Part shown: positions 1 through 61,736 of the stretch, piece after piece
How the letters are laid out: the number at the start of each line of letters is the position of its first letter
Numbering within the stretch: the first letter of the stretch is position 1
Source: Jacunavirus JC01
Lineage: Duplodnaviria; Heunggongvirae; Uroviricota; Caudoviricetes; Casjensviridae
IMG/VR virus record: IMGVR_UViG_2974716774_000001
Span: 1 to 61,736 of that record
Length of the DNA stretch: 61,736 bases
Direction: 5' to 3' (one strand)
Position numbers and translations under genes: made by a program
Notes under the pieces: generated by a model
The model's input: only the letters and a program-made list of their open reading frames with translations
What the model was told of the DNA's origin: nothing
The model's database searches: none

Positions 1-12
1 GGTGCGCAGAGC
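1..12. repeat. Terminal 12-bp direct repeat GGTGCGCAGAGC, left copy (putative cohesive end)
   Basis: Bases 1-12 are identical to bases 61725-61736; a lambda-gpA-like large terminase is encoded at 10651-12723. Confidence 0.6.
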
Positions 13-477
13 CGCGATTCGCGAAAAATTGCCGGTTCCTGTATAGCGCCGCCTTGAAAATCAGCAACTTACGTGGGGCCGCCGGTGGGCTTAGCGTAGC
101 TAACAGGATAATTTTTCAGAAATTCGTCGATAGCCCCGCATTGAAAGTTTTTATTTATCAGCGACTTACAGGCCGCGGTCATCTCGACGGCACAGTGTGT
201 TTCCGGAAACACAGATTTGCCGTATTAAGTGTGTCGGTCAAAAAGCCTTACTGTACAAGGATTTACTATACTCTTAACACACTAACACACAGACACACTT
301 AATGTGTATATAAGGTAAGTAGGTATTGTGTGATGATCGTAATGGCGTTTCACGTTACGTATTATATGTATGTATTAGCGAGTTTTGAGAGTAAGTGTGT
401 CATGGTGAAAGTGCCGAAAAAGTCATGCAGATCATAGGTTTACCCGGCACACCCATTTTTAGCGGAGGGTGTGTCGC

Positions 478-514
478 CCAAAAACCAAAAAACAAAAACG
501 GGGCCGAAGCCCCG
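478..514 (-). terminator. Rho-independent terminator ending the leftward primase operon
   Basis: Hairpin CGGGGC-CGAA-GCCCCG at 499-514; on the minus strand it is followed by a long T-rich run (complement of the A-rich 478-498). Confidence 0.6.
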
Positions 515-548
515 AATTGGATGTGACGCGCGGATCCGCAATGCACTT

Positions 549-3182
549 TTACGCCCACGTATCGGCGACCTCCTTCGCGGCGCAAGACGCGATTTGTTCT
601 TCCAGGTGGAGTTTCATGGCGTCGTAGTCGATGGTGTCTTTGTCCTTCATCCACTTTTCAGGGTGGCGCATCCATACTGATCCACGAACCCCGTTGACGC
701 GCAGCTGAATACGCTTAACCGGCCCTTTCGAGTACCCCAGCGCTGACAGTCGTGATGCCACTCTGCTGTCACTAGGACGTATGTCACGGGGCACGCTGCG
801 CAGTAACAGTCCTGTGTGTATTAGCTCGTCCGTGACGCCCGCCACATCGTCAGACGCAATGGCGTCTTCCACGAAGTTCGTGAAGTCGTCCTGGGCGTTA
901 TCGATCATGTCGCTGGTGGCTTCAGTGAGCGGAGCAATACCGGAAGAGTGGTCGAAGTCCTCGCTGTATTCCCAGTCACGGAACCACAGCCGCAGCTCGC
1001 CAGCGCACGCCTTGAATGCCTTCTCGAAGTCTTTGAAGAAGCCGGGCTTGTCCTTCAGGAAAGCCATCGCGTCTTCCTTACTGCGAAAGCGAGACCGGAC
1101 TATCAGGAAACGACGGTCGCCATTGCTAATCGGCAGCGCGGCGATGTCGTTGGTGTACATCATCCAGCTGGCCGTGTTCACTTCGTCCTGACCTTCGCGG
1201 TTCTTCCTCTCGATGAAAAGCTGCTCGTTAGTGATAGGCTCCTTCAGGGAGTTAATGACGTCATAGCGGTGGCCCGCAACGCTGATTTCCTCGATGACCT
1301 TCAGCATCGACCCGGCCTGCCATCCCGTGAATGGCCGGTGGATAACCTGGTTGTTGACGGTGCCGACGTTTTCGCGGCCCAGCAGGTACGACATGAATTT
1401 CTTGATAATCGTCTTGCCGGAACCCTGGCCGCCGAGAATGACCAGCGAGTACGTCATGCGTTTGTTCGGGTTATTGATAACCCATGCCAGCCAGTCCATC
1501 GCGTGCCGGTACTCTTCCGGGTCGACGAACTGCGTGCGGAAAAAGTCCTGCACAATCTCAACGGCTTTAAGGCCTTTCTTAGAGATTTTCTCCGGCACTC
1601 CCGGCATCGTTTTCGGGTCAAACGTGTTCAGCCAGAGTTTTCCCTGCCACCGGAAAAAGTCTTCGCTTGGCACGCCGACCTCAGGCTTCCATGACGAACC
1701 TGGCATCCGGCCGTGCATGTCCGGGTAGTACATCATGCCGTGGATAATCGGCACCGGCCGCAAAGCGGTGGCGAATTGCTCAGGACTGCAGCCCATAAAT
1801 GCGGTATGCTGCGCCAGCGAGTTATTGAACGCGTGCGGCACCAGCGCAACTTTCGTCTCGCGGTTGATGAAGAGGTTATCTTTCTCGGCGTACACCCACG
1901 GCTCTATCCAGGCTGGCGCATCAAACTGCTTGTGGTCGACAGACAGTGCGTTGCGTTTGGTGGAAGCAGGGATTTTCTTGCCGGTAATACGTTTGTAGTT
2001 ATCACAGGCCAGCTCTACTGCGTGATCGCGAATGGTTCCCCAGACCGGTGTTTCGCGAAGTCGCTCAGCTGCGCGATCCCATTCGTACAGGTCTTCTGCC
2101 TGTTCGAACATCGGGATAACCCGCAGTAAGATGTCCTTTTCCATACGGGCATCCTCCACTTTCTTCACCAGACTTCTGACGGTGAAGGTGGCACCGCCGG
2201 TGCGGCGGAAATTCCCGTTATCCCATTTGTCGTTAAACGCGGCCTCGTCGTAGTTCGACGCGCGCGCTGACCACTCCTGCGCCAGCTCGCGAAACTCATC
2301 CTGCTCGCGCTCAGCGTCTTTGATGGCTGCGATGACCGGGAACCAGGCAGAATAGTCTTCCGCTGGTGGCAGGTCTTCCAGCAGGGCAGCAAACTCGGCG
2401 TACGTGCCGTCCCATTTATCTTTCGCGTCGTCTGCGTCTACCCAGTCGTCCTCGTCCACTTCGCCCAGGGCATCGGAGCGGTCTTCCGGCGCGCCGCCGA
2501 CGATTTTCCCGCGCTGCGGTGGCTCGTACAGCTTGTCGCCAGGCTGGATTTTTTCCCATCCCTGCTCCATCGCATAGCGGTCAAACTCATCCACGATGCG
2601 GCGCGCGTCGGCAAGGCTCAGCACTTCGAGATCCATGTCAGCGTGCATCGTCAGCGGCGTGTCTTTGCTGACCCACTGATACGGCTTCTGGGTGCCCGGG
2701 TGGATACCGAAGGCGACGAACTGCTGGCCAGCACCGAGGATTTCCACGGCGTTCTTCTCGCCGAAGTCATCGACCCAGCTGTGCGACTTCACTTTCGTGA
2801 ACGGTTCGTCAGCGCAGTAGACGAGCAGCGTTTTTGGCGCCCGGCCCACGCGAGCGGGTGCAAACCCCACGTTGGCTTCGATGAAATCGCGCATATGCTT
2901 CGCCGCGTCGACGTCCATGCAGTCAATATCGACCGCTGGCGTGAACCAGGTGCGGATGCCGATGCCGTAGCGGAAATATTTCTTCTGCCATTCCTCCAGC
3001 GCGTCTTCGTTAACTGCAACCGACTCCCAGTTTTTCATGAGCGGCGCTTTACCGGCCGCCTTGAAAGGCACCAGCTCACCGGTCTTTTTGTCGCGGATCT
3101 TCGCGTCAAGAGGGGAGATTGGAATAAAGGCATAGCCGTTTTCTAGCAACGTCCTGCCGTATTGCTGGAGATATCTTTTCAT
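549..3182 (-). CDS. DNA primase/helicase (P-loop NTPase, D5-like)
   Basis: 877-aa ORF; Walker A-like LVILGGQGSGKT; long N-terminal region preceding the NTPase domain; sits beside the polymerase module. Confidence 0.65.
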   Translation of the reverse strand: MKRYLQQYGRTLLENGYAFIPISPLDAKIRDKKTGELVPFKAAGKAPLMKNWESVAVNEDALEEWQKKYFRYGIGIRTWFTPAVDIDCMDVDAAKHMRDFIEANVGFAPARVGRAPKTLLVYCADEPFTKVKSHSWVDDFGEKNAVEILGAGQQFVAFGIHPGTQKPYQWVSKDTPLTMHADMDLEVLSLADARRIVDEFDRYAMEQGWEKIQPGDKLYEPPQRGKIVGGAPEDRSDALGEVDEDDWVDADDAKDKWDGTYAEFAALLEDLPPAEDYSAWFPVIAAIKDAEREQDEFRELAQEWSARASNYDEAAFNDKWDNGNFRRTGGATFTVRSLVKKVEDARMEKDILLRVIPMFEQAEDLYEWDRAAERLRETPVWGTIRDHAVELACDNYKRITGKKIPASTKRNALSVDHKQFDAPAWIEPWVYAEKDNLFINRETKVALVPHAFNNSLAQHTAFMGCSPEQFATALRPVPIIHGMMYYPDMHGRMPGSSWKPEVGVPSEDFFRWQGKLWLNTFDPKTMPGVPEKISKKGLKAVEIVQDFFRTQFVDPEEYRHAMDWLAWVINNPNKRMTYSLVILGGQGSGKTIIKKFMSYLLGRENVGTVNNQVIHRPFTGWQAGSMLKVIEEISVAGHRYDVINSLKEPITNEQLFIERKNREGQDEVNTASWMMYTNDIAALPISNGDRRFLIVRSRFRSKEDAMAFLKDKPGFFKDFEKAFKACAGELRLWFRDWEYSEDFDHSSGIAPLTEATSDMIDNAQDDFTNFVEDAIASDDVAGVTDELIHTGLLLRSVPRDIRPSDSRVASRLSALGYSKGPVKRIQLRVNGVRGSVWMRHPEKWMKDKDTIDYDAMKLHLEEQIASCAAKEVADTWA

Positions 3183-3460
3183 TCAAGCACCTCGCCTTCA
3201 GCATCAAACCGCATGGCTTCCGGCGCCATTAACCAGGTCGCCTTCACTCCCGAACCGCTGGCCGCCGAGGCGAGCGCGGTGGCAACACGGTATGACATGC
3301 GTCCGGCTTCCTGTGCTTTCAGTGCTGTGTGGTAATTCACATCGGCGAGGCGGGATAGTTGCTGCATTGACCCGTCCCGGTGGGCGTAGGCAGACATAAT
3401 CATGCACAGGTACTTCAGTCGCATGTATTTGTCTTTGCGTGCCCAGTCTGGAAAGCGCAT
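3179..3460 (-). CDS. Hypothetical protein, first gene of leftward operon (possible HTH)
   Basis: 93-aa ORF overlapping primase start by 4 nt; segment SMQQLSRLADVNYHTALKAQ looks helix-turn-helix-like. Confidence 0.45.
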   Translation of the reverse strand: MRFPDWARKDKYMRLKYLCMIMSAYAHRDGSMQQLSRLADVNYHTALKAQEAGRMSYRVATALASAASGSGVKATWLMAPEAMRFDAEGEVLE

Positions 3461-3511
3461 AGTGTGTTCCTCAAAAATAAAACCCCACGCACAGGCGCGC
3501 GAGATTTGCAG

Positions 3512-3541
3512 ATACTAGGCCGCCTGACCGGCTCCCGTCAA
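3512..3541 (-). promoter_or_regulatory. Putative sigma70-type promoter for the leftward primase operon
   Basis: On the minus strand TTGACG, 18-nt spacer, TAGTAT, about 45 nt upstream of the 3460 start. Confidence 0.3.
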
Positions 3542-3627
3542 CGCAAATCTTATGGTACCGCCGTAATAAATTTGCATCCGGAAAGTAAGTTTTGATTTCT
3601 GTCACGTAAAAAATTTTAAAATACCGC

Positions 3628-3656
3628 TTGACGCTGGCCCGCCCCACGAATTACAT
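3628..3656 (+). promoter_or_regulatory. Putative sigma70-type promoter for the rightward replication operon
   Basis: TTGACG (3628-3633), 17-nt spacer, TTACAT (3651-3656), upstream of the 3704 start. Confidence 0.35.
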
Positions 3657-3703
3657 TTAGCTCGTCAAAACGACAAACCTACTAACCAATAACGGAGTGA
3701 GAT

Positions 3704-4081
3704 ATGTCTGGTTCTATTGAGCTGTTGATTGAAGCCCTGAATAACTGCACCGCTGCCCTGCAGGCCCACACCGCTGCAAACGGCAACGCCGCTGGCGCCG
3801 CAGCTGATAAATCTGCTTCTGGTGCTAAGAAAAACAACGCCAAACCGGCTAAACCGGAAACCCCGAAAGCAACGAAAACCAAGCAGGAAACCACTGAAGC
3901 GATCGTTGCGCTGAAAGACACCGTTGGCAAAGACGCTGCGGTCGCTCTTCTGAAGAAACACGGCTTTGCTAAGCTCGCGGACATCGCCGAAGATAAATTC
4001 GACGTGCTGTTCGAAGAAGCTACCGCACAGCTGGAAGCGCATAATGCCGCAGGCGACACTCCTGCTGACGACGACTTCTGA
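3704..4081 (+). CDS. Hypothetical Ala/Lys-rich protein with acidic C-terminal tail
   Basis: 125-aa ORF with RBS GGAG upstream; ends ...TPADDDF, reminiscent of SSB-type acidic tails. Confidence 0.55.
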   Translation: MSGSIELLIEALNNCTAALQAHTAANGNAAGAAADKSASGAKKNNAKPAKPETPKATKTKQETTEAIVALKDTVGKDAAVALLKKHGFAKLADIAEDKFDVLFEEATAQLEAHNAAGDTPADDDF

Positions 4082-4089
4082 TTGACCAG

Positions 4090-4110
4090 GCCCGGGCGAC
4101 CGGGCTTTTT
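4090..4110 (+). terminator. Intrinsic terminator/attenuator
   Basis: Hairpin GCCCGG-GCGA-CCGGGC followed by TTTTT, immediately before the RBS of the next gene. Confidence 0.5.
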
Positions 4111-4120
4111 GGAGTAAACA

Positions 4121-5461
4121 ATGCCCGCCAGATCCTTTCTTCTCCGCCTCATGGATGAATTTGGAAACGGCGGGCATTCTATTTTTGCGCCGTCCGGTTC
4201 GGCGATGTGGCTTTACTGTAGCGGAAGCCTTATCGCGAACCTGCTGGAAGATGACGACGGCTCGTACGAGGCTGCCGAAGGAACGGTGGCGCACGAGCTG
4301 GGAGAGCAGTGGCTGAAGTCTGGCGTTAAGCCCGACCATCGGCTCGGTGAGGTCGTCAGCGTCACGGAAGGCGAAGGCAAGCCGGTTTATGAAGTGCCTA
4401 TCGACGAAGTGATGCTGGACTTCGTTGAAGAGTACGTGCTGTGGTGTGAATGGCTCGAAGGCGACCACTTCGTCGAGCAGCGAGTCTATTTTACCGAGCT
4501 GATGCCGTACGCCAATCAGGATGAGATTGAGGAAGACCCGCTGGCGGTGCCGGTGGATTTCGTACCTCAGGGCGGTACCGCCGACCACGTTTGCTGCATG
4601 ATGGGTCTGATGATTATCACGGACTTCAAATACGGCAAGGGGATCTGGGTCGACGCGGTGGGCAACACCCAGGCGATGCTGTATGCGCTGGGATTCTTTT
4701 ACAAATGGGACTGGAAATACCATTTCGAAAAGATAGTTATCCGCATCGCTCAGCCGCGCCTGCATAACTGGGGCGAGTGGGAAATAACGCGCGACGAGCT
4801 ACTGGATTTTGCCGAGTTCGTCCGCGAGCGCGCTGCGAAGGCGTGGCAGATTAACGCGCCGCGCCGGGTGAGTGCCAAAGGCTGTCAGTGGTGCAAAGCG
4901 AAAGACAGTTGCGTCGCGAACGCCGTGGCGCTGGAAAACCTCGTCTACCGCGATTTTGATTTGCTCGCGGAAGAACTGACGGAGCACCATATGTCGATGA
5001 TGAAAGAGAAGCTGCGCGAAGAGTACAAGATGCACCTCGCCAAAGTGGCCGTGCTGGACGAGGCGGACATGGTGCGCATTCTGGAATTTCGTCGGCCCGT
5101 TGAGCAGTGGTTTAAAGCCATCAACGCAAAACTGGAGGCCGCGGCTAACGCTGGCCACACCATTCCCGGCAAGAAGCTGGTGGATGGAAAATCAAATCGC
5201 GTTTTCCGTAACCAGAAAGCGGCGATTGATCATCTGCTGTTCCTCGGCCTTGAGATGGAGGATATCGTCACCGAAGAGGTTATCTCTCCGGCTCAGGCAG
5301 AGGAAAAGTTAAGGAAGGTGGCAAAGCTGGACAGGAAGAGCATCGACGTTGCGCTTCGCAACTACGTGTTCAAGCCTCCCGGAAAACCCACACTTGTCAA
5401 TGACGACGACCCAAGAGTCGCCCTGGGAGACCACGACGAAGGTGCCTGGGACGATGAGTAA
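4121..5461 (+). CDS. DUF2800-like PD-(D/E)XK nuclease (Cas4/RecB-like fold with C-terminal Cys cluster)
   Basis: 446-aa ORF; N-terminal HSIFAPSGSAMWLYCSGS pattern and C-terminal CQWCKAKDSC cluster; typical partner of DUF2815 and PolA in phage replication modules. Confidence 0.6.
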   Translation: MPARSFLLRLMDEFGNGGHSIFAPSGSAMWLYCSGSLIANLLEDDDGSYEAAEGTVAHELGEQWLKSGVKPDHRLGEVVSVTEGEGKPVYEVPIDEVMLDFVEEYVLWCEWLEGDHFVEQRVYFTELMPYANQDEIEEDPLAVPVDFVPQGGTADHVCCMMGLMIITDFKYGKGIWVDAVGNTQAMLYALGFFYKWDWKYHFEKIVIRIAQPRLHNWGEWEITRDELLDFAEFVRERAAKAWQINAPRRVSAKGCQWCKAKDSCVANAVALENLVYRDFDLLAEELTEHHMSMMKEKLREEYKMHLAKVAVLDEADMVRILEFRRPVEQWFKAINAKLEAAANAGHTIPGKKLVDGKSNRVFRNQKAAIDHLLFLGLEMEDIVTEEVISPAQAEEKLRKVAKLDRKSIDVALRNYVFKPPGKPTLVNDDDPRVALGDHDEGAWDDE

Positions 5462-5503
5462 CTCCGTAACTCCGTAACTCCGTAACTCCGTAACTCCGTA
5501 ACC
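5459..5503. repeat. Octanucleotide microsatellite (TAACTCCG) x5 plus partial unit
   Basis: Five perfect tandem copies of TAACTCCG at 5459-5498 plus TAACC; first unit contains the stop codon of the upstream gene. Confidence 0.9.
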
Positions 5504-5510
5504 CGAAAGG

Positions 5511-6155
5511 ATGGCCAAAATGGCTGAGAAACAAAAACTGGTAGTGGCTAAGCGTATGCAGGGCGGTGTCGTTTACACGAACGGCATGATTCGTCTGGAT
5601 GAAGTTATTCTGAGCTATCCGCACCTCGATGAGATGTGGGCAGGCGAAACCGGCGATAAACCGGCGTACAGTGCTGAGTTCCTTGCGCCGAAAGAGACGC
5701 ATCGGGAAATCATCAAAGAGGCGCTCGATATCTGCCGCAAGCTGGCGTCAGAAAAGAAACTTAACATCGCTGGCGACAAGATGTTCGTGAAAGACGGCGA
5801 TAAGTGGTTCGAGCACAAGCCGGAGTGCGCAGGCCGCTTTAAGTTTACTGCCCGCGAACAGACGCACCCTACCGTTCGTCGTGCGGACGGCAGTAAGATG
5901 CACCCTAAGGATGACAAGGCAGAAATCAAAGAGATGTTCTACGGCGGCTGCATTGTATCCGCTCTTATCAACCCCTGGGTGCAGAACAACTCCTACGGCA
6001 AACGTATCAACGCCAACCTGAAAGCTGTGCGCTTCGTGCGTGACGGTGAGCCGTTTGGTGAAGGTCGTGTCGACGACGATGAGGCATGGGATGATGACGT
6101 AGGCGGCGGTGACGACTGGGATTCCGGCGACGCTGGCAGCGATGATGATTTTTAA
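5511..6155 (+). CDS. DUF2815-like single-stranded DNA-binding protein
   Basis: 214-aa ORF with RBS AAAGGA; acidic C-terminus ...DWDSGDAGSDDDF; conserved position between DUF2800 nuclease and PolA. Confidence 0.55.
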   Translation: MAKMAEKQKLVVAKRMQGGVVYTNGMIRLDEVILSYPHLDEMWAGETGDKPAYSAEFLAPKETHREIIKEALDICRKLASEKKLNIAGDKMFVKDGDKWFEHKPECAGRFKFTAREQTHPTVRRADGSKMHPKDDKAEIKEMFYGGCIVSALINPWVQNNSYGKRINANLKAVRFVRDGEPFGEGRVDDDEAWDDDVGGGDDWDSGDAGSDDDF

Positions 6156-6175
6156 AACCGCTACCGCTTAATGCA

Positions 6176-6199
6176 AGCCTGCCTTCGGGCGGGCTTTTT
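6176..6199 (+). terminator. Intrinsic terminator/attenuator upstream of the polymerase gene
   Basis: 8-bp stem AGCCTGCC / GGCGGGCT (one G-U pair), loop TTCG, followed by TTTTT. Confidence 0.45.
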
Positions 6200-6214
6200 C
6201 ATCTGGAGTTAAAA

Positions 6215-8269
6215 ATGCCTGACCACATTCGCCTTGACTATGAATCCCGTAGCCGAACCGACCTGCCCACTGCAGGCCTGGCCCGGTATGTGCGAGACCC
6301 GACCACGCAGGTGCTGATGGCTTCCTGGGAAGAGAACGATTCAGGGAAAATCGACTTCTGGGATATCCGCCAGGGCCGACGGCCGCCAAAACCGCTGATT
6401 GATGCTATCCGCGATCCGAAAGTTATCAAATGGGCCTTCAACGCGCAGTTTGAGCGCAACATGACCGAGCATGTCCTCGGCATAAAAACCCCGTATTCTT
6501 CCTGGCGCTGTACGATGGTGCTGGCGTACATGCTGGGCTTCTCTGGCGACCTCGCAATGATTGGCAGACTGGTAGGCCTGCCCGAAGAGATGCTGAAGAG
6601 CAAAGAGGGTTCGAAGCTCATCTCGCGTTTCTCAAAGCCGCGTAAACCAACAAAGGCCGACCCACGCGAATGGCACGACTGGACGACGCACCCGGAAGAG
6701 TTTGACAGTTTTGGCGGCTATAACCGACAGGACGTGCGCGCGGAGTCCGCTATCGGCCGTCGGCTCGGCAATACGGAGAAATACCCCATTCTGGAAAGCG
6801 AGTGGGATCTCTATGCGCTAGACCAGTACATCAACGACACCGGAGTCACCGTCAACGCCGAATTTGCGCGCATGGCACTTGAGGTGGCCGAGCGCAGGAA
6901 GCCGATCCTTTTTGAAGAGATGCGCGACATTACCGGCCTCAGTAACCCCAACTCCGTGTCTCAGCTGCTGCCCTGGCTGGGAGAACGCGGCTACCACTTC
7001 AGCGACATGCAGTCGGAAACAGTAAAGCAGGCGCTGCGCGAAGCCGATGAGCTGGGTCTTCCGGAAGAAGTTCGTCGCGTGCTGAAGCTGCGCCAGAACG
7101 TCAGCAAGTCGTCGCTCGGCAAATACAACACGATGCTGAGCACCATGACCGAGGAAGATAACAAATACCGCTACTCGCTGCAGATGTGGGGCGCCAGCCG
7201 CACCGGCCGCTGGGCAGGACGCGGCGTTCAGCTGCACAATTTGCCCCGCACGCCAAAAATGCTGGAAGACGAGTACATGCAGGACGTCGCCATTGAGATG
7301 GTGAAAAAAGGCGACATGGAAGGACTGGAGCTGCTGGTCGGCGAGCCGATGGACGCGCTGGTCGGTCTGATCCGCTCTGCCTTCATCCCCACCCCAGGCT
7401 ACCGTTTTGTGGTATCAGACCTGGCATCCATCGAATCGGTCGTTATCGGCTGGCTGACTGACTGCAAATGGTTCATGGACACGCTGCACGCCGGGCGAGA
7501 CCTGTACCGGGCGTTCGCCGCAGAGTGGCTGAAGATACCGTACGAAGAGACAAAACCGCACCGCAGCAAAGCCAAACCGGCAACCCTCGGCGCGGGCTAT
7601 GGTCTCGGCGGCGGCAAATTCGACCCGATTAAGAAAAAGAAAAACGGCCTGTGGGCATACGGCGAAGGTATGGGCGTATTCATGACCCAGCAGGAAGCGC
7701 ACGCGTCCGTGAATGCGTTCCGCGAGCTTTGCCCTGAAATCGTTTCGTACTGGCGCCAGCTGGAAGATGCAGCCAAGACGTGCATCAAAGAGCGCCGGTC
7801 GGTCAAGTGCGGCAAGGTTACTTTCGAGTTTCGTAAGCCGTTCATGGCCATCGTTCTTCCGTCCGGGCGCCGCCTGTATTACTTCAAGCCTTTCCTGAAA
7901 AAGAAAACCGTCGAGTACACGGACAAACACACCGGCGAGATCAAGACGTTCGAAAGCCAGGAGATTCTCTACTACGGGAAAGACGGCCCGAAATGGGGTC
8001 TCCAGCACACCTACGGCGGCAAGCTGGTGGAAAACATCGTACAGGCTATCGCGCGTGACGTGCTGGCCGGTGGGCTGAAACGCGCGCACGAAGACGGCTT
8101 CGGCATACCGTTCCACGTCCACGATGAAATCATCACGGAAGTGCCGGTCGACGACGAAGAGCGAAATCTCGATCGTCTGCGCCAGCACATGACGGCGCCG
8201 ATACCGTGGGCACCAGGTCTACCCCTCGGCGCAGCTGGGTGGGAAGGCTTCCACTACAGGAAAGACTGA
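6215..8269 (+). CDS. DNA polymerase, family A (Pol I-like)
   Basis: 684-aa ORF; motif A-like VVSDLASIESVV, motif B-like RSKAKPATLGAGYGLGG, motif C-like HVHDEIITEV; RBS GGAG upstream. Confidence 0.85.
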   Translation: MPDHIRLDYESRSRTDLPTAGLARYVRDPTTQVLMASWEENDSGKIDFWDIRQGRRPPKPLIDAIRDPKVIKWAFNAQFERNMTEHVLGIKTPYSSWRCTMVLAYMLGFSGDLAMIGRLVGLPEEMLKSKEGSKLISRFSKPRKPTKADPREWHDWTTHPEEFDSFGGYNRQDVRAESAIGRRLGNTEKYPILESEWDLYALDQYINDTGVTVNAEFARMALEVAERRKPILFEEMRDITGLSNPNSVSQLLPWLGERGYHFSDMQSETVKQALREADELGLPEEVRRVLKLRQNVSKSSLGKYNTMLSTMTEEDNKYRYSLQMWGASRTGRWAGRGVQLHNLPRTPKMLEDEYMQDVAIEMVKKGDMEGLELLVGEPMDALVGLIRSAFIPTPGYRFVVSDLASIESVVIGWLTDCKWFMDTLHAGRDLYRAFAAEWLKIPYEETKPHRSKAKPATLGAGYGLGGGKFDPIKKKKNGLWAYGEGMGVFMTQQEAHASVNAFRELCPEIVSYWRQLEDAAKTCIKERRSVKCGKVTFEFRKPFMAIVLPSGRRLYYFKPFLKKKTVEYTDKHTGEIKTFESQEILYYGKDGPKWGLQHTYGGKLVENIVQAIARDVLAGGLKRAHEDGFGIPFHVHDEIITEVPVDDEERNLDRLRQHMTAPIPWAPGLPLGAAGWEGFHYRKD

Positions 8270-8556
8270 TGGCCGCCAAAGTCGTCAAAGAGTCGAAAGT
8301 CGAGAAGGAGATCCGGCAGTACGCTCTCGCGACCGGCTGGTGGGTGGCGAAGTTCGTCGCCCCCGGCAAGCGCGGCGTACCGGATCGCCTGTTCATCAAA
8401 AACGGCTGGCACCTTTTCATGGAGATAAAAAGGCCCGGAGAGGTACCAACCGAACAGCAGTTACTTCGCCACCAGGAGATGCGCAAATATGGGGCTATTG
8501 TCGTATGGGTCGACAGCGTTGAAGAAGCTAAAAGCTGGCTTGATTTCATATGCTGA
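8269..8556 (+). CDS. VRR-NUC domain nuclease
   Basis: About 95 aa from the ATG overlapping the PolA stop (ATGA); residues PDRLFI...EIKRPGE fit the VRR-NUC pattern. Confidence 0.55.
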   Translation: MAAKVVKESKVEKEIRQYALATGWWVAKFVAPGKRGVPDRLFIKNGWHLFMEIKRPGEVPTEQQLLRHQEMRKYGAIVVWVDSVEEAKSWLDFIC

Positions 8557-10072
8557 ATACCGACACCGGAAATTTAAGCTGGTCGCCTATAAGCGGATGC
8601 AGCAGCACAAATACCAGCGAGAGGCCTATGACTTCATCATGGCCACGCCTTTCTGCGGGCTCTTCATCGACATGGGTCTCGGCAAAACAATCACCTCCCT
8701 GACCGCCGCGGTTGACCTGCTGATGAATTTCGAGGTCAGCCGCGTCTTGATCATCGCGCCCCGGCGCGTTGCTCGCAAAACATGGCCGGACGAGATTCTG
8801 GCGTGGGAACACACCTGCATGTTTGAGTTTCAGGTTATTGACGGCTCGGTTAAGCAGCGTCTGGAGGCCATCAAAAACCCGTGCAGCATTCACATTGTCA
8901 GCCGTGATAACGTCGAGTGGCTAACCGAGCAGTGGCGCCAGCGATGGCCATACGACATGGTTATCATTGACGAGAGCAGCTCCTTCAAAGACCACACTAC
9001 CAAACGCTTTAAAGCAATGCGCCGCGTTCGTCCGTACATCAAACGCCTCGTTGAACTGACGGCCACACCGGCGGCAGAGACCTACGAGCATCTTTTTGCC
9101 CAGGTCTATCTGCTGGACAGCGGCGCGCGCTTCGGCAAAAGCATCACGGTCTACCGCGAGCAGTATTTCAACTACAACCGCTGGACGTTCAAATACAAAC
9201 TGCGGGAGGGCTCGGAGCAGCAGATACTGGAGAAAATCGCCGACATCTGCCTGGTCATGCGCGCCGAGGACTATCTCGATCTGAAGCAGCCGGTGTACAT
9301 CAACCGCAAGGTGAAACTCGACCGCAAGCAGTCGAAGCTGTACGCCGAGATGGCTGAGAATTTCATCGTTGAGGTTTATGGCGCCGATGAGCAGCCGGTG
9401 ATGGTCGAGGCGGAGACAGCGGCGTCGCTTTCGGCCAAACTCCTGCAGATGTCCTCCGGCGTGCTATACAACACCTATCTGGACGGCATTAACGAGAAGA
9501 CCGGAAAGCCTATCCAGAAGCGCGACATCTACGAGATCCACACGGCAAAACTTGACATGCTGGAGGAAATCATAGAAGAGTGCGCTGGAGAGAACATTCT
9601 CGTGGCGTACCACTTCCAGTCGTCGCTTGACCGCCTGAAGAAGCGCTTTCCTAAAGCGGTTCAGATGGACAAAGAAGGCGAATGTGTCACGAAGTGGAAC
9701 CAGGGCAAGATAAGCCTGCTGCTGGCGCACCCGCAATCAGCCGGGCATGGTCTGAACCTGCAGAAAGGCGGCCACATCATTGTTTACTACGACATCCCGC
9801 ACTCGCTGGAGCTGTACATGCAGTTTAACGGCAGACTGGCGCGGCAGGGTCAGACGCACGTCGTCAAGATTATCCACCTCATCGCTGAAGGCGAGAAGCA
9901 GGATAAGCGCGGCGAGTGGGTGCCCATGCCGACGGTCGACGTCGGTGTCGTCGAATCCCTCCAGGCCAAAAAGGACGGCCAGGAATGGTTACTGGAAGAA
10001 TTGCTGCGGATACGCCGCCGACGCGCCAACGCGCGCAGGAAGGCACTGGCCGCAGCCGTAGAGGACTTCTGA
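8489..10072 (+). CDS. SNF2/DEAD-like helicase
   Basis: ATP-binding GLGKT motif, DESS (DEAH-like) box, C-terminal helicase region; start ambiguous (8489 overlaps the VRR-NUC gene, alternative ATG at 8597). Confidence 0.7.
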   Translation: MGLLSYGSTALKKLKAGLISYAEYRHRKFKLVAYKRMQQHKYQREAYDFIMATPFCGLFIDMGLGKTITSLTAAVDLLMNFEVSRVLIIAPRRVARKTWPDEILAWEHTCMFEFQVIDGSVKQRLEAIKNPCSIHIVSRDNVEWLTEQWRQRWPYDMVIIDESSSFKDHTTKRFKAMRRVRPYIKRLVELTATPAAETYEHLFAQVYLLDSGARFGKSITVYREQYFNYNRWTFKYKLREGSEQQILEKIADICLVMRAEDYLDLKQPVYINRKVKLDRKQSKLYAEMAENFIVEVYGADEQPVMVEAETAASLSAKLLQMSSGVLYNTYLDGINEKTGKPIQKRDIYEIHTAKLDMLEEIIEECAGENILVAYHFQSSLDRLKKRFPKAVQMDKEGECVTKWNQGKISLLLAHPQSAGHGLNLQKGGHIIVYYDIPHSLELYMQFNGRLARQGQTHVVKIIHLIAEGEKQDKRGEWVPMPTVDVGVVESLQAKKDGQEWLLEELLRIRRRRANARRKALAAAVEDF

Positions 10073-10073
10073 G

Positions 10074-10667
10074 ATGGTGGCGAAAAACAAAAATGCACCG
10101 ATGGCGCTAAGGGCGCGCCGGTCTAACCAGAACGACTCTGAAACCGAGTCGATGATATTCCAGGGCGCGAACATCACGCAGCTCGGGAAACTGTTTCGCA
10201 TGGATCGCCGCGACATCACGCCGAAAATAATGGACGTGGCGCCGTGTGGCGAGCGCGGCGGATACCCCATCTACTACGTCCATGAAGTCGCGCCGCACCT
10301 GGTGAAGCCGATATACGACGTCGAGACCTACCTCAAGCGAATGCACCCGAACGATCTGCCAAAACATCTGACGAAAGAGTTTTGGGGCGGGATGCGCGCC
10401 AAGCAGGAGTACGACAAGGAAGCGGGCAACCTGTGGGAGACGGATAAAGTCATCGCGATAATGAGCGAAGTTTTCAAAGTCCTGCGAATGTCTATCCTGC
10501 TGGCCGGTGACACCGTGGAGCGCGAAATCGCTTTCACCGCTGAACAACGCGAGAAGCTTCGCGTTATTCTCGACGGCGCGCTGCAGGAATGCGCTAACGG
10601 CCTGGTAAACCGCTTCGGCCCTGAGGCTGAGAAAGAGCAGGAGCAGGACGATGACGACGAAATATAA
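10074..10667 (+). CDS. Terminase small subunit (Nu1-like, putative)
   Basis: 197-aa ORF immediately upstream of and overlapping the large terminase; N-terminal region resembles the lambda Nu1 winged-HTH; acidic C-terminus QDDDDEI. Confidence 0.5.
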   Translation: MVAKNKNAPMALRARRSNQNDSETESMIFQGANITQLGKLFRMDRRDITPKIMDVAPCGERGGYPIYYVHEVAPHLVKPIYDVETYLKRMHPNDLPKHLTKEFWGGMRAKQEYDKEAGNLWETDKVIAIMSEVFKVLRMSILLAGDTVEREIAFTAEQREKLRVILDGALQECANGLVNRFGPEAEKEQEQDDDDEI

Positions 10668-12723
10668 AAACCTCGCTGCGATAGTAGCAGACCTGGCGGA
10701 GCAGCTGCGGCCGCCGGAGCGTCTCACCGTTGCCGCTGCCGCCGAGAAATATCGTTTCGTCAACCAGCCGGGTGCCTACATCGGGCCGTGGCTTAATGAG
10801 ACCGCGCCGTACATGGTCGAGCCGATGAACGTCTTCGCCAGCCGCGAGTATAACCGCATGGCGTTCGTCGGCCCGGCGCAGTGCGGCAAAACGGACTCCC
10901 TCATCATTAACGGCGTGGCCTATTCGGTGAAAGTCGACCCGCTGGACACGATGGTTTTCTGCCCCACCAGCAACGCGGCGCGCGACTTCTCGATGCGCCG
11001 TATCGACCGTCTCCACATGCACAGCCCCGAGATCGGGATGATGCTGCGCAAAAGCCGCGACGCCGACAACAAATTCGACAAGCACTATGTAAACGGCATG
11101 ATGCTGACGCTCAGCTTCCCGTCGAAAACGGAGATGGCAGGCCGCCCGGTAGGCCGCATCATCATGACCGACTTCGACCGTATGCCGATGGACGTGGATG
11201 GCGACGGCAACCCGTTTGACCTGGCGTCAAAGCGTACGACGACGTTTAACTCATTCGCCATGTGCTGCGCGGAGTCCTCGCCTTCCCTGCCGCTGACCGA
11301 CCCAAACTGGATAGCCAAAGGCGAGCATGAAGCGCCGCCCTGCGAGGGCATTTTCGCGCTCTACAACCGAGGCGACCGTCGACGCTGGCAGTGGCCATGC
11401 CTGCACTGCTGGACGTGGTTCGAGGGCAAATTCGAACACCTGCAGTGGGATACTCGCGAAGGCCTGTCCAACGCCGAGCGCGGCGAAACCGTACGCATGG
11501 TCTGCCCGCACTGCGGCGTGGAGATCCACCCTGACGAACGTCACGAGATGCAGCAGTGGGGGATGTGGGTGCCGGAAGGATGCCGTGTCAACGAGAAGGG
11601 TCAGCTCACGGGTAAGCGCCCTCGCACGCAGTTCGCGTCTTTCTGGCTGCGCGGCACGGCGGCGGCATTCGCTCAGTGGCGCAGCCTCGTCACCACCTAC
11701 CTCGACGCGCTGGATGAATATGACCGCACGATGTCCGAAGAGGCGCTGAAGAAATTCTGGAACAACGACATGGGCGAAGTCTACCGCCCGAAAAGCCAGG
11801 AGTCTCTGCGCGTACCGGAGGCACTCAAAGCCCGGGCCGAGAAGCTGCCGGAGCAGATGGTACCGAATGGCGTGCGTTTCCTCGTGGCGACCGTCGACGT
11901 CCAGCAGAACCGTTTTGAGGTTATGGTGTCCGGAATAATGCCCGGCCAGCCTTTTGACGTTGTGCCGATTGACCGCTTTAAGATCGCCAAGTCCGAGCGA
12001 CTGGACGTGGACGGCGAGCGCCTGCCCATTAACAGCTCAGCCTACCTTGAGGACTGGCGCCTGCTGGAAGAACGGGTCATCAACGCGTCCTACCCGCTGG
12101 CTGATGGCTCCGGTCGTCGGATGCGCGTCAAGATAACGGGCTGTGACTCCGGCGGTAAAGCCGGTACCACCGACAAGGCGTACGACTTCTGGCGTGAGCA
12201 GCGTGACAAAGGCAACGCTGGCCGATTCATTCTGCTGAAAGGTGAGCCAAACGCTTCGGCGCCGCGTACTCGCGTGGGCTTCCCGGACAGCCAGCGCAAA
12301 GATAATAAATCCGCAGCACGCGGCGATATTCCCGTGTTGTTCATAAACTCTAACATGATGAAGGACAGTCTTAACGGACGACTGGACGTCATGGAGCCCG
12401 GGAAGGGCATGATTCACCTGGCGACGTGGATGCCGGATGCGTTCTTCTCGGAGCTGTGCGCCGAGGTCAGAACGGACAAGGGATGGCAAAACCCGAAAAA
12501 CCTGCGAAACGAAGCGTGGGATTTGCTGTATTATCAGCTCGCTCTCTGCGCTTCGCCCAAGCTGCTGGCTGTCGAGATGATGGACTGGGAGAACCCTGTC
12601 GGCTGGGCGGAAGAGTGGGATAAAAACGACCTCGTATCGCAGCCAGATGAAGGCGAGCGCTTCCAGATGAAGGCGAGCGAGGATAAGATAGATTTCGGCA
12701 AATTCGCCGAGGCGCTTGCGTGA
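10651..12723 (+). CDS. Terminase large subunit (lambda gpA family)
   Basis: 690-aa ORF; Walker A GPAQCGKT; size and organisation as lambda gpA; followed by gpW-like and portal genes. Confidence 0.85.
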   Translation: MTTKYKNLAAIVADLAEQLRPPERLTVAAAAEKYRFVNQPGAYIGPWLNETAPYMVEPMNVFASREYNRMAFVGPAQCGKTDSLIINGVAYSVKVDPLDTMVFCPTSNAARDFSMRRIDRLHMHSPEIGMMLRKSRDADNKFDKHYVNGMMLTLSFPSKTEMAGRPVGRIIMTDFDRMPMDVDGDGNPFDLASKRTTTFNSFAMCCAESSPSLPLTDPNWIAKGEHEAPPCEGIFALYNRGDRRRWQWPCLHCWTWFEGKFEHLQWDTREGLSNAERGETVRMVCPHCGVEIHPDERHEMQQWGMWVPEGCRVNEKGQLTGKRPRTQFASFWLRGTAAAFAQWRSLVTTYLDALDEYDRTMSEEALKKFWNNDMGEVYRPKSQESLRVPEALKARAEKLPEQMVPNGVRFLVATVDVQQNRFEVMVSGIMPGQPFDVVPIDRFKIAKSERLDVDGERLPINSSAYLEDWRLLEERVINASYPLADGSGRRMRVKITGCDSGGKAGTTDKAYDFWREQRDKGNAGRFILLKGEPNASAPRTRVGFPDSQRKDNKSAARGDIPVLFINSNMMKDSLNGRLDVMEPGKGMIHLATWMPDAFFSELCAEVRTDKGWQNPKNLRNEAWDLLYYQLALCASPKLLAVEMMDWENPVGWAEEWDKNDLVSQPDEGERFQMKASEDKIDFGKFAEALA

Positions 12724-12730
12724 GGCAATT

Positions 12731-12985
12731 ATGATCGACACTACAGACCTTAAACTCAAACTGAAAGAGGCGGAGCAGGCCTATCATGACCTCATGACCG
12801 GCGGCTCTGTTCGCGTCTATGTTGACCAGAATGCTGAGCGCATCGAGTACACGGCGGGTAACAAGCAGAACCTGCTGAACTACATCATGCAGCTGCGGGC
12901 AATGATTTGCCGCATTGACCCGACCGACCCGGTATGCTTTATCGGTCTCGGCATCGCGCGCGGCCCGGTAGGAGTCATTTTCTGA
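12731..12985 (+). CDS. Head-tail joining protein, lambda gpW-like
   Basis: Short ORF with AYHDLMTGGSVRV matching the gpW core pattern (AALHDLMTGKRV); RBS GAGG upstream of the ATG at 12731. Confidence 0.6.
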   Translation: MIDTTDLKLKLKEAEQAYHDLMTGGSVRVYVDQNAERIEYTAGNKQNLLNYIMQLRAMICRIDPTDPVCFIGLGIARGPVGVIF

Positions 12986-14637
12986 TGAGCAAGAAAAACA
13001 GCAGCGGAGCCAACCTCGCCGTTATCGATCACCTGAGCGCCATCGCGGCGCCAAAGCAGTCGATGATTGGTGGCGGGCTGGAAGGGGCGAGCCGCACACA
13101 GCGAGAAACGATGAGCTGGAACCCGGCGATAATCTCGCCAGACCAGCAAATCCAGCTGGGCAACAAAGACCTGGCTGATGCCCGTGCGCGCGACATGATT
13201 CAAAACGATGGCTACTCCATCGGCACAATGGCCATTCACCGCGACAGCATCGTCGGCGCGCAGTACCGTCTGAATGCTAAGCCTAACTGGCGGGTGCTGG
13301 GCGTCAACGAAGCGTGGGCGCGCGAGTGGCAGCGAGAGGTAGAGGCGCGGTTTAACCTCGTGGCGGATTCGCCGGAGAACTACTTCGACGCCGCGGGCAT
13401 CAACACGCTGACCGGCATGATTCGTCTGGCCATCAGCAGCGTTTTGATGACCGGAGAGGTCGTGGCTACGGCAGAGTGGCTGCGCCAGGCCAACCGGCCT
13501 TTCAGCACTGCCATCCAGATGATCTCCCCGACCCGCCTGTCTAACCCAGACGGCATGATGGACAACCGCTTCCTGCGCTCCGGCGTTCGTCAGGACATGT
13601 ACGGTCGCCCCATCAGCTACTTCATCAAGAAAACTTTCCCGGGCGCCGAGTATGGCGCGGATGACTGGAAATGGATCGAGGTGCCTGCAACGAAGCCGTG
13701 GGGCCGACGTCAGGTCATCCATATCTACGAGCAGCTGCAGCCAGACCAGTCTCGCGGTGTCAGCGACATGGTGTCGGTGCTCAAGCAAATGCGCATGACC
13801 AAAAACTTCCAGGAGATCGTCCTGCAGAACGCCGTCGTAAACGCGTCGTACGCAGCGGCCATTGAGTCGGAGCTGCCGTCCGAAGTCGTTTTCAGTCAGA
13901 TGGGTCTGGGCCAGAACGGCTTCAAAGAAATGCTTGGCGGCTACATGGGCTCGCTGATGGAGTACATCGCGAGAACCAAAAACATCGCGATAGACGGCGT
14001 TAAGATCCCGCACCTCTTCCCGGGAACGCGCCTGAAGATGCAGCCAATGGGCACCCCTGGCGGCGTGGGCACTGACTATGAAGAGTCACTGCTGCGCAAC
14101 ATCGCCGCTGGCCTCGGGCTTTCGTACGAACAGTTCAGCCGCGACTACACCAAAACCAACTACTCCAGTGCGCGCGCCTCGATGGGCGAGACCTGGAAAT
14201 TCATGAACAGCCGCAAAAAGATGGTGGCTGACCGTTTCGCGAGTCACATCTACTCCCTGTGGCTGGAAGAGGAAATTGCGGCGGGCAATGTTCCGCTGCC
14301 GCCGGGCAAGACGCGCGACTGGTTTTACGCTCCGCTCGTCAAAGACGCGCTGTGCAAAGCCGAGTGGATTGGCGCGAGCCGCGGTCAAATCGACGAGAAG
14401 AAAGAAACCGAAGCTGCTATCCTGCGAATCAAGAACGGGCTGTCGACGTACGAGATTGAAATCGCAAGACTGGGCGGCGACTGGCGAGAAGTGTTTGACC
14501 AGCGCGCCGAAGAAGAGGGTATTATCAGAGAGAAGAAACTTAATTTCTCTGGTCAGCCCGTGCAGGAAGATACTGCGGAAAACGGCAGCGCCGAAGAGAA
14601 GACTACCGCAGAAACCGAGGATGCTACCAATGAGTAA
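12985..14637 (+). CDS. Portal protein (lambda gpB-like)
   Basis: About 550 aa from the ATG overlapping the gpW stop (ATGA); position between gpW and gpC-like genes. Confidence 0.75.
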   Translation: MSKKNSSGANLAVIDHLSAIAAPKQSMIGGGLEGASRTQRETMSWNPAIISPDQQIQLGNKDLADARARDMIQNDGYSIGTMAIHRDSIVGAQYRLNAKPNWRVLGVNEAWAREWQREVEARFNLVADSPENYFDAAGINTLTGMIRLAISSVLMTGEVVATAEWLRQANRPFSTAIQMISPTRLSNPDGMMDNRFLRSGVRQDMYGRPISYFIKKTFPGAEYGADDWKWIEVPATKPWGRRQVIHIYEQLQPDQSRGVSDMVSVLKQMRMTKNFQEIVLQNAVVNASYAAAIESELPSEVVFSQMGLGQNGFKEMLGGYMGSLMEYIARTKNIAIDGVKIPHLFPGTRLKMQPMGTPGGVGTDYEESLLRNIAAGLGLSYEQFSRDYTKTNYSSARASMGETWKFMNSRKKMVADRFASHIYSLWLEEEIAAGNVPLPPGKTRDWFYAPLVKDALCKAEWIGASRGQIDEKKETEAAILRIKNGLSTYEIEIARLGGDWREVFDQRAEEEGIIREKKLNFSGQPVQEDTAENGSAEEKTTAETEDATNE

Positions 14638-15994
14638 AATGGCAACGCAGGCTTTCAAACAGGCGCTGGCCCGTATGCAGCTTCAGCCCATGATGATTGA
14701 GCCGAGCGCAGTTCCGCAAATCGCCGCGTACGCTCAGGCCATGATGGCGGGTGGCGAGCTGCCGGAGGACATGACCGAAGAGCTGCTCAACATGAAGTTT
14801 GACGAGCTGTGCCAGACCTACGGCTACAGCAGCTCAACCCGTGGTAAAAACTTCGCGTTTGCCGACGGCACCGCGATCATTCCGGTGCATGGCTCGCTGA
14901 TTAACCGCTACGGCGGGTATTATTACGGCGACGTCACCGGGTATAACTTCATCCGTCGGCAGCGCGCTGAAGCGATGGCTGACCCGGACGTGGAGCGAAT
15001 TATCTATGACGTTAACAGTAACGGCGGCGAAGCTGCAGGATGCTTTGAACTGTCGGATGAATCGTTTGAAATGCGAGGACAAAAACCGACGCTGGCCGTG
15101 GTCGACTCCAACTGCTATTCGGCGGCGTACGCATTTGCGAGCAGCGCGGATAAAATTTCCGTGACGCCTTCGGGCGGAGCGGGTAGTATCGGCGTCATCT
15201 CGATGCACACGGACATCTCAAAGCTCCTGTCGGATTATGGTGTTAAGATTACACTTATCACCGCCGGGGAGCATAAGGCTGATGGCAACCCGTTTGAGCA
15301 GCTGTCACCGGAAGTGAAGGCGAACATTCAGGCGAGCGTAGACGCAACCCGCGATAAGTTCGTCGCACTGGTGGCGCGAAATCGTGGGATAGACGAGAAG
15401 GCAGTACGTGACACGGAAGCGCGCTGCTTTAACGCCAGTGATGCGCTGGCGCTGAATCTAATTGACGCGGTAGAGACGCCGACACAGGCCATCTCCGCGT
15501 TTATTAACGGGCCATCCGGCTCAACCACTGAGGACGATTCAATGACCAAAGAACAAACCACCAAGCCGGATGGCGCTAATGCGCAGGCACCAGACCCGGC
15601 AAAAATGGAACGCGAACGCATCGCGGGCATTATGAACTGCGAAGCGGCAAAGGGTAAAAGCACTCTCGCTTCTCACCTGGCTTTCAGCACCACGATGAGC
15701 GTGGATGAGGCCAGCGCGATTCTGTCCGCTGCCGCGCCTGAAGCTTCAGCAGCTGCACCGGCAGCGCCAGCTGCACCGGCAGCGCCATCCGCTCCGACTG
15801 CTGCAGCTCCGGGAGCACAGGCAAACGTTCCGGTTGTACCGGCCGCACCGGCTGCACAGACCAACTTCTTCGCTCAGGCCATGAACGCGTCACAGCATCC
15901 GCAAGTCGGCGCGGATGCTCCGGCTGACGGCAAAGGCGAAGAAGTGGACGAGCTGATGGCCAGCTTCACCCTGGCCACTGGCGAAAAGTTTTAA
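14630..15994 (+). CDS. Head maturation protease / scaffold (lambda gpC-like, S49 peptidase family)
   Basis: About 454 aa; ClpP/S49-like core (IIPVHGSLI...YDVNSNGGEA...); Ala/Pro-rich C-terminal region; start overlaps the portal stop. Confidence 0.65.
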   Translation: MSKMATQAFKQALARMQLQPMMIEPSAVPQIAAYAQAMMAGGELPEDMTEELLNMKFDELCQTYGYSSSTRGKNFAFADGTAIIPVHGSLINRYGGYYYGDVTGYNFIRRQRAEAMADPDVERIIYDVNSNGGEAAGCFELSDESFEMRGQKPTLAVVDSNCYSAAYAFASSADKISVTPSGGAGSIGVISMHTDISKLLSDYGVKITLITAGEHKADGNPFEQLSPEVKANIQASVDATRDKFVALVARNRGIDEKAVRDTEARCFNASDALALNLIDAVETPTQAISAFINGPSGSTTEDDSMTKEQTTKPDGANAQAPDPAKMERERIAGIMNCEAAKGKSTLASHLAFSTTMSVDEASAILSAAAPEASAAAPAAPAAPAAPSAPTAAAPGAQANVPVVPAAPAAQTNFFAQAMNASQHPQVGADAPADGKGEEVDELMASFTLATGEKF

Positions 15995-16009
15995 CACGGG
16001 AGCCCGAAA

Positions 16010-16405
16010 ATGCTTATGACTCTGATGGCATCTCTGCCAAACCTGCTCGCAGGTAATTTTGACCTGGGCTCCTGGGAGCCTACCCAGATTCATTCTGGTG
16101 AAGCGGATATCGTGACCGACGGCGAACCTGTCGGCGTGGCGTTCGCGAAATATCAGGTTATCGCTCGTGCTAACGCAGGCGCTAACGCTGGTAAACTCGT
16201 ACCGTGGGATCCGGCGGGCAGTGACGGCGCAGAACTGGCGATCGGCATTGCTAACGAAGCTGGCGTTCCGGGCACTTACGCTCCGTACTACTGCGGTGGG
16301 GTTTTCAACCCTGACGCGATTGTGTGGCCTGCGAGTGTCACCTCCGTTGCGGCCCGCAAAGCAGCATTTGCGCGCACCAACATCCAGATCACCACGCTGT
16401 ACTAA
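16010..16405 (+). CDS. Head decoration protein (lambda gpD-like)
   Basis: 131-aa ORF immediately upstream of the major capsid gene; similar in size and composition to gpD. Confidence 0.55.
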   Translation: MLMTLMASLPNLLAGNFDLGSWEPTQIHSGEADIVTDGEPVGVAFAKYQVIARANAGANAGKLVPWDPAGSDGAELAIGIANEAGVPGTYAPYYCGGVFNPDAIVWPASVTSVAARKAAFARTNIQITTLY

Positions 16406-16416
16406 GGAGACACAGA

Positions 16417-17478
16417 ATGGCTGGACTTTATGATACTTACCGCCTCCTCGCGACGCAGCGTAAGTTTAAACAACTCCCGACGTTCTTCCTGAACTGGTTT
16501 ACCTCTCAGGTTAACTTTCCGGAAGACAAAATTGCCTTCGACAAAGTGTCCACTGACCTGACCCGCATCGCGCCGTTCGTCGCGCCGACTGCGCAGGGTA
16601 AAGTGATCCGCGAAGAAGGCCACACCATGACGGCGTTTAAACCGGCGTACGTTAAGCCGAAACACGTCATCGATCCTAACATGATTATCCCGCGCCAACC
16701 GGGCGAAGCGCTGGCCACCGGCTCGCTGACCATCGATCAGCGTCGTCAGGCGGTCATCGCTTTCCTCCTGCGTAAGCATCGTGCCATGCACGAGAATACC
16801 TGGGAGTGGATGGCGGCGCAGGCGCTGCTGTATGGCTACGTCGACGTCGAAGGTGAGAACTACCCGAAAACCCGCGTGGACTTCGGCCGCGATCCGGCGC
16901 TGACTGGTACGGTTAACTGGGCTGCCGCAGGTTACACCTTCGAGCAGGCGATGGAAGACCTGTACATGATGCGCCGCCTGGCCAACGACAAGTCTGTCAG
17001 CGCAGCTGTGACCGTTGACCACGTTTTCGGTGGCGACGCATGGGCGCAGTTCGCGAAGATCGGCAAGGAAGCGCTGTTCGGCCGCAACGGCCTGATGGAC
17101 ACCACCGTCGGCGGCTCTGAAACGCGCATCACCCGTCTGTGGGATGGCTTCGAAGGTGTCGAATACATGGGCACCATCGCTGGCCTGAACGGCGGCGGTA
17201 AGATTAACGTCTGGGTGAACACGCAGAAATTCCGCGATGAGAAGAACGAGTCGCAGTACCTGATGCCTCAGGATTCTGTGCTCGGCGTTTCTCAGTCAGT
17301 GGACGGCGTTCGCTGCTTCGGCGCGGTACTGGACAAGGCAGCTGGCTATCAGGCTCTCGAATACTTCCCGAAAATGTGGGAGAACGAAGACCCGAGCGTC
17401 GAGTACCTGATGACCCAGGGCGCACCGCTGATGGTTCCGCGTGATCCGAACGCGACCTATCTGCTTAAAGTGCTCTAA
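16417..17478 (+). CDS. Major capsid protein (lambda gpE family)
   Basis: 353 aa from the ATG at 16417 with RBS AAGGAGA; gene order W-B-C-D-E as in lambda. Confidence 0.8.
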   Translation: MAGLYDTYRLLATQRKFKQLPTFFLNWFTSQVNFPEDKIAFDKVSTDLTRIAPFVAPTAQGKVIREEGHTMTAFKPAYVKPKHVIDPNMIIPRQPGEALATGSLTIDQRRQAVIAFLLRKHRAMHENTWEWMAAQALLYGYVDVEGENYPKTRVDFGRDPALTGTVNWAAAGYTFEQAMEDLYMMRRLANDKSVSAAVTVDHVFGGDAWAQFAKIGKEALFGRNGLMDTTVGGSETRITRLWDGFEGVEYMGTIAGLNGGGKINVWVNTQKFRDEKNESQYLMPQDSVLGVSQSVDGVRCFGAVLDKAAGYQALEYFPKMWENEDPSVEYLMTQGAPLMVPRDPNATYLLKVL

Positions 17479-17494
17479 TCGGCACTAATGAACG

Positions 17495-17514
17495 GCCCGG
17501 TTCGCCGGGCGTTT
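17495..17514 (+). terminator. Possible intrinsic terminator after the capsid gene
   Basis: Hairpin GCCCGG-TTCG-CCGGGC followed by a weak T-rich tract GTTTAAAACTTTT. Confidence 0.35.
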
Positions 17515-17537
17515 AAAACTTTTCAGGAGAGAAGGCC

Positions 17538-17942
17538 ATGCCTCAACGTAAAGTAGTCCAGACTGTAGTCCTGCTCCGCGATGGCGAGCGCATTGTGCCG
17601 CCGGTCGGCAAGCCGTTCAACTTCACCGCGGAAGAGCTGAAGCGTATCGAAGAAGTGAATCCGGACGCAGTGGCGAAGATTGTCGACCCGGGCACCGATG
17701 AAGGTAAACTGGTGACGCTGACCCAAGCTGAGATTGATCAGCAGAAGCAGCAGGCGATCGATGATGCCATTGCTAAATTCAAAAAAGAGCAGGGTATCAA
17801 AGATGATGCTGAAAACACCGATGGCGGCGCTGACAAAAACGCTGCTGGCACCACTGCCAGCAAAACGCAGCAGTCCGGCAAAACGCAGCAGTCCGGCAAA
17901 AACGACAAGTCAGCTGCTGATGCAGCGGGCGATGACATCTAA
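17538..17942 (+). CDS. Hypothetical head-associated protein (position of lambda FI)
   Basis: 134-aa ORF with RBS AGGAGAGAAGG; contains an in-frame 18-bp tandem duplication (KTQQSG KTQQSG). Confidence 0.5.
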   Translation: MPQRKVVQTVVLLRDGERIVPPVGKPFNFTAEELKRIEEVNPDAVAKIVDPGTDEGKLVTLTQAEIDQQKQQAIDDAIAKFKKEQGIKDDAENTDGGADKNAAGTTASKTQQSGKTQQSGKNDKSAADAAGDDI

Positions 17943-17944
17943 AA

Positions 17945-18304
17945 ATGTCAAGAATTGCTGAGGTGAAAGCCAAAGCGCGGAGGGCCGTACATTCGGCCTT
18001 CCGTCTTGACGCGACCTATCAGGATGCGTCTCTCGATGCCGCCGTACCTGTCACGGTTCGGTGGCATAACCGTATCGTGATCCAGGGAGATTACGACTCC
18101 AGCGGTTATGCGAACATTATCGACGGCATCGAAAGAATCATCTTCAACCGCGAAGAGCTGGACGCGCTGGGCATCGACCCGCGCAGTGGAGGCGTACTGG
18201 TCATCACTGAGCCCGGCTTTGACAACGCAGTGTTGTATCTCGACGCCCGCGAGCCTATGGTCGGGCCGATAGAAGAGAAATGGTGGGTTAAGCGGAGTTC
18301 CTGA
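17945..18304 (+). CDS. Head-tail connector protein (gpFII-like, putative)
   Basis: 119-aa ORF; C-terminal ...EEKWWVKR resembles the FII ...ENFWVDR pattern; position after the capsid genes. Confidence 0.4.
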   Translation: MSRIAEVKAKARRAVHSAFRLDATYQDASLDAAVPVTVRWHNRIVIQGDYDSSGYANIIDGIERIIFNREELDALGIDPRSGGVLVITEPGFDNAVLYLDAREPMVGPIEEKWWVKRSS

Positions 18305-18306
18305 TT

Positions 18307-18930
18307 ATGTCCGTCACCGTAGTAACCGCAGGATCTAAGGAGCTGATGACTTATCTGGAGACGGTGCCTGAGCTGGCGAAGCGCGCAATGCGCCTGGCCA
18401 TCAACGGTACCGCGAAGGGTAAGGGCATGACCGCCATCAAGCGCCAGATGCTTGACGAGGTGGCCTTCCCGTCCGGATACCTGAACGCCGACCGTCTGCG
18501 CGTCACCCGCCTCGCCTCCGACAACAATCTCGAAGCCACCATCACCGGCCGCAAACGTGCCACCAGCCTTGCGCGCTTTGTCACGGGCAACCCGGTAGTG
18601 GGCTCCGACAAAGGTGGCGGCGTCAGTGTAAGAGTGCAGCGCGGCCGCACGACCTACCTTAAACAAGCCTTCCTCGTGCGACTGAAGCGCGGCGCCAGCT
18701 TGAGCGAGGATAATTACAACCTCGGCCTGGCGGTTCGTCTGAAGCCGGGAGAGAGCCTGACCAACAAACGCACGCAGCATCAGGCATGGCTGGTGCCAAA
18801 CAAGGTGGCGCTGCTTTACGGGCCATCGGTAGACCAGGTATTCTCCGGCGTGATAGAAGAGCTGCGTCCGGTCATTGGTCAGGAGGTGGCCAGTGAGTTC
18901 CACCGACAGTTTGCGAGGCTGAGTAAATAA
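18307..18930 (+). CDS. Tail completion protein (putative)
   Basis: 207-aa ORF between head-tail connector and major tail genes. Confidence 0.4.
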   Translation: MSVTVVTAGSKELMTYLETVPELAKRAMRLAINGTAKGKGMTAIKRQMLDEVAFPSGYLNADRLRVTRLASDNNLEATITGRKRATSLARFVTGNPVVGSDKGGGVSVRVQRGRTTYLKQAFLVRLKRGASLSEDNYNLGLAVRLKPGESLTNKRTQHQAWLVPNKVALLYGPSVDQVFSGVIEELRPVIGQEVASEFHRQFARLSK

Positions 18931-19442
18931 TGGCAGAAGAGCACATCCGGCTTAAAATTCTCAAAGCGCTGACGAAGCACCTGGAAGGCATCAACGGCAT
19001 TGAGCCCTACGTCCACGACATTCGCGGCTCGGTATACCGCGGGCGCGCCATTCTGGGCGATTCCATGCCGCTTCCGTGCGTGTCTATTCTCGAAGGCAAG
19101 GCTACAGACTACGGAGAGTTTGCAGACGAGGAAGAAACTGTTAGAAAAGATAAGTGGCTTCTCTTGATTCAGGGCTGGGTGAAGGACGATCCAGCCAACC
19201 CCACTGACCCGGCGTATGGTCTGCTGGCTGATGTGGAGCTACGGTTATCCGATATTACCGCCAAAGAAGCGGGTGCTCCGAAATTTCCGGACATTCACCT
19301 TCTCGGTGGGTTAATATCCTCGCTGACTCTCGCCGCGCCGGTTGTCCGGCCGCCGGAAGATGCGCTGTCAAGCAAGGCGTTTTTCTACCTGCCGGTACTG
19401 GTAGGTTTGAAATCGGACTTAACTAAACCTGGAGGGCGATAA
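18930..19442 (+). CDS. Tail terminator/completion protein (putative)
   Basis: 170-aa ORF directly upstream of the major tail protein gene; start overlaps the upstream stop. Confidence 0.35.
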   Translation: MAEEHIRLKILKALTKHLEGINGIEPYVHDIRGSVYRGRAILGDSMPLPCVSILEGKATDYGEFADEEETVRKDKWLLLIQGWVKDDPANPTDPAYGLLADVELRLSDITAKEAGAPKFPDIHLLGGLISSLTLAAPVVRPPEDALSSKAFFYLPVLVGLKSDLTKPGGR

Positions 19443-20585
19443 ATGCCTAACTATCAACCGAATTATGTGGTCGGCCGCGGTAGCCTGTATTTCAACAAGT
19501 TTAAGAAAAACTCGAATACCCCGGAAACCGGCGAACTGTATTTCGGCAACACGCCGGAGTTCACCATTACCTCTGACTCAGAAACGCTTGACCACTACTC
19601 TTCGGAGCAGGGTATGCGTAACCTCGATGCGCGCGTGATGCTGGAATACACCCCGGGTGGCAGCTTCACCTGTGATGAAATCAACGCGGATAACCTGGCG
19701 CTGCATTTCCTCGGTGAAAACACCAATATCACCCAGCTGCAGATGACAGACCGCAAAGAGATCATCCCGGTACTGAAGCGTGCTCGCTACTATCAGCTGG
19801 GCATTGATGACGTCACCCCGAGCGGCGTGCGTAACATCAACAACCTGCAGATCGTGGTGGCCAGCGTCGATTCGTCCATCTCTCTGGGCGCAGGCGACGT
19901 GACCAGCATCCCCGGCGCTACCGTGCTTCCGGCGGACAACTACGAAGTGGATCTGGCCAACGGCCGCATCTACATCGAGCCGGACGCCTCGGCTGTCGGC
20001 GCGGAAGGTATGCAGGCGGCGGTGCAGTACGACGTTGACCCGCAGGTGCGAAATATGGTCATCGGCAAAGCGGACATGATTTATGGCTCGCTGCGCTTCA
20101 TCTCCGACAACCCGGTCGGCGGGAACAAGGATTACTTCTTCCCGAAAGTGGCGCTGACGCCGGATGGCGATTATGCTCTCAAAGGTGACGACTGGCAGGT
20201 GATGAGCTTCACCTTCAGCGCGATGAAGCTGAACAGCCGGACGGCGTACATGTACATCGACGTGCGCAGTGGCACCGAGTCTGCGACTGAAGGTACCACC
20301 CGTACCATCACCGCTACCCCGGCGGCCACCAGCTCTACGGTGGGCACTGCAGTCAACGTGACGATTACGGTTCGCGATGGCAGCAACAACCTGGTGCAGA
20401 ACGAAGCCGTTACCCTGACCGCTAACAGCGGCTCAACGGTGACACCGGCCAGCGGCAGCACCAACGCCTCCGGCCAGCTGGTTGTGCAGCTGAACCGCGC
20501 TACGGCGGGCACGGGTACGGTGACGGCTACGCTTGACAGCGGCAAGTCAGTGACCTCGGCTCAGGTGACTTTCGCCGCGGCTTAA
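19443..20585 (+). CDS. Major tail protein with C-terminal Ig-like (Big_2-type) domain
   Basis: 380-aa ORF with RBS GGAGGG; C-terminal about 90 aa is Thr/Ser/Val-rich beta-strand-like (TITVRDGSNNLVQNEAVTLTANSG...) typical of Ig-like decorations; followed by a strong terminator. Confidence 0.7.
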   Translation: MPNYQPNYVVGRGSLYFNKFKKNSNTPETGELYFGNTPEFTITSDSETLDHYSSEQGMRNLDARVMLEYTPGGSFTCDEINADNLALHFLGENTNITQLQMTDRKEIIPVLKRARYYQLGIDDVTPSGVRNINNLQIVVASVDSSISLGAGDVTSIPGATVLPADNYEVDLANGRIYIEPDASAVGAEGMQAAVQYDVDPQVRNMVIGKADMIYGSLRFISDNPVGGNKDYFFPKVALTPDGDYALKGDDWQVMSFTFSAMKLNSRTAYMYIDVRSGTESATEGTTRTITATPAATSSTVGTAVNVTITVRDGSNNLVQNEAVTLTANSGSTVTPASGSTNASGQLVVQLNRATAGTGTVTATLDSGKSVTSAQVTFAAA

Positions 20586-20605
20586 AGCCGAAAGGAAAGC
20601 AAGCG

Positions 20606-20633
20606 AAGCGCCTACGGGCGCTTTTCTTGTTTT
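20606..20633 (+). terminator. Rho-independent terminator after the major tail gene
   Basis: Stem AAGCGCC / GGCGCTT, loop TACG, followed by TTTTCTTGTTTT. Confidence 0.6.
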
Positions 20634-20687
20634 AACGGCATGGCTTTGTGCTAAATTAGCGGTGTTTAGCAAACAGGAGCGTCTACC

Positions 20688-21143
20688 ATGTCATTAGCAG
20701 ATTTTCAACCTGAAACCCGTACCGTTAAAGTCAAGAACGTCACCTTCGAAGTCCGCGGCCTTTCCTTTGCCGACATCTCCAGCCTTATCCGCACGCACAT
20801 GGATGACCTCGAAGCGGTCTTCACCATGTACGAGCGCGAGGCGCAGGGGCTTAACTTCGGCAACTTGGCGATGGCCAGACTGGCCACTGCTCTCATCTCC
20901 GATGCGCCGGGCCTCGTTGCCCACATCATCGCGCTGGCCGCCGACTCTCCGGAGTTCGTCGACAAAGCCGCACGCCTTCCCGCCTTCACGCAGCTTGATG
21001 CACTGAAGAAAATCGGAGCGATGACCTTCGAAGAGGTCGGCGGTGTAAAAAAGCTGCTGGAGATGATCGTCGAGCTGGTGGAAAACCTTCAGCCAGAAAA
21101 AAGCGAGCAGCCGAAGCGGTCGTCTCCGTCCGGGAAAAAATAA
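20688..21143 (+). CDS. Tail assembly chaperone (gpG-like)
   Basis: 151-aa ORF directly upstream of the tape measure gene with RBS AGGAG; ends at GGG AAA AAA TAA. Confidence 0.6.
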   Translation: MSLADFQPETRTVKVKNVTFEVRGLSFADISSLIRTHMDDLEAVFTMYEREAQGLNFGNLAMARLATALISDAPGLVAHIIALAADSPEFVDKAARLPAFTQLDALKKIGAMTFEEVGGVKKLLEMIVELVENLQPEKSEQPKRSSPSGKK

Positions 21144-21382
21144 TCAACTACTACGATGGAATGCGGGAGCAGGTCAGTCTGCTCCTTTCCGAAGGCCACC
21201 CACACGCCCGGCGCTACCCACTGGCGACGCTGTGGCTGGAAGCACAAATCGTAATGCGCCGTCATAACCAAAGATTTGTCACCGAATCCCTGCTGATGCA
21301 GGGCTGTATCGGAACGATAATGAATGGGAAGAAAGGCTCTAAGCATTATCAGGACATGATAAGGAAACTTAGCGATGGCTAA
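20688..21382 (+). CDS. Tail assembly chaperone frameshift product (gpGT-like, predicted -1 frameshift near 21134-21140)
   Basis: The -1 frame is open from the slippery run GGGAAAAAA through 21382 and ends just inside the tape measure gene. Confidence 0.45.
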
Positions 21383-24300
21383 CAATTCATCCCGTGACGT
21401 CGAGCTTAATATCCGGGCGAGAGACTACAGCCAGAAAACGCTGAAGCAGGTAACAGATGCCATCAGCGACATGGCCAAAGCCCAGGATGCCCAGCGCCTT
21501 GCTGCCGAGCGCGGCGAAGTCACCGCCAAAGAGCTGGAGGCGAGCTACCGCAAGCTGGAGAGCGCCGGTCAGGCGCTGCTTAAGCTCAACTCACTGGTTG
21601 AAGTGTATAAGCGACAGACGGCCGCGCTGGAAGCCCAGCAGGTCAAGCTGGAGCAGACCGTCGAGAAGCAGAAGGAGCTGCAGGCCGCGTATGACGGCGC
21701 CGAGAAAGTAACGAAGCGTCAGGAGGCAGCACTGGCCCGCGCTAACCGCGCCGTGGAGAAAGCCACGCAAGGCCTGAGCGACCAGCAGGCTCGCGTATCC
21801 CGTGCGGCCGCGGAGCTGGACAAATACGGCATCTCCACCAACGAGCTGGCCCGGAGCCAGCAGACCATCGTGGCCAACGTCGGGCGCGTTAACGCGGTGC
21901 TGGAGCGCCAGGACAACATTATCCAGCGCGTGCCTGAGGCAGTGAGGAAATACAATCAGGCGTGGGATGAGGCGATCGCGACAAACAACCGTCTCGATAC
22001 GGCGCGCCTGGAAAAATATAACCGCGCGTGGGATGAGGCGATCGCCATCAACAACCGCATGGACGCCGCCGCCAAGCTGACGCAGCAGCGCCTCGAAGAG
22101 CAGGCTTACGCGATCGATAAGGTTATCACAGGCCTGCGGCGCCAGGCGGATGAGGCCATCGCAGCATCGCGCGGCTACCAGACTCTCGGCCGTGTGGTGG
22201 CAGCGACGAACCTGAGCACCGGCGGCCGTCTGGCCACTGACCTGCAGGCCATCGTTACGCCAGCGCAGGCGGCGCGTTCTACTCTGGGCGGGCTGGAGAA
22301 ACAGGTCGACTCGCTCTCCCGGGAAATTGAGGCGGGTGGGAAAAACATCGAGGGCGCAGCCCAGAAGCTGAAAGACCTGCAGGCCGCGCAGCAGGCGGCA
22401 ATCGGCATGGCCCGTCTTATTGACCAGTTCCGGGCACAGACGACTGCCGTGCGTACCGCGCGTGCGGAGTTTCAGGCAGCACGCGCCGACGTCATGCAGC
22501 TGGCCGAGCGTATGCGTGCCGCACAGGCTGACACCGAGGGTCTGGGTCGTGAGATGCAGGCGGCGCAGCAGCGCCTTAATGCCGCGACGCAGGCACTGCG
22601 CACTACCGGCGCGGCAGCGCGACAGACGCAGGCGGCGCTACGGTCAGCCGGTGTCGACACCCGAACGCTGGGCACTGAATCCGATCGCCTGCGCACTACC
22701 GCACAGCGTACGACGACGGCCGTCGATGGGCTGGCGGGCGCAGTTCGTCGCAGCGGGGAGGCAGCACGCGACGGCGCGAAGGCATTCTCCTTCTTCACGG
22801 ACAGCGGCCGTACCACGCTGTCGGCCACACAGCGCCTCAAAGGTGAGATTCTGGCGCTGACCACGACGTACATTGGCTTCCAGGGCGCTATCAACCTGGC
22901 GGGCGGCGCGGTGGATGCGTTCAAGACCCGGCAGCAGGCGCTCATCAAGATCTCGCAGGTCGTCGGCAAAGACCAGAACCGTCTCAACGCCGAGTGGGAG
23001 TACATGGAGGGTCTGGCCAACCGGCTCGGTGTCAAGATTGAGGACGTGGCCCAGGGATACACCTCATTCGCCGTGGCGGCCAAAGCGACAGGCCTCAGCC
23101 TGCAGCAGACGAAGTACGTGTTCGAGAGCATCACCAAAACCGGCCGCGTGTTCCACCTGTCGGCCGATGACATGCAGGGCGTGTTCCGCGCCATGCAGCA
23201 GATGCTGTCGAAGGGTCAGGTCTATGCGGAAGAGCTTACCGGCCAGCTGGGCGAACGTCTCCCGGCGGCGGTGGCGTTGTTCGCTAAAGGCATGGACATG
23301 ACCACGCAGGAGCTGCTGAAGGCGATGCAGAACGGCGAGATCAGCTCGCAGGCCGTCATCAACTTCGCACGCGCCAACGCCAAAGCTATCGACGCCGAAA
23401 TCGAGACCGCCAGCAAAGGCGTGGATGCGATGGAAGCGCGCGCCCAGAATGCCATGTTTAACTTCAAACTGGCGATGGCGGACTCCGGCTTCATCGAGGC
23501 GTACGTCAGGATGCTGGAGCGCCTGACCGAGTTCCTGAACAGCCCTGACGGTGCAGAGGCCGCGAAGAAATTCGGTGATGCTTTCTCCAAAGCCGCAGAC
23601 GCGATCATCTGGTGCGTTGACAACATCGACATTCTGATTAACGCGCTGACCGTTTTCGCAGGCCTGAAGGCGGTGCAGTATGTCGCGGGTCTCGTGCAGG
23701 GGCTGCGCAAGCTGGCGCCGCTGTTCGCGCAGATCGGCAAAATCGGCGATGGCATCCTGTCGTTCTTCAGCAAATTCGCAGCGCGCCTGGCGACAGGCAC
23801 CGGCGCAGTGAAAGGCCTGGGCATCGCGCTTGGCGGGCTGGTGCGCGCCATACCGTACGTGGGCTGGGCGCTGCTGGCCTATGACATCGGGGCCATCTTC
23901 TATGAGCAGTCGCAGACATTCGCCAAAGCGGTCGACGAGGTTATCCGCGACTTCAAGAACCTCGGCAATCAGCTTATCGCACTGGCGGAGACACCGGTGG
24001 CAGCGCTGCGGGATCTGGCGTATGCCATCGTGCGGCCTATCACCACGCTCTTCTCTACCAGCATCACGGCTATCGCGAACTGGATAGCGGATGTCGTCAG
24101 CCTGATCCCGGGCGTTGGTGAAGACCTGGCCAAGTGGACGCGAGACGTGGCGAAGGAGCTGACCAAGCAAAACCGTGACATGTTCCAGAACGTGTCCGGC
24201 ATCTGGGATGACGTCAATGACAAATGGGCCAAGATGAATGACGACATCACCAAAAAATACAGCCAGACGATGAGCGAGGTCGTTCGTCAGACGCTGGCCG

Positions 24301-25883
24301 CTAAAGCCAAAATGCTGCAGACGGATCTCAGCGCGGCGATGGGCTTCCAGTTCACCGAAGACCCGGGCGGCGGGATCAGCAAGCGTGACCGTGAGGTGCA
24401 GGCGCTGACCAAAGAGTTTGAAAAACTGCAGAAGTCCGCCGACAAAGCGAAGAAGTCGGCCAAAGAAGCACTGATGCGTAAAAACCTGCCGGGCCGCCTG
24501 GCGCTGGTCGACGAAGAGTTCGCACCGCAGCTCGCCAGGGCGAAAGCGCTCGGCGGCGATGAAGGGGCCAAGCTGACCAAACAGCTGCAGGGCATCATCG
24601 CTATCCGTAAGCAGGCCGAGACCGACGAGTACAACGCGTCACAGCGTAGTTCGTCCGGCATCGACAAGCGAGCACGCGCGTTGGAGAACCTGACGCAGAA
24701 ATACAAAGAGCTGAAAGACTCTATCCAGCTCAAAGAGGTGCAGCAGGATCCGACGTCTTCGCTGGCTGACCGCACCGCGGCTGCTGTGCAGAAAGCTAAC
24801 ACCGAGATGGATAAATATATCCGTCAGGCTAATAAGCTCGGTGGCGCGGAAGGCAAAGCACTCTCCGACCAGTTTACTGCCCTGAAGACGGTTAACGAGC
24901 AGTACATCACCCAGAAGATGCAGCTGGAGGAAGTGGAGCGCCTGGAGAACAAGGTCAACAATCTGCTGGCCATCCGTAAGTCGCGGATTGAGGAAATCAA
25001 CGCCAAACGTGAAGCGGGCGTTATCAACGAAGACCAGCAGGTCGCAGGCGTCAATCAGGTCAATCAGGAAACGCAGGGGCCGCTTAATGCCGCTCTGGGC
25101 CAGCTGCAAAGCGCGGGGTCACAGGCGCAAAGCATCATGGGGCCGGAGGCATGGGCGCAGCTCCAGGCGAACATCGCTGCGGCAAAAGCCAGTATGCTTG
25201 ACCTGACAGGTACTTTCACCACGATGGACTCTACCGTCGTTAAAGGTGTTCTCGGCGGCTTTGAAGCGGCGATGGACTCTATCTATGACAGCATGGTACA
25301 GCTCATCCGCGGCACGCAGTCTCTCAGTGACGCGTTTTCGAACCTGGGCGTGGCAGTGGCCAAGTTCTTCGCCGACTTCCTGCGTCAAATCGCAATGGCC
25401 ATCCTTCAGCAGATGGTGCTCAATGCGCTTGCGGGAATGGGAGGCGGTATCGGCGCGGCGGCGCAGGCAGCGGGCGGCGTGGCCAAAGGTGCGGCCAAGC
25501 ACAACGGTGGTATCATCGGCAGCTCGACGACCGGAGGTATGCAGACACGTCAGATGCAGACGTCGTGGTTTGCCAACGCTCCGCGCTTCCACACCGGCGG
25601 GCTGCCCGGCCTGAAGTCAGACGAGGTACCAGCCATTCTGCAGAAAGGCGAGCAGGTGCTGTCCAAAGATGACCCGAACAACATCCTGAACCAGCAGCGG
25701 TCTACGTCAGGCGGTGCTGCGTCGCCGCAGATGAATCGCTTCGTGCTGGTGGACGACCGCACCAAGATCCCCGAGGCCATGAACAGCCAGGAAGGGGAGC
25801 AGGTATTCGTGCAGTTCCTTCAGCGCAACGCCGCGACAGTCCGGCAGATTGCGTCACGTAAAACGAGCGGGAGAAACGGATAA
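21375..25883 (+). CDS. Tail tape measure protein
   Basis: 1502-aa ORF, N-terminal coiled-coil-like Ala/Gln/Arg-rich region, central hydrophobic Gly/Ala-rich region; located after the chaperone pair. Confidence 0.85.
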   Translation: MANNSSRDVELNIRARDYSQKTLKQVTDAISDMAKAQDAQRLAAERGEVTAKELEASYRKLESAGQALLKLNSLVEVYKRQTAALEAQQVKLEQTVEKQKELQAAYDGAEKVTKRQEAALARANRAVEKATQGLSDQQARVSRAAAELDKYGISTNELARSQQTIVANVGRVNAVLERQDNIIQRVPEAVRKYNQAWDEAIATNNRLDTARLEKYNRAWDEAIAINNRMDAAAKLTQQRLEEQAYAIDKVITGLRRQADEAIAASRGYQTLGRVVAATNLSTGGRLATDLQAIVTPAQAARSTLGGLEKQVDSLSREIEAGGKNIEGAAQKLKDLQAAQQAAIGMARLIDQFRAQTTAVRTARAEFQAARADVMQLAERMRAAQADTEGLGREMQAAQQRLNAATQALRTTGAAARQTQAALRSAGVDTRTLGTESDRLRTTAQRTTTAVDGLAGAVRRSGEAARDGAKAFSFFTDSGRTTLSATQRLKGEILALTTTYIGFQGAINLAGGAVDAFKTRQQALIKISQVVGKDQNRLNAEWEYMEGLANRLGVKIEDVAQGYTSFAVAAKATGLSLQQTKYVFESITKTGRVFHLSADDMQGVFRAMQQMLSKGQVYAEELTGQLGERLPAAVALFAKGMDMTTQELLKAMQNGEISSQAVINFARANAKAIDAEIETASKGVDAMEARAQNAMFNFKLAMADSGFIEAYVRMLERLTEFLNSPDGAEAAKKFGDAFSKAADAIIWCVDNIDILINALTVFAGLKAVQYVAGLVQGLRKLAPLFAQIGKIGDGILSFFSKFAARLATGTGAVKGLGIALGGLVRAIPYVGWALLAYDIGAIFYEQSQTFAKAVDEVIRDFKNLGNQLIALAETPVAALRDLAYAIVRPITTLFSTSITAIANWIADVVSLIPGVGEDLAKWTRDVAKELTKQNRDMFQNVSGIWDDVNDKWAKMNDDITKKYSQTMSEVVRQTLAAKAKMLQTDLSAAMGFQFTEDPGGGISKRDREVQALTKEFEKLQKSADKAKKSAKEALMRKNLPGRLALVDEEFAPQLARAKALGGDEGAKLTKQLQGIIAIRKQAETDEYNASQRSSSGIDKRARALENLTQKYKELKDSIQLKEVQQDPTSSLADRTAAAVQKANTEMDKYIRQANKLGGAEGKALSDQFTALKTVNEQYITQKMQLEEVERLENKVNNLLAIRKSRIEEINAKREAGVINEDQQVAGVNQVNQETQGPLNAALGQLQSAGSQAQSIMGPEAWAQLQANIAAAKASMLDLTGTFTTMDSTVVKGVLGGFEAAMDSIYDSMVQLIRGTQSLSDAFSNLGVAVAKFFADFLRQIAMAILQQMVLNALAGMGGGIGAAAQAAGGVAKGAAKHNGGIIGSSTTGGMQTRQMQTSWFANAPRFHTGGLPGLKSDEVPAILQKGEQVLSKDDPNNILNQQRSTSGGAASPQMNRFVLVDDRTKIPEAMNSQEGEQVFVQFLQRNAATVRQIASRKTSGRNG

Positions 25884-27583
25884 TGGCACTGACAGGCCTC
25901 CGTCCACTCAAAGAGACCAACACGCTGGGCACCTCCGCTCAGCGCTTTGGACTACTCAATGGGGCGTACGATATTTTCGTGCAGGACACCTACACCGGCG
26001 GCGACGCTGACCAGAACTACTACGCGGCCAAGTGGCTGCGTCTGGCGGCGGGCACCTACCAGCTGCGCTTCATCGGCGATGACTCGGCGACGTTCAGCCT
26101 GAACGGGATGCAGGTGGCGTCCGGCACCTACGACGGCAGCTGGATCACGCCGGTCGTCGAGACGTTCACGGTTGGCGCGGATGACGTATACCGCTGGGAT
26201 ATCGTGAACCACAACGGCCCGGCCAATTCGCCCGCGTTCGTCTCATACGAGCTGAGCAAGGACGGCGTGATTATTGAGGTGTCTCGCGCGCAGGACTTCA
26301 TCGGCGACCTCGTACCGATCCCGGACAAAGCGCTGGGCCCGAAGCCGCCGTACAATAACGATATCCGTCTGAGCTACCCGATCTTCCTGCCGAAGCCAAA
26401 CTGGAAAGACGGCGTTACCGAGCGACTGGAGTGGAAGACCGATGTGCTGGTGTCCGAGACCGGCGCCGAGCAGCGCCGCAAGCTGCGCCAGTACCCCCGC
26501 CGGTCGCTGGAGGCGAGCTTCACCGGGCAGGGCAATTACGCCGCGCTGATCGACAGCTACCTGTCCGGCGTCGGCTACTCCAACGGCCTGGTGCCGCTGT
26601 GGTGGGATGAGACGCCGATTAGTGGCGACGTGGTGGCGGGCGCGGTAGACATCTTCGGCGACTTCAAGTGGCGCGAGTTTAACGCGAACGACGTCGTGAT
26701 TATCCGCAGGCCGGGCCGCGTCACCGACTATGAGCTGAACATTGTGGCCGAGCGCAGCGACACCAAACTGGTGCTGCTCTACGGCCTGCAGGAAGACACG
26801 CGTGCTGGCACCATCACGCCGGTGCGGGTGGCACAAATCCGCGAGCAGCTCTCCGGCACGATCCTGACCGACCGCGTTAAGCAGTACCAGCTGCGCTTCT
26901 TCACGGTGGAAGCCGCGGACTACCCGGCAGAGTGGACTTTCCCGATTTACGAGCGCACCAACCTGCCGATCCTGACGTGGGAGCCGAACTACCGCGAGTC
27001 GCTCGACCTCAACTACGACCGGCAGATCTACACCTGGGATAACGAGGTGGGCAACCCTTACACCGTTGACCCGGGCGGCACGCTGCAGCTGGGCGAGAAA
27101 ATGGGCTTCACGGTGTTCGGACGCGCGGAAATGCACGGCCTCAAGCGCACGCTGTATAAACTGTCTGGCCGGTGGCGCGAGATTCATGTGCCGTCCGGCA
27201 GCGACGAGTTTACGCTGGCCCGCGACATCAATGACAGCGCTGGCGCACTCGTGGTCTACCGCAGTGGCTATAACCAGTACCGGCTCAGCCAGCAGGCCAC
27301 CCGGCGCGACATTCTCGTCGAGCTGTATGACGGGCGCGTCCTGCCTAACACCATCATCTCCAGCCGCGTCGTGGGGGATGAAGAGTGGCTATTTCTGCAG
27401 GAGACGCTGCCGCCTGTTCCCAAAGACCAGGTGCGTCGTATAAGCTACATGCCGAGAAGCCGACTCGATATCGACGCCATCGAAATCAGCAGGCTTACCG
27501 ACGCGGACGGCGCGGCCCAGGTGGCACTGACTTTTAAAGCCATCACTGAAAGAAGGAACGCGCCGCCGATAACTTTCCAGTGA
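25883..27583 (+). CDS. Tail tip protein (distal tail / tip assembly, putative)
   Basis: 566-aa ORF immediately after the tape measure gene (TAATG overlap). Confidence 0.5.
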   Translation: MALTGLRPLKETNTLGTSAQRFGLLNGAYDIFVQDTYTGGDADQNYYAAKWLRLAAGTYQLRFIGDDSATFSLNGMQVASGTYDGSWITPVVETFTVGADDVYRWDIVNHNGPANSPAFVSYELSKDGVIIEVSRAQDFIGDLVPIPDKALGPKPPYNNDIRLSYPIFLPKPNWKDGVTERLEWKTDVLVSETGAEQRRKLRQYPRRSLEASFTGQGNYAALIDSYLSGVGYSNGLVPLWWDETPISGDVVAGAVDIFGDFKWREFNANDVVIIRRPGRVTDYELNIVAERSDTKLVLLYGLQEDTRAGTITPVRVAQIREQLSGTILTDRVKQYQLRFFTVEAADYPAEWTFPIYERTNLPILTWEPNYRESLDLNYDRQIYTWDNEVGNPYTVDPGGTLQLGEKMGFTVFGRAEMHGLKRTLYKLSGRWREIHVPSGSDEFTLARDINDSAGALVVYRSGYNQYRLSQQATRRDILVELYDGRVLPNTIISSRVVGDEEWLFLQETLPPVPKDQVRRISYMPRSRLDIDAIEISRLTDADGAAQVALTFKAITERRNAPPITFQ

Positions 27584-27590
27584 GGCGTGT

Positions 27591-28409
27591 ATGAGCTATA
27601 ACGACAGAGAGTCATCCAACTACGACGGCGAACCCATATACCTGTATGAGTTTCGCCTCAACGATCAATACTGGCGCTACACCTCCGCCGCGACGCGCAT
27701 GTCGCTCGGGGGTCAGGTGTGGGAGCCAATGGGGGTCTCCGACGACGGGATAAAACAGACGGGTGACACATCGGTGGACGCGCTAAACATAACGATGCCC
27801 ATCTCGTCTCCCGTCGTCGGACTTTTCATCGGTACGCCGCCTATCAGCCCAATCTACATCACACTGCGCCGGTTCCACATGGGTGACGATGATGCGGCCG
27901 TCTGCTACGTCGGCGAGGTGATGGAGAGTAACCAGAACAGCCCCGTGTCCGCGGTACTCACCTGCAACACCCTTTCCGCATCTCTCGAACGAAACGGCCT
28001 GCGCCTGTCCTACACGCGCGGCTGCCCGTATTCCCTGTATGACGTCTGCTGCAAGGTGGACAAAGAGCAGTTCCGCTACAACGGCACCATATCCACTGTG
28101 GGCGGCAGCCAGATAACGGTGCCGGGCATCGAGACGTTCGGCGACCGCTGGTTTGCTGGTGGCTATATTGAGTGGGTGGATCCGAAGCGCGGCGTCGACC
28201 GTCGGGCCATTGAGCAGCATACCGGAAACAAGCTGACCATTTTCGGCACGGTCTCCGGCCTGGCCGGTGGGATGATTATCAAAATCTACCCGGGCTGTCC
28301 GCGCACCACGCAGGCCTGCAAAACCAAGTTTAACAACCTGGCCAACTACGGCGGGATCCCGTCGATGCCTGACCGCTCCCCGTTCGACGGCAATCCTATT
28401 TTCAACTAA
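27591..28409 (+). CDS. Tail tip protein with C-terminal Cys cluster (hub-like, putative)
   Basis: 272-aa ORF with RBS GAGG; cysteines in RGCPYSLYDVCC and PGCPRTTQAC suggest a metal or Fe-S site. Confidence 0.5.
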   Translation: MSYNDRESSNYDGEPIYLYEFRLNDQYWRYTSAATRMSLGGQVWEPMGVSDDGIKQTGDTSVDALNITMPISSPVVGLFIGTPPISPIYITLRRFHMGDDDAAVCYVGEVMESNQNSPVSAVLTCNTLSASLERNGLRLSYTRGCPYSLYDVCCKVDKEQFRYNGTISTVGGSQITVPGIETFGDRWFAGGYIEWVDPKRGVDRRAIEQHTGNKLTIFGTVSGLAGGMIIKIYPGCPRTTQACKTKFNNLANYGGIPSMPDRSPFDGNPIFN

Positions 28410-28419
28410 GGAGTACACC

Positions 28420-28650
28420 ATGTGGTTCGCACTGGCGGCACTGGTCATATCCATCATCCTGCAGGTCGCGCTGGCGCCGAAACCGACGCAGCCAAAACCG
28501 GCCACCTTCTCCGACTTCGATATCCCGCAGGCGGAAGAGGGTACACCGCAGGCCGTATGCTTCGGCGAATGCTGGAGTGGTGACTGGCAGGTACTTGCGT
28601 ACGGCAATTTCCGTACGAAGAAAGTCAAAGCTAAGCAGGCTAAAAAATGA
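28420..28650 (+). CDS. Small membrane protein (tail-associated, putative)
   Basis: 76-aa ORF with RBS AAGGAG; N-terminal hydrophobic helix WFALAALVISIILQVALA. Confidence 0.4.
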   Translation: MWFALAALVISIILQVALAPKPTQPKPATFSDFDIPQAEEGTPQAVCFGECWSGDWQVLAYGNFRTKKVKAKQAKK

Positions 28651-28868
28651 CAGATGAACCGCGTATCTACATGCGCCATGCGCGCGCTATGAACATCTGC
28701 GGCCCGGGCGTGGAGCGCATCGCCGAGCGCATGGGGGTCAACCTGATGGACTTCCTGGAGAACGGGTATCCGTGCGCACTGGCCGAGAAGTCCGCTAACC
28801 CGCTGCTGCGCAAGGCCGCGGCAATGGCACGCGAAGAGTGGGAGGCCGCACATGGGAAAGGCCAGTAA
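28647..28868 (+). CDS. Hypothetical protein
   Basis: 73-aa ORF overlapping neighbours by 4 and 17 nt in the tail tip operon. Confidence 0.35.
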   Translation: MTDEPRIYMRHARAMNICGPGVERIAERMGVNLMDFLENGYPCALAEKSANPLLRKAAAMAREEWEAAHGKGQ

Positions 28869-31800
28869 GGTTACAGTCGGCTACAAATATTATATGGGCC
28901 TGCACATGTCGATCTGCCGCGGGCCGGTCGACGAGCTGTGCGAGATTACCGTGGGCGATCGGCAGGCCTGGCAGGGCTCTGTCACCGGCAACACGCAATT
29001 CAGCATCAACAAAAAGAACCTTTTCGGCGGCACCAAAGCGGAAGGTGGCATCGACGGCACGCTGGACGTGATGATGGGCGGCGCTACCCAAACTATGTCG
29101 AGCAAGCTGCGCGCGATGCTGCAGGGCGATCAGCCGGAGTTTCGCGGCCTGATGACGACCTTCTTCGACGGCATGGTCTGCGCCATGTCGCCGTACCCGA
29201 AGGCCTGGAAGTTCCGCGTTCGTCGCATCCTGTCCGGCTGGGATGGCCCGGTGTGGTATCCGCAGAAGGCAACCATTAACCTGACCGGCTATTACGACGA
29301 TGGCTCCAGTCGCCAGATTAAGGCGATGAACCCGGTTCACATCATTTACGAAGCGCTGACTAACCGCGCGTGGGGGCTGGGCCGCGACCGCTCACTCTTC
29401 CTCGATGACGCGTGGCGTAAAGCTGCCGACGACATCTACGACGAAGGCTTCGGTCTGTGTATCCGCTGGGGGCGGCAGGACACGCTGATGTCATTCGTGC
29501 AGACGATTATCGACCACATCGGCTGCGCGGTATACGTGGACAAGTTCACCGGTAAATTCAAGATAAAGCTCATCCGCAACGACTATGACGCGGATTCTCT
29601 GCCCATAGTGGATATGGACTCCGGCCTGCTGTCTATCGACGAGGCGACCAACGCGTCGACGTATAACCTCATCAACGAAGTGATCGTCAACGCGCACAAC
29701 CCTGTCACCAACAAAGACTTTCAGGCCCGTCAGCACAACCTGGCGCTCATCCAGACGCAGGGCGCGCTGAACAGTGACACCCGCGACTACCCGGGCATCC
29801 CGACGCCGGAGCTGGCCATCCGCATCGCCCAGCGTGACCTGAAGGCGGCCTCGACCAACGTCCGGCGCTTCACCGTGACCGCCGACCGTCGGTTGTGGCG
29901 CCTGCAGCCCGGCGATGTCTTCAAGCTGCGTGACCCGCAAAGCCGCGGTATCGAGACTGTGGTCGTGCGCGTTGGCAAGGTGGAAGAGACTAACCAGACT
30001 GACGGCAGTATCAAAATCACTGCAGTGCAGGACGTCTTTGGCGTTGAGCTGAATACCTTCGCTGACGTTCAGCCGCCATCCCACGTCGAGCCGACTTTCG
30101 ACCCGCAGCTGGCCCGTCGTCTGGTTTACGAGTACACCTACGCCGAGCTGGCCCGCCTGCTGCCCACCGGTGAGTTCGAGGCTATCAAACCGGCGGAAGG
30201 CTTTGTCCACGCCCATGCGGAGAAGCCGACGGCCATGTCTGCCGGTGCTGACCTCGCGGTGCGCCCGGAGGGCCAGGCTAACTTCGTCGTTAACGGCACC
30301 ACCGACTTCACGCCACTGGCCGAGCTGCAGAACCAGATTGGCTACCTCGACACGCAGCTGCAGTATTACCGCGAGATTGACTTCGACGATGACGAAGAGG
30401 TGTATGTCGGCATGTCGCTGCTGATCGGCGATGGCCAGAAGAACGAAATAGTGCGTCTCGATGCGCTTGACCGCACCACGAAGACGATGACTATCGCGCG
30501 TGGCTGCTGGGATACTATCCCGCAGCGGCATTTCGGCGGCGCGCTTATCTGGGCTATCGAGGATAACGGCGGCACCGACGCGACGAAGTACCTGTCCGGC
30601 GAGACCGTCGACGTCAAGATCCTCCCGTTCACCCTGCGCGGCGGCAGCTACCCTATCGACGAAGCGCCGATTGACAGCGTGCTCATGCGCCATCGCTTCT
30701 TCCGGCCGTACGCGCCCGGGCTGGTGGAGGTCGAGACAATCGCCCGTGGCAGCAAAGCGCCGTGGTACGTCTCTTTCGACCTGCGGGCTGACGTCGGCTC
30801 AAACGAGGTGCCGGACTTCGCGCTCATCACCTGGGCTCACCGCGATCGCCCGGTGCAGCAGGATAAGCTGATTGACCACATGCAGACCAGCATCGGGCCG
30901 GAACCGGGCACGACGTATCGCCTGCGTGTCTTCAACGCCACTGGCGCGCTGGTACGCACCGAAACCGGCATCACCGGCACGCAGTTCGCCTATACCTACC
31001 AGATGGCCGCTGATGACACGCAGGTGGAGCTGGAAGCCACAGAGTCGACCTTCGGCACCATCTTCCTCGATGCGCAGCGTGACGGCGTGGATTCGTGGAT
31101 GTACTACACGCTGACGTTCACCGTTCACAAGAAGCCGCCGCAAAACGGCGAGGTGGCGCTGCTCTCGATGCAGACGACCGCCGATGACACCGACATGACC
31201 TCCAACCCGGATAACGACCTCTCCGGCGCGCAGGTGTCGAGTATGCAGATGAACGCGACGCAGGATGACTCGGATATCGCGACAGGCGACGACAACACCG
31301 GCGGCCAGGTGGCGCTGATGAGCGAGAACGCCACGCAGACCACGAAGATCCTGCCGACCATCGACTTCTACCTGTACGAAGCGCCCTACCTGACGCTGGC
31401 GCGGGAAGGCCGCGATTTGACGCATTCCCAGATGCTCGGCTTCGTTGCGCGACCGTCTGACCGTGCTACCGATGGCTACGACTTCTGTGACCGCCTGCAG
31501 GGCGAAGAGGCCTGGCACAATAACGGCGCCGCGCCGTGGACTCCGTGGGGCGTGCTGAAGGGCTTCATGGCGCAGCTGACCAACGAGTTTGAAGTCGACC
31601 TGACCAGCGATACTGATGGCGTGCCGATCGGCTCCGTCCAGCAGGGCGACGTGCTGCTCATCGACAACGAGCTGATGGTCGTGCAGTCTGTCGACGGAAA
31701 ACGCTTCACCGTTGGCCGCGGTGCCGTGGATACCGTACCGGCCATCCACTACGCGAAAGTCGTGGTATGGCTGTTTGACCGCGCGCACGCTGCTGCCGAC

Positions 31801-32670
31801 AGGCTTTACGGCGACAACGACGTGGCCAACGCCGTCATCAGGCCACACAGCTTCGCCGAGGCTATCCGCCCTGAGGATATGCCGTTTAAGCAGCTGCAGA
31901 TGCAGTACCGGCCAATCCGGCCATACCCGCCGGGCATGTTGCTGTTTAACGGCCAGCACTGGTTCAAGCGCATCAACGCACTGGCAGACGAGAACTACGA
32001 GAAGCCGCAGGGCAAGCCGGTCATCGTGACCTGGGCGCACCGTAACCGCATCTGGCAGGACGACGAAGCGTACGACCACTACGCCACGGGCATCCCGCCG
32101 GAGCCGGGTGTGGAGTACCGTATCTGGATTGGGTACCGGTACATCGAGAATCGCCAGGAAGTGAAGGTCACTCTCGATACGCTGGTGACGTCGGATGCCG
32201 GTATCACGTTCACCAAAGAGATGGTAGAGCGCTGGGGCGAGAAAGCTGGCCGCTTCCTACAGTCTCCCGGCTTTGTCGGCGTAGAGGTGGCAGTCAACGC
32301 AGTGCGGGATGGCGTGTTTAACTGGCAGGGCTACGGCGCGCAGATGCTGCTGCCGTCTTACCCGCTGAGCCCGGGCGAGAAGCCTGGCGGCGGCACGGTT
32401 CCGCCAGACCCGGAATACCCGCAGCCCGGCGACCCGACGCCTAACCCGAACGACCCGGATCCAAACCCGAACCCGGGCGACGGCAATGGCGACACCGACC
32501 CGCTGCCAGACCCGGGCAACCCAGACCCGAATCCGGATCCGGAAGTGCCGGACACTGACCCACCGGCGCCAGAACCGGAGCCGGAGCCAGACCCGGAGAA
32601 CGTATTCGGCTGGTCGAACAACTGGGATCACGGCTGGGCATCGAAACTGCCTGACCAGAACGGAGAATAA
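28852..32670 (+). CDS. Tail tip central fibre / host specificity protein (lambda gpJ-like)
   Basis: 1272-aa ORF; internal region ELAIRIAQRDL...RRLWRLQPGDVF resembles the gpJ pattern; C-terminal Pro/Asp/Asn-rich low-complexity linker. Confidence 0.65.
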   Translation: MGKASKVTVGYKYYMGLHMSICRGPVDELCEITVGDRQAWQGSVTGNTQFSINKKNLFGGTKAEGGIDGTLDVMMGGATQTMSSKLRAMLQGDQPEFRGLMTTFFDGMVCAMSPYPKAWKFRVRRILSGWDGPVWYPQKATINLTGYYDDGSSRQIKAMNPVHIIYEALTNRAWGLGRDRSLFLDDAWRKAADDIYDEGFGLCIRWGRQDTLMSFVQTIIDHIGCAVYVDKFTGKFKIKLIRNDYDADSLPIVDMDSGLLSIDEATNASTYNLINEVIVNAHNPVTNKDFQARQHNLALIQTQGALNSDTRDYPGIPTPELAIRIAQRDLKAASTNVRRFTVTADRRLWRLQPGDVFKLRDPQSRGIETVVVRVGKVEETNQTDGSIKITAVQDVFGVELNTFADVQPPSHVEPTFDPQLARRLVYEYTYAELARLLPTGEFEAIKPAEGFVHAHAEKPTAMSAGADLAVRPEGQANFVVNGTTDFTPLAELQNQIGYLDTQLQYYREIDFDDDEEVYVGMSLLIGDGQKNEIVRLDALDRTTKTMTIARGCWDTIPQRHFGGALIWAIEDNGGTDATKYLSGETVDVKILPFTLRGGSYPIDEAPIDSVLMRHRFFRPYAPGLVEVETIARGSKAPWYVSFDLRADVGSNEVPDFALITWAHRDRPVQQDKLIDHMQTSIGPEPGTTYRLRVFNATGALVRTETGITGTQFAYTYQMAADDTQVELEATESTFGTIFLDAQRDGVDSWMYYTLTFTVHKKPPQNGEVALLSMQTTADDTDMTSNPDNDLSGAQVSSMQMNATQDDSDIATGDDNTGGQVALMSENATQTTKILPTIDFYLYEAPYLTLAREGRDLTHSQMLGFVARPSDRATDGYDFCDRLQGEEAWHNNGAAPWTPWGVLKGFMAQLTNEFEVDLTSDTDGVPIGSVQQGDVLLIDNELMVVQSVDGKRFTVGRGAVDTVPAIHYAKVVVWLFDRAHAAADRLYGDNDVANAVIRPHSFAEAIRPEDMPFKQLQMQYRPIRPYPPGMLLFNGQHWFKRINALADENYEKPQGKPVIVTWAHRNRIWQDDEAYDHYATGIPPEPGVEYRIWIGYRYIENRQEVKVTLDTLVTSDAGITFTKEMVERWGEKAGRFLQSPGFVGVEVAVNAVRDGVFNWQGYGAQMLLPSYPLSPGEKPGGGTVPPDPEYPQPGDPTPNPNDPDPNPNPGDGNGDTDPLPDPGNPDPNPDPEVPDTDPPAPEPEPEPDPENVFGWSNNWDHGWASKLPDQNGE

Positions 32671-32672
32671 TC

Positions 32673-33410
32673 ATGCCATTAAAAAATGCCCCGAGTCAGG
32701 GGCTTAACTACGGATGGGTGCGCGGCGAGGACTACTGGGGCGGCCCGGTCAACGACGACCTTATCTTCCTCGATACGCTGCTGCACCCTGTCGTCAGGTC
32801 AATGTCTTTCAGCTCGCCACCAGCCGATGCCGTGCCGGGCGACCGCTTCATCGTGGCGGCCAACCCGACAGGCCCGTGGGTGAACCACGCGGGGGATCTG
32901 GCGGCGCTGGTGGAAGGCACATGGGTTTTCTATAAACCGAAGACCGGCTGGCGTCTGCGCCTGCTCTCCACGAATCAGTTCGTCTGGTACAACGGGGATA
33001 ACTGGCAGGATGAGGTGACAGGGGATGACCCGGTTAACCCCGGGCCGGATCCAACGGTCAAGCCGACAGCGTACGACATCGCGGTGACAGTGAGCGACGC
33101 CATGTACCCGGACGAGGCGCTGGTGCATATGCCTCTGCTCGATGCGATGATGCTCCCGGCCAACATGGCAGACAGCTCGCTCGACATGCTACAGTCGTCT
33201 CAGGTTTACGCGCAGATGCGAGTGCAGAGGAACGGCACCAACGTGGGCACCATTACCGTTGAGGCAGGCTCGTACAATGCCACCTTCGCCACGGCCGGTG
33301 GAAACGCCGTTCCCTTCGCCAAAGGGGATCGCCTGACTATCCGTGGCCCGGCAGTCGCGGTGGACGCATTCAAGAATTTTGGATTCGTCATCCGCCTGAA
33401 ATTCGTGTGA
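32673..33410 (+). CDS. Hypothetical tail-associated protein
   Basis: 245-aa ORF with RBS GGAG directly after the gpJ-like gene. Confidence 0.45.
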   Translation: MPLKNAPSQGLNYGWVRGEDYWGGPVNDDLIFLDTLLHPVVRSMSFSSPPADAVPGDRFIVAANPTGPWVNHAGDLAALVEGTWVFYKPKTGWRLRLLSTNQFVWYNGDNWQDEVTGDDPVNPGPDPTVKPTAYDIAVTVSDAMYPDEALVHMPLLDAMMLPANMADSSLDMLQSSQVYAQMRVQRNGTNVGTITVEAGSYNATFATAGGNAVPFAKGDRLTIRGPAVAVDAFKNFGFVIRLKFV

Positions 33411-33417
33411 GGAAAGC

Positions 33418-34371
33418 ATGGCCACCTTTATCGACGGCTTTGAACAGTTTGACGGCGACCGCACTGCGGCGCTGATGCGCATGGCAGGCTACTCCGTCGG
33501 CGGTGTCACCCTGGCGGCGGGCAGGAAGGGCAACAGCCGCTCGGTCAGCTGCTACCGCGCCACGCTCTCCCGGGCATGGTCGATGGTCGACAATCTCCTG
33601 ACGCTGGGCTTCGCGGTCAAATTCGACCAGCGTGGCCCGCTGCTGTCCGTGGGATCCGGCGCGAACCAGCTGTACCTGTGGGTAGACCCGGAGACCGGGC
33701 TGGTTAACCTCGGCACTGGCCTGGCGGCCGGTACGCCGGGATACATCAACCCGCTGAAAAACCGCTGGTACTACTTCGAGCTGCAGCTGGACAAGTCCAC
33801 CAGCAAAGCGACGCTGTTCGTGAATGGCAAACAGGACATCTCGATACCGCTGCCATCCTTCATCACCGGCAACCTGACCGTGCTGCTCAACCCGTTTCAG
33901 CTCTTCGTGGCGCCGAAGGAGGACTACGGCACGCGGCTCTACGACGACCTGTACCTCAACGACGGCCCGCGGCTCGGCCCGATTCAGGTCACGTCGCGTT
34001 TCGCCACGGCGGATGGCAGCAAGACCGGCTGGAGTTTTGACGGTGCTGCTACGCGCTGGCAGGCGGTGTCGCCGCCGATTAACGAGCTGGACAAGTTTAT
34101 CTACACGGCGATCGACGGGAACGAGAACAGCTTCATCTCCGGCACCTCGCTGCCGGACAATAACCCTATCCGGTACCTGCAGCTGGTAACGCTCTTCAGG
34201 AAGGCCACGTCTGACCCGATGAGCCTCGACTTTAACATCGGCAGCCAGGTGAAACGTGAGTCAAACATCAGCCGCGACTGGACGTTCCGATATACGATGA
34301 TGAGCGCGTCGGGGTATGATGCCGACAGCATTAAGGCCGCCGAGTTCGGCGTCAAACTGATTCTGGGGTAA
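33418..34371 (+). CDS. Paralog 1 of a five-member tandem family (putative lectin-like tail fibre/decoration protein)
   Basis: 317 aa; N-terminal M-x-x-F-I-D-G-F-E; internal RWYYFELQL...LFVNGK; RBS GAGGAAAG. Confidence 0.55.
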   Translation: MATFIDGFEQFDGDRTAALMRMAGYSVGGVTLAAGRKGNSRSVSCYRATLSRAWSMVDNLLTLGFAVKFDQRGPLLSVGSGANQLYLWVDPETGLVNLGTGLAAGTPGYINPLKNRWYYFELQLDKSTSKATLFVNGKQDISIPLPSFITGNLTVLLNPFQLFVAPKEDYGTRLYDDLYLNDGPRLGPIQVTSRFATADGSKTGWSFDGAATRWQAVSPPINELDKFIYTAIDGNENSFISGTSLPDNNPIRYLQLVTLFRKATSDPMSLDFNIGSQVKRESNISRDWTFRYTMMSASGYDADSIKAAEFGVKLILG

Positions 34372-34375
34372 ACAC

Positions 34376-35353
34376 ATGCTGATTTTTATGGATGGCTTCG
34401 AGCAGCTGAGAGACACGGTGGCCTCCGGCTCGCCTTCCCCGCTGCTGACAGTTCTCAACGCCTCCGGCTACACCGCCTCAGGCAATATCACCGTTGACCC
34501 AGCGCGCGTTCAGACGTCGCGCTGCCTGACGCTGGTGGACACGGCGACGCTGAAGCGCACCTTCACCTCGACGCAGGGCAAGGTCGTTATCGGCTTTGCG
34601 TACAAAGGCGGCACCCGCACGGATATCACGAATATCACGAACGTCGGCGCGCTGCAGTGGGATGCGACCACGGGCAAGCTGAAGATGGCCAATGGCACCG
34701 GCACGGCCACGGTGCTGCTGGACACGTGGTATTACTACGAGATTGTGATCGACAAGGCGAACCAGCTACTGCAGGTCTTCGTGAATAACGGAAAAGACAT
34801 CGAGGTCGGGCTACCGGCCAGCGCGCAGAACCTGTCGACATTTGAGTGCCTGTGGGCTGGCGCCGCGGCCGATAACAAAGGCGTTGATGACCTGTACTTC
34901 GTCGACAGCGCCACCGGCCGCTACGTTGACCGCATGGGGCCGATAGCCATTACCGCCCGCCTGCCCACGCAGGACGTCGACAAAGAATGGTCGCCTTCCA
35001 GCGGCACCGACCACTGGGATCTCGTCAATAACATGCCGCCGGTCGACGACCAGTATGTCCAGTCAAACACCTCCGGCGCGACTGACACGTACCTCTCGAA
35101 CGTCGGTCTGCCTCAGGGCGCCGCGATCCTGGCCGTCGGCATCACGGCGCTGAATAAGAAGTCCGATATCGACGCCCGGCAGCTGGGGCTGGTCATCGGG
35201 CGCAAGGGCCAGACGCAGAAGGAAAAGGTGGACACTCAGCTCTCCACCAGCCCAAAATACAGTTACGCCGTCTTCGAGACCGCGCCGGACAACACGGCGT
35301 GGACGGATGAAAGCGTGACCTCAGTACCGTTCGGCGTCGTCGTGCGCCCATAA
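34376..35353 (+). CDS. Paralog 2 of the tandem family
   Basis: 325 aa; N-terminal MLIFMDGFEQ; TWYYYEIVID...VFVNNGK; YVQSNTSGATD motif. Confidence 0.55.
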   Translation: MLIFMDGFEQLRDTVASGSPSPLLTVLNASGYTASGNITVDPARVQTSRCLTLVDTATLKRTFTSTQGKVVIGFAYKGGTRTDITNITNVGALQWDATTGKLKMANGTGTATVLLDTWYYYEIVIDKANQLLQVFVNNGKDIEVGLPASAQNLSTFECLWAGAAADNKGVDDLYFVDSATGRYVDRMGPIAITARLPTQDVDKEWSPSSGTDHWDLVNNMPPVDDQYVQSNTSGATDTYLSNVGLPQGAAILAVGITALNKKSDIDARQLGLVIGRKGQTQKEKVDTQLSTSPKYSYAVFETAPDNTAWTDESVTSVPFGVVVRP

Positions 35354-35366
35354 CAGGAGAAACACA

Positions 35367-36392
35367 ATGTCTCTTAAATTTCAGGACGGCTTCGACCACT
35401 ACGCCGCAACCGGAGTTAAGGGCGCGACGCTTCAGCCGTATCTCACCGATAACGGCTACGATGTGCGTAACGCCTCCGACACCACGTTCGCCGTGGTTGA
35501 TGGTCGACGTGCTGGCGCGCGGGCGCTGCAGTTCACCGTGGCGCGAAACTCAACGACGAACGCGTCGCTGTCGTGGGGCTTCACCTATCAGGGCGACTAC
35601 GCCTGCTTCGGCTTTGCGATGAAGGCCAGCGGCTCCCGTATGCGCATCTGCCGCATCGAGAACGTCATCGACGTCGACTGGGATGCCACTACCGGCAAAA
35701 TCAGCGTGGCGGGCCAGCTGGGCGTTAACCCGCTCATCCTGAACGACTGGTACTACTTCGAGATTGAATGCGACTTCACCGCGAATAACGTTAAGATCTG
35801 GGCGAACAACGAACTGCAGCTGACCGTGGATATCTCGTCCGTCGCGAAGCCCGCGAAAGCGACTATCGTGTGGGGCCAGGTAGGCACCGCGCCGGATGCT
35901 GGCGTGCAGATCCTGGATGACTTCTACGCGCTCGATGCCGGTGGCACCTCCAATACCGCACGCCTGTCGCCGATTGAAGTCGTGACCCGTGCGCCGTCAG
36001 CCGACATCACGACCCAGTGGGAGATCGTGAACGCTACGGCAGGCACGCCGCACTACCAGATCGCCGGGCAGCTGGAGCCGAACAAAGCGGGCGCGCCGTA
36101 CCTGCAGTCGAACACCGCTGGCGCCACTGACCTGTTCCGCTCCAACACCGCGCTGCCGACAGACAACACGGTCTTTGCGGTCTCCGTCATCGCGTACGCT
36201 CGCAAGGGCGACGTGGACGACCGCAAACTCGGTCTGCTGATCCAGCCTGAGGGCGGCTCTGAGTCCGAGACGCAGGTGCCGCTGACGGAGGCCTTCAAGT
36301 ATTACCAGCAGACCTTCGATAAAACGCCGAGCGGCGGCGCGTGGAATAAGAACATTGTAGAGTCGCTGCAGTTCGGCATCCGCACGCGCTAA
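35367..36392 (+). CDS. Paralog 3 of the tandem family
   Basis: 341 aa; N-terminal MSLKFQDGFDHYA; DWYYFEIECD...IWANN; YLQSNTAGATD motif; RBS AGGAGAAA. Confidence 0.55.
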   Translation: MSLKFQDGFDHYAATGVKGATLQPYLTDNGYDVRNASDTTFAVVDGRRAGARALQFTVARNSTTNASLSWGFTYQGDYACFGFAMKASGSRMRICRIENVIDVDWDATTGKISVAGQLGVNPLILNDWYYFEIECDFTANNVKIWANNELQLTVDISSVAKPAKATIVWGQVGTAPDAGVQILDDFYALDAGGTSNTARLSPIEVVTRAPSADITTQWEIVNATAGTPHYQIAGQLEPNKAGAPYLQSNTAGATDLFRSNTALPTDNTVFAVSVIAYARKGDVDDRKLGLLIQPEGGSESETQVPLTEAFKYYQQTFDKTPSGGAWNKNIVESLQFGIRTR

Positions 36393-36401
36393 GGAGCCAG
36401 C

Positions 36402-37559
36402 ATGGCCATTCTTTTCGTTGAAGGCTTTACCGGCGTGCCGCGCGTCGCAAACGGCGGGTGGGCAAACACCCATCCGCTGTACGCGCTGGGCTGGACGCTG
36501 AACGCCAAATACAACGGCTCCAGCGCCGTATCTGCGTCCGATGGCAACGTGGTGGCCAGCGTAGAGGCAGACCCGACGTTCGCCACGCGCAGTCAGGTGT
36601 CGCTGCAGAAAACGTCGGCGAATGGTTCGCTGTCGCTGGTGCAGCAGATGACGCAGGCTTTCGACACCTCCGGGTATCAGAAGTACGTCATCGGCGGGAT
36701 GTTCCTGGTGAGCCAGACGGACACCTCAGCGGCAGGCGGCTACGTGGTTATTTCGGGCGCTGTGCAGTTCCCAAGCTCCCAGGGCAGCTTCCCTACGGCT
36801 GACATCCTTGCGCAGTTCTACGTGCCGAATAACGGGGCTGACGGCACCGCGTCTGCGACCATTGTCAGTCAGTCGCTCGTCACGCCGCTGCTGAAGAAGG
36901 ACAAGTGGACGCACTTCGAGGTTTTCGTCGAACAGGACACCGACCGCATTCGCGCCTACCTCGATGGCACGCTGGTGCTGGACTACACCTACACCGGCAC
37001 CTTCGGCTCGGCAACCGGCGGACTCAGCCTGACGGCGTTGCGCTCCACGGCACAGACGGGCGTCTTCACCACGAAATTCTCTAACGTCTACATGCTGGGC
37101 TGCGACGACGTTCATACTGGCCCTCTCGGCCCGGGTGCCCGCGTGCTGGAAGTGGCGCCAGCGGCTGACTTCGCCGTGACGTGGGGCCGTCCTGCCAGCT
37201 TTGCGAGCAACGCCGCGGTGCTGCAGCAGGCCTTCAACGCCGCCGCGCCGTCGTTTCTGACCACGGCCGATACCACGCCAGACCTGTACAAAGGCCCGGA
37301 CGCAGTGGCGGCTAACGCGGCTACGGTGTACGGCGTGGCCATGAAAGTGAACGCGATGACAATGGCCGAGGGCAACCACGCGATCGCGGCCGCCGCGCAG
37401 TACGGCACCAGCAGCTCCGTGGGGCCGCGCAGCTACAACCTGCAGCTGGGTACGCTCAAGCCGCTGGTGCTGGACATCTCGAAGAACCCGGCAACGGCCG
37501 AGCGCTGGACACCTTCGGAAATCACCGCGGCCGGTATCGGCATCAAGATGCTTAACTAA
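36402..37559 (+). CDS. Paralog 4 of the tandem family (more divergent)
   Basis: 385 aa; N-terminal MAILFVEGFTG; KWTHFEVFVEQD...YLDG; RBS context TAAGGAGCCAGCATGG shared with paralog 5. Confidence 0.5.
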   Translation: MAILFVEGFTGVPRVANGGWANTHPLYALGWTLNAKYNGSSAVSASDGNVVASVEADPTFATRSQVSLQKTSANGSLSLVQQMTQAFDTSGYQKYVIGGMFLVSQTDTSAAGGYVVISGAVQFPSSQGSFPTADILAQFYVPNNGADGTASATIVSQSLVTPLLKKDKWTHFEVFVEQDTDRIRAYLDGTLVLDYTYTGTFGSATGGLSLTALRSTAQTGVFTTKFSNVYMLGCDDVHTGPLGPGARVLEVAPAADFAVTWGRPASFASNAAVLQQAFNAAAPSFLTTADTTPDLYKGPDAVAANAATVYGVAMKVNAMTMAEGNHAIAAAAQYGTSSSVGPRSYNLQLGTLKPLVLDISKNPATAERWTPSEITAAGIGIKMLN

Positions 37560-37568
37560 GGAGCCAGC

Positions 37569-38645
37569 ATGGGCGTCACCCTGATGGAAAACTTTGACTG
37601 TGACGTGGGCGCGCTGGTGGAGCGGGGCTGGGTTATGCCCGCCACCACGACGAACGTCTTCACAGCCATTGAGCAGTTCACTGAGAACGGCATCACCCGA
37701 AACTGCTTCCGCCACAGCATGTCGATGAGCTATTACGGCTTCGGCGCGTTCTACCCGTTCCGCATCCCGCTGCCCGCATCGAAAGAGTTTTTCGTGTCAT
37801 TCCGGATGCGCTACCCGAACGCCTCCCGTATCAACTCGTCAACCGCATGGAGCGTCTCTACTAACAGTGGGCGTTCAGCCGCGAACCTGGTGCTGGAGGT
37901 CTACCCGGCCGATGCTTATTCCAGCGTCTACCTGAAGAACAACGGACAGGTGGCGGGGTCTCCCAGCTACCGGTTCAACCATCAGACGTGGGCGACCATT
38001 GAGATGCAGCGCAAAGCGGACGGCTCGACGAAGGTGTGGGTGGACGACATGCTGCTCTACAGCGCAAACGCAAACACCACGGCCTCGGCGGACAACTACC
38101 TGTACATGGGCGTGGTCAATGCCGGGCAGGGCAGCACGATTGATGGATATCAGATAGCCGACGTCGTTGTCATTGACCCGACCACGGCAGGCCTGCAGAA
38201 TCGACCGGGATCCAGTGAGCGCGTATTGTCGCTGGCCGCAAGTGCCGATGTGCTGGCACAATGGACGGCGATCGGCGGCGCCACCGAGCCGCACAACCAG
38301 CTGATGAAAAACTATCCGGCCACGGTGGATACGACGAAAGTGCTGCAGGGCGACACCGCAGGGCAGCGCGAGCAATACAGCCTCGCGGATTTCCCGGCAG
38401 GCTTTGGCACGCAGCTGCTGACGCTCGGCTTTGAGCAGCGCGCGAACAACCCTGGCAGCTCGCCGCACGTCTTCACTACCGAAGTGGATCTGGGTGCCGG
38501 GCCTGTCGGTGTCGCAGATAACACCGTGGCACCCGGCGCAACGTACAGCTATCGCCCGGTGTACGTGGCCTCAAAGCCCGGCGGCGGTACATGGACAGCG
38601 GCGGACATCCCGGCGCTGAAGATAGGCTTCTCCGTTAAGTCATAA
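37569..38645 (+). CDS. Paralog 5 of the tandem family (more divergent)
   Basis: 358 aa; N-terminal MGVTLMENFD; QTWATIEMQRK...VWVDD; same RBS context as paralog 4. Confidence 0.5.
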   Translation: MGVTLMENFDCDVGALVERGWVMPATTTNVFTAIEQFTENGITRNCFRHSMSMSYYGFGAFYPFRIPLPASKEFFVSFRMRYPNASRINSSTAWSVSTNSGRSAANLVLEVYPADAYSSVYLKNNGQVAGSPSYRFNHQTWATIEMQRKADGSTKVWVDDMLLYSANANTTASADNYLYMGVVNAGQGSTIDGYQIADVVVIDPTTAGLQNRPGSSERVLSLAASADVLAQWTAIGGATEPHNQLMKNYPATVDTTKVLQGDTAGQREQYSLADFPAGFGTQLLTLGFEQRANNPGSSPHVFTTEVDLGAGPVGVADNTVAPGATYSYRPVYVASKPGGGTWTAADIPALKIGFSVKS

Positions 38646-38654
38646 GGCGCATAT

Positions 38655-40763
38655 ATGGCCGAAGCTATTAAGATGGCGGGCTACCGACTGGTAAGCCTGT
38701 CCTATAACGGCAAAACGCCGGACAAGCTGGGCGCGGCCACCGCAGGTACGCTATCCATCATCTACGTTGAGGCCGCGATAAACCGCGTCGCCTCTTTTCG
38801 TCTTACCGCCCTGAGCGCAGCTACCCGATCCCCTGACAGAATTGGTGCCGTGTCTGCGGCCACCACGGCCATGATTTACGTCGAAGCGCCGGTCAACCGC
38901 ATGGCCACGTATCGCCTGGTCGGCCTGAGTGCCACGACTCGCCAGCCGGACAAGCTGGCAGTGGCCACTGCAGGTCTCGTGGCGTTCCTGATCCGCCCGC
39001 CTTTCGGCAGCGCGCAGGCCGGGCGCTTCGGCTTCATCATCGAGCAGAAAGAGGTCGGGCCTCCGGCGTACGTGAAAGAGGCACAGCTGCTCGTTACCGC
39101 CGCGCGGCAGGTGCCGCCGGTAAGCCAGGTCATCTCGTACGAGAGCGTGCGCCAGACAGTGATGCTGACGTCCATGCTCTACGGCGCGATGCCGTTCCCG
39201 CTCTCCTACACTCGCGCGAAGCAGCTGCACCAGCTCGTGCTGCAGGCGAAGCCGATCAGCACTATCTCGTACGAGTCCGTGAAGCAGGTGCGCAACCTGG
39301 CGGCGACGCAGTTCAACTACATCATTCCGGGAGACGTCTGGTCGAAGAGCAGCGCCGCCCAGACCGTGATGCTGGTCTGTCAGTCGCTCACCATTCCGTA
39401 TACGCCGACGTCCGGCGAGTACCTCAGGCAGAACCTGATGCTGGTGGCGCTGCAAAGCGCGCCAATGCCCATCCGTATTTCCCGCGTTACCGTGCGGCAG
39501 GAGAGCGTGCTGGTGGCGCTGAAGCGTCCGCAGGAGAGACTGCCACGGTCGATTACCCGCGTGCCGCTGGTGACGACGCTGGCTTCGCAGAGACGCATCG
39601 ATCCGATGCCGCGCTCCGCCGAATTTGTGGGCGCCGTGCTTTCGCAGGCGTCAGTGCCCACGGTAATGCCGGAGCCGCACGGCCCTGACCACGTAGCGCA
39701 GCTGTATTCGCTGGCGCTGGTTCCGACCGTTATGCCCGCAGTCCAGGGCGTGCAGCAGGTTAAACAGGAGCGCGTGCTGGTGTCGCAGGCCCGCCCGGCG
39801 CCGCTACCGATTTCCCGCGAGGCTGTACCTCAGGTTACGCTGCTTGCCTCGCAGGGCACGTCATACCCGGCACCGGGATCCATGTCGAGCCTGCAGGTGA
39901 AACAGGAGCGCACGCTGGCGCTGGTGCAGTCGTCCTATCCGCCGCCGACCCGCATCTCCTATACCGCCGTGCCTCAGGTGGCCATTGCGTTCATGACCCA
40001 CCCTCCAGCGTCTTACTACCCCGACCCGGAAGTGGTGTACGAGCGCTCGCGCTATGACTTCGTGTCGCAGTTCGTCGAGCTGGTGACGATGGGTCGACCG
40101 TTGGCGCTGCCGCTGTCCTATGTGCCGGTGCCGCAGCTGGCCATGCTCACCGCGCAGCACGCGGACTACCTGTCGCCGGAAGAGATGGCTCGCTCCGGTG
40201 CCTTCACCTGGCAGGTCATCGAGAACGTCGCGACCACAGCGGACTACCCTTCCGCCGACGCACCGGCCAGCCGCGTTATCGTGCCGCAGCTCATCGAGCA
40301 CGTTGCGGTGACGGCCGACTACCCTGATGCCCATCTGCCGGTCAATTACGCGATTGTGACGCAGGTCGTGGAGCATACGGCCACGGTTGAGACTTATCCC
40401 GATCCGGGCACCCTTCAGTCAGTGCAGAATGTGTGGCAGGTATCCGAGCAGCTGGCGGTCGAAACTGATTACCCGGACGCTGGTGCGCTACACTCACCTG
40501 TGATAGCTTTGCAGCTTGTTGAGCAGGTCACTTCGTCGGCTAACTACCCGGACAAAGATTTCCCGCAGTCTTTCGTCCGGCTGGCTCAGGCGACACAGCA
40601 GGTGGCCTTCAAAGCAGCTTACCCTAACAAGGACGTTCCACAGTCCTCGGCTCGGGTAAATCAGGTGCTCCAGCATGTTGCCCGGCGCGACCTGACGATG
40701 TATCAGCTACCGGTACCGCCGCGGCGCCACAGAGTGCGGGTCGTGTGCCGATTCGTGTACTGA
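38655..40763 (+). CDS. Repeat-rich protein (putative tail fibre shaft)
   Basis: 702-aa ORF with three types of internal tandem peptide repeats (N-terminal about 38-aa units, central ISYESV-type units, C-terminal about 27-aa units ending in DYPD/TYPD/NYPD). Confidence 0.55.
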   Translation: MAEAIKMAGYRLVSLSYNGKTPDKLGAATAGTLSIIYVEAAINRVASFRLTALSAATRSPDRIGAVSAATTAMIYVEAPVNRMATYRLVGLSATTRQPDKLAVATAGLVAFLIRPPFGSAQAGRFGFIIEQKEVGPPAYVKEAQLLVTAARQVPPVSQVISYESVRQTVMLTSMLYGAMPFPLSYTRAKQLHQLVLQAKPISTISYESVKQVRNLAATQFNYIIPGDVWSKSSAAQTVMLVCQSLTIPYTPTSGEYLRQNLMLVALQSAPMPIRISRVTVRQESVLVALKRPQERLPRSITRVPLVTTLASQRRIDPMPRSAEFVGAVLSQASVPTVMPEPHGPDHVAQLYSLALVPTVMPAVQGVQQVKQERVLVSQARPAPLPISREAVPQVTLLASQGTSYPAPGSMSSLQVKQERTLALVQSSYPPPTRISYTAVPQVAIAFMTHPPASYYPDPEVVYERSRYDFVSQFVELVTMGRPLALPLSYVPVPQLAMLTAQHADYLSPEEMARSGAFTWQVIENVATTADYPSADAPASRVIVPQLIEHVAVTADYPDAHLPVNYAIVTQVVEHTATVETYPDPGTLQSVQNVWQVSEQLAVETDYPDAGALHSPVIALQLVEQVTSSANYPDKDFPQSFVRLAQATQQVAFKAAYPNKDVPQSSARVNQVLQHVARRDLTMYQLPVPPRRHRVRVVCRFVY

Positions 40764-40771
40764 TATGACTA

Positions 40772-40791
40772 ACGGGCTTCGGCCCGTTTTT
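40772..40791 (+). terminator. Rho-independent terminator after the tail fibre region
   Basis: Hairpin ACGGGC-TTCG-GCCCGT followed by TTTTT. Confidence 0.6.
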
Positions 40792-40806
40792 ACTGAAGGG
40801 GTATCT

Positions 40807-41136
40807 ATGTCCAACCAAAATGCAGACGAAGGGGCAAAATCGGGCGTGAAAGTCGACCTGACAATCAACATCCCGACAATGCTGTCTCTGTTCGCGATGG
40901 TCGCGGGATCCATCACCTATGTTAACGGGCAGATCACCGCCATCAACAATCAGCAGCTCGTGACCGTCGGCGACGTGAAAGTGCTGCAGACGCAGGTAGC
41001 GGCACAGGGAGCGGCGCAGACCGCGCTCCGCGCTGACACCGCCACCCAGCTCGCCCAGTTCCGCACCGAAGTCCGGTCAGACCTACGTGACCTGAAAGAA
41101 GGTGTGGATCAACTCAACCGAAATAGTGGACGTTAA
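40807..41136 (+). CDS. Putative holin (single transmembrane segment)
   Basis: About 110 aa from the ATG at 40807 with RBS GAAGGGG; one hydrophobic helix INIPTMLSLFAMVAGSITYV; directly upstream of the lysis genes. Confidence 0.35.
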   Translation: MSNQNADEGAKSGVKVDLTINIPTMLSLFAMVAGSITYVNGQITAINNQQLVTVGDVKVLQTQVAAQGAAQTALRADTATQLAQFRTEVRSDLRDLKEGVDQLNRNSGR

Positions 41137-41138
41137 TC

Positions 41139-41894
41139 ATGCCGAAATATACCGAGTATTTTGGAAACGCCTCTCTGCCTCGTGGGATCCGGAACAACAA
41201 CCCGGGCAACATCGAATGGGGCAGCCCGTGGCAAGGTCTGGCCAAGACCATCGGGCGCAACCGGGATGACCGATTTGCGCAGTTCGTCGACCCGGCCAGT
41301 GGCATCCGCGCCATTGCCGTGACACTCATCACCTACTATGACAAGCGCAAAGCCAAAGACGGCAGCCGCATCGACAGCGTGCGCGAAGTTATCGATCGCT
41401 GGGCACCGCCGGTCGAGAACAACGTGTCCGCCTACGCGAAGCAGGTGGCCGCGGTGCTCAACGTGCGCCCGGAGGATGAAACGCTAAACCTCCACAACTA
41501 CGACACCATGCGCGGGCTGGTGGAGGGCATCATCCGCCACGAAAACGGCGACCCGAAAAAAGCTGGCGTCACTCCGTACAACAACGCAAACCAGTGGTAT
41601 CCGGACGAAGTGATCGACGAGGCTCTCCGCCGCGCCGGTCTGGTAAAGAAGGTCGCCACGGTAGGCTCCGTTCCCGCCACTAAGACGACCGCCGCTGCCG
41701 GTACCGTCGCTGCCATTGGCGTTGGCCAGCTTGCTGAAGTCAGCCAGCCGGTCATTGACGCCGTGCGCAACTCGCAGGACAACATCACCTCAGGTCAATG
41801 GACGCGCATCGCTTTCGGTGTCGTTACCATCGGCATCGGGGCGTGGCTGACGTACCTGCAGTACCGCAAATACAAAGCGGGTCAAGCCGTATGA
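41139..41894 (+). CDS. Putative endolysin / cell-wall hydrolase with C-terminal transmembrane segment
   Basis: 251-aa ORF between the holin candidate and the spanin pair; conserved-looking GIRNNNPGNIEWG segment; C-terminal hydrophobic helix IAFGVVTIGIGAWLTYLQY. Confidence 0.4.
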   Translation: MPKYTEYFGNASLPRGIRNNNPGNIEWGSPWQGLAKTIGRNRDDRFAQFVDPASGIRAIAVTLITYYDKRKAKDGSRIDSVREVIDRWAPPVENNVSAYAKQVAAVLNVRPEDETLNLHNYDTMRGLVEGIIRHENGDPKKAGVTPYNNANQWYPDEVIDEALRRAGLVKKVATVGSVPATKTTAAAGTVAAIGVGQLAEVSQPVIDAVRNSQDNITSGQWTRIAFGVVTIGIGAWLTYLQYRKYKAGQAV

Positions 41895-42178
41895 TGGCCT
41901 TATGGTCACGGATGAAGACGGGCGTCATTCTGGCGCTCGCCTTCGTCGGCATTCTGCTCAGCGTGTGGTTCGGCGGTCGGCGCAGCGGGTCGGTCAAAGA
42001 ACAGTACGAGCGGAAGAAAGACGAGCTGGCGGCCGAGAAGAAGGCTAACCAGCAGCATACCGAAACGCGTCAGGAGGTGAATGATGTCCAGGATGAAACT
42101 AACTCTCTGCCGCCTGGCGAAGCTGAGCGTCGTCTTCGCGATGGCTGGATGCGCGGCTCCGACGACGGTCGAGACTAA
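41891..42178 (+). CDS. i-spanin (Rz-like)
   Basis: Start overlaps the upstream stop (ATGA); N-terminal TM helix GVILALAFVGILLSVWF followed by a charged coiled-coil-like domain. Confidence 0.55.
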   Translation: MMALWSRMKTGVILALAFVGILLSVWFGGRRSGSVKEQYERKKDELAAEKKANQQHTETRQEVNDVQDETNSLPPGEAERRLRDGWMRGSDDGRD

Positions 42179-42341
42179 CCCGCGAGACTTCTGCCTGGTG
42201 GCCAAAGCGATCTACATCGGCGATGGGGATAAGCTGACGGACAAGACGGCGGAGCAGATTTACAGTCACGACTGCACGGGCCAGCGGCTGTGCGGGTGGG
42301 GCGGTAAGAGGGCAGCAGAGGTATGCAGCAGGAAGCGATAA
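42081..42341 (+). CDS. o-spanin (Rz1-like lipoprotein), overlapping the i-spanin gene
   Basis: Signal peptide with lipobox-like FAMAGC, Cys-containing small periplasmic domain; starts inside the i-spanin gene in another frame. Confidence 0.55.
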   Translation: MMSRMKLTLCRLAKLSVVFAMAGCAAPTTVETNPRDFCLVAKAIYIGDGDKLTDKTAEQIYSHDCTGQRLCGWGGKRAAEVCSRKR

Positions 42342-42347
42342 AAATAT

Positions 42348-42378
42348 GCCCGCTGGGCGCCTGAATCACTCAGCGGGC
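42348..42378 (-). terminator. Possible terminator in the convergent intergenic region
   Basis: Inverted repeat GCCCGCTG ... CAGCGGGC with a 15-nt loop; T-rich only on the minus strand side. Confidence 0.35.
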
Positions 42379-42433
42379 AAACATCACACCAACAAACCGT
42401 CATTCCCGTTCTGTTCGCAGTTAAGCACTTCCC

Positions 42434-42916
42434 TCAGCTGGCGTCAACACTCTCTTTCCTGAAGCACATCCAGTGGGTGTCGACACGTTTCCCTGACCGA
42501 TGGCCAAATAACGGAGCCGCATCCACGAGAGTGAGGATTTCGCGTACGCGGTGGCTGGTGTCGTTCCACTTGAAGATTAGCGTTCCACCCGGCCGGAGAA
42601 CGCGGAAGGCTTCGCTAAAACCTTTCCTCAGGTCTTCCCGCCAGGTGTCTTTGTTGAGCACGCCGTATTTGTGGCGCAGCAAGCTGCGCGGCCCAGCGCG
42701 GGATACGTGCGGTGGATCGAAAACGACCATCTCGAAAGTCTCATCGGCGAAAGGCAGCTGGCGGAAATCTGCCTGGACGTCAGGGCGAACTTCGATGGTT
42801 CGGTCGGTCATCTGAAAAGTGCCCACACGGATGTCGCAGAAAACAACGCGCGGGTCTTTCCTGTCGAACCAGAAAACTCGGCTGCCACAGCACATGTCAA
42901 GCACGGTTTTATCCAT
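42434..42916 (-). CDS. Small DNA methyltransferase (N6-adenine or N4-cytosine type)
   Basis: 160-aa ORF; DPPH motif (VVFDPPHV) and Gly-rich SAM-binding-like LDMCCGSRVF. Confidence 0.55.
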   Translation of the reverse strand: MDKTVLDMCCGSRVFWFDRKDPRVVFCDIRVGTFQMTDRTIEVRPDVQADFRQLPFADETFEMVVFDPPHVSRAGPRSLLRHKYGVLNKDTWREDLRKGFSEAFRVLRPGGTLIFKWNDTSHRVREILTLVDAAPLFGHRSGKRVDTHWMCFRKESVDAS

Positions 42917-43343
42917 CGAGGTTCGCTCCGTGCCACAGGGCGTTATCCGCGTCTCTCTTTTTCATCAGTGCCATCAGGCTATCGGTGTAGCCGCGGACGT
43001 CTATGAGCCCGCCAGCTAGTTTTTTGTTAAGCAGATCCAGCTCCTGCTGATAGGTCATGCAGTGGTCTCCAGGCATGAACAGCATGTGCTTTTTATCCGG
43101 CACGCCGCCGTGCGGCACCATCGCTTCCGAGGCACTGATGATAAGCGCCCGCGCGTGGAAGAACGGCCAGCGGCTGTCCTCAAAGTACATGGCCGGGATG
43201 CTGACGCTTTGGGTGTGAAAGACACCCATTTTGTCGCCTTTCCACTGCCACTGGATCTTCACTGACGAACCTGTGCGCTGGATGTCCACGCGCGCTGCCA
43301 TGTTGGCCGCGTTTGCATAATCGAGAAGTCGAGTCACGTTCAT
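42909..43343 (-). CDS. Hypothetical protein
   Basis: 144-aa ORF overlapping neighbours by 4-8 nt in the leftward operon. Confidence 0.45.
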   Translation of the reverse strand: MNVTRLLDYANAANMAARVDIQRTGSSVKIQWQWKGDKMGVFHTQSVSIPAMYFEDSRWPFFHARALIISASEAMVPHGGVPDKKHMLFMPGDHCMTYQQELDLLNKKLAGGLIDVRGYTDSLMALMKKRDADNALWHGANLDG

Positions 43344-43651
43344 GGCTGTTCACCTTTGCTGATGATTTCAAGGCCGTACTCGCGTATCGCCCGGATGAAC
43401 ACCTTATGCGGGATACGACGAGTGTTTTTGTGTTTCAGGCTGCGCGCCACCACTTCGCCCAGCTCCGGCGAATGGCTCACCACAACGGCACGGAACGCGG
43501 CATCCCGGCGAGGATAATCGTTCAGTATAAACTGGGTGCCGACAGGCAGCTGCGCTTTAAACTCGTTGGCCAGGTTAAGGGCTGCTACGCGCGCCGTGGC
43601 TTCTTTGACCAGCAGCGCGCGGCCGGTGGATGTGTTGGCTTTCACAATCAT
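43340..43651 (-). CDS. Hypothetical protein
   Basis: 103-aa ORF, 4-nt overlaps with both neighbours. Confidence 0.45.
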   Translation of the reverse strand: MIVKANTSTGRALLVKEATARVAALNLANEFKAQLPVGTQFILNDYPRRDAAFRAVVVSHSPELGEVVARSLKHKNTRRIPHKVFIRAIREYGLEIISKGEQP

Positions 43652-44025
43652 TTCAGTTCCTCCGCGATTTGTCTGGCGATGTGGTACAACGGGGCGACTT
43701 TGTTTGGAGCAATGCGCATTGCCGTTTCGAGGCAGCGCGGGATCGGGTCTTCACGACGCGCTTTGGGCCAGTACCACACGTATCCGTGAATGCGCGCTTC
43801 CCAGTAGCAATAGCGCAACGATTGGAGCTGGCTAATAATGCTGCTGTAAGACCGACCGAGCAGCAACGTCATGCGCTCAATGCTGTCGCCGCGCATCACA
43901 CACTTGATGAGGTATTCACGTTCGGCGTCGCTCCAGCGCGTCCGGGCACGCGGTGCAGGCCGTGGCGCGGTTAAGTAGACTGGCTCCAGCGGATAGTCAT
44001 CAAACAGTGAGTTTCTGGCTTTCAC
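43648..44025 (-). CDS. Hypothetical protein with possible HTH (candidate regulator)
   Basis: 125-aa ORF; segment WSDAEREYLIKCVMRGDSIERMTLLLGRSYSSIISQL looks helix-turn-helix-like. Confidence 0.4.
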   Translation of the reverse strand: MKARNSLFDDYPLEPVYLTAPRPAPRARTRWSDAEREYLIKCVMRGDSIERMTLLLGRSYSSIISQLQSLRYCYWEARIHGYVWYWPKARREDPIPRCLETAMRIAPNKVAPLYHIARQIAEELK

Positions 44026-44351
44026 TTCAGATCCTCCGCGGTGAGGTTAAAAGACTTTTTGCAAGACAGCGAGTACACAAGCTCGTCATGCCGCAAGGAT
44101 ACGGTAAGGCATCCCATGACCTCGGAACCGTTCATGACTACAGAGTATTTGGACTCAGCGCCGTTTTTCTCAAAAACGGTGTTAAAAGAAGCGCCGGGAT
44201 AAAGGCGGCGCGATTCTCTCATGACCTTAATCAAGATGTTCGATATTTTTCGGGCGTGCTGTTCACGGATGGCATCGGCAATGCTTTCTGCAAATGCGCC
44301 TACATCACCATCTTTCACTTCAAAGGAGAAACGTGGCGGGATGTTTTTCAT
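44022..44351 (-). CDS. Hypothetical protein
   Basis: 109-aa ORF directly downstream of a promoter. Confidence 0.45.
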   Translation of the reverse strand: MKNIPPRFSFEVKDGDVGAFAESIADAIREQHARKISNILIKVMRESRRLYPGASFNTVFEKNGAESKYSVVMNGSEVMGCLTVSLRHDELVYSLSCKKSFNLTAEDLK

Positions 44352-44385
44352 AAAAAATGCTCCGGTAGTGTGGGTCTACAGGAGC

Positions 44386-44414
44386 ATTATGATTATACAC
44401 TTCATGTGTGTCAA
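44386..44414 (-). promoter_or_regulatory. Sigma70-type promoter with embedded dyad (family member)
   Basis: Minus strand TTGACA-CACATGAAGTGTATAAT-CATAAT; 17-nt spacer contains ACAC-N5-GTGT. Confidence 0.45.
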
Positions 44415-44421
44415 ACAGTTT

Positions 44422-44631
44422 TTACTTGATTTTCGAAAAGTCCATTTTCTGCGCTTCACGCCAGGCCTGATTCTTTGCCTGTCGAACAGACATTCCGGTC
44501 GCACGTAATTCCTCCACGCGGGTCTTTTGCCAGTCGATGTAATGGTACTGCGCCCAGGCCGGTGTCCGGCGGGCTACTGCTTCAAGCCTCTCGACGCGCT
44601 CTTCAAGAGTACGGCCCATTGCTCTCTCCAC
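44422..44631 (-). CDS. Hypothetical protein
   Basis: 69-aa ORF, basic/acidic helical composition. Confidence 0.4.
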   Translation of the reverse strand: MERAMGRTLEERVERLEAVARRTPAWAQYHYIDWQKTRVEELRATGMSVRQAKNQAWREAQKMDFSKIK

Positions 44632-44948
44632 TATTTCTGTTTAGCCACCCAGTCCGCGTTAATTGAAAAGCGGACGAACCCTTCTTTGTCCGGCGCTGAG
44701 CCGACGTCTACGGCTCGCAGGCGTCGCCACCCAAGATATTTCGCCGGAACGAAATGCGTATTAAAGCCGGGAAGCAGGTGCATGTAGTAATGCACGGGCT
44801 TAAACGGCACTTCGAGCACCGGCATGTCGTGATACGACATCTCCCGGTATGCCCGCTTCGCCTCTTTGTAGGCAAGAGCGAACAACATGTGGCGACGCTT
44901 GAGCTGTTCCACGTAGTTAAACCGTCTTATCTGAGCTGCGCTAAACAT
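44631..44948 (-). CDS. Hypothetical protein
   Basis: 105-aa ORF downstream of a family promoter. Confidence 0.45.
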   Translation of the reverse strand: MFSAAQIRRFNYVEQLKRRHMLFALAYKEAKRAYREMSYHDMPVLEVPFKPVHYYMHLLPGFNTHFVPAKYLGWRRLRAVDVGSAPDKEGFVRFSINADWVAKQK

Positions 44949-44982
44949 AAAAATCCCCTCGTTGGATTAACCTTCAAGGGGA

Positions 44983-45011
44983 ATATAGATTACACACTAG
45001 AGGTGTGTCAA
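44983..45011 (-). promoter_or_regulatory. Sigma70-type promoter with embedded dyad (family member)
   Basis: Minus strand TTGACA-CACCTCTAGTGTGTAAT-CTATAT. Confidence 0.45.
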
Positions 45012-45217
45012 CGACTTTCTCGGCTGTTCCACGGCTGCGAGATGTCAGAGTCAACAACGCATCCGGTAAACGGCGCCCAGGACGTGCGGGTCTGCTGGTT
45101 GATGCCTGTGGTAGTGCAGATTGAGGACGATACTGCCGACCACAGATAGAACACAAAGAGAACCGCGAGAACGATAGTCACTGCAGCGCCAACGCCTTTG
45201 GTATGATTGATTACCAT
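45008..45217 (-). CDS. Small membrane protein (putative)
   Basis: About 69 aa from the ATG at 45217 preceded by RBS GGAGG; one hydrophobic helix AAVTIVLAVLFVFYLW. Confidence 0.35.
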   Translation of the reverse strand: MVINHTKGVGAAVTIVLAVLFVFYLWSAVSSSICTTTGINQQTRTSWAPFTGCVVDSDISQPWNSRESR

Positions 45218-45313
45218 AGCTGGCCTCCGTCTGGTTTGGTGTATCACCGCTTTCAAAATACCAGAGCGCCACTGCCTTCCTCTTCAGATTAGTCTGCTTA
45301 ATGTAAATCTGCT

Positions 45314-46021
45314 TTACAGATCCTCCCACCTTCTGAACCACGCTTCCCGATCGAAATGCTTCTTCGCCGCCAGTGGCATCCCGATCTCCATCAGCTCTTC
45401 CCGGCGGACGTACTCTTCTGGCGCGCGGCTGGTGCTGAGGCCATCGAAGATAATCAGCGACGCGCCGAAGCCTGCGGTAGAGGCATCAGAAGACATGGCG
45501 TCTGGTCTGTACCAGCGAGGCAGGTCGAAAGCGATACGCCCTTTGATGTGGATAATCTTCGAGCATTCGCCGTCCGGCCACCAGCTCTCCGACGTCGCCG
45601 ACTTCACCAGCCAGAAAGATGGCGTGCCTTTCCGGTGCTCTTCGTACGCCTTCTTCATGATGTGCTGCATACCGGTGACGTGGGGCGCCCGACGGCCGCG
45701 CCCGGCGCGCTTGATGCTGTAAGGTGGATTGCCGAAGCATTTGACCGGCTCAGCGTCATCCGCACCCGCCAGCTCGGCACCTTTGCGCAGCGCTGCGCTC
45801 CAGTCCTGCGTCAGCGCGTTATCATCTGCCGTGAAGAACACCGGGCACTTCGCATTGGGGCCGTCACTGAACAGGTCGACGACGAACGGGCCATACAGCT
45901 CATCCAGCGCCAGGTAGAGCCAGTCCGGCGTACACCACTGGTCGCCTATCTCGTTCGGCAGGTGGGTCTGCTGGGCCTGCAGTTGCTGCAGAGCACGCAC
46001 GTACTCATTGCTCATCGGCAT
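45314..46021 (-). CDS. DNA N6-adenine methyltransferase (phage Dam-like)
   Basis: 235-aa ORF; NPPY catalytic motif (CFGNPPYS) and W-C-T-P-D-W segment. Confidence 0.65.
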   Translation of the reverse strand: MPMSNEYVRALQQLQAQQTHLPNEIGDQWCTPDWLYLALDELYGPFVVDLFSDGPNAKCPVFFTADDNALTQDWSAALRKGAELAGADDAEPVKCFGNPPYSIKRAGRGRRAPHVTGMQHIMKKAYEEHRKGTPSFWLVKSATSESWWPDGECSKIIHIKGRIAFDLPRWYRPDAMSSDASTAGFGASLIIFDGLSTSRAPEEYVRREELMEIGMPLAAKKHFDREAWFRRWEDL

Positions 46022-46490
46022 CCCCTTTGAGATACGGCGGGATGAATCCGTGTACCTGGTCTCCCTCGCGCAGCAGGCGGATCATCATTGCAAGCACGTC
46101 AACCATTTCCGACTCAACCCGGTGCCAGCTGCCTCGTCCTTCGAGATAATGGACGCATTCCTTTGTGACCTCGCCAGCCTCTTCCCCGAATTTGGTCAGC
46201 ACATAGTTGGGCTGGGGGAATTTCTGCATGGCTGCCTCAGCGCGCTCCATCGCGTCGTCCACCAGCTTGAGGAAGAGCTGCTGGCCTCTGTCCTTGTTGC
46301 TGGACAGCGCATGGAACTCATCGGTGTGGATGAAATAGTGCTTGATGGTTCCCGCGATATTAGGCGTGTGACGGCTGGTGTCGTGTCCAGCGTGGAAAGC
46401 CCAGCTGAAAAAGTCCAGCATCTGCTCGGTGGTAAAAGTCAGCGTCTTGCCTTTCTGCTCGCTGATAATTTCGTCAAATGTCTTGCTCAT
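46005..46490 (-). CDS. MazG-like nucleotide pyrophosphohydrolase (putative)
   Basis: About 161 aa; acidic motif pattern FGEEAGEVTKE...ESEMVDVLAMM resembles the EExxE...E..D metal-binding signature. Confidence 0.4.
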   Translation of the reverse strand: MSKTFDEIISEQKGKTLTFTTEQMLDFFSWAFHAGHDTSRHTPNIAGTIKHYFIHTDEFHALSSNKDRGQQLFLKLVDDAMERAEAAMQKFPQPNYVLTKFGEEAGEVTKECVHYLEGRGSWHRVESEMVDVLAMMIRLLREGDQVHGFIPPYLKGDADEQ

Positions 46491-46864
46491 TTGTATCCCC
46501 ATGATTTAACAATGTGAATCACCCGGCGGCACTGCTTGATGCTGAAGTGTCCAATGTGGCAGCGGCCCACGGAAATGCGCATGGCGCGGGCCAGCATCCT
46601 GTATGCAACGTCGCGGGAGTGCCTGCCATTGCGCCACACCTGGTCGAACAGGCGGTGCGCTTCGCTCCTGACGGCGCGCAGGTTTTTATTGGCCAGCGTT
46701 CCCATTGGGGCTTCTGTTCCCCTGTGGCAGCCGACATAGGCGTCACATGGCACGCAACGCCAGAACTTCTTGTCGGCGAGGTCTTCGCGGTGCGGATACA
46801 GGTCTGTGCCGCTGGCCAGCTCCGCAGGTTTTCCGCAGTATGTACATTTAACTTGAGATGGCAT
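46487..46864 (-). CDS. Zinc-finger protein (phage-associated CxxC...CxxC)
   Basis: 125-aa ORF; Cys pairs CTYCGKP and CVPCDAYVGCH. Confidence 0.45.
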   Translation of the reverse strand: MPSQVKCTYCGKPAELASGTDLYPHREDLADKKFWRCVPCDAYVGCHRGTEAPMGTLANKNLRAVRSEAHRLFDQVWRNGRHSRDVAYRMLARAMRISVGRCHIGHFSIKQCRRVIHIVKSWGYK

Positions 46865-46890
46865 TAAACTGCTCCCATGCTAATCGGTTT

Positions 46891-47931
46891 CTATAAATCG
46901 CTTCGTTCAGTCTCATAAGCTGCGATAACAGTTGCGCTGACGAACCGGGCAGCGATTTGAGGTACGATGGCGTTACCATATCCTTTGAGTAGCCCCACGC
47001 GGCCGGGTACCCCATGAGCCAGCGGGAATGTTCCGGGTTCAACGGGCCTGAAGCATCCATCCCGGCAGAAGAGCCAGTCAGCACTTCCCCAGTCTCCGTG
47101 ATCCGCACTGGGCAATCCGGCATAACCAGCTGCGCGGCAACGTCCAGTCTGTCCACTGACAGTTTGCCGTTGCGTATCCGTCCTCCCTGATAGCCGCCCT
47201 TGTGATCCGTCGCGCTCGATGTTGGCCATATCGCCAGCTTCGCCTCCCCGCCCAGCTTCAGGATTTTCCGGCCCGCCGATGTGCTGTAGTCGCTGCCCTT
47301 CGCATCGTTCGCTATCGCCGTATGCCAGCTGGTCATCTTCGCCTGCTGCGCCAGCGAGCTGCCCGTCATGTTGGCCGTGATGCCCGACCAACCGCGCCGC
47401 CCGTCCGAGTGACTCGGTGTCGTCCAGGCGAAAGGCCGCGAAAAATAATCGGTCGCGTTTGTGCGGAGCGCCGACGCCTGCAGCTGGCAGTACATGCGCT
47501 GCGCAGGCGTAACCTTCCTCTTCCAGCTCAATGAGTAAAGCGTCAAGCCAGTGGTCTTTTTTAACTGCCGCTGCAACCTGCTCGCCGAAGAGCATTGGAG
47601 GACGACACTCTGCGATGAGATCGAGAAGGGCCGGAGCCAAGTGACGTGAATCTCTTGCCCCGAGGCCTGCTCCAGCCACGCTGAAAGGCTGGCACGGAGG
47701 ACTACCCGTCCACAGCGGGAGATCGTCCGGGAGCCCGGCGAGTCGCAGGGCAAGCGGCCATCCGGCGATGCCTGCGAAGAAGTGGCACTGGGTGAAGCCA
47801 CGGAGGTCTTGTGGTCTGACATCTAAAATGCTCCGCGTGTCTACGATGCCCATCGGGATAAGCCCGGCGTCAATGAGAAGCCGCAGCCTTTCAGCTGCGA
47901 CCGGATCGTACTCGTTATAGTAATTCATCAC
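46891..47931 (-). CDS. DNA cytosine-5 methyltransferase, reading frame apparently interrupted by two frameshifts
   Basis: Frame A (46891-47931) carries motif I (FFAGIAGW), motif IV (GSPPCQPFSVAG), motif VIII (HKRDRLFF) and C-terminal motif X (GNAIVPQIAARF); the target-recognition region and motif IX (RWLMGYP) are in the overlapping +1 frame (ORF 46848-47822). Confidence 0.55.
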   Translation of the reverse strand: MMNYYNEYDPVAAERLRLLIDAGLIPMGIVDTRSILDVRPQDLRGFTQCHFFAGIAGWPLALRLAGLPDDLPLWTGSPPCQPFSVAGAGLGARDSRHLAPALLDLIAECRPPMLFGEQVAAAVKKDHWLDALLIELEEEGYACAAHVLPAAGVGAPHKRDRLFFAAFRLDDTESLGRAARLVGHHGQHDGQLAGAAGEDDQLAYGDSERCEGQRLQHIGGPENPEAGRGGEAGDMANIERDGSQGRLSGRTDTQRQTVSGQTGRCRAAGYAGLPSADHGDWGSADWLFCRDGCFRPVEPGTFPLAHGVPGRVGLLKGYGNAIVPQIAARFVSATVIAAYETERSDL

Positions 47932-48506
47932 AGACGCCAGGAAGCCGGTGATACGACGTTAAGCCGAGATGTGTTTTTGGCGATGCGCAGGGTCAGCGGA
48001 TTGGCCTCGCAGTAGGAGCTGAGGCCGCGCGCATATTGATCCATTGCACCGATGCGGCGGATTTCGAGGTCGGCGCGCTTCGTCATCGCCTCGACATACC
48101 GGCGGGCGCTGTTTTTGTCCGGCGCATAGACCAGCATCGCGCGTTGCATCGTCTCGTCATTGACGACGAACGCTTGCAAAATCCCGCTCAGTGGCGGTGT
48201 GGGCCAGGCACCACTGGCGACGTGGGCGAGCACCCGATTCTCAAGCTCATCATATGCCTGGGCGACCAATGGGGCGTTGCCGACTACTTTCTCCCGTATC
48301 CGATTAACTTCTTCCTGCACGCGATTTGAACGCGGAATTATTCGGTGCATCGGGAGGCCGCTGGAAAGATGCGGGCGGGAAACGCCTTTTCTTGCGGTCG
48401 GCGAGCACTCAGGCGGGTCTTTATCGTCCACAGCCCATGTTTTACCGCATACCTTGCATGAATATTCGTCGTTCATGCGTACGACGTCTTTATGCTCAAG
48501 AGACAT
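47928..48506 (-). CDS. Hypothetical protein with N-terminal zinc-ribbon-like CxxC
   Basis: 192-aa ORF; CKVCGK ... ECSP near the N-terminus; 4-nt overlap with the methyltransferase start. Confidence 0.45.
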   Translation of the reverse strand: MSLEHKDVVRMNDEYSCKVCGKTWAVDDKDPPECSPTARKGVSRPHLSSGLPMHRIIPRSNRVQEEVNRIREKVVGNAPLVAQAYDELENRVLAHVASGAWPTPPLSGILQAFVVNDETMQRAMLVYAPDKNSARRYVEAMTKRADLEIRRIGAMDQYARGLSSYCEANPLTLRIAKNTSRLNVVSPASWRL

Positions 48507-48515
48507 AGCTACCTC

Positions 48516-48710
48516 TCATTTCTTCCGCGCTTCGATGGCTTTCACCATGTCGCAGATCGCGGTGTAGTCCAGCGCGACTCGCGTCCCGCTGGGCAGTTCC
48601 AGTGACATGACGTCCAGGTCTTCGTCGACCCGCACCTCAAATGAGGCCCGCTCAGGCTCGGGCTGCCAGATTTGCCGTATGGCGCCGGGAATGATGCGGA
48701 CAGTGACCAT
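48516..48710 (-). CDS. Hypothetical small protein
   Basis: 64-aa ORF packed between neighbours. Confidence 0.35.
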   Translation of the reverse strand: MVTVRIIPGAIRQIWQPEPERASFEVRVDEDLDVMSLELPSGTRVALDYTAICDMVKAIEARKK

Positions 48711-48712
48711 TG

Positions 48713-49216
48713 TTAAAATCCTACGCCGTCAGCTTTACGTTTAGGTGGGATTCTGCGTGGCTCAGGCTCCTGAATCTCCGGCTGAACCTCTTCGCGGAAC
48801 TCATTGGCGGTTTTGATGACTTCGCGCATACCCTCTTCGCTCAGCCTGCCGTAGTCCTTCTCATTGACGTGGATGCCAATGGAGTTAGTGACTGCCCGAT
48901 TGACGATGCTGGTCACGAGCGTGGTTCCCGGGAACACGCCACCCGCAGAGAAGCCTGCCTGGTAGAGCGCATCGGCGGCGTCGCGGATATAATCACGGCA
49001 CGCGGCGCCGGACTCCGGTTTAACCAGCGCCAGCAGAATGGCGGCATAACGTTCGTCCACGACGGACACGTCGTCGCTGCACAGGATTTCCAGCTTGTCT
49101 TTCTGGCTGCAGCGCGCGACAACCTGATCGCCGTTGACCAGCTCGACGGCCAGAATGCGCGGGAACTTCGGAGCATCGGTAACGACCAGCTGGCCGGTTT
49201 GAATTAATTTAGTCAT
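48713..49216 (-). CDS. Hypothetical protein
   Basis: 167-aa ORF, 1-nt overlap with the upstream gene. Confidence 0.45.
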   Translation of the reverse strand: MTKLIQTGQLVVTDAPKFPRILAVELVNGDQVVARCSQKDKLEILCSDDVSVVDERYAAILLALVKPESGAACRDYIRDAADALYQAGFSAGGVFPGTTLVTSIVNRAVTNSIGIHVNEKDYGRLSEEGMREVIKTANEFREEVQPEIQEPEPRRIPPKRKADGVGF

Positions 49217-49965
49217 CAGATTGATTCCTCATCGGTTATTAACTGGAAGGCATCACCGCGCACAGACCACGGCTGCCAGACATCCACTACAAGACACCCG
49301 CCGAAGCCAGCGTCAAAACAATTCTGCACCTGCACCCAGAAGCGTACGCGGGAGCTGCCAGCGCAGCCCTGCAGCGGCCAGTCCCAGCTGTGCGGGGCGA
49401 TGACCGGGAAACGCAGGATGGGTGAGGGCACAGAGTAAGGGTTTGCCGCGCCCATGCGGATCAGCGCGCGCTTCAGGTCTGCCCGGCGCTGCCACATATC
49501 CACGGTGTCGGCACCGCGCAGGAAGTGGTCGTACGGCATGTGGGCGATAATCATGGCGGCCACGTCTTCCGCCGGTGCTGGCCATTCCGGGTCAAAGCAC
49601 CAGTCGGCCATCAGCGAGCGCAGCTTATCGGCACGGCCGCCGTTGTCTTTGTCGTACAGCATGGCGTCGAACGCGTGCCACGGGAAATTAACCTGCACGC
49701 CATTGCGGGTGAATCGCGGATTGGGCTCGCTGTAGAGCGACGAGTAGAGTTTCCTGAACTCATCTTCCAGCGCCAGCGAAAAGCCGTTCAGCGACGTTCC
49801 TGTGGCGTCTCCGGCGGTGTCGTAGACATGGATTTCAGTGCCGTTGGTGACAACGATGACTCGCTGCCCGTCAGGCCAGGGGAAAGGATAGAGGGTAACT
49901 TTGTCCGGGTCGCGCTGGTCAAACGGGCGGATCCGCGGAACGGGTTTGCTCAGTTTCATAGTCAT
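49216..49965 (-). CDS. Hypothetical protein
   Basis: 249-aa ORF directly downstream of a family promoter. Confidence 0.5.
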   Translation of the reverse strand: MTMKLSKPVPRIRPFDQRDPDKVTLYPFPWPDGQRVIVVTNGTEIHVYDTAGDATGTSLNGFSLALEDEFRKLYSSLYSEPNPRFTRNGVQVNFPWHAFDAMLYDKDNGGRADKLRSLMADWCFDPEWPAPAEDVAAMIIAHMPYDHFLRGADTVDMWQRRADLKRALIRMGAANPYSVPSPILRFPVIAPHSWDWPLQGCAGSSRVRFWVQVQNCFDAGFGGCLVVDVWQPWSVRGDAFQLITDEESI

Positions 49966-49988
49966 ATCTCACTGTGGTGGCAATGAGA

Positions 49989-50017
49989 ATACTAATTACA
50001 CACTCTGCGTGTGTCAA
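49989..50017 (-). promoter_or_regulatory. Sigma70-type promoter with embedded dyad (family member)
   Basis: Minus strand TTGACA-CACGCAGAGTGTGTAAT-TAGTAT. Confidence 0.45.
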
Positions 50018-50030
50018 GAAGAATCTGGGC

Positions 50031-50061
50031 AAAAGAAAAGCCCGGGTGACTAATCCGGGCT
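50031..50061 (-). terminator. Rho-independent terminator (leftward)
   Basis: Stem AGCCCGG / CCGGGCT with 9-nt loop; on the minus strand followed by TTTTCTTTT. Confidence 0.55.
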
Positions 50062-50115
50062 TTGGGTGATGCACTTACCAGTGAGTGTGATACGTCGGAG
50101 CTGGAATGCAGTAAA

Positions 50116-50385
50116 TCATATATCCGGGTTCTCGTAAATAAGTTTCCACCAGTTATATGCCTCCAGATCTATCTCGACGACGAGCGGGTCATCGAGGTAC
50201 GACATGCAGGTGCCGACGTCTTCCACCATCAGGCAGCAGCTCTCCGGGTGGTGGAGCAGACGCACCTGGCGGAACGTCTTGCGCCACAGCTCATCGCGCT
50301 CCAGGCCTGCCGGGCATTCGATAATCTGGCCAGTGCCCTTGTCCTGCCAGTATTCGGTTTCGAGGCTGACGTATCTGCCCATCAC
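50116..50385 (-). CDS. Hypothetical acidic small protein
   Basis: 89-aa ORF. Confidence 0.4.
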   Translation of the reverse strand: MMGRYVSLETEYWQDKGTGQIIECPAGLERDELWRKTFRQVRLLHHPESCCLMVEDVGTCMSYLDDPLVVEIDLEAYNWWKLIYENPDI

Positions 50386-50603
50386 GATACCCTCTTGATC
50401 CGCGTGCCGGTCTTGCCGTAAATCTCGTCGCGCTCGACGAACCGGAAAGCCAGCCTCAGGTTGAGTTTATAGCCCAGCTTGCGCAGGTACGTGCAGTGCT
50501 TGGGCAGGACGTTCTCCAGGAAGAACGAGTCGCCGATGGCCAGTCGCGCCAGCAGCTCCTCGTGCTTCTGCCTGGTCTCAGGGGAGATGTCAGATATCGT
50601 CAT
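50382..50603 (-). CDS. Hypothetical small protein
   Basis: About 73 aa from the ATG at 50603, overlapping the RdgC-like C-terminus by 14 nt. Confidence 0.4.
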   Translation of the reverse strand: MTISDISPETRQKHEELLARLAIGDSFFLENVLPKHCTYLRKLGYKLNLRLAFRFVERDEIYGKTGTRIKRVS

Positions 50604-51816
50604 CGTCGTCTTCGCTCTCTTCTTCGCCGAGATCCCACTCGTCATCCACCATGTCCTCTTCGCTTTCCGGCAGCGGCTCGCCGCCTTTCGCCTTAGCCTT
50701 CGATTCTTTGGCCACCGCGATATCGTCGCCGTCCGCGTAGTCCTCCAGCGCCGAGCGGTTAACGGTGACGCCGGTGCGATACATCGCGGTGCTGAAGGCA
50801 ACGATGGCGCGACGCATGACCCACAGCTCGCTCATCCACAGCTGGAAAGCATTGTCACCGCGATCATATTCCTGCCCGAAGTCCACGTCATCGCTCTCGG
50901 CGCTGGTGGAGAACGCTTTTACGTCGCCGTTGTGGTTCATCTTCGCCCAGATGTTCTCCATGCCAGGCAGATTGGACATGAAGCGGAACTCCATTTCCGT
51001 CGGGAAGAAGCCGGACGCCAGCAGATCGCGGTAGCGCGGCTCAGCCAGCTCGCCGTCTTTGACCGAGATGGTCTCTTTCTCATCGTTCACGAGTTTCAGG
51101 TGGCTGCCCAGCAGGAAAAGGTCTGCCACATCGGAGTGACGGAGCAGGATGCTGCGGAAGAAGCGCTGCATGGCGCCCTGGTCGACGTACGCGGGCACCG
51201 TAGGGAGCGAGCTGAACGCCTTGCGGATGAGCGCCGTGACATCTTCTGCTGCCTTCTGGCTGCCGGTGAAGACATACAGGTCAAGCCCGTCGATCATGAC
51301 GTAAATGCGGCTGCGGCGGATGGGCGCGGTGGTCAGCAGCTGCGCCGTCACCTCGTCTTTCAGGATGGCGTAGTCTTTGCGGTTCAGCTCGCGCTCTTCG
51401 CGTGCCTTCATCTCGGCGGCGCGCTCAAACAGCTTGTCGTTGATGGAGCTGGACGGCAGCACGCGCTCGCGCTTCTCGATGCACATTACCAGGGAATTGC
51501 ATTCGTGGATCTCGACGACCAGCGGCTGCACATATTTATCTTCGCCGTCTTCTTTACCCGCGTACATGTCTTCCGGCACCGCGTAGTGCGGAGGTACGAA
51601 GCCCCAGGTGCGCCACTGGCCGTGCGCCGGGTCTTTGGCCGGGTGCTCTTTCAGGCGGTCGTGGATGAGCTGAATGGCGGACTCGTGGTCGATTTCGCCT
51701 TCGTGCAGATCCAGAATGGTCAGCAGCGCCGCCGCCACGTCTTTGCCTTCGCGGACGTTCTCGGCGATCTTATCGAGGTAGTAGTGCTGGAACTTATCGA
51801 AGTGCTTCAGTTTCAT
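50590..51816 (-). CDS. Recombination-associated protein RdgC-like
   Basis: 408-aa ORF; AAEDVTALIRKAFSSLPTVP and NSLVMCIEKRERVLPSS match the RdgC pattern ([37 protein letters not shown]); acidic C-terminal tail EEESEDDDDDI. Confidence 0.6.
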   Translation of the reverse strand: MKLKHFDKFQHYYLDKIAENVREGKDVAAALLTILDLHEGEIDHESAIQLIHDRLKEHPAKDPAHGQWRTWGFVPPHYAVPEDMYAGKEDGEDKYVQPLVVEIHECNSLVMCIEKRERVLPSSSINDKLFERAAEMKAREERELNRKDYAILKDEVTAQLLTTAPIRRSRIYVMIDGLDLYVFTGSQKAAEDVTALIRKAFSSLPTVPAYVDQGAMQRFFRSILLRHSDVADLFLLGSHLKLVNDEKETISVKDGELAEPRYRDLLASGFFPTEMEFRFMSNLPGMENIWAKMNHNGDVKAFSTSAESDDVDFGQEYDRGDNAFQLWMSELWVMRRAIVAFSTAMYRTGVTVNRSALEDYADGDDIAVAKESKAKAKGGEPLPESEEDMVDDEWDLGEEESEDDDDDI

Positions 51817-52157
51817 TGGAATGTCTCCGGTGTCACGTTAATGAAGGTTTTCTCCTGCGCGCCCGGCACAACCGCCTTGCGGACATGCGTCAGCGCTTCG
51901 GTCATGCGCTCCCGTGCGGCCTGCAGGCTGGCGCACTGGCGGGAATACTGCTTATCGAGGTCATTAAACAGCGCCTCGTCTTCGGGGTTCGTCGACTCGG
52001 CCAGCTCATTCAGAAGCACCGGGTAGAAGGCGTGCAGCTCTTCCTCGATCTGCGTGAGCCACAGCTCCATGTCGGTGTCCATCCGGGTCAGGCGGTCATA
52101 GTGGGCCGCCATCGTTCTGCGGTGCTGCTTGCCCGCAACGTTAGGGTTATTCGACAT
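51813..52157 (-). CDS. Hypothetical protein
   Basis: 114-aa ORF, 4-nt overlap with the RdgC-like start. Confidence 0.4.
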   Translation of the reverse strand: MSNNPNVAGKQHRRTMAAHYDRLTRMDTDMELWLTQIEEELHAFYPVLLNELAESTNPEDEALFNDLDKQYSRQCASLQAARERMTEALTHVRKAVVPGAQEKTFINVTPETFQ

Positions 52158-52407
52158 CTTTGCTCTCCGCCTGTTTCAGTCCGTACGCCAGGTCGTTAAT
52201 AACCTGCGCCGCTGACATGCCCACGTAGCCGTGCTTGTTTGAGGCCTCCATCGCTTCTTCGTACCACTCTTTGTAGTCTTCGAGGTAGTCAATGCGAGAG
52301 AGGATCTTGCGAACCTGCCCGATATCTACCGATACGCCATCGAGACCTTGCTGCGATGCGATGCGCAAGGCCTGCAGAATCTCTTCAATGCTCAAGTTAT
52401 TCGACAT
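52147..52407 (-). CDS. Hypothetical protein
   Basis: 86-aa ORF. Confidence 0.4.
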   Translation of the reverse strand: MSNNLSIEEILQALRIASQQGLDGVSVDIGQVRKILSRIDYLEDYKEWYEEAMEASNKHGYVGMSAAQVINDLAYGLKQAESKDVE

Positions 52408-52630
52408 TACCTGGCTCCCCCAGCACTTCCAGAATCTCGTGTTGCGTTACCGCCCACTGCACTTCCGGGCTCTCAGCGTGGCCGCTGATATGCACGAGAT
52501 GGTGGACGAGGTAGACCCGCATGTCCGGGCGAGACATCGGGTGATGCGATTTAACAAGACCGCGATAGACGCGGTTGTTATAGCTGTCGCGAAAACGAAT
52601 TTCGCAGCCGATCAGATTGCAGTTCCGCAT
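52397..52630 (-). CDS. Hypothetical protein
   Basis: 77-aa ORF. Confidence 0.35.
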   Translation of the reverse strand: MRNCNLIGCEIRFRDSYNNRVYRGLVKSHHPMSRPDMRVYLVHHLVHISGHAESPEVQWAVTQHEILEVLGEPGNVE

Positions 52631-52652
52631 GGTTATCTCCTGCGGTAAGAGG

Positions 52653-53009
52653 TTATTGTCCGTACAGCCAGCCTTTGTGTTGCTGAAGCAGCTCAGTCGG
52701 GTAGTGCGTGCAGCACCAGCGCAGCAGCATGTACGCGTAGGCGCGCTGCTGGGCGCACTGCTCGTGCCCTACGGCTTTGGCCGGGGTGTAGCGGCCCTTC
52801 TCAAACACGACGTCGCCGTCGCGCTCGGCGATAACGCCTGTCCAGCTCAGGCGGATCTTGAGCCCGTGGCGGCGCTCCAGATCGTTAAACAGCGGTGCGA
52901 TGGCCACGCTTACCGGGGCCACCAGCGTGTTGATGGCCATTGCCGTTTTCGTTGGCACGGCGCCGAGCTTCCACGCCTCGTCTGACACGTTAACCTTGCT
53001 CATCTTCAT
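52653..53009 (-). CDS. Hypothetical protein
   Basis: About 118 aa from the ATG at 53009 preceded by RBS AAGGGG. Confidence 0.4.
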   Translation of the reverse strand: MKMSKVNVSDEAWKLGAVPTKTAMAINTLVAPVSVAIAPLFNDLERRHGLKIRLSWTGVIAERDGDVVFEKGRYTPAKAVGHEQCAQQRAYAYMLLRWCCTHYPTELLQQHKGWLYGQ

Positions 53010-53376
53010 CCCCTTTGGTCGGTAGTTCCACGCTGTAAAGCAGGCGGCTAAGGTCAGCCCGAGCATCCTTCACGCCGCGCACGTATTCTTTCAGGTACTG
53101 CTCGCCGTTCTTCTCGGCCTGCCCGTTGTACTGCGCCATCAGCTGCTCTTTGATGCTGGTGGACAGTGCCGTGTTCGCGCCGCCGCTGCGCACATGGCTG
53201 TCAAACACGGCATAGCGGCCCTGCAGGTAGGCGTTGATGGCCATCTGGCGGCGGAAGCGCGTGTGGTAGCGCCAGGTGTTGAACGCCATGTACACCAGCG
53301 GCGCGCAGATAAGCAGATTGCCGAACCACGCGATCGCGGTCAGCTCCGCCCGGTGCTGCAATATCCAGTCAAGCAT
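52990..53376 (-). CDS. Hypothetical membrane protein
   Basis: 128-aa ORF; N-terminal hydrophobic helix LTAIAWFGNLLICAPLVYMAF. Confidence 0.4.
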   Translation of the reverse strand: MLDWILQHRAELTAIAWFGNLLICAPLVYMAFNTWRYHTRFRRQMAINAYLQGRYAVFDSHVRSGGANTALSTSIKEQLMAQYNGQAEKNGEQYLKEYVRGVKDARADLSRLLYSVELPTKGDEDEQG

Positions 53377-54034
53377 CGTTGTCCTCCACCAGCTCGTAGA
53401 CGAGGAAGCCCGGAACTTCGGTGATGCGCATGGGCCGCGATTCGACCAGCGTTTTCAGCACCTCAGCCGTGTTGATGCGCAGCTCGGTCATGCCGTTGCC
53501 GATCATGATTTGACGAACCGTGGCTTCAAAGAAGGCGTTGAACTCTTCTCCGTGGCGCTCTTCCATCTTGTCCATCAGCGCACGAAGCAGTTCATTTTCG
53601 TCGAGCAGATCCCACTGCTTCTGGAGGCGCTCAACCTCGGCCTGCGCCTTCTCGCGGGTGTCGATGACGTCGCGACCGGCCAGCGATTCAAACTGAGCGG
53701 CGCTGGTGTCGGTTTCAGCCGCCTGCACAGGGGAATACTTAACCTCTTTTAAATCCTCCGCCATCTTGTCATAAGGCGCAGCAAATGCAGCGTACGAACC
53801 CGGCTGGCGGCCCTGCGGCGCCACGGTGGAGTTATAGGCATAGCCTGCCACCTTCGTGCCGTTAAGCAGCACGTTCAGGCGCGCCGCCACCGCGTCATAG
53901 AGCGACGGGTTGAGGTCTTTAATCCGCACTGCCACACCGCCGTTAAGCTCGGCGATAATGCTTTTGATCGGCGATACACCGTCAAATTTGTTAGCCACAG
54001 CCACGGCCAGGTTCATCAGTTCTTTCTGTTCCAT
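53369..54034 (-). CDS. Hypothetical protein
   Basis: About 221 aa from the ATG at 54034 preceded by RBS AAGGA. Confidence 0.45.
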   Translation of the reverse strand: MEQKELMNLAVAVANKFDGVSPIKSIIAELNGGVAVRIKDLNPSLYDAVAARLNVLLNGTKVAGYAYNSTVAPQGRQPGSYAAFAAPYDKMAEDLKEVKYSPVQAAETDTSAAQFESLAGRDVIDTREKAQAEVERLQKQWDLLDENELLRALMDKMEERHGEEFNAFFEATVRQIMIGNGMTELRINTAEVLKTLVESRPMRITEVPGFLVYELVEDNDA

Positions 54035-54044
54035 GTTGGTGTCC

Positions 54045-54581
54045 TTAAATCTTGTCACGGAGCCACTGGATCCCAGCGGACATGTATTTGACCTGATGAA
54101 TCGCATCATCGAGGGCGTTGTGGAATGTGCCTTCTCGTTCGAACTTCAACGGGTTTATGCCTGCCAGATCTACCGCCGTACGAACGTCGCGGATATTCCA
54201 GAATTTCCACGGTGTCGGAAGATGCAGCTGAGCGAACCACGCTTCCAGAATAGTGATGTCGAACACGGATCCGTTGCCCCAAACGAGGTCATTACCGTCC
54301 AGCCACTGAATGAATTTAAGGGCACTCTCGCGCGGGTTGTCGCTGCCATTAAACGCGTCCTGCTTAGCGGCGTCTGACTGTTTCTGCCACCATTCCAGGG
54401 TGTCGGGGTCAACGTGCCCGAAGGCGCGGGCATTTTCGTAGCCCATGCAGCAGTAGAACGTCTCACCGATCTCGCCCGTGTAGCGGTCGAAAGCCACGGC
54501 GCCGATGGACAGCACCGAACAGCCCGGGCTACGGCCGAGCGTCTCAATGTCGATCATTACGTCACGATGTTTCTTTTTCAC
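54045..54581 (-). CDS. DEDDh-type 3'-5' exonuclease (DnaQ-like)
   Basis: 178-aa ORF; Exo I IDIETLG, Exo III HNALDDA. Confidence 0.6.
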   Translation of the reverse strand: MKKKHRDVMIDIETLGRSPGCSVLSIGAVAFDRYTGEIGETFYCCMGYENARAFGHVDPDTLEWWQKQSDAAKQDAFNGSDNPRESALKFIQWLDGNDLVWGNGSVFDITILEAWFAQLHLPTPWKFWNIRDVRTAVDLAGINPLKFEREGTFHNALDDAIHQVKYMSAGIQWLRDKI

Positions 54582-55450
54582 CAGTCTTCTCCGAAAGGAT
54601 TACACTCTTCAGTGCAGTTACCCGGCGCATCTTCATACAACGGCCGGTAGTCATTATCGACTTCACTAAACGTCGCTATCAGGTCAGCGGCGCTACGGAA
54701 GCCCCGGTACATCTTGCGTGGCCCTTCGACCACATTTGGCCCGACGTCACCACAGCTTTTCTCCATTTCCGCCGCGGCGTGGAAGTATTCCGGATTGTCC
54801 TGGAAGGCCCGGAGCAGCTTCGCGTCAGACTTTTTAAAGCAGAAAACGCAGTTTCCGCAGTGCTCAGGTATCCCCAGGTCAAACGGCATAAACTCCCACC
54901 AGTCGAGCACATCTTCTTTCGTGGTTGGCCACCAGTGCGCCAGCGGGTACACCTTGTTTTGCCGGGTCTGGCGGTCAGGCTTTTTAGGCTTGATGCGCCG
55001 TGGTTCGTCAATGCGCATACCGACGGCTGTCAGGTATTCCCCTTTGGCCCAGCCCAGCGCCTCCCACAGATACCCGTGGATCGGTATCTCTTTCAGCTCC
55101 CGCGTGCAGTGCAGGTAGTTGGTGTTCGGTAGCCCATACTTCCGGCACATCTCGATGTAGGGCTCACCTTTGCGGCTGGCGGTCTCGTACGTCACTACCT
55201 TCCAGCCGGTGCGCACGCCTTTCTGCTCGTGCGTTATCGCCTCCACCCACACGGTATTGAAGCCCAGCTGAACGTCGCAGTTATGCACGAAGTCCAGCGT
55301 GGCCGGGTGCTCAAAGCCAGTGTTGGCGAAAAGCACTTTAATGTCGTACTCGTCTGACTTCTCCTGCAGCAGCCGGTACGTCATGTGCGCCGAGGTTCGG
55401 CCACCGGACATGGCGGCCACCAGCCGTGGTTTCATTTGTGATGCCCGCAC
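54578..55450 (-). CDS. PP-loop ATP pyrophosphatase superfamily protein (PAPS-reductase-like)
   Basis: 290-aa ORF; PP-loop-like AAMSGGRTSA near the N-terminus; cysteine pairs HCGNCVFC and NCTEEC. Confidence 0.55.
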   Translation of the reverse strand: MRASQMKPRLVAAMSGGRTSAHMTYRLLQEKSDEYDIKVLFANTGFEHPATLDFVHNCDVQLGFNTVWVEAITHEQKGVRTGWKVVTYETASRKGEPYIEMCRKYGLPNTNYLHCTRELKEIPIHGYLWEALGWAKGEYLTAVGMRIDEPRRIKPKKPDRQTRQNKVYPLAHWWPTTKEDVLDWWEFMPFDLGIPEHCGNCVFCFKKSDAKLLRAFQDNPEYFHAAAEMEKSCGDVGPNVVEGPRKMYRGFRSAADLIATFSEVDNDYRPLYEDAPGNCTEECNPFGEDW

Positions 55451-56208
55451 TTTGAACAGACCAGATAATCTTCCTGGTAGATGTCGGGACAGGAATGAGG
55501 AACCCAGTTGTGCTCACAGGGCTTCGTCTTTTCGCGGTCGATCCCGAGCGTCAGCGGGGCGATTTCATTCGGCATTATCTGGAAGTGGTTAGTCAGCGCG
55601 CCTGCGATGGCCATGCCTTCTTCCCGATCGATGCGTGTTTCGATGCGGGTCAGCAAGCCCTGCTGGAAGATGAATGAGGTTTCGCCCTGCACGTCGTCCA
55701 GCTGAATGACGCGAGGCATCTGATTGAGGTCGGGCAGCTTAAAGCTGGTGGTTTTTCCGCTGCCCTGCTGGCCGACACCGATGACGTCAGGACGGGATTT
55801 CCCCTGTTCCGGTGCGGCGGGCTTATATTGTCGATTCTCCATGCCGAGAAGCTTGAGTGCCTCATCGAAGAACATGATTTCCACCGAAAATCCCTCTGAC
55901 TCCAGTTTGTCGCGGGTTTTAGTGAGTTTTTCCTGACGTGCAACGTTCGTCAGAACCAGAAAGCGCCAGCCCAAAAGGGAGGTTTCGACCTGTTTGCCTG
56001 CAGCTCTGCACCGCGCAGCGAAAGAAGTCATGTTAATCAGATCCCGGAAATTTCCATCCCAGCTGTCGAGGACGCTTTTGCATTTAAGCTTCTCCTTAAG
56101 CGCATAGGCGTAGGTGGTTTTTCCGCAGCCCTGCGGGCCGACAACGATGACGAACGTCGGTCGGTCGCTGGTGACGGGAGGGATGGTGCTGCCATTATGT
56201 CGAATCAT
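55432..56208 (-). CDS. P-loop NTPase with two Walker-A motifs and C-terminal Cys/His zinc-ribbon-like tail
   Basis: 258-aa ORF; VGPQGCGKTT and VGQQGSGKTT; VIQLDD Walker-B-like; C-terminal CEHNWVPHSCP...CSKCGHH. Confidence 0.5.
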   Translation of the reverse strand: MIRHNGSTIPPVTSDRPTFVIVVGPQGCGKTTYAYALKEKLKCKSVLDSWDGNFRDLINMTSFAARCRAAGKQVETSLLGWRFLVLTNVARQEKLTKTRDKLESEGFSVEIMFFDEALKLLGMENRQYKPAAPEQGKSRPDVIGVGQQGSGKTTSFKLPDLNQMPRVIQLDDVQGETSFIFQQGLLTRIETRIDREEGMAIAGALTNHFQIMPNEIAPLTLGIDREKTKPCEHNWVPHSCPDIYQEDYLVCSKCGHHK

Positions 56209-56273
56209 TTCTCTGCTCCGGTTGGGGTGGTACGCCCGGCGAAGAGGTGCCGGGCCTATGGGTGCGCTGGCGG

Positions 56274-56684
56274 TCAGGCCGTGCGCGTTACGATGACCTG
56301 CACGTATACCACGCCGCTCGGCGTGATGGTGGCGTTGGTCTCCATTGTGAAGTTACGGTTGTCGACGCTCTTCGCGTGACGGATGGACTGATTCAGCGAC
56401 TGGCGCAGCTGGCGCTTCCATTCGTTCATGTTCTGACGAACCTCGGCCAGCGTCATGTCGTCCGGCATTTTCAGGCTGCGCGAGTAGTTTCCGCCAGGCT
56501 TGAGAGACAGCAGGTTGGAGATGGCGCTGCCCGGGCGGCCGTTGCCCGGCAGGTCTACGTCCGGCTCGGCAGACAGCAGGGCTGCGGTGATAGCCTGCGC
56601 AGTAAGGCTGGTGGCTGTGTTGCCGCCGGTCGGCGCGTCCACATCATCAGGCAGATCCCATACGTCGTCGTGCTCGTTTGACAT
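56274..56684 (-). CDS. Hypothetical protein, first gene of the long leftward accessory operon
   Basis: About 137 aa from the ATG at 56684 preceded by RBS GGAG; the longer upstream ORF extension runs through the direct repeats and is rejected. Confidence 0.5.
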   Translation of the reverse strand: MSNEHDDVWDLPDDVDAPTGGNTATSLTAQAITAALLSAEPDVDLPGNGRPGSAISNLLSLKPGGNYSRSLKMPDDMTLAEVRQNMNEWKRQLRQSLNQSIRHAKSVDNRNFTMETNATITPSGVVYVQVIVTRTA

Positions 56685-56717
56685 TTTATTACTCCGTGTG
56701 TCGTTTGAAGATGTGAG

Positions 56718-56747
56718 AAAGATATAACTACACTTCGGATGTGTCAA
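56718..56747 (-). promoter_or_regulatory. Sigma70-type promoter with embedded dyad (family member) driving the leftward operon
   Basis: Minus strand TTGACA-CATCCGAAGTGTAG...TATATC about 30 nt upstream of the 56684 start. Confidence 0.45.
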
Positions 56748-56771
56748 ACTTTTTCTGGGCGCTCGGGGGCA

Positions 56772-57024
56772 GGCTGACTTTCTGAAGTAAGGCGGCGCGG
56801 CATGGCGTTCGTCACGGAAAACCGACAGCCGGGTAACTTTTTGAAGTAAGGAAACGCCGTGGCGCCGCGCGACAACCGGCTGACTTTTTGAAGTAAGGAA
56901 GTCATTCAAAAATTTTGGAAGCGAGCGACAGCCGGGTAACTTTTTGAAGTAAGCCGGGGATTTTCCTGAACAGCCGCAAAACCTCGTCGGCTCGATCGAC
57001 AGCCGGGTAACTTTTTGAAGTAAG
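56772..57024. repeat. Array of five direct repeats (core CTTTTTGAAGTAAG; long form CGACAGCCGGGTAACTTTTTGAAGTAAG)
   Basis: Copies at about 56772-56792 (degenerate), 56823-56850, 56873-56898 (degenerate), 56926-56953 and 56997-57024. Confidence 0.85.
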
Positions 57025-57293
57025 CCCCGCGGGCGGCGCGCCTCGCGCGTATATAAAGAGGGCCGTGGCGCCGGGCGGCCCAGGGTGGCGCCGAAAACGT
57101 GTGAAAATACGCGATTTTTGCTTTTTCTATGTGAATCAAGCACTTATCGAATTTTCAGCGCCCTGGGCGGCGTGGTTTTCTTGTGAATCAATGGCTTACG
57201 AGGTGGGCGGCGCGCCCTGGTGGGCCGGGCCGTTCTGGATTTCCATATAAACCAGGCATTTAGCGAATCTGTGAAAATTTTTGTAGAAAGTCT

Positions 57294-57322
57294 TTGACAC
57301 ACTCCGGGTGTATCACTACTAT
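57294..57322 (+). promoter_or_regulatory. Sigma70-type promoter with embedded dyad (family member) driving rightward genes
   Basis: TTGACA-CACTCCGGGTGTATCAC-TACTAT. Confidence 0.45.
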
Positions 57323-57372
57323 TCATCTCATCGGGGCAGCGGCCCCCATCTAAAAACTGATGAGGCGAAAAT

Positions 57373-57633
57373 ATGGAAAAGGTCTATCACACGCTCAAAG
57401 GCGAAACCCTTCAACACTGGCTCACCATTGCCATTATCCGCGATGTTTCCGGCGATGCACGTGTTGAAACGCGCAGCACGATCCATGTTAATAAAGTCTC
57501 CCCCGTCTCCTTCACCTGGGGCGCAGATTTTACCGACGCTGACATCCTGAATGATGGCGACCTTCTGCGCGTAGTTTACCAGCGCTACGGTCGTGACATT
57601 TTCACCGGTAAATATACCCGCGATTTTAATTAA
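57373..57633 (+). CDS. Hypothetical protein
   Basis: 86-aa ORF with RBS GAGG upstream. Confidence 0.4.
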   Translation: MEKVYHTLKGETLQHWLTIAIIRDVSGDARVETRSTIHVNKVSPVSFTWGADFTDADILNDGDLLRVVYQRYGRDIFTGKYTRDFN

Positions 57634-57643
57634 GGAGATCATC

Positions 57644-58165
57644 ATGCAAACTATTCAAACTAAATATAGCAATGGTCGAGTACGTGCCGCGTGCTGGAAT
57701 GGCTCCTGTCGTATTGATGCAGACCCGGCGCTGTCCAGTGAGGCTAATCATCGTGCCGCCGCTGAAAAATTGGTCGCTAAATTAAACGCTAATCGTAACG
57801 TTTTATGGGGGATCGTATGCAGCGCGCCATCGGTGGGCGACGGCTGGACTTTCATTATTGACTACGTGCCGGATATTCGCCCGCTTAATATGTCCATCAC
57901 GGTTAAATTCATGCCCGCGACTAATACCGGCCCGGCTTATATGCGTGTTTATTCATGGTTAAAACCAAAAGGAATTAAGGTGCATTATTCGCCGAAAGTC
58001 GCGGACGGTTGCGATATTCAAGGGCACGCGTTGTATGCGGCAAATATAATGCTGGATGAAATAAACCGCCAGTGTGAGGAAACGCGCGCGGGTATCAAAT
58101 ACGGCATTAGCGAATACGTTATGACCTACGACGGCGATCGCCTGTTCACCGTCAAAGCTGAATAA
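57644..58165 (+). CDS. Hypothetical protein
   Basis: About 173 aa from the ATG at 57644 preceded by RBS AAGGAG. Confidence 0.45.
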   Translation: MQTIQTKYSNGRVRAACWNGSCRIDADPALSSEANHRAAAEKLVAKLNANRNVLWGIVCSAPSVGDGWTFIIDYVPDIRPLNMSITVKFMPATNTGPAYMRVYSWLKPKGIKVHYSPKVADGCDIQGHALYAANIMLDEINRQCEETRAGIKYGISEYVMTYDGDRLFTVKAE

Positions 58166-58277
58166 TATTTAATTCTGGCCTTTCCGCCGTCGAAATATGA
58201 AAGCCCCGCGGGCCGTGAGTAGCGGCGGAAAAGGTTTTAATTAAGTGTTAATCCGAATAACTGAAAGGGGAATTATT

Positions 58278-58901
58278 ATGCGTGCCATTAGTCTGTCTGA
58301 ATCCGCTTCTTACCGTGTCCTGTACACTTCCCTTGCGCATGTGTCGCCTGCGGATCTTGCCAACCTTAAATCTATGTGTGAGGCCGGATATTATTTCGTT
58401 CACAACGTGGAAAATGATTTTTCCGGTATTATTTGCCGCTATGGTGCCGTAACGCCTGAAAGCGATGTCGGGGAAGTGATGATCGGCGATTATGGGTTTT
58501 CTGAATCTTTCGGCGAAATGATCGCGCAGTTCAAAGACGCCGGTTTTGATGCGGTGCATTTTGACGTTGACGGGGATTTAGTGGAGGGCGTCACCTGGTA
58601 CACGGAAAATAATACTCGTGTACAGCCCATTGCTTACGGCTGTGAAATATTAACATGGTGGGATCTGGCCGTTGAGCATCAGCTCACCGCAACGGATGAA
58701 TACGGGGATGACGGCGACGCGGATTTAAAATATTTTTTGGCGGATGGCGTGCTGTACTGCCTCGATAATTTCATGCGAGTAACTGATGGCGAAATGCAGG
58801 AGATGGGCTTTCACGCGAGCGCCGGTGAATCAAACGGCAGCGCCATCTGCATTACGCTCTCGGATAATAGTGATTTTGTCGACGTGGCGCGCGTATCATG
58901 A
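58278..58901 (+). CDS. Hypothetical strongly acidic protein
   Basis: About 207 aa from the ATG at 58278 with RBS AAGGGG; very high Asp/Glu content. Confidence 0.45.
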   Translation: MRAISLSESASYRVLYTSLAHVSPADLANLKSMCEAGYYFVHNVENDFSGIICRYGAVTPESDVGEVMIGDYGFSESFGEMIAQFKDAGFDAVHFDVDGDLVEGVTWYTENNTRVQPIAYGCEILTWWDLAVEHQLTATDEYGDDGDADLKYFLADGVLYCLDNFMRVTDGEMQEMGFHASAGESNGSAICITLSDNSDFVDVARVS

Positions 58902-59104
58902 CCGGCCCGGCAAAACGTGCGGCGGTTAAATTTACCGTATGCGCCGCGCTTGCTGTATTCGGTGGAGTGGCGATCCCGTTTGCCGGGTCGCCGTATAAGG
59001 TTTTTCTTTATGTCCTGGCTATCGGCGTATGCGTTAAACTCGCATGGCCCAGCCAGGAGGAGGGCGAGGCGCTGATTAAGGCGGTAGACGATGAGAAGCG
59101 TTAA
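58898..59104 (+). CDS. Small membrane protein
   Basis: 68-aa ORF; two hydrophobic segments. Confidence 0.4.
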   Translation: MTGPAKRAAVKFTVCAALAVFGGVAIPFAGSPYKVFLYVLAIGVCVKLAWPSQEEGEALIKAVDDEKR

Positions 59105-59279
59105 GATTGAAACGCGCGGCGGCATGTTGCTACGCGCGCCGCTCGATGCGATATCCGTTATCGAGGAAACCGGATCGTTGCGCGCTGAATGGGACATGCG
59201 GCATGTGTTGATTCATAATCCGCGCTTCCTGTACACGGTCAGGCCCGGCGATATCAAATCAATTCAGTATTCCCAATAG
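59091..59279 (+). CDS. Hypothetical small protein
   Basis: 62-aa ORF overlapping the upstream gene; followed by a terminator. Confidence 0.35.
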   Translation: MRSVKIETRGGMLLRAPLDAISVIEETGSLRAEWDMRHVLIHNPRFLYTVRPGDIKSIQYSQ

Positions 59280-59303
59280 CCCGCATCGCGGGCTTTTTTA
59301 TTT
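59278..59303 (+). terminator. Rho-independent terminator
   Basis: Stem AGCCCGC / GCGGGCT, loop ATC, followed by TTTTTTATTT. Confidence 0.65.
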
Positions 59304-59372
59304 CCGATCCGCGACGAACGCCCTAGTTTTGGATAGCTCGCTAACTATCACATCACGAAAATAAATGATTGT

Positions 59373-59401
59373 TTGACACACTTCAGGTGTATCATTAATA
59401 T
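59373..59401 (+). promoter_or_regulatory. Sigma70-type promoter with embedded dyad (family member)
   Basis: TTGACA-CACTTCAGGTGTATCAT-TAATAT. Confidence 0.45.
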
Positions 59402-59447
59402 TCTCTTATCAGGCCGATTCCCGGCCCCCACTGATGAGGTTGTGATT

Positions 59448-59840
59448 ATGGATCGTACGAAACTTGCCGCTGATTTCACCCAGGGCTATATCGAGGCGCT
59501 GTTATTCTCTTCCACTGTCGAGATCAACGGCGAAACGGTGAGCGCCGATCTGGTGGGATATGTTTCAACCGCTGCGATCGGCTCATGCACTGCGGATTGT
59601 AACGATTTCCTGTCAAAGCATAAGCCGCTGGTAAAACAGGCCGCACGCATTGAAGGCTACAGCGCATCACAGGCGGGCCATGATTTCGCGCTCACCCGCA
59701 ACGGTCACGGCGCTGGATTCTGGGATCGCGAGGTGTTGCCCCAGGAGCTGCGCGACGCGCTCACAGCCGCATCACAGGCTTTCGGTGAGGTCAGCGCATA
59801 CGTGAATGATGCCGGTGAGGTCGAATTAGCCAACGCCTGA
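59448..59840 (+). CDS. Hypothetical protein
   Basis: About 130 aa from the ATG at 59448 with RBS GAGG. Confidence 0.45.
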   Translation: MDRTKLAADFTQGYIEALLFSSTVEINGETVSADLVGYVSTAAIGSCTADCNDFLSKHKPLVKQAARIEGYSASQAGHDFALTRNGHGAGFWDREVLPQELRDALTAASQAFGEVSAYVNDAGEVELANA

Positions 59841-59846
59841 AAGTGT

Positions 59847-59876
59847 TTGACACACTCGGTGTATGTCATGTATATT
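59847..59876 (+). promoter_or_regulatory. Sigma70-type promoter with embedded dyad (family member)
   Basis: TTGACA-CACTCGGTGTATGTCATG-TATATT. Confidence 0.4.
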
Positions 59877-59904
59877 CACCACATCAACTGGTGAGAGGTG
59901 ACAC

Positions 59905-60102
59905 ATGAAAACGATTTTCCTGATTTGCGGCCTGCTGGCGCTGGCTTTACTGGCTCTGAATGTTGAGTTTATCGGCGTGGCGGTCTTTGTGGTTGTCGCT
60001 GGTGCAATCGCAGCTGGTGGCGCGGCAATGATTCTTCTCCCGCTGTTCATCATGGCGCGTGACATCTGCCGCGCAGTGAGTAAGGCGGTGAGCCGTGGCT
60101 AA
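59905..60102 (+). CDS. Small hydrophobic membrane protein (two TM segments)
   Basis: 65-aa ORF with RBS GAGAGG; almost entirely hydrophobic. Confidence 0.45.
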   Translation: MKTIFLICGLLALALLALNVEFIGVAVFVVVAGAIAAGGAAMILLPLFIMARDICRAVSKAVSRG

Positions 60103-60346
60103 TAAATTCCTGATGGCCATGCGCCAGGCGGACACGTATCGCGGCCATCTGCGCGCTAAAGGCTTTACCCGCAAGGCTGGATCGGGCGACCTGATTTTCA
60201 CGCGTGGCGACGCCGATCTGCGCTATGACGGCGACGCCGATCGCTGGGTGTGTGATGTGTTCACCGTTGTTGATGGCGAGCGCGCCGTGCTGTTTACCCG
60301 CAAGGCCGCGCCCATGCTCTTAACCGTTTTGAAATCTGTTCTGTGA
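60095..60346 (+). CDS. Hypothetical protein
   Basis: 83-aa ORF overlapping the upstream stop. Confidence 0.4.
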   Translation: MANKFLMAMRQADTYRGHLRAKGFTRKAGSGDLIFTRGDADLRYDGDADRWVCDVFTVVDGERAVLFTRKAAPMLLTVLKSVL

Positions 60347-60356
60347 GGTGCTGATT

Positions 60357-60620
60357 ATGTCAATTGCTCTTATCCTGGCGGTGTGTACGCCGCTTATTTC
60401 CGGCGGTGATGAATGCACGCATCACTATGTGAAAATGTACGACACTCCCGCGCAGTGTGTGGCTGTGATGGATCGAAACCAGCAAAAGCTTGATGACCGC
60501 TATCTGGCCTGTCAAAGCGCCGATGCTATGTGGCTCATCGACCGCACCAACGGGCGCAGCGCAGAGCAAATCATCGCTGACCTTAACGCCAGCATTCCGT
60601 ATCAGGGCGGCGCTAAATGA
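60357..60620 (+). CDS. Hypothetical secreted/lipoprotein-like protein
   Basis: About 87 aa from the ATG at 60357 with RBS GAGGTG; N-terminal signal-like MSIALILAVCTPLISGG. Confidence 0.4.
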   Translation: MSIALILAVCTPLISGGDECTHHYVKMYDTPAQCVAVMDRNQQKLDDRYLACQSADAMWLIDRTNGRSAEQIIADLNASIPYQGGAK

Positions 60621-60707
60621 TGCGCCTGTTCTGTTTCGCGCTTTCCGGCGCGTATCTCGCTATCCTGGTGGCGCTGTTAGCCGCCGTATTCCTTCAGTGG
60701 TGACGCC

Positions 60708-61115
60708 ATGTCTATTGCAACTATCCCCCGTTACTATGTGCGCCTTGTGCGCCCGCATCGCCTGGAGCCGGGCCAGAAAATCATGGTTGAGGTCAAAACG
60801 CTGGTGCCGCTTGAGCCAATGACGCTAAACCGTCGTACCGTGTCGCGGTCTGACTGGCGCGTCGTTACCGTGGATGACGTGGAGTTTTTCGGCTCGCATG
60901 TCCTGGTGAATTGGTCGTATGACGATGAGCGCTACAACCGGGAAACCGAAAGATTTGATCCGCGCGTCAAATACGGCGCTATCCGCTACGATGCCGTGGA
61001 GCAATACGCGCCGCTCGTGCTTGCCTGGATCGAGGGCACCGAAAAAGAAAAACGCATCTGCATAGAAAATCGCGAGGCAAAGTACGGCATCTTTCCGCGT
61101 GACCGCTTCCGATAG
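60708..61115 (+). CDS. Hypothetical protein
   Basis: 135-aa ORF, last rightward gene before the terminal non-coding region. Confidence 0.45.
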   Translation: MSIATIPRYYVRLVRPHRLEPGQKIMVEVKTLVPLEPMTLNRRTVSRSDWRVVTVDDVEFFGSHVLVNWSYDDERYNRETERFDPRVKYGAIRYDAVEQYAPLVLAWIEGTEKEKRICIENREAKYGIFPRDRFR

Positions 61116-61156
61116 CTGATATCCATTCCTTCCCGTCTCTCATCCGGCCCGCCCTG

Positions 61157-61183
61157 CGCGGGCTTTTTTATTTCCGCTATTCC
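61157..61183 (+). terminator. Rho-independent terminator
   Basis: Stem GCCCGC / GCGGGC, loop CCTGC, followed by TTTTTTATTT; near-copy of the 59278-59303 terminator. Confidence 0.65.
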
Positions 61184-61343
61184 GCCACGCTTTGACCTTT
61201 ATCCGACTTGTGCGACGAACGCCCTGGTTTTGGATTCAATTCTAATTATCACGCATGTTATTAGTTAGCCGTGCCCGTTGCCACGTTGCAGCGTGCGCCC
61301 TGCGATGCGCCCTGTAAGCGGGCCTGTGATACGGGCCAGTGCT

Positions 61344-61445
61344 CACACACTTCGGATGTGTCATGGGTGGCTGTGGTGCTGACACTTCGGATGTATCAAA
61401 GGCGCGGTGTGATTGTGACACGTTGATACACATGGAATGTGTCAT
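61344..61445. promoter_or_regulatory. Cluster of TGACAC/GTGTCA dyad elements (operator-like or packaging-recognition sites)
   Basis: CACACACTTCGGATGTGTCA (61344-61363), TGACACTTCGGATGTATCA (about 61380-61398), GTGACACGTTGATACACA and AATGTGTCATG (about 61412-61445). Confidence 0.4.
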
Positions 61446-61724
61446 GCCTGCGGCTGTGCTGTGGTACGGATGATGCCGCGTGCCCTGGTGTGGTGGGCTG
61501 GTGGATAGCCCTGATAATACCCTTTCTCCTGATGTTCTGTGATGCGGTGTGACAACCGCACTATCTGATGCCCATAGAAGGCCGATAAACGAGGCTGTGC
61601 GGGCCGATCTATGCTGTGCCTATGATACCCTATTGCTTCTGTGCTTGCGTGGCGTGTGGTGCGCGCTGTGCGTTATTCCGCGAAAGCCGAAAAGGTACTT
61701 CCCCGGCCAGGCCGGAAAGCCGGG

Positions 61725-61736
61725 GGTGCGCAGAGC
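61725..61736. repeat. Terminal 12-bp direct repeat GGTGCGCAGAGC, right copy (putative cohesive end)
   Basis: Exact copy of bases 1-12 at the last 12 positions of the window. Confidence 0.6.

Follow-up and report, generated by a model that had tools for sequence, protein, structure and literature searches.

The DNA analysed here (the window, 61,736 nucleotides) represents the complete genome of a Chi-like cos phage, Jacunavirus JC01, whose relatives belong to the Casjensviridae. The 12 bases GGTGCGCAGAGC are written at positions 1-12 and again at 61725-61736, and they are exactly the 5′ cohesive end of phage Chi, which was determined by primer extension (PMC4342425). From this match, JC01 is predicted to possess a defined 12-nt 5′ cohesive end. 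The presence of the sequence at both ends, together with its identity to the Chi end, indicates that 61724 is the true right end adjoining cosN, in agreement with the preliminary description, which had placed the tract next to a putative cos site. The packaging genes are those of a lambda-type cos system: a large terminase of the lambda gpA type (10651-12723; GpA_ATPase, E = 3e-64; GpA_nuclease, E = 6e-63) and a small terminase (10074-10667; phrog_141, E = 2e-51). The portal is lambda-type and the structural genes read from left to right.

At the right end, the last open reading frame with a gene-like context occupies 60708-61115. The non-coding tract, G+T-rich on the top strand, thus extends from 61116 to 61724; it had been described as a non-coding end of about 540 bp, which is correct as to its nature but not as to its start, placed at 61184. 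None of the small right-end reading frames, including that at 61242-61445 on the minus strand, matches a PHROG, and a six-frame tblastn comparison with the right ends of 13 relatives gave translated similarity only where the DNA itself is conserved. Coding potential was rejected on these two grounds, and the minus-strand frame is spurious, as had been suspected. No Rfam family was found in the whole stretch. The G+T content is 57.5% in 61184-61724 and 49.5% elsewhere in the genome; this corresponds to the 99.3rd percentile of 541-bp windows, short of the genome maximum (59%, at 56167). The pentamer CTGTG is about 23-fold more frequent than elsewhere in the genome, and TGTGC, TGTGA and GTGTG are enriched 12- to 19-fold in the tract; in the alignment, the relatives do not keep CTGTG at the corresponding positions. 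The motif ATACCC is present at 61516 and 61625, the latter copy within a block conserved in relatives. The strand bias, the short repeats and the paired ATACCC motifs of the preliminary description are therefore all real features. The nine CTGTG pentamers and the G+T bias lie outside what an operator array, the model favoured below for the distal part, explains.

The 637-bp right end has no similarity match in 50,697 phage records and the protein of the last gene has no relatives in IMG/VR; for this reason, the right ends of relatives were taken from genomes found by exact patterns around cos. In several genome records of the family, the right-end region is missing or misjoined. A multiple alignment of 11 right ends, together with blastn (E = 4e-11), delimits a family-conserved block next to cosN (Table 1), which holds GGTGTGAC (61546-61553), two copies of GGCCGAT (61580 and 61602) and CCTATGATACCCTA, and contains no reading frame conserved in relatives. 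RNAalifold gave no consensus RNA structure for the cos-proximal ~200 nt (-8 kcal/mol, with a positive covariation term). The AAAAGGTACTT box is invariant across all chi-like right ends examined. The inverted repeat abutting cosN shows no unusual single-strand stability (folding z = -0.21), and in the relative L053 its two arms are altered together (CCGC / GCGG). By position and conservation, the region from about 61453 to 61724 probably represents that half of a lambda-type cos which lies on the cosQ side and serves the termination of packaging. The comparison of right ends, which had been proposed as a check, did find conservation: the proximal ~270 bp are kept across genera, which supports a cis-acting role of the tract in connection with cos.

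On the other side of cosN, the left end carries direct-repeat units, with IHF consensus sequences at 59-71 and 156-168 whose positions are conserved in relatives. Only four such matches occur in the whole genome, two of them within 36-169. The features that resemble lambda cosB thus probably sit opposite to the right-end tract, at 36-169. Further inward, iterons and AT-rich DNA occupy 190-480, beside a Prim-Pol/DUF5906 primase gene.

Table 1. Features of the JC01 genome termini and of the promoters that share their dyad (empty cell, no strand given).
Feature	Position	Strand	Basis or remark
cosN cohesive-end sequence GGTGCGCAGAGC	61725-61736, also 1-12	+	Identical to experimental Chi end
cosB-like direct-repeat units (ATAGC[GC]CCGC..TTGAAA..ATCAGCNACTTAC)	36-72, 123-169	+	Each with IHF consensus
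Lone promoter-less dyad ACACACTTAATGTGTAT	293-309		15/17 to promoter core; inside iteron/AT-rich region 190-480
Three further leftward promoters, same class	44386-50017	-	-35 at 44414, 45011, 50017
Leftward promoter TTGACA-catccgaagtgtagtta-TATCTT	56719-56747	-	Core identical to right-end copy 1
Early promoter TTGACA-cactccgggtgtatcac-TACTAT with dyad	57294-57322	+	Upstream of ATG at 57373
Early promoter TTGACA-cacttcaggtgtatcat-TAATAT with dyad	59373-59401	+	Sequence match
Third early promoter with dyad, probable	59847-59875	+	Genome-wide scan
Intrinsic-terminator-like hairpin and T-run, closing the rightward early operon	61146-61170	+	Terminator scan
Terminator/upstream element/promoter module, paralogue of 59287-59401	61157-61306	+	blastn and pairwise alignment
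Dyad copy 1	61343-61365		17-mer 61347-61363 (ACACTTCGGATGTGTCA) identical to promoter core 56730-56746
Dyad copy 2 (TGACACTTCGGATGTATCA)	61378-61400		-35-like hexamer on either strand (CTGACA / TTGATA), no -10
Composite dyad copy 3 (TGACACGTTGATACAC overlapping ACACATGGAATGTGTCA)	61416-61444		No -10
Nine CTGTG pentamers, mostly GCTGTG[CG]; G+T-rich body	61324-61670	all +	Count
Family-conserved non-coding block	61453-61707		~63% identity to Chi and BP12C right ends
AAAAGGTACTT box, cosQ-like by position	61690-61700	+	About 25-35 bp before cosN
Inverted repeat CCCCGGC / GCCGGGG; 3′ arm enters first cosN base	61701-61725		Right-end alignment

The distal part of the tract is of a different kind. 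A dyad cluster had been noticed at 61344-61445, and it resolves into three copies of the 17-mer ACACTTCGGATGTGTCA, at 61347, 61382 and 61428. The whole distal array (61278-61445) comprises four to five copies of the near-palindrome TTGACAC-N7-GTGTCAA, the first of which is a decayed promoter-like copy, TTGCCA (61278-61283)-N17-TGCGAT (61301-61306), that ends the paralogous module and carries the dyad CACG..CGTG at 61282-61295. Allowing up to three mismatches, the 17-mer has seven matches in the genome against 0.14 expected, and the four non-terminal ones are situated within TTGACA-N17-TAnnnT promoters just 5′ of genes; a genome-wide scan adds promoters at 45011 and 59847. The dyad overlaps the -35 element and the spacer in seven sigma-70-type promoters (44414, 45011, 50017, 56747, 57294, 59373 and 59847). 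It is therefore a dyad-symmetric site common to several promoters and overlapping core promoter elements, as expected of an operator. The early promoters face the right end, not inward.

The terminal copies 1-3 have no -10 hexamer on either strand at spacings of 16-18 bp; the positions at 17 bp read GGGTGG, AGGCGC and GCCTGC on the plus strand, and CACTGG, CCACAG and CGTGTC on the minus strand. A promoter scan found none in the array either, and the copies were thus rejected as sigma-70 promoters: with no -10 hexamer, they cannot start transcription. Inspection by eye gave no convincing sigma-28 or sigma-54 match in them, and none of the host sites CRP, FNR, LexA, Fis, PhoB and MarA fits in an informal comparison. 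The terminal copies agree with the promoter cores at 14-15 of 17 bases (78-94% identity to the promoters), whereas the TTG and -10 positions agree at 10 of 36, the chance level, and the same comparison in phage Chi gives 64/68 and 11/36, respectively, a contrast that is inflated by selection, since the copies were picked by core similarity. As single strands, the dyads (61335-61450) fold no better than shuffled sequences (z = 0.03), which favours a protein site on duplex DNA. The best matches of the terminal copies face inward in JC01, Chi and Klebsiella phage KPN N98, while copy 3 of Serratia phage Smarc5 is best outward; as the sites are near-palindromic, their orientation is not relied on.

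The right-end array of promoter cores, with -10 positions at chance level, is also found in Chi, KPN N98, Smarc5 and a relative from IMG/VR. In five lineages (JC01, L157, Chi, KPN N98 and Smarc5), arrays of three to four copies hold the same place (-450 to -250), and in every case the distal right end resembles the promoter cores of its own genome (summed top-three similarity) more closely than any of 200 shuffles. The promoters of the own lineage score best in JC01 (43 against at most 38) and in Chi (50 against at most 44). This lineage-specific co-variation is clear only in JC01 and the Chi clade. In KPN N98 it is marginal, in Smarc5 the own and the Chi promoters tie, and L157 shows none. 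It is important to note that the promoter core is partly family-wide (TTGACA-YAC..GTRTAT), so that part of the resemblance is simply promoter-like. SP-030 has GGTATAC in all four terminal copies and in the early-promoter site at 54983, a concerted A-to-G change, and GATATAC is found in BP12C in 4/4 terminal copies and both early-promoter sites, and in Chi in 3/4 copies and, again, both sites. In five phages of the Klebsiella clade, the half-sites TTGCAC / GTGCA are invariant and the centres variable. Promoter scans of more distant loci (L159, L053, L076 and the early arm of JS26) were uninformative.

Taken together, these observations suggest a composite right end, with a cosQ-like proximal part and a distal array of promoter cores that would act as auxiliary or decoy operators, a reading to which we assign a probability of about 0.5. 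According to this model, a phage-encoded, dimeric DNA-binding regulator would occupy the dyad in the early and middle promoters. Such a regulator would most simply be a repressor, since the dyad sits between the -35 and -10 elements. The same putative protein would bind the terminal array at 61278-61445, which could be a sink for it, a partner in looping or a roadblock. The array lies just 3′ of the terminator of the early operon, on what is probably the first-entering end: in JS26, a member of the family, the early-gene end has been inferred to enter first (Tn-seq preprint), and the early genes point toward that end in JS26 and in JC01 alike. The cos-proximal part, in turn, would serve terminase cutting and termination, with small terminase and IHF loading across cosN at 36-169. 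An injection or regulatory leader had been suggested for the tract; the regulatory half of this proposal fits the dyads, as they are shared with promoters, while the injection half is plausible by position only. Two proteins may be considered candidates for the regulator, both encoded on the minus strand: a gp3-like protein of 93 aa (3179-3460), labelled 'transcriptional regulator' in Chi and 34-35% identical between lineages, and an HTH-like protein of 125 aa (43648-44025) with a weak HTH PHROG match. PDB searches returned no relatives for these two, and about 45 ORFs scanned against Pfam and PHROG gave nothing decisive.

It is unlikely that the copies are instead non-functional relics, namely decaying duplicates of the terminator-promoter modules of a mosaic early region from which accessory genes were lost. 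The first part of the tract is clearly paralogous to the internal module at 59287-59401 (61157-61176 is identical to the terminator tail 59287-59306 at 20/20 positions and, when the right end was compared by blastn with the remaining genome, 61212-61235 matched 59311-59334 at 23/24), and so the copies could be duplication relics homogenised by recombination. The degraded -35 and -10 hexamers and the high variability of the early region between relatives point in the same direction. Nevertheless, neutral decay should erode cores and hexamers alike, and here the cores are kept whereas the TTG and -10 positions have fallen to chance. The constant place of the arrays in five lineages, the invariant half-sites around variable centres in the Klebsiella clade and the concerted change common to promoter and terminal copies in SP-030 also argue against mere relics, and for retained operators.

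A stronger version of the operator model makes the array a cis-acting timer or decoy, kept throughout the family at the first-injected terminus, that is, a titration device built from disabled promoters. This is unlikely; if true, the decoy would absorb the earliest molecules of the early-promoter regulator, or retain host RNA polymerase through its -35-binding domain, and would thereby set the timing of early-transcription shut-off, or shield or anchor the entering DNA end.

The preliminary description also proposed small-terminase recognition sites of the cosB type, with the repeats and dyads loading terminase beside cosN, and this has become quite unlikely. The N-terminal half of the small terminase is ~80% identical in JC01, Chi and KPN N98, whereas their dyads differ; the same dyad lies in promoters at 44.4, 45.0, 50.0, 56.7, 57.3, 59.4 and 59.8 kb, 2-17 kb from cos; and the combination of repeats and IHF consensus that typifies lambda cosB lies to the left of cosN, in a genome with a lambda gpA-type terminase and structural genes running left to right. 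In favour of such sites, the tract adjoins cosN and its proximal ~270 bp are conserved, GATAGCCC at 61504 matches left-end unit B (the octamer occurs only three times in the genome), GGCCGAT is repeated, and the equivalent end of JS26 has three direct 20-mers with ATAGCCC. From GATAGCCC and these 20-mers, the terminase idea might tentatively be kept for the proximal part.

It is very unlikely that the right-end dyads form the second cis element of a replication origin (as in P4 ori/crr), with one initiator binding them and the left iterons. The left iterons (GACACAC / GTGTGTC) do resemble the dyad half-site, TGTGTCATGG is found at both ends, and the primase gene abuts the left-end iteron region. 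On the contrary, L054 and L160 share right-end dyads while their left iterons differ, and between Chi and SP-030 the iterons differ and the dyads barely do. The right and left ends of one phage have no more k-mers in common than ends taken from different phages, and with no diagonal signal in the k-mer matrix, and in view of L054/L160, one protein for both ends was rejected as a general rule. Moreover, the right-end tract has 53-58% G+C with no AT-rich unwinding element, and the repeats of 61184-61724 are dyads, not tandem iterons, such features being located at 190-480.

Structured nucleic acid, in which the dyads would form hairpins in a small RNA or in DNA that becomes single-stranded during injection or packaging, is highly improbable: paired changes do keep the symmetry (ACAC/GTGT in JC01, ACGC/GCGT in Chi, GCAC/GTGC in the Klebsiella clade), but the folding scores of both the dyads and the cos-proximal hairpin are near zero, RNAalifold and Rfam were negative as described above, and the tract follows a terminator and has no promoter directed into it. 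The hairpin readings were rejected on the z values and the RNAalifold result. A countermeasure against RecBCD, in which a G+T-rich top strand with an oriented Chi octamer protects the first-exposed end, is no less improbable. In its favour, the octamer GCTGGTGG at 61497 is situated 228 bp inside the end and is oriented such that RecBCD entering there would read it, the genome has 32 Chi octamers (3 expected), and the equivalent stretch is G+T-rich family-wide. This reading was rejected, since the octamer is in none of the relatives' right ends; it is also the only octamer of the tract within one mismatch of Chi, and the strand bias of the Chi octamers of the genome (21 on the plus and 11 on the minus strand) largely follows the direction of the genes that hold them.

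Chi-like phages are common on Salmonella, Klebsiella, Serratia and Proteus, and they are used in therapy and engineering. For rebooting or trimming their genomes, the present map advises leaving intact the ~270 conserved bp that precede cosN and the ~170 bp that follow it. It also defines a class of promoters with an embedded putative operator, useful for studies of timing, and offers a case in which the retention of disabled promoters as putative binding sites on the leading DNA end can be put to the test. The literature searched contains no description of the cos-flanking DNA or promoters of Chi-like phages.

Among known systems, the cos of lambda (cosQ-cosN-cosB, with the IHF site I1 and the R sites of gpNu1) is the closest model for the proximal part. 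Both phages have a 12-nt 5′ cohesive end (predicted in JC01), a gpA-type large terminase and a lambda-type portal, and in both, repeat units with IHF consensus lie on one side of cosN and a short conserved box on the opposite side (~35 bp upstream in JC01). In JC01, the cosQ-like side would be the one packaged last. The terminase genes of JC01 are ~10 kb from cos, and its conserved cosQ-side non-coding DNA, ~270 bp, is far longer than the 7-bp cosQ of lambda. T7 (promoters A1-A3) and T5 (first-step-transfer repeats) share with JC01 a repeat-rich non-coding tract with promoter-type sequences at the first-entering end, the order of entry in JC01 being deduced from JS26. However, the promoters of T7 are complete and drive its entry, whereas the JC01 copies have no -10 hexamer and the real early promoters face toward the end, not inward.

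The KorB operators (OB) of plasmid RK2 and the dispersed centromere sites of N15 are palindromes, some at or beside a -35 element and others promoter-distant with a second role. JC01 resembles them in having palindromic sites for one (here putative) protein both at -35 elements and far from promoters; unlike RK2 and N15, no ParB/KorB-like protein was found among the JC01 proteins scanned, nor any sign of plasmid maintenance. The 'stoperators' of mycobacteriophage L5 and cluster A, reportedly sites for the gp71 repressor, are said to occur at the early promoter Pleft, where they overlap the -35 element, and at many promoter-less positions, including some close to that cos end where the early promoter is located. 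In both L5 and JC01, one recognition sequence is thus used at the promoter -35 and at promoter-less, non-coding positions. The L5 sites are 13-bp, asymmetric, orientation-dependent, dispersed over the genome and involved in prophage silencing, whereas those of JC01 are near-palindromes of ~19 bp that cluster at the terminus, and its phage family is regarded as lytic.

The analysis supports a composite reading of the right-end tract, namely that it is the flank of a lambda-type cos together with putative auxiliary operators; no description of this tract was found in the literature searched. The window is a single, full-length cos genome (61,724 bp) whose cohesive end is given twice, as follows from its identical Chi-type ends, its Casjensviridae matches and the genes that it encodes. 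The 12 bases GGTGCGCAGAGC occur at both its start and its end, and are exactly the 5′ cohesive end of Salmonella phage Chi as mapped by primer extension (PMC4342425). The left 8 kb match Casjensviridae genomes, the top one being Salmonella phage SLP-22 (Jacunavirus; 71% identity, 83% query cover) and the remaining ones Chi-like phages (66-69% identity). The gene content includes a Prim-Pol primase, a family A DNA polymerase, a lambda gpA-type large terminase, a lambda-type portal and a small terminase (phrog_141). The tract is the true right end of the genome and, across the joined cos, 61116-61724 and 1-548 form one intergenic region of ~1.15 kb, flanked by two converging, terminated transcription units. 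Two database records differ at this place. In the SLP-22 "complete genome" (GenBank OR699283.2; L001/L002), the cohesive-end cut site, cosN, is missing together with the sequence on either side of it: against the IMG/VR contig L063, which starts at cos, the record breaks off within a right-end dyad and is joined to left-end sequence ~215 bp from that terminus. The SP-030 record lacks ~68 bp of the right end.

All the sequence elements listed in the preliminary description are present in the tract. G+T makes up 57.5% of 61184-61724 and 49.5% of the remaining sequence, which places the tract at the 99.3rd percentile of windows of equal size but below the genome maximum; G+T richness at -300 to -150 is family-wide. 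The nine CTGTG repeats lie between 61324 and 61670, all on the top strand, a ~23-fold enrichment over the remaining genome, and they are accompanied by two ATACCC motifs and by the dyad cluster, in which the 17-mer ACACTTCGGATGTGTCA occurs at 61347, 61382 and 61428. The non-coding character was also confirmed: no Rfam family matched in the tract, no PHROG family was found for any of its small ORFs (61242-61445, minus strand, included), and a translated comparison with related right ends showed nothing beyond DNA-level conservation. The proposed start at 61184 does not hold, since the non-coding sequence begins at 61116.

A blastn search of the right end against 50,697 phage records gave no match, nor was a relative of the last gene found in IMG/VR; for this reason, cos junctions were gathered by exact patterns (the first 15 left-end bases, the AAAAGGTACTT box, and both combined), to which the GenBank records of Chi, SP-030, KPN N98, Smarc5 and JS26 were added. 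The comparison with related right ends, proposed in the preliminary description, revealed conservation of the last ~270 bp (63% identity to Chi and BP12C, E = 4e-11). The multiple alignment comprised eleven right ends from several genera, and its conserved elements are collected in the table. In most relatives, the inverted repeat abutting cosN reads CCCGG/CCGGG; the relative L053 has CCGC/GCGG, the symmetry being maintained through changes on both arms. Neither a conserved ORF nor a consensus RNA structure was found in this cos-proximal block, which as a single strand folds no better than shuffled sequence. This part of the tract probably belongs to cos.

Features of the window that bear on the right-end tract
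Feature	Position	Strand	Remark
Promoter TTGACA-cactccgggtgtatcac-TACTAT	57294-57322	+	carries dyad
Promoter TTGACA-cacttcaggtgtatcat-TAATAT	59373-59401	+	carries dyad
Promoter TTGACA-catccgaagtgtagtta-TATCTT	56719-56747 (listed at 56747)	-	carries dyad
Promoter TTGACA-cacatgaagtgtataat-CATAAT	44386-44414 (listed at 44414)	-	carries dyad
Promoter	49989-50017 (listed at 50017)	-	blind scan
Promoter	44983-45011 (listed at 45011)	-	core-similarity scan
Promoter	59847-59875	+	core-similarity scan
Promoter-less dyad copy, left end	293-309		core-similarity scan
Decayed promoter copy TTGCCA-N17-TGCGAT	end of 61157-61306		end of paralogue
Terminator	61146-61164	+	in right-end part of cos intergenic region
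Terminator	514-499	-	in left-end part of cos intergenic region
GGTGTGAC	61546-61553		conserved in alignment
..CGATC.. block (GGCCGAT, twice)	61580, 61602		conserved in alignment
CCTATGATACCCTA			common to window and closest metagenomic relative
AAAAGGTACTT box	61690-61700		invariant in alignment
Inverted repeat CCCCGGC/GCCGGGG	61701-61707 / 61719-61725		second arm runs into cosN
Direct-repeat units	36-72, 123-169		left of genome, beside cosN

The dyads of the distal right end correspond to the core of promoters that the phage itself carries. Allowing up to three mismatches, the 17-mer had seven matches against 0.14 expected, three of them terminal and the others at 44397, 56730 (an exact copy), 57299 and 59378, all four within good sigma-70-type promoters directly upstream of genes. 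A blind scan for TTGACA-N17-TAnnnT returned these four promoters plus the one at 50017, with the spacer CAC..GTGTAT in 5/5. The result is a uniform class, TTGACA-CAC-N5-GTGTAT-NAT-TAnnnT, with at least seven members in the window, which serves the small rightward genes (early by synteny) and the leftward block at 42-57 kb; the replication-gene promoters near 3.5-3.7 kb have no dyad. The dyad is a near-palindrome, TTGACAC-N7-GTGTCAA, of which the -35 hexamer forms one half. The terminal copies retain the core at 14-15 of 17 positions. Where a -10 would lie, they have CACTGG, CCACAG and CGTGTC along one strand, GGGTGG, AGGCGC and GCCTGC along its complement; over TTG and -10 together, 10/36 positions match, which is chance level. 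The dyad thus spans the -35 and spacer of at least seven promoters, and four or five copies at the right terminus and one at the left end lack a -10. The "regulatory" option of the preliminary description is supported in this specific form. Since the dyads are not unusually stable as single strands (z = 0.03), they are most naturally read as a putative duplex protein site.

The same pattern is found in other lineages. In Chi, the early promoters 54171(+) and 56806(+) have as their spacer exactly the right-end motif GATATACGCGGCGTGCGT (four copies, 59144-59341), and four leftward promoters have related spacers; the terminal copies match at 64/68 core positions versus 11/36 TTG and -10 positions. 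The terminal TTGCAC..GTGCA dyads of KPN N98 (Klebsiella) resemble early promoters at 417 and 2078, and ..CGACGTAT.. recurs in terminal copies and promoters of Smarc5 (Serratia). In each of the five lineages scored (window, Chi, KPN N98, Smarc5 and L157), the three terminal sites most similar to the lineage's own promoter cores gave a summed similarity above that of all 200 shuffles. The preference for own promoters over the best other lineage was clear in the window (43 versus 38) and Chi (50 versus 44), marginal in KPN N98 (39 versus 38), tied in Smarc5 (40 versus 40, with Chi) and absent in L157 (37 versus 37); the arrangement is conserved and the co-variation partial. Half-sites are invariant and centres vary among five Klebsiella-clade phages, and SP-030 carries G for A at one position (GGTATAC), in 4/4 terminal copies as well as at early-promoter site 54983; BP12C (4/4 terminal copies) and Chi (3/4) have A there, and so do both early-promoter sites of each. 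These two observations speak for selection on the core.

The tract may also be a relic of duplicated modules, given that the module of terminator, upstream element and promoter at 59287-59401 has a paralogue in 61157-61306. The terminator tail and upstream element of the 59373 promoter (59287-59334) are duplicated in 61157-61235, with 20/20 and 23/24 identical positions, a possible route by which the terminal array came about. A mere relic would account neither for random hexamers next to almost perfect cores, nor for the conserved place of the copies in five lineages, nor for the concerted change in SP-030. The cosB-like small-terminase sites suggested in the preliminary description fail for the dyads, which occur also far from cos and vary although the small terminase is conserved: its N-terminal half is ~80% identical among the window, Chi and KPN N98, as would fit conserved recognition sequences and not variable ones. 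For the proximal block, terminase sites retain a little support from GATAGCCC at 61504 and from an ATAGCCC-containing triple repeat in JS26. The JS26 record (L167, MN505213), in which no Chi-type cos sequence was found, carries three direct ~20-bp repeats GTATCAGATAGCCCGATCATC (reverse complement of record positions ~165-275) in the non-coding terminus of its early genes; the left-end repeat units of the window have ATAGCCC as their core.

It is unlikely that the dyads are instead a part of the replication origin, which probably lies at 190-480, where iterons and an AT-rich region lie beside the primase gene. The iterons are three tandem ACACAC 8-mers (276-299) with inverted GTGTGTC copies at 229, 395 and 469. 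The 8-mer is lineage-specific (GTTACAAG in Chi, GGTAACAG in SP-030, ATTACAAG or GTAACAA in Klebsiella phages) and changes together with the primase C-terminus/gp1 module; the right-end dyads do not follow it, which speaks against this alternative. A structured RNA is a weak explanation in view of the dyad folding score and of the lack of an Rfam family and consensus structure. Equally weak is a shield of the DNA end by the RecBCD-recognised E. coli Chi octamer GCTGGTGG (32 in the window, 21 + and 11 -, against ~3 expected from shuffles), whose last + copy (61497-61504, 228 bp from the right end) has the orientation read by RecBCD entering there, but which is absent from the right ends of relatives.

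For the putative auxiliary operators, we infer that a dimeric regulator would bind the dyad; a site that lies between -35 and -10 points to repression of the early and middle promoters. This regulator is probably phage-encoded, because Chi and SLP-22, two Salmonella phage lineages, differ in their dyads. The terminal array would then offer extra binding sites unable to fire, and might act as a sink delaying shut-off, might loop to the promoters 2-5 kb away, or might form, behind the early terminator, a roadblock that holds polymerase away from cos. The small genes adjoining the right end are presumably early by synteny with JS26, whose first 13 genes are directed toward the terminus as in the window; JS26 early genes are expressed within 5 min and their end has been inferred to be injected first (preprint 10.64898/2025.12.19.695335). 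Candidate binders are a gp3-like 93-aa protein, labelled "transcriptional regulator" in the Chi record and 34-35% identical between lineages, and a 125-aa protein with a weak HTH match, encoded just downstream of the 44414 promoter.

With regard to packaging, the left-end direct-repeat units are kept in Chi, in Klebsiella phages and in a soil-metagenome relative. The IHF consensus WATCARNNNNTTR, matched only four times in the whole window, is matched once in each unit (59-71 and 156-168); Chi, Klebsiella-clade and metagenomic relatives have matches at ~+59 and/or ~+156, not both in every relative. Based on this conservation and position, on the gpA-type terminase and on the structural genes reading left to right, the left end would hold putative terminase-loading sites (cosB-like) and the right end would be the opposite, cosQ side. 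By analogy, this would be the layout of the lambda cos.
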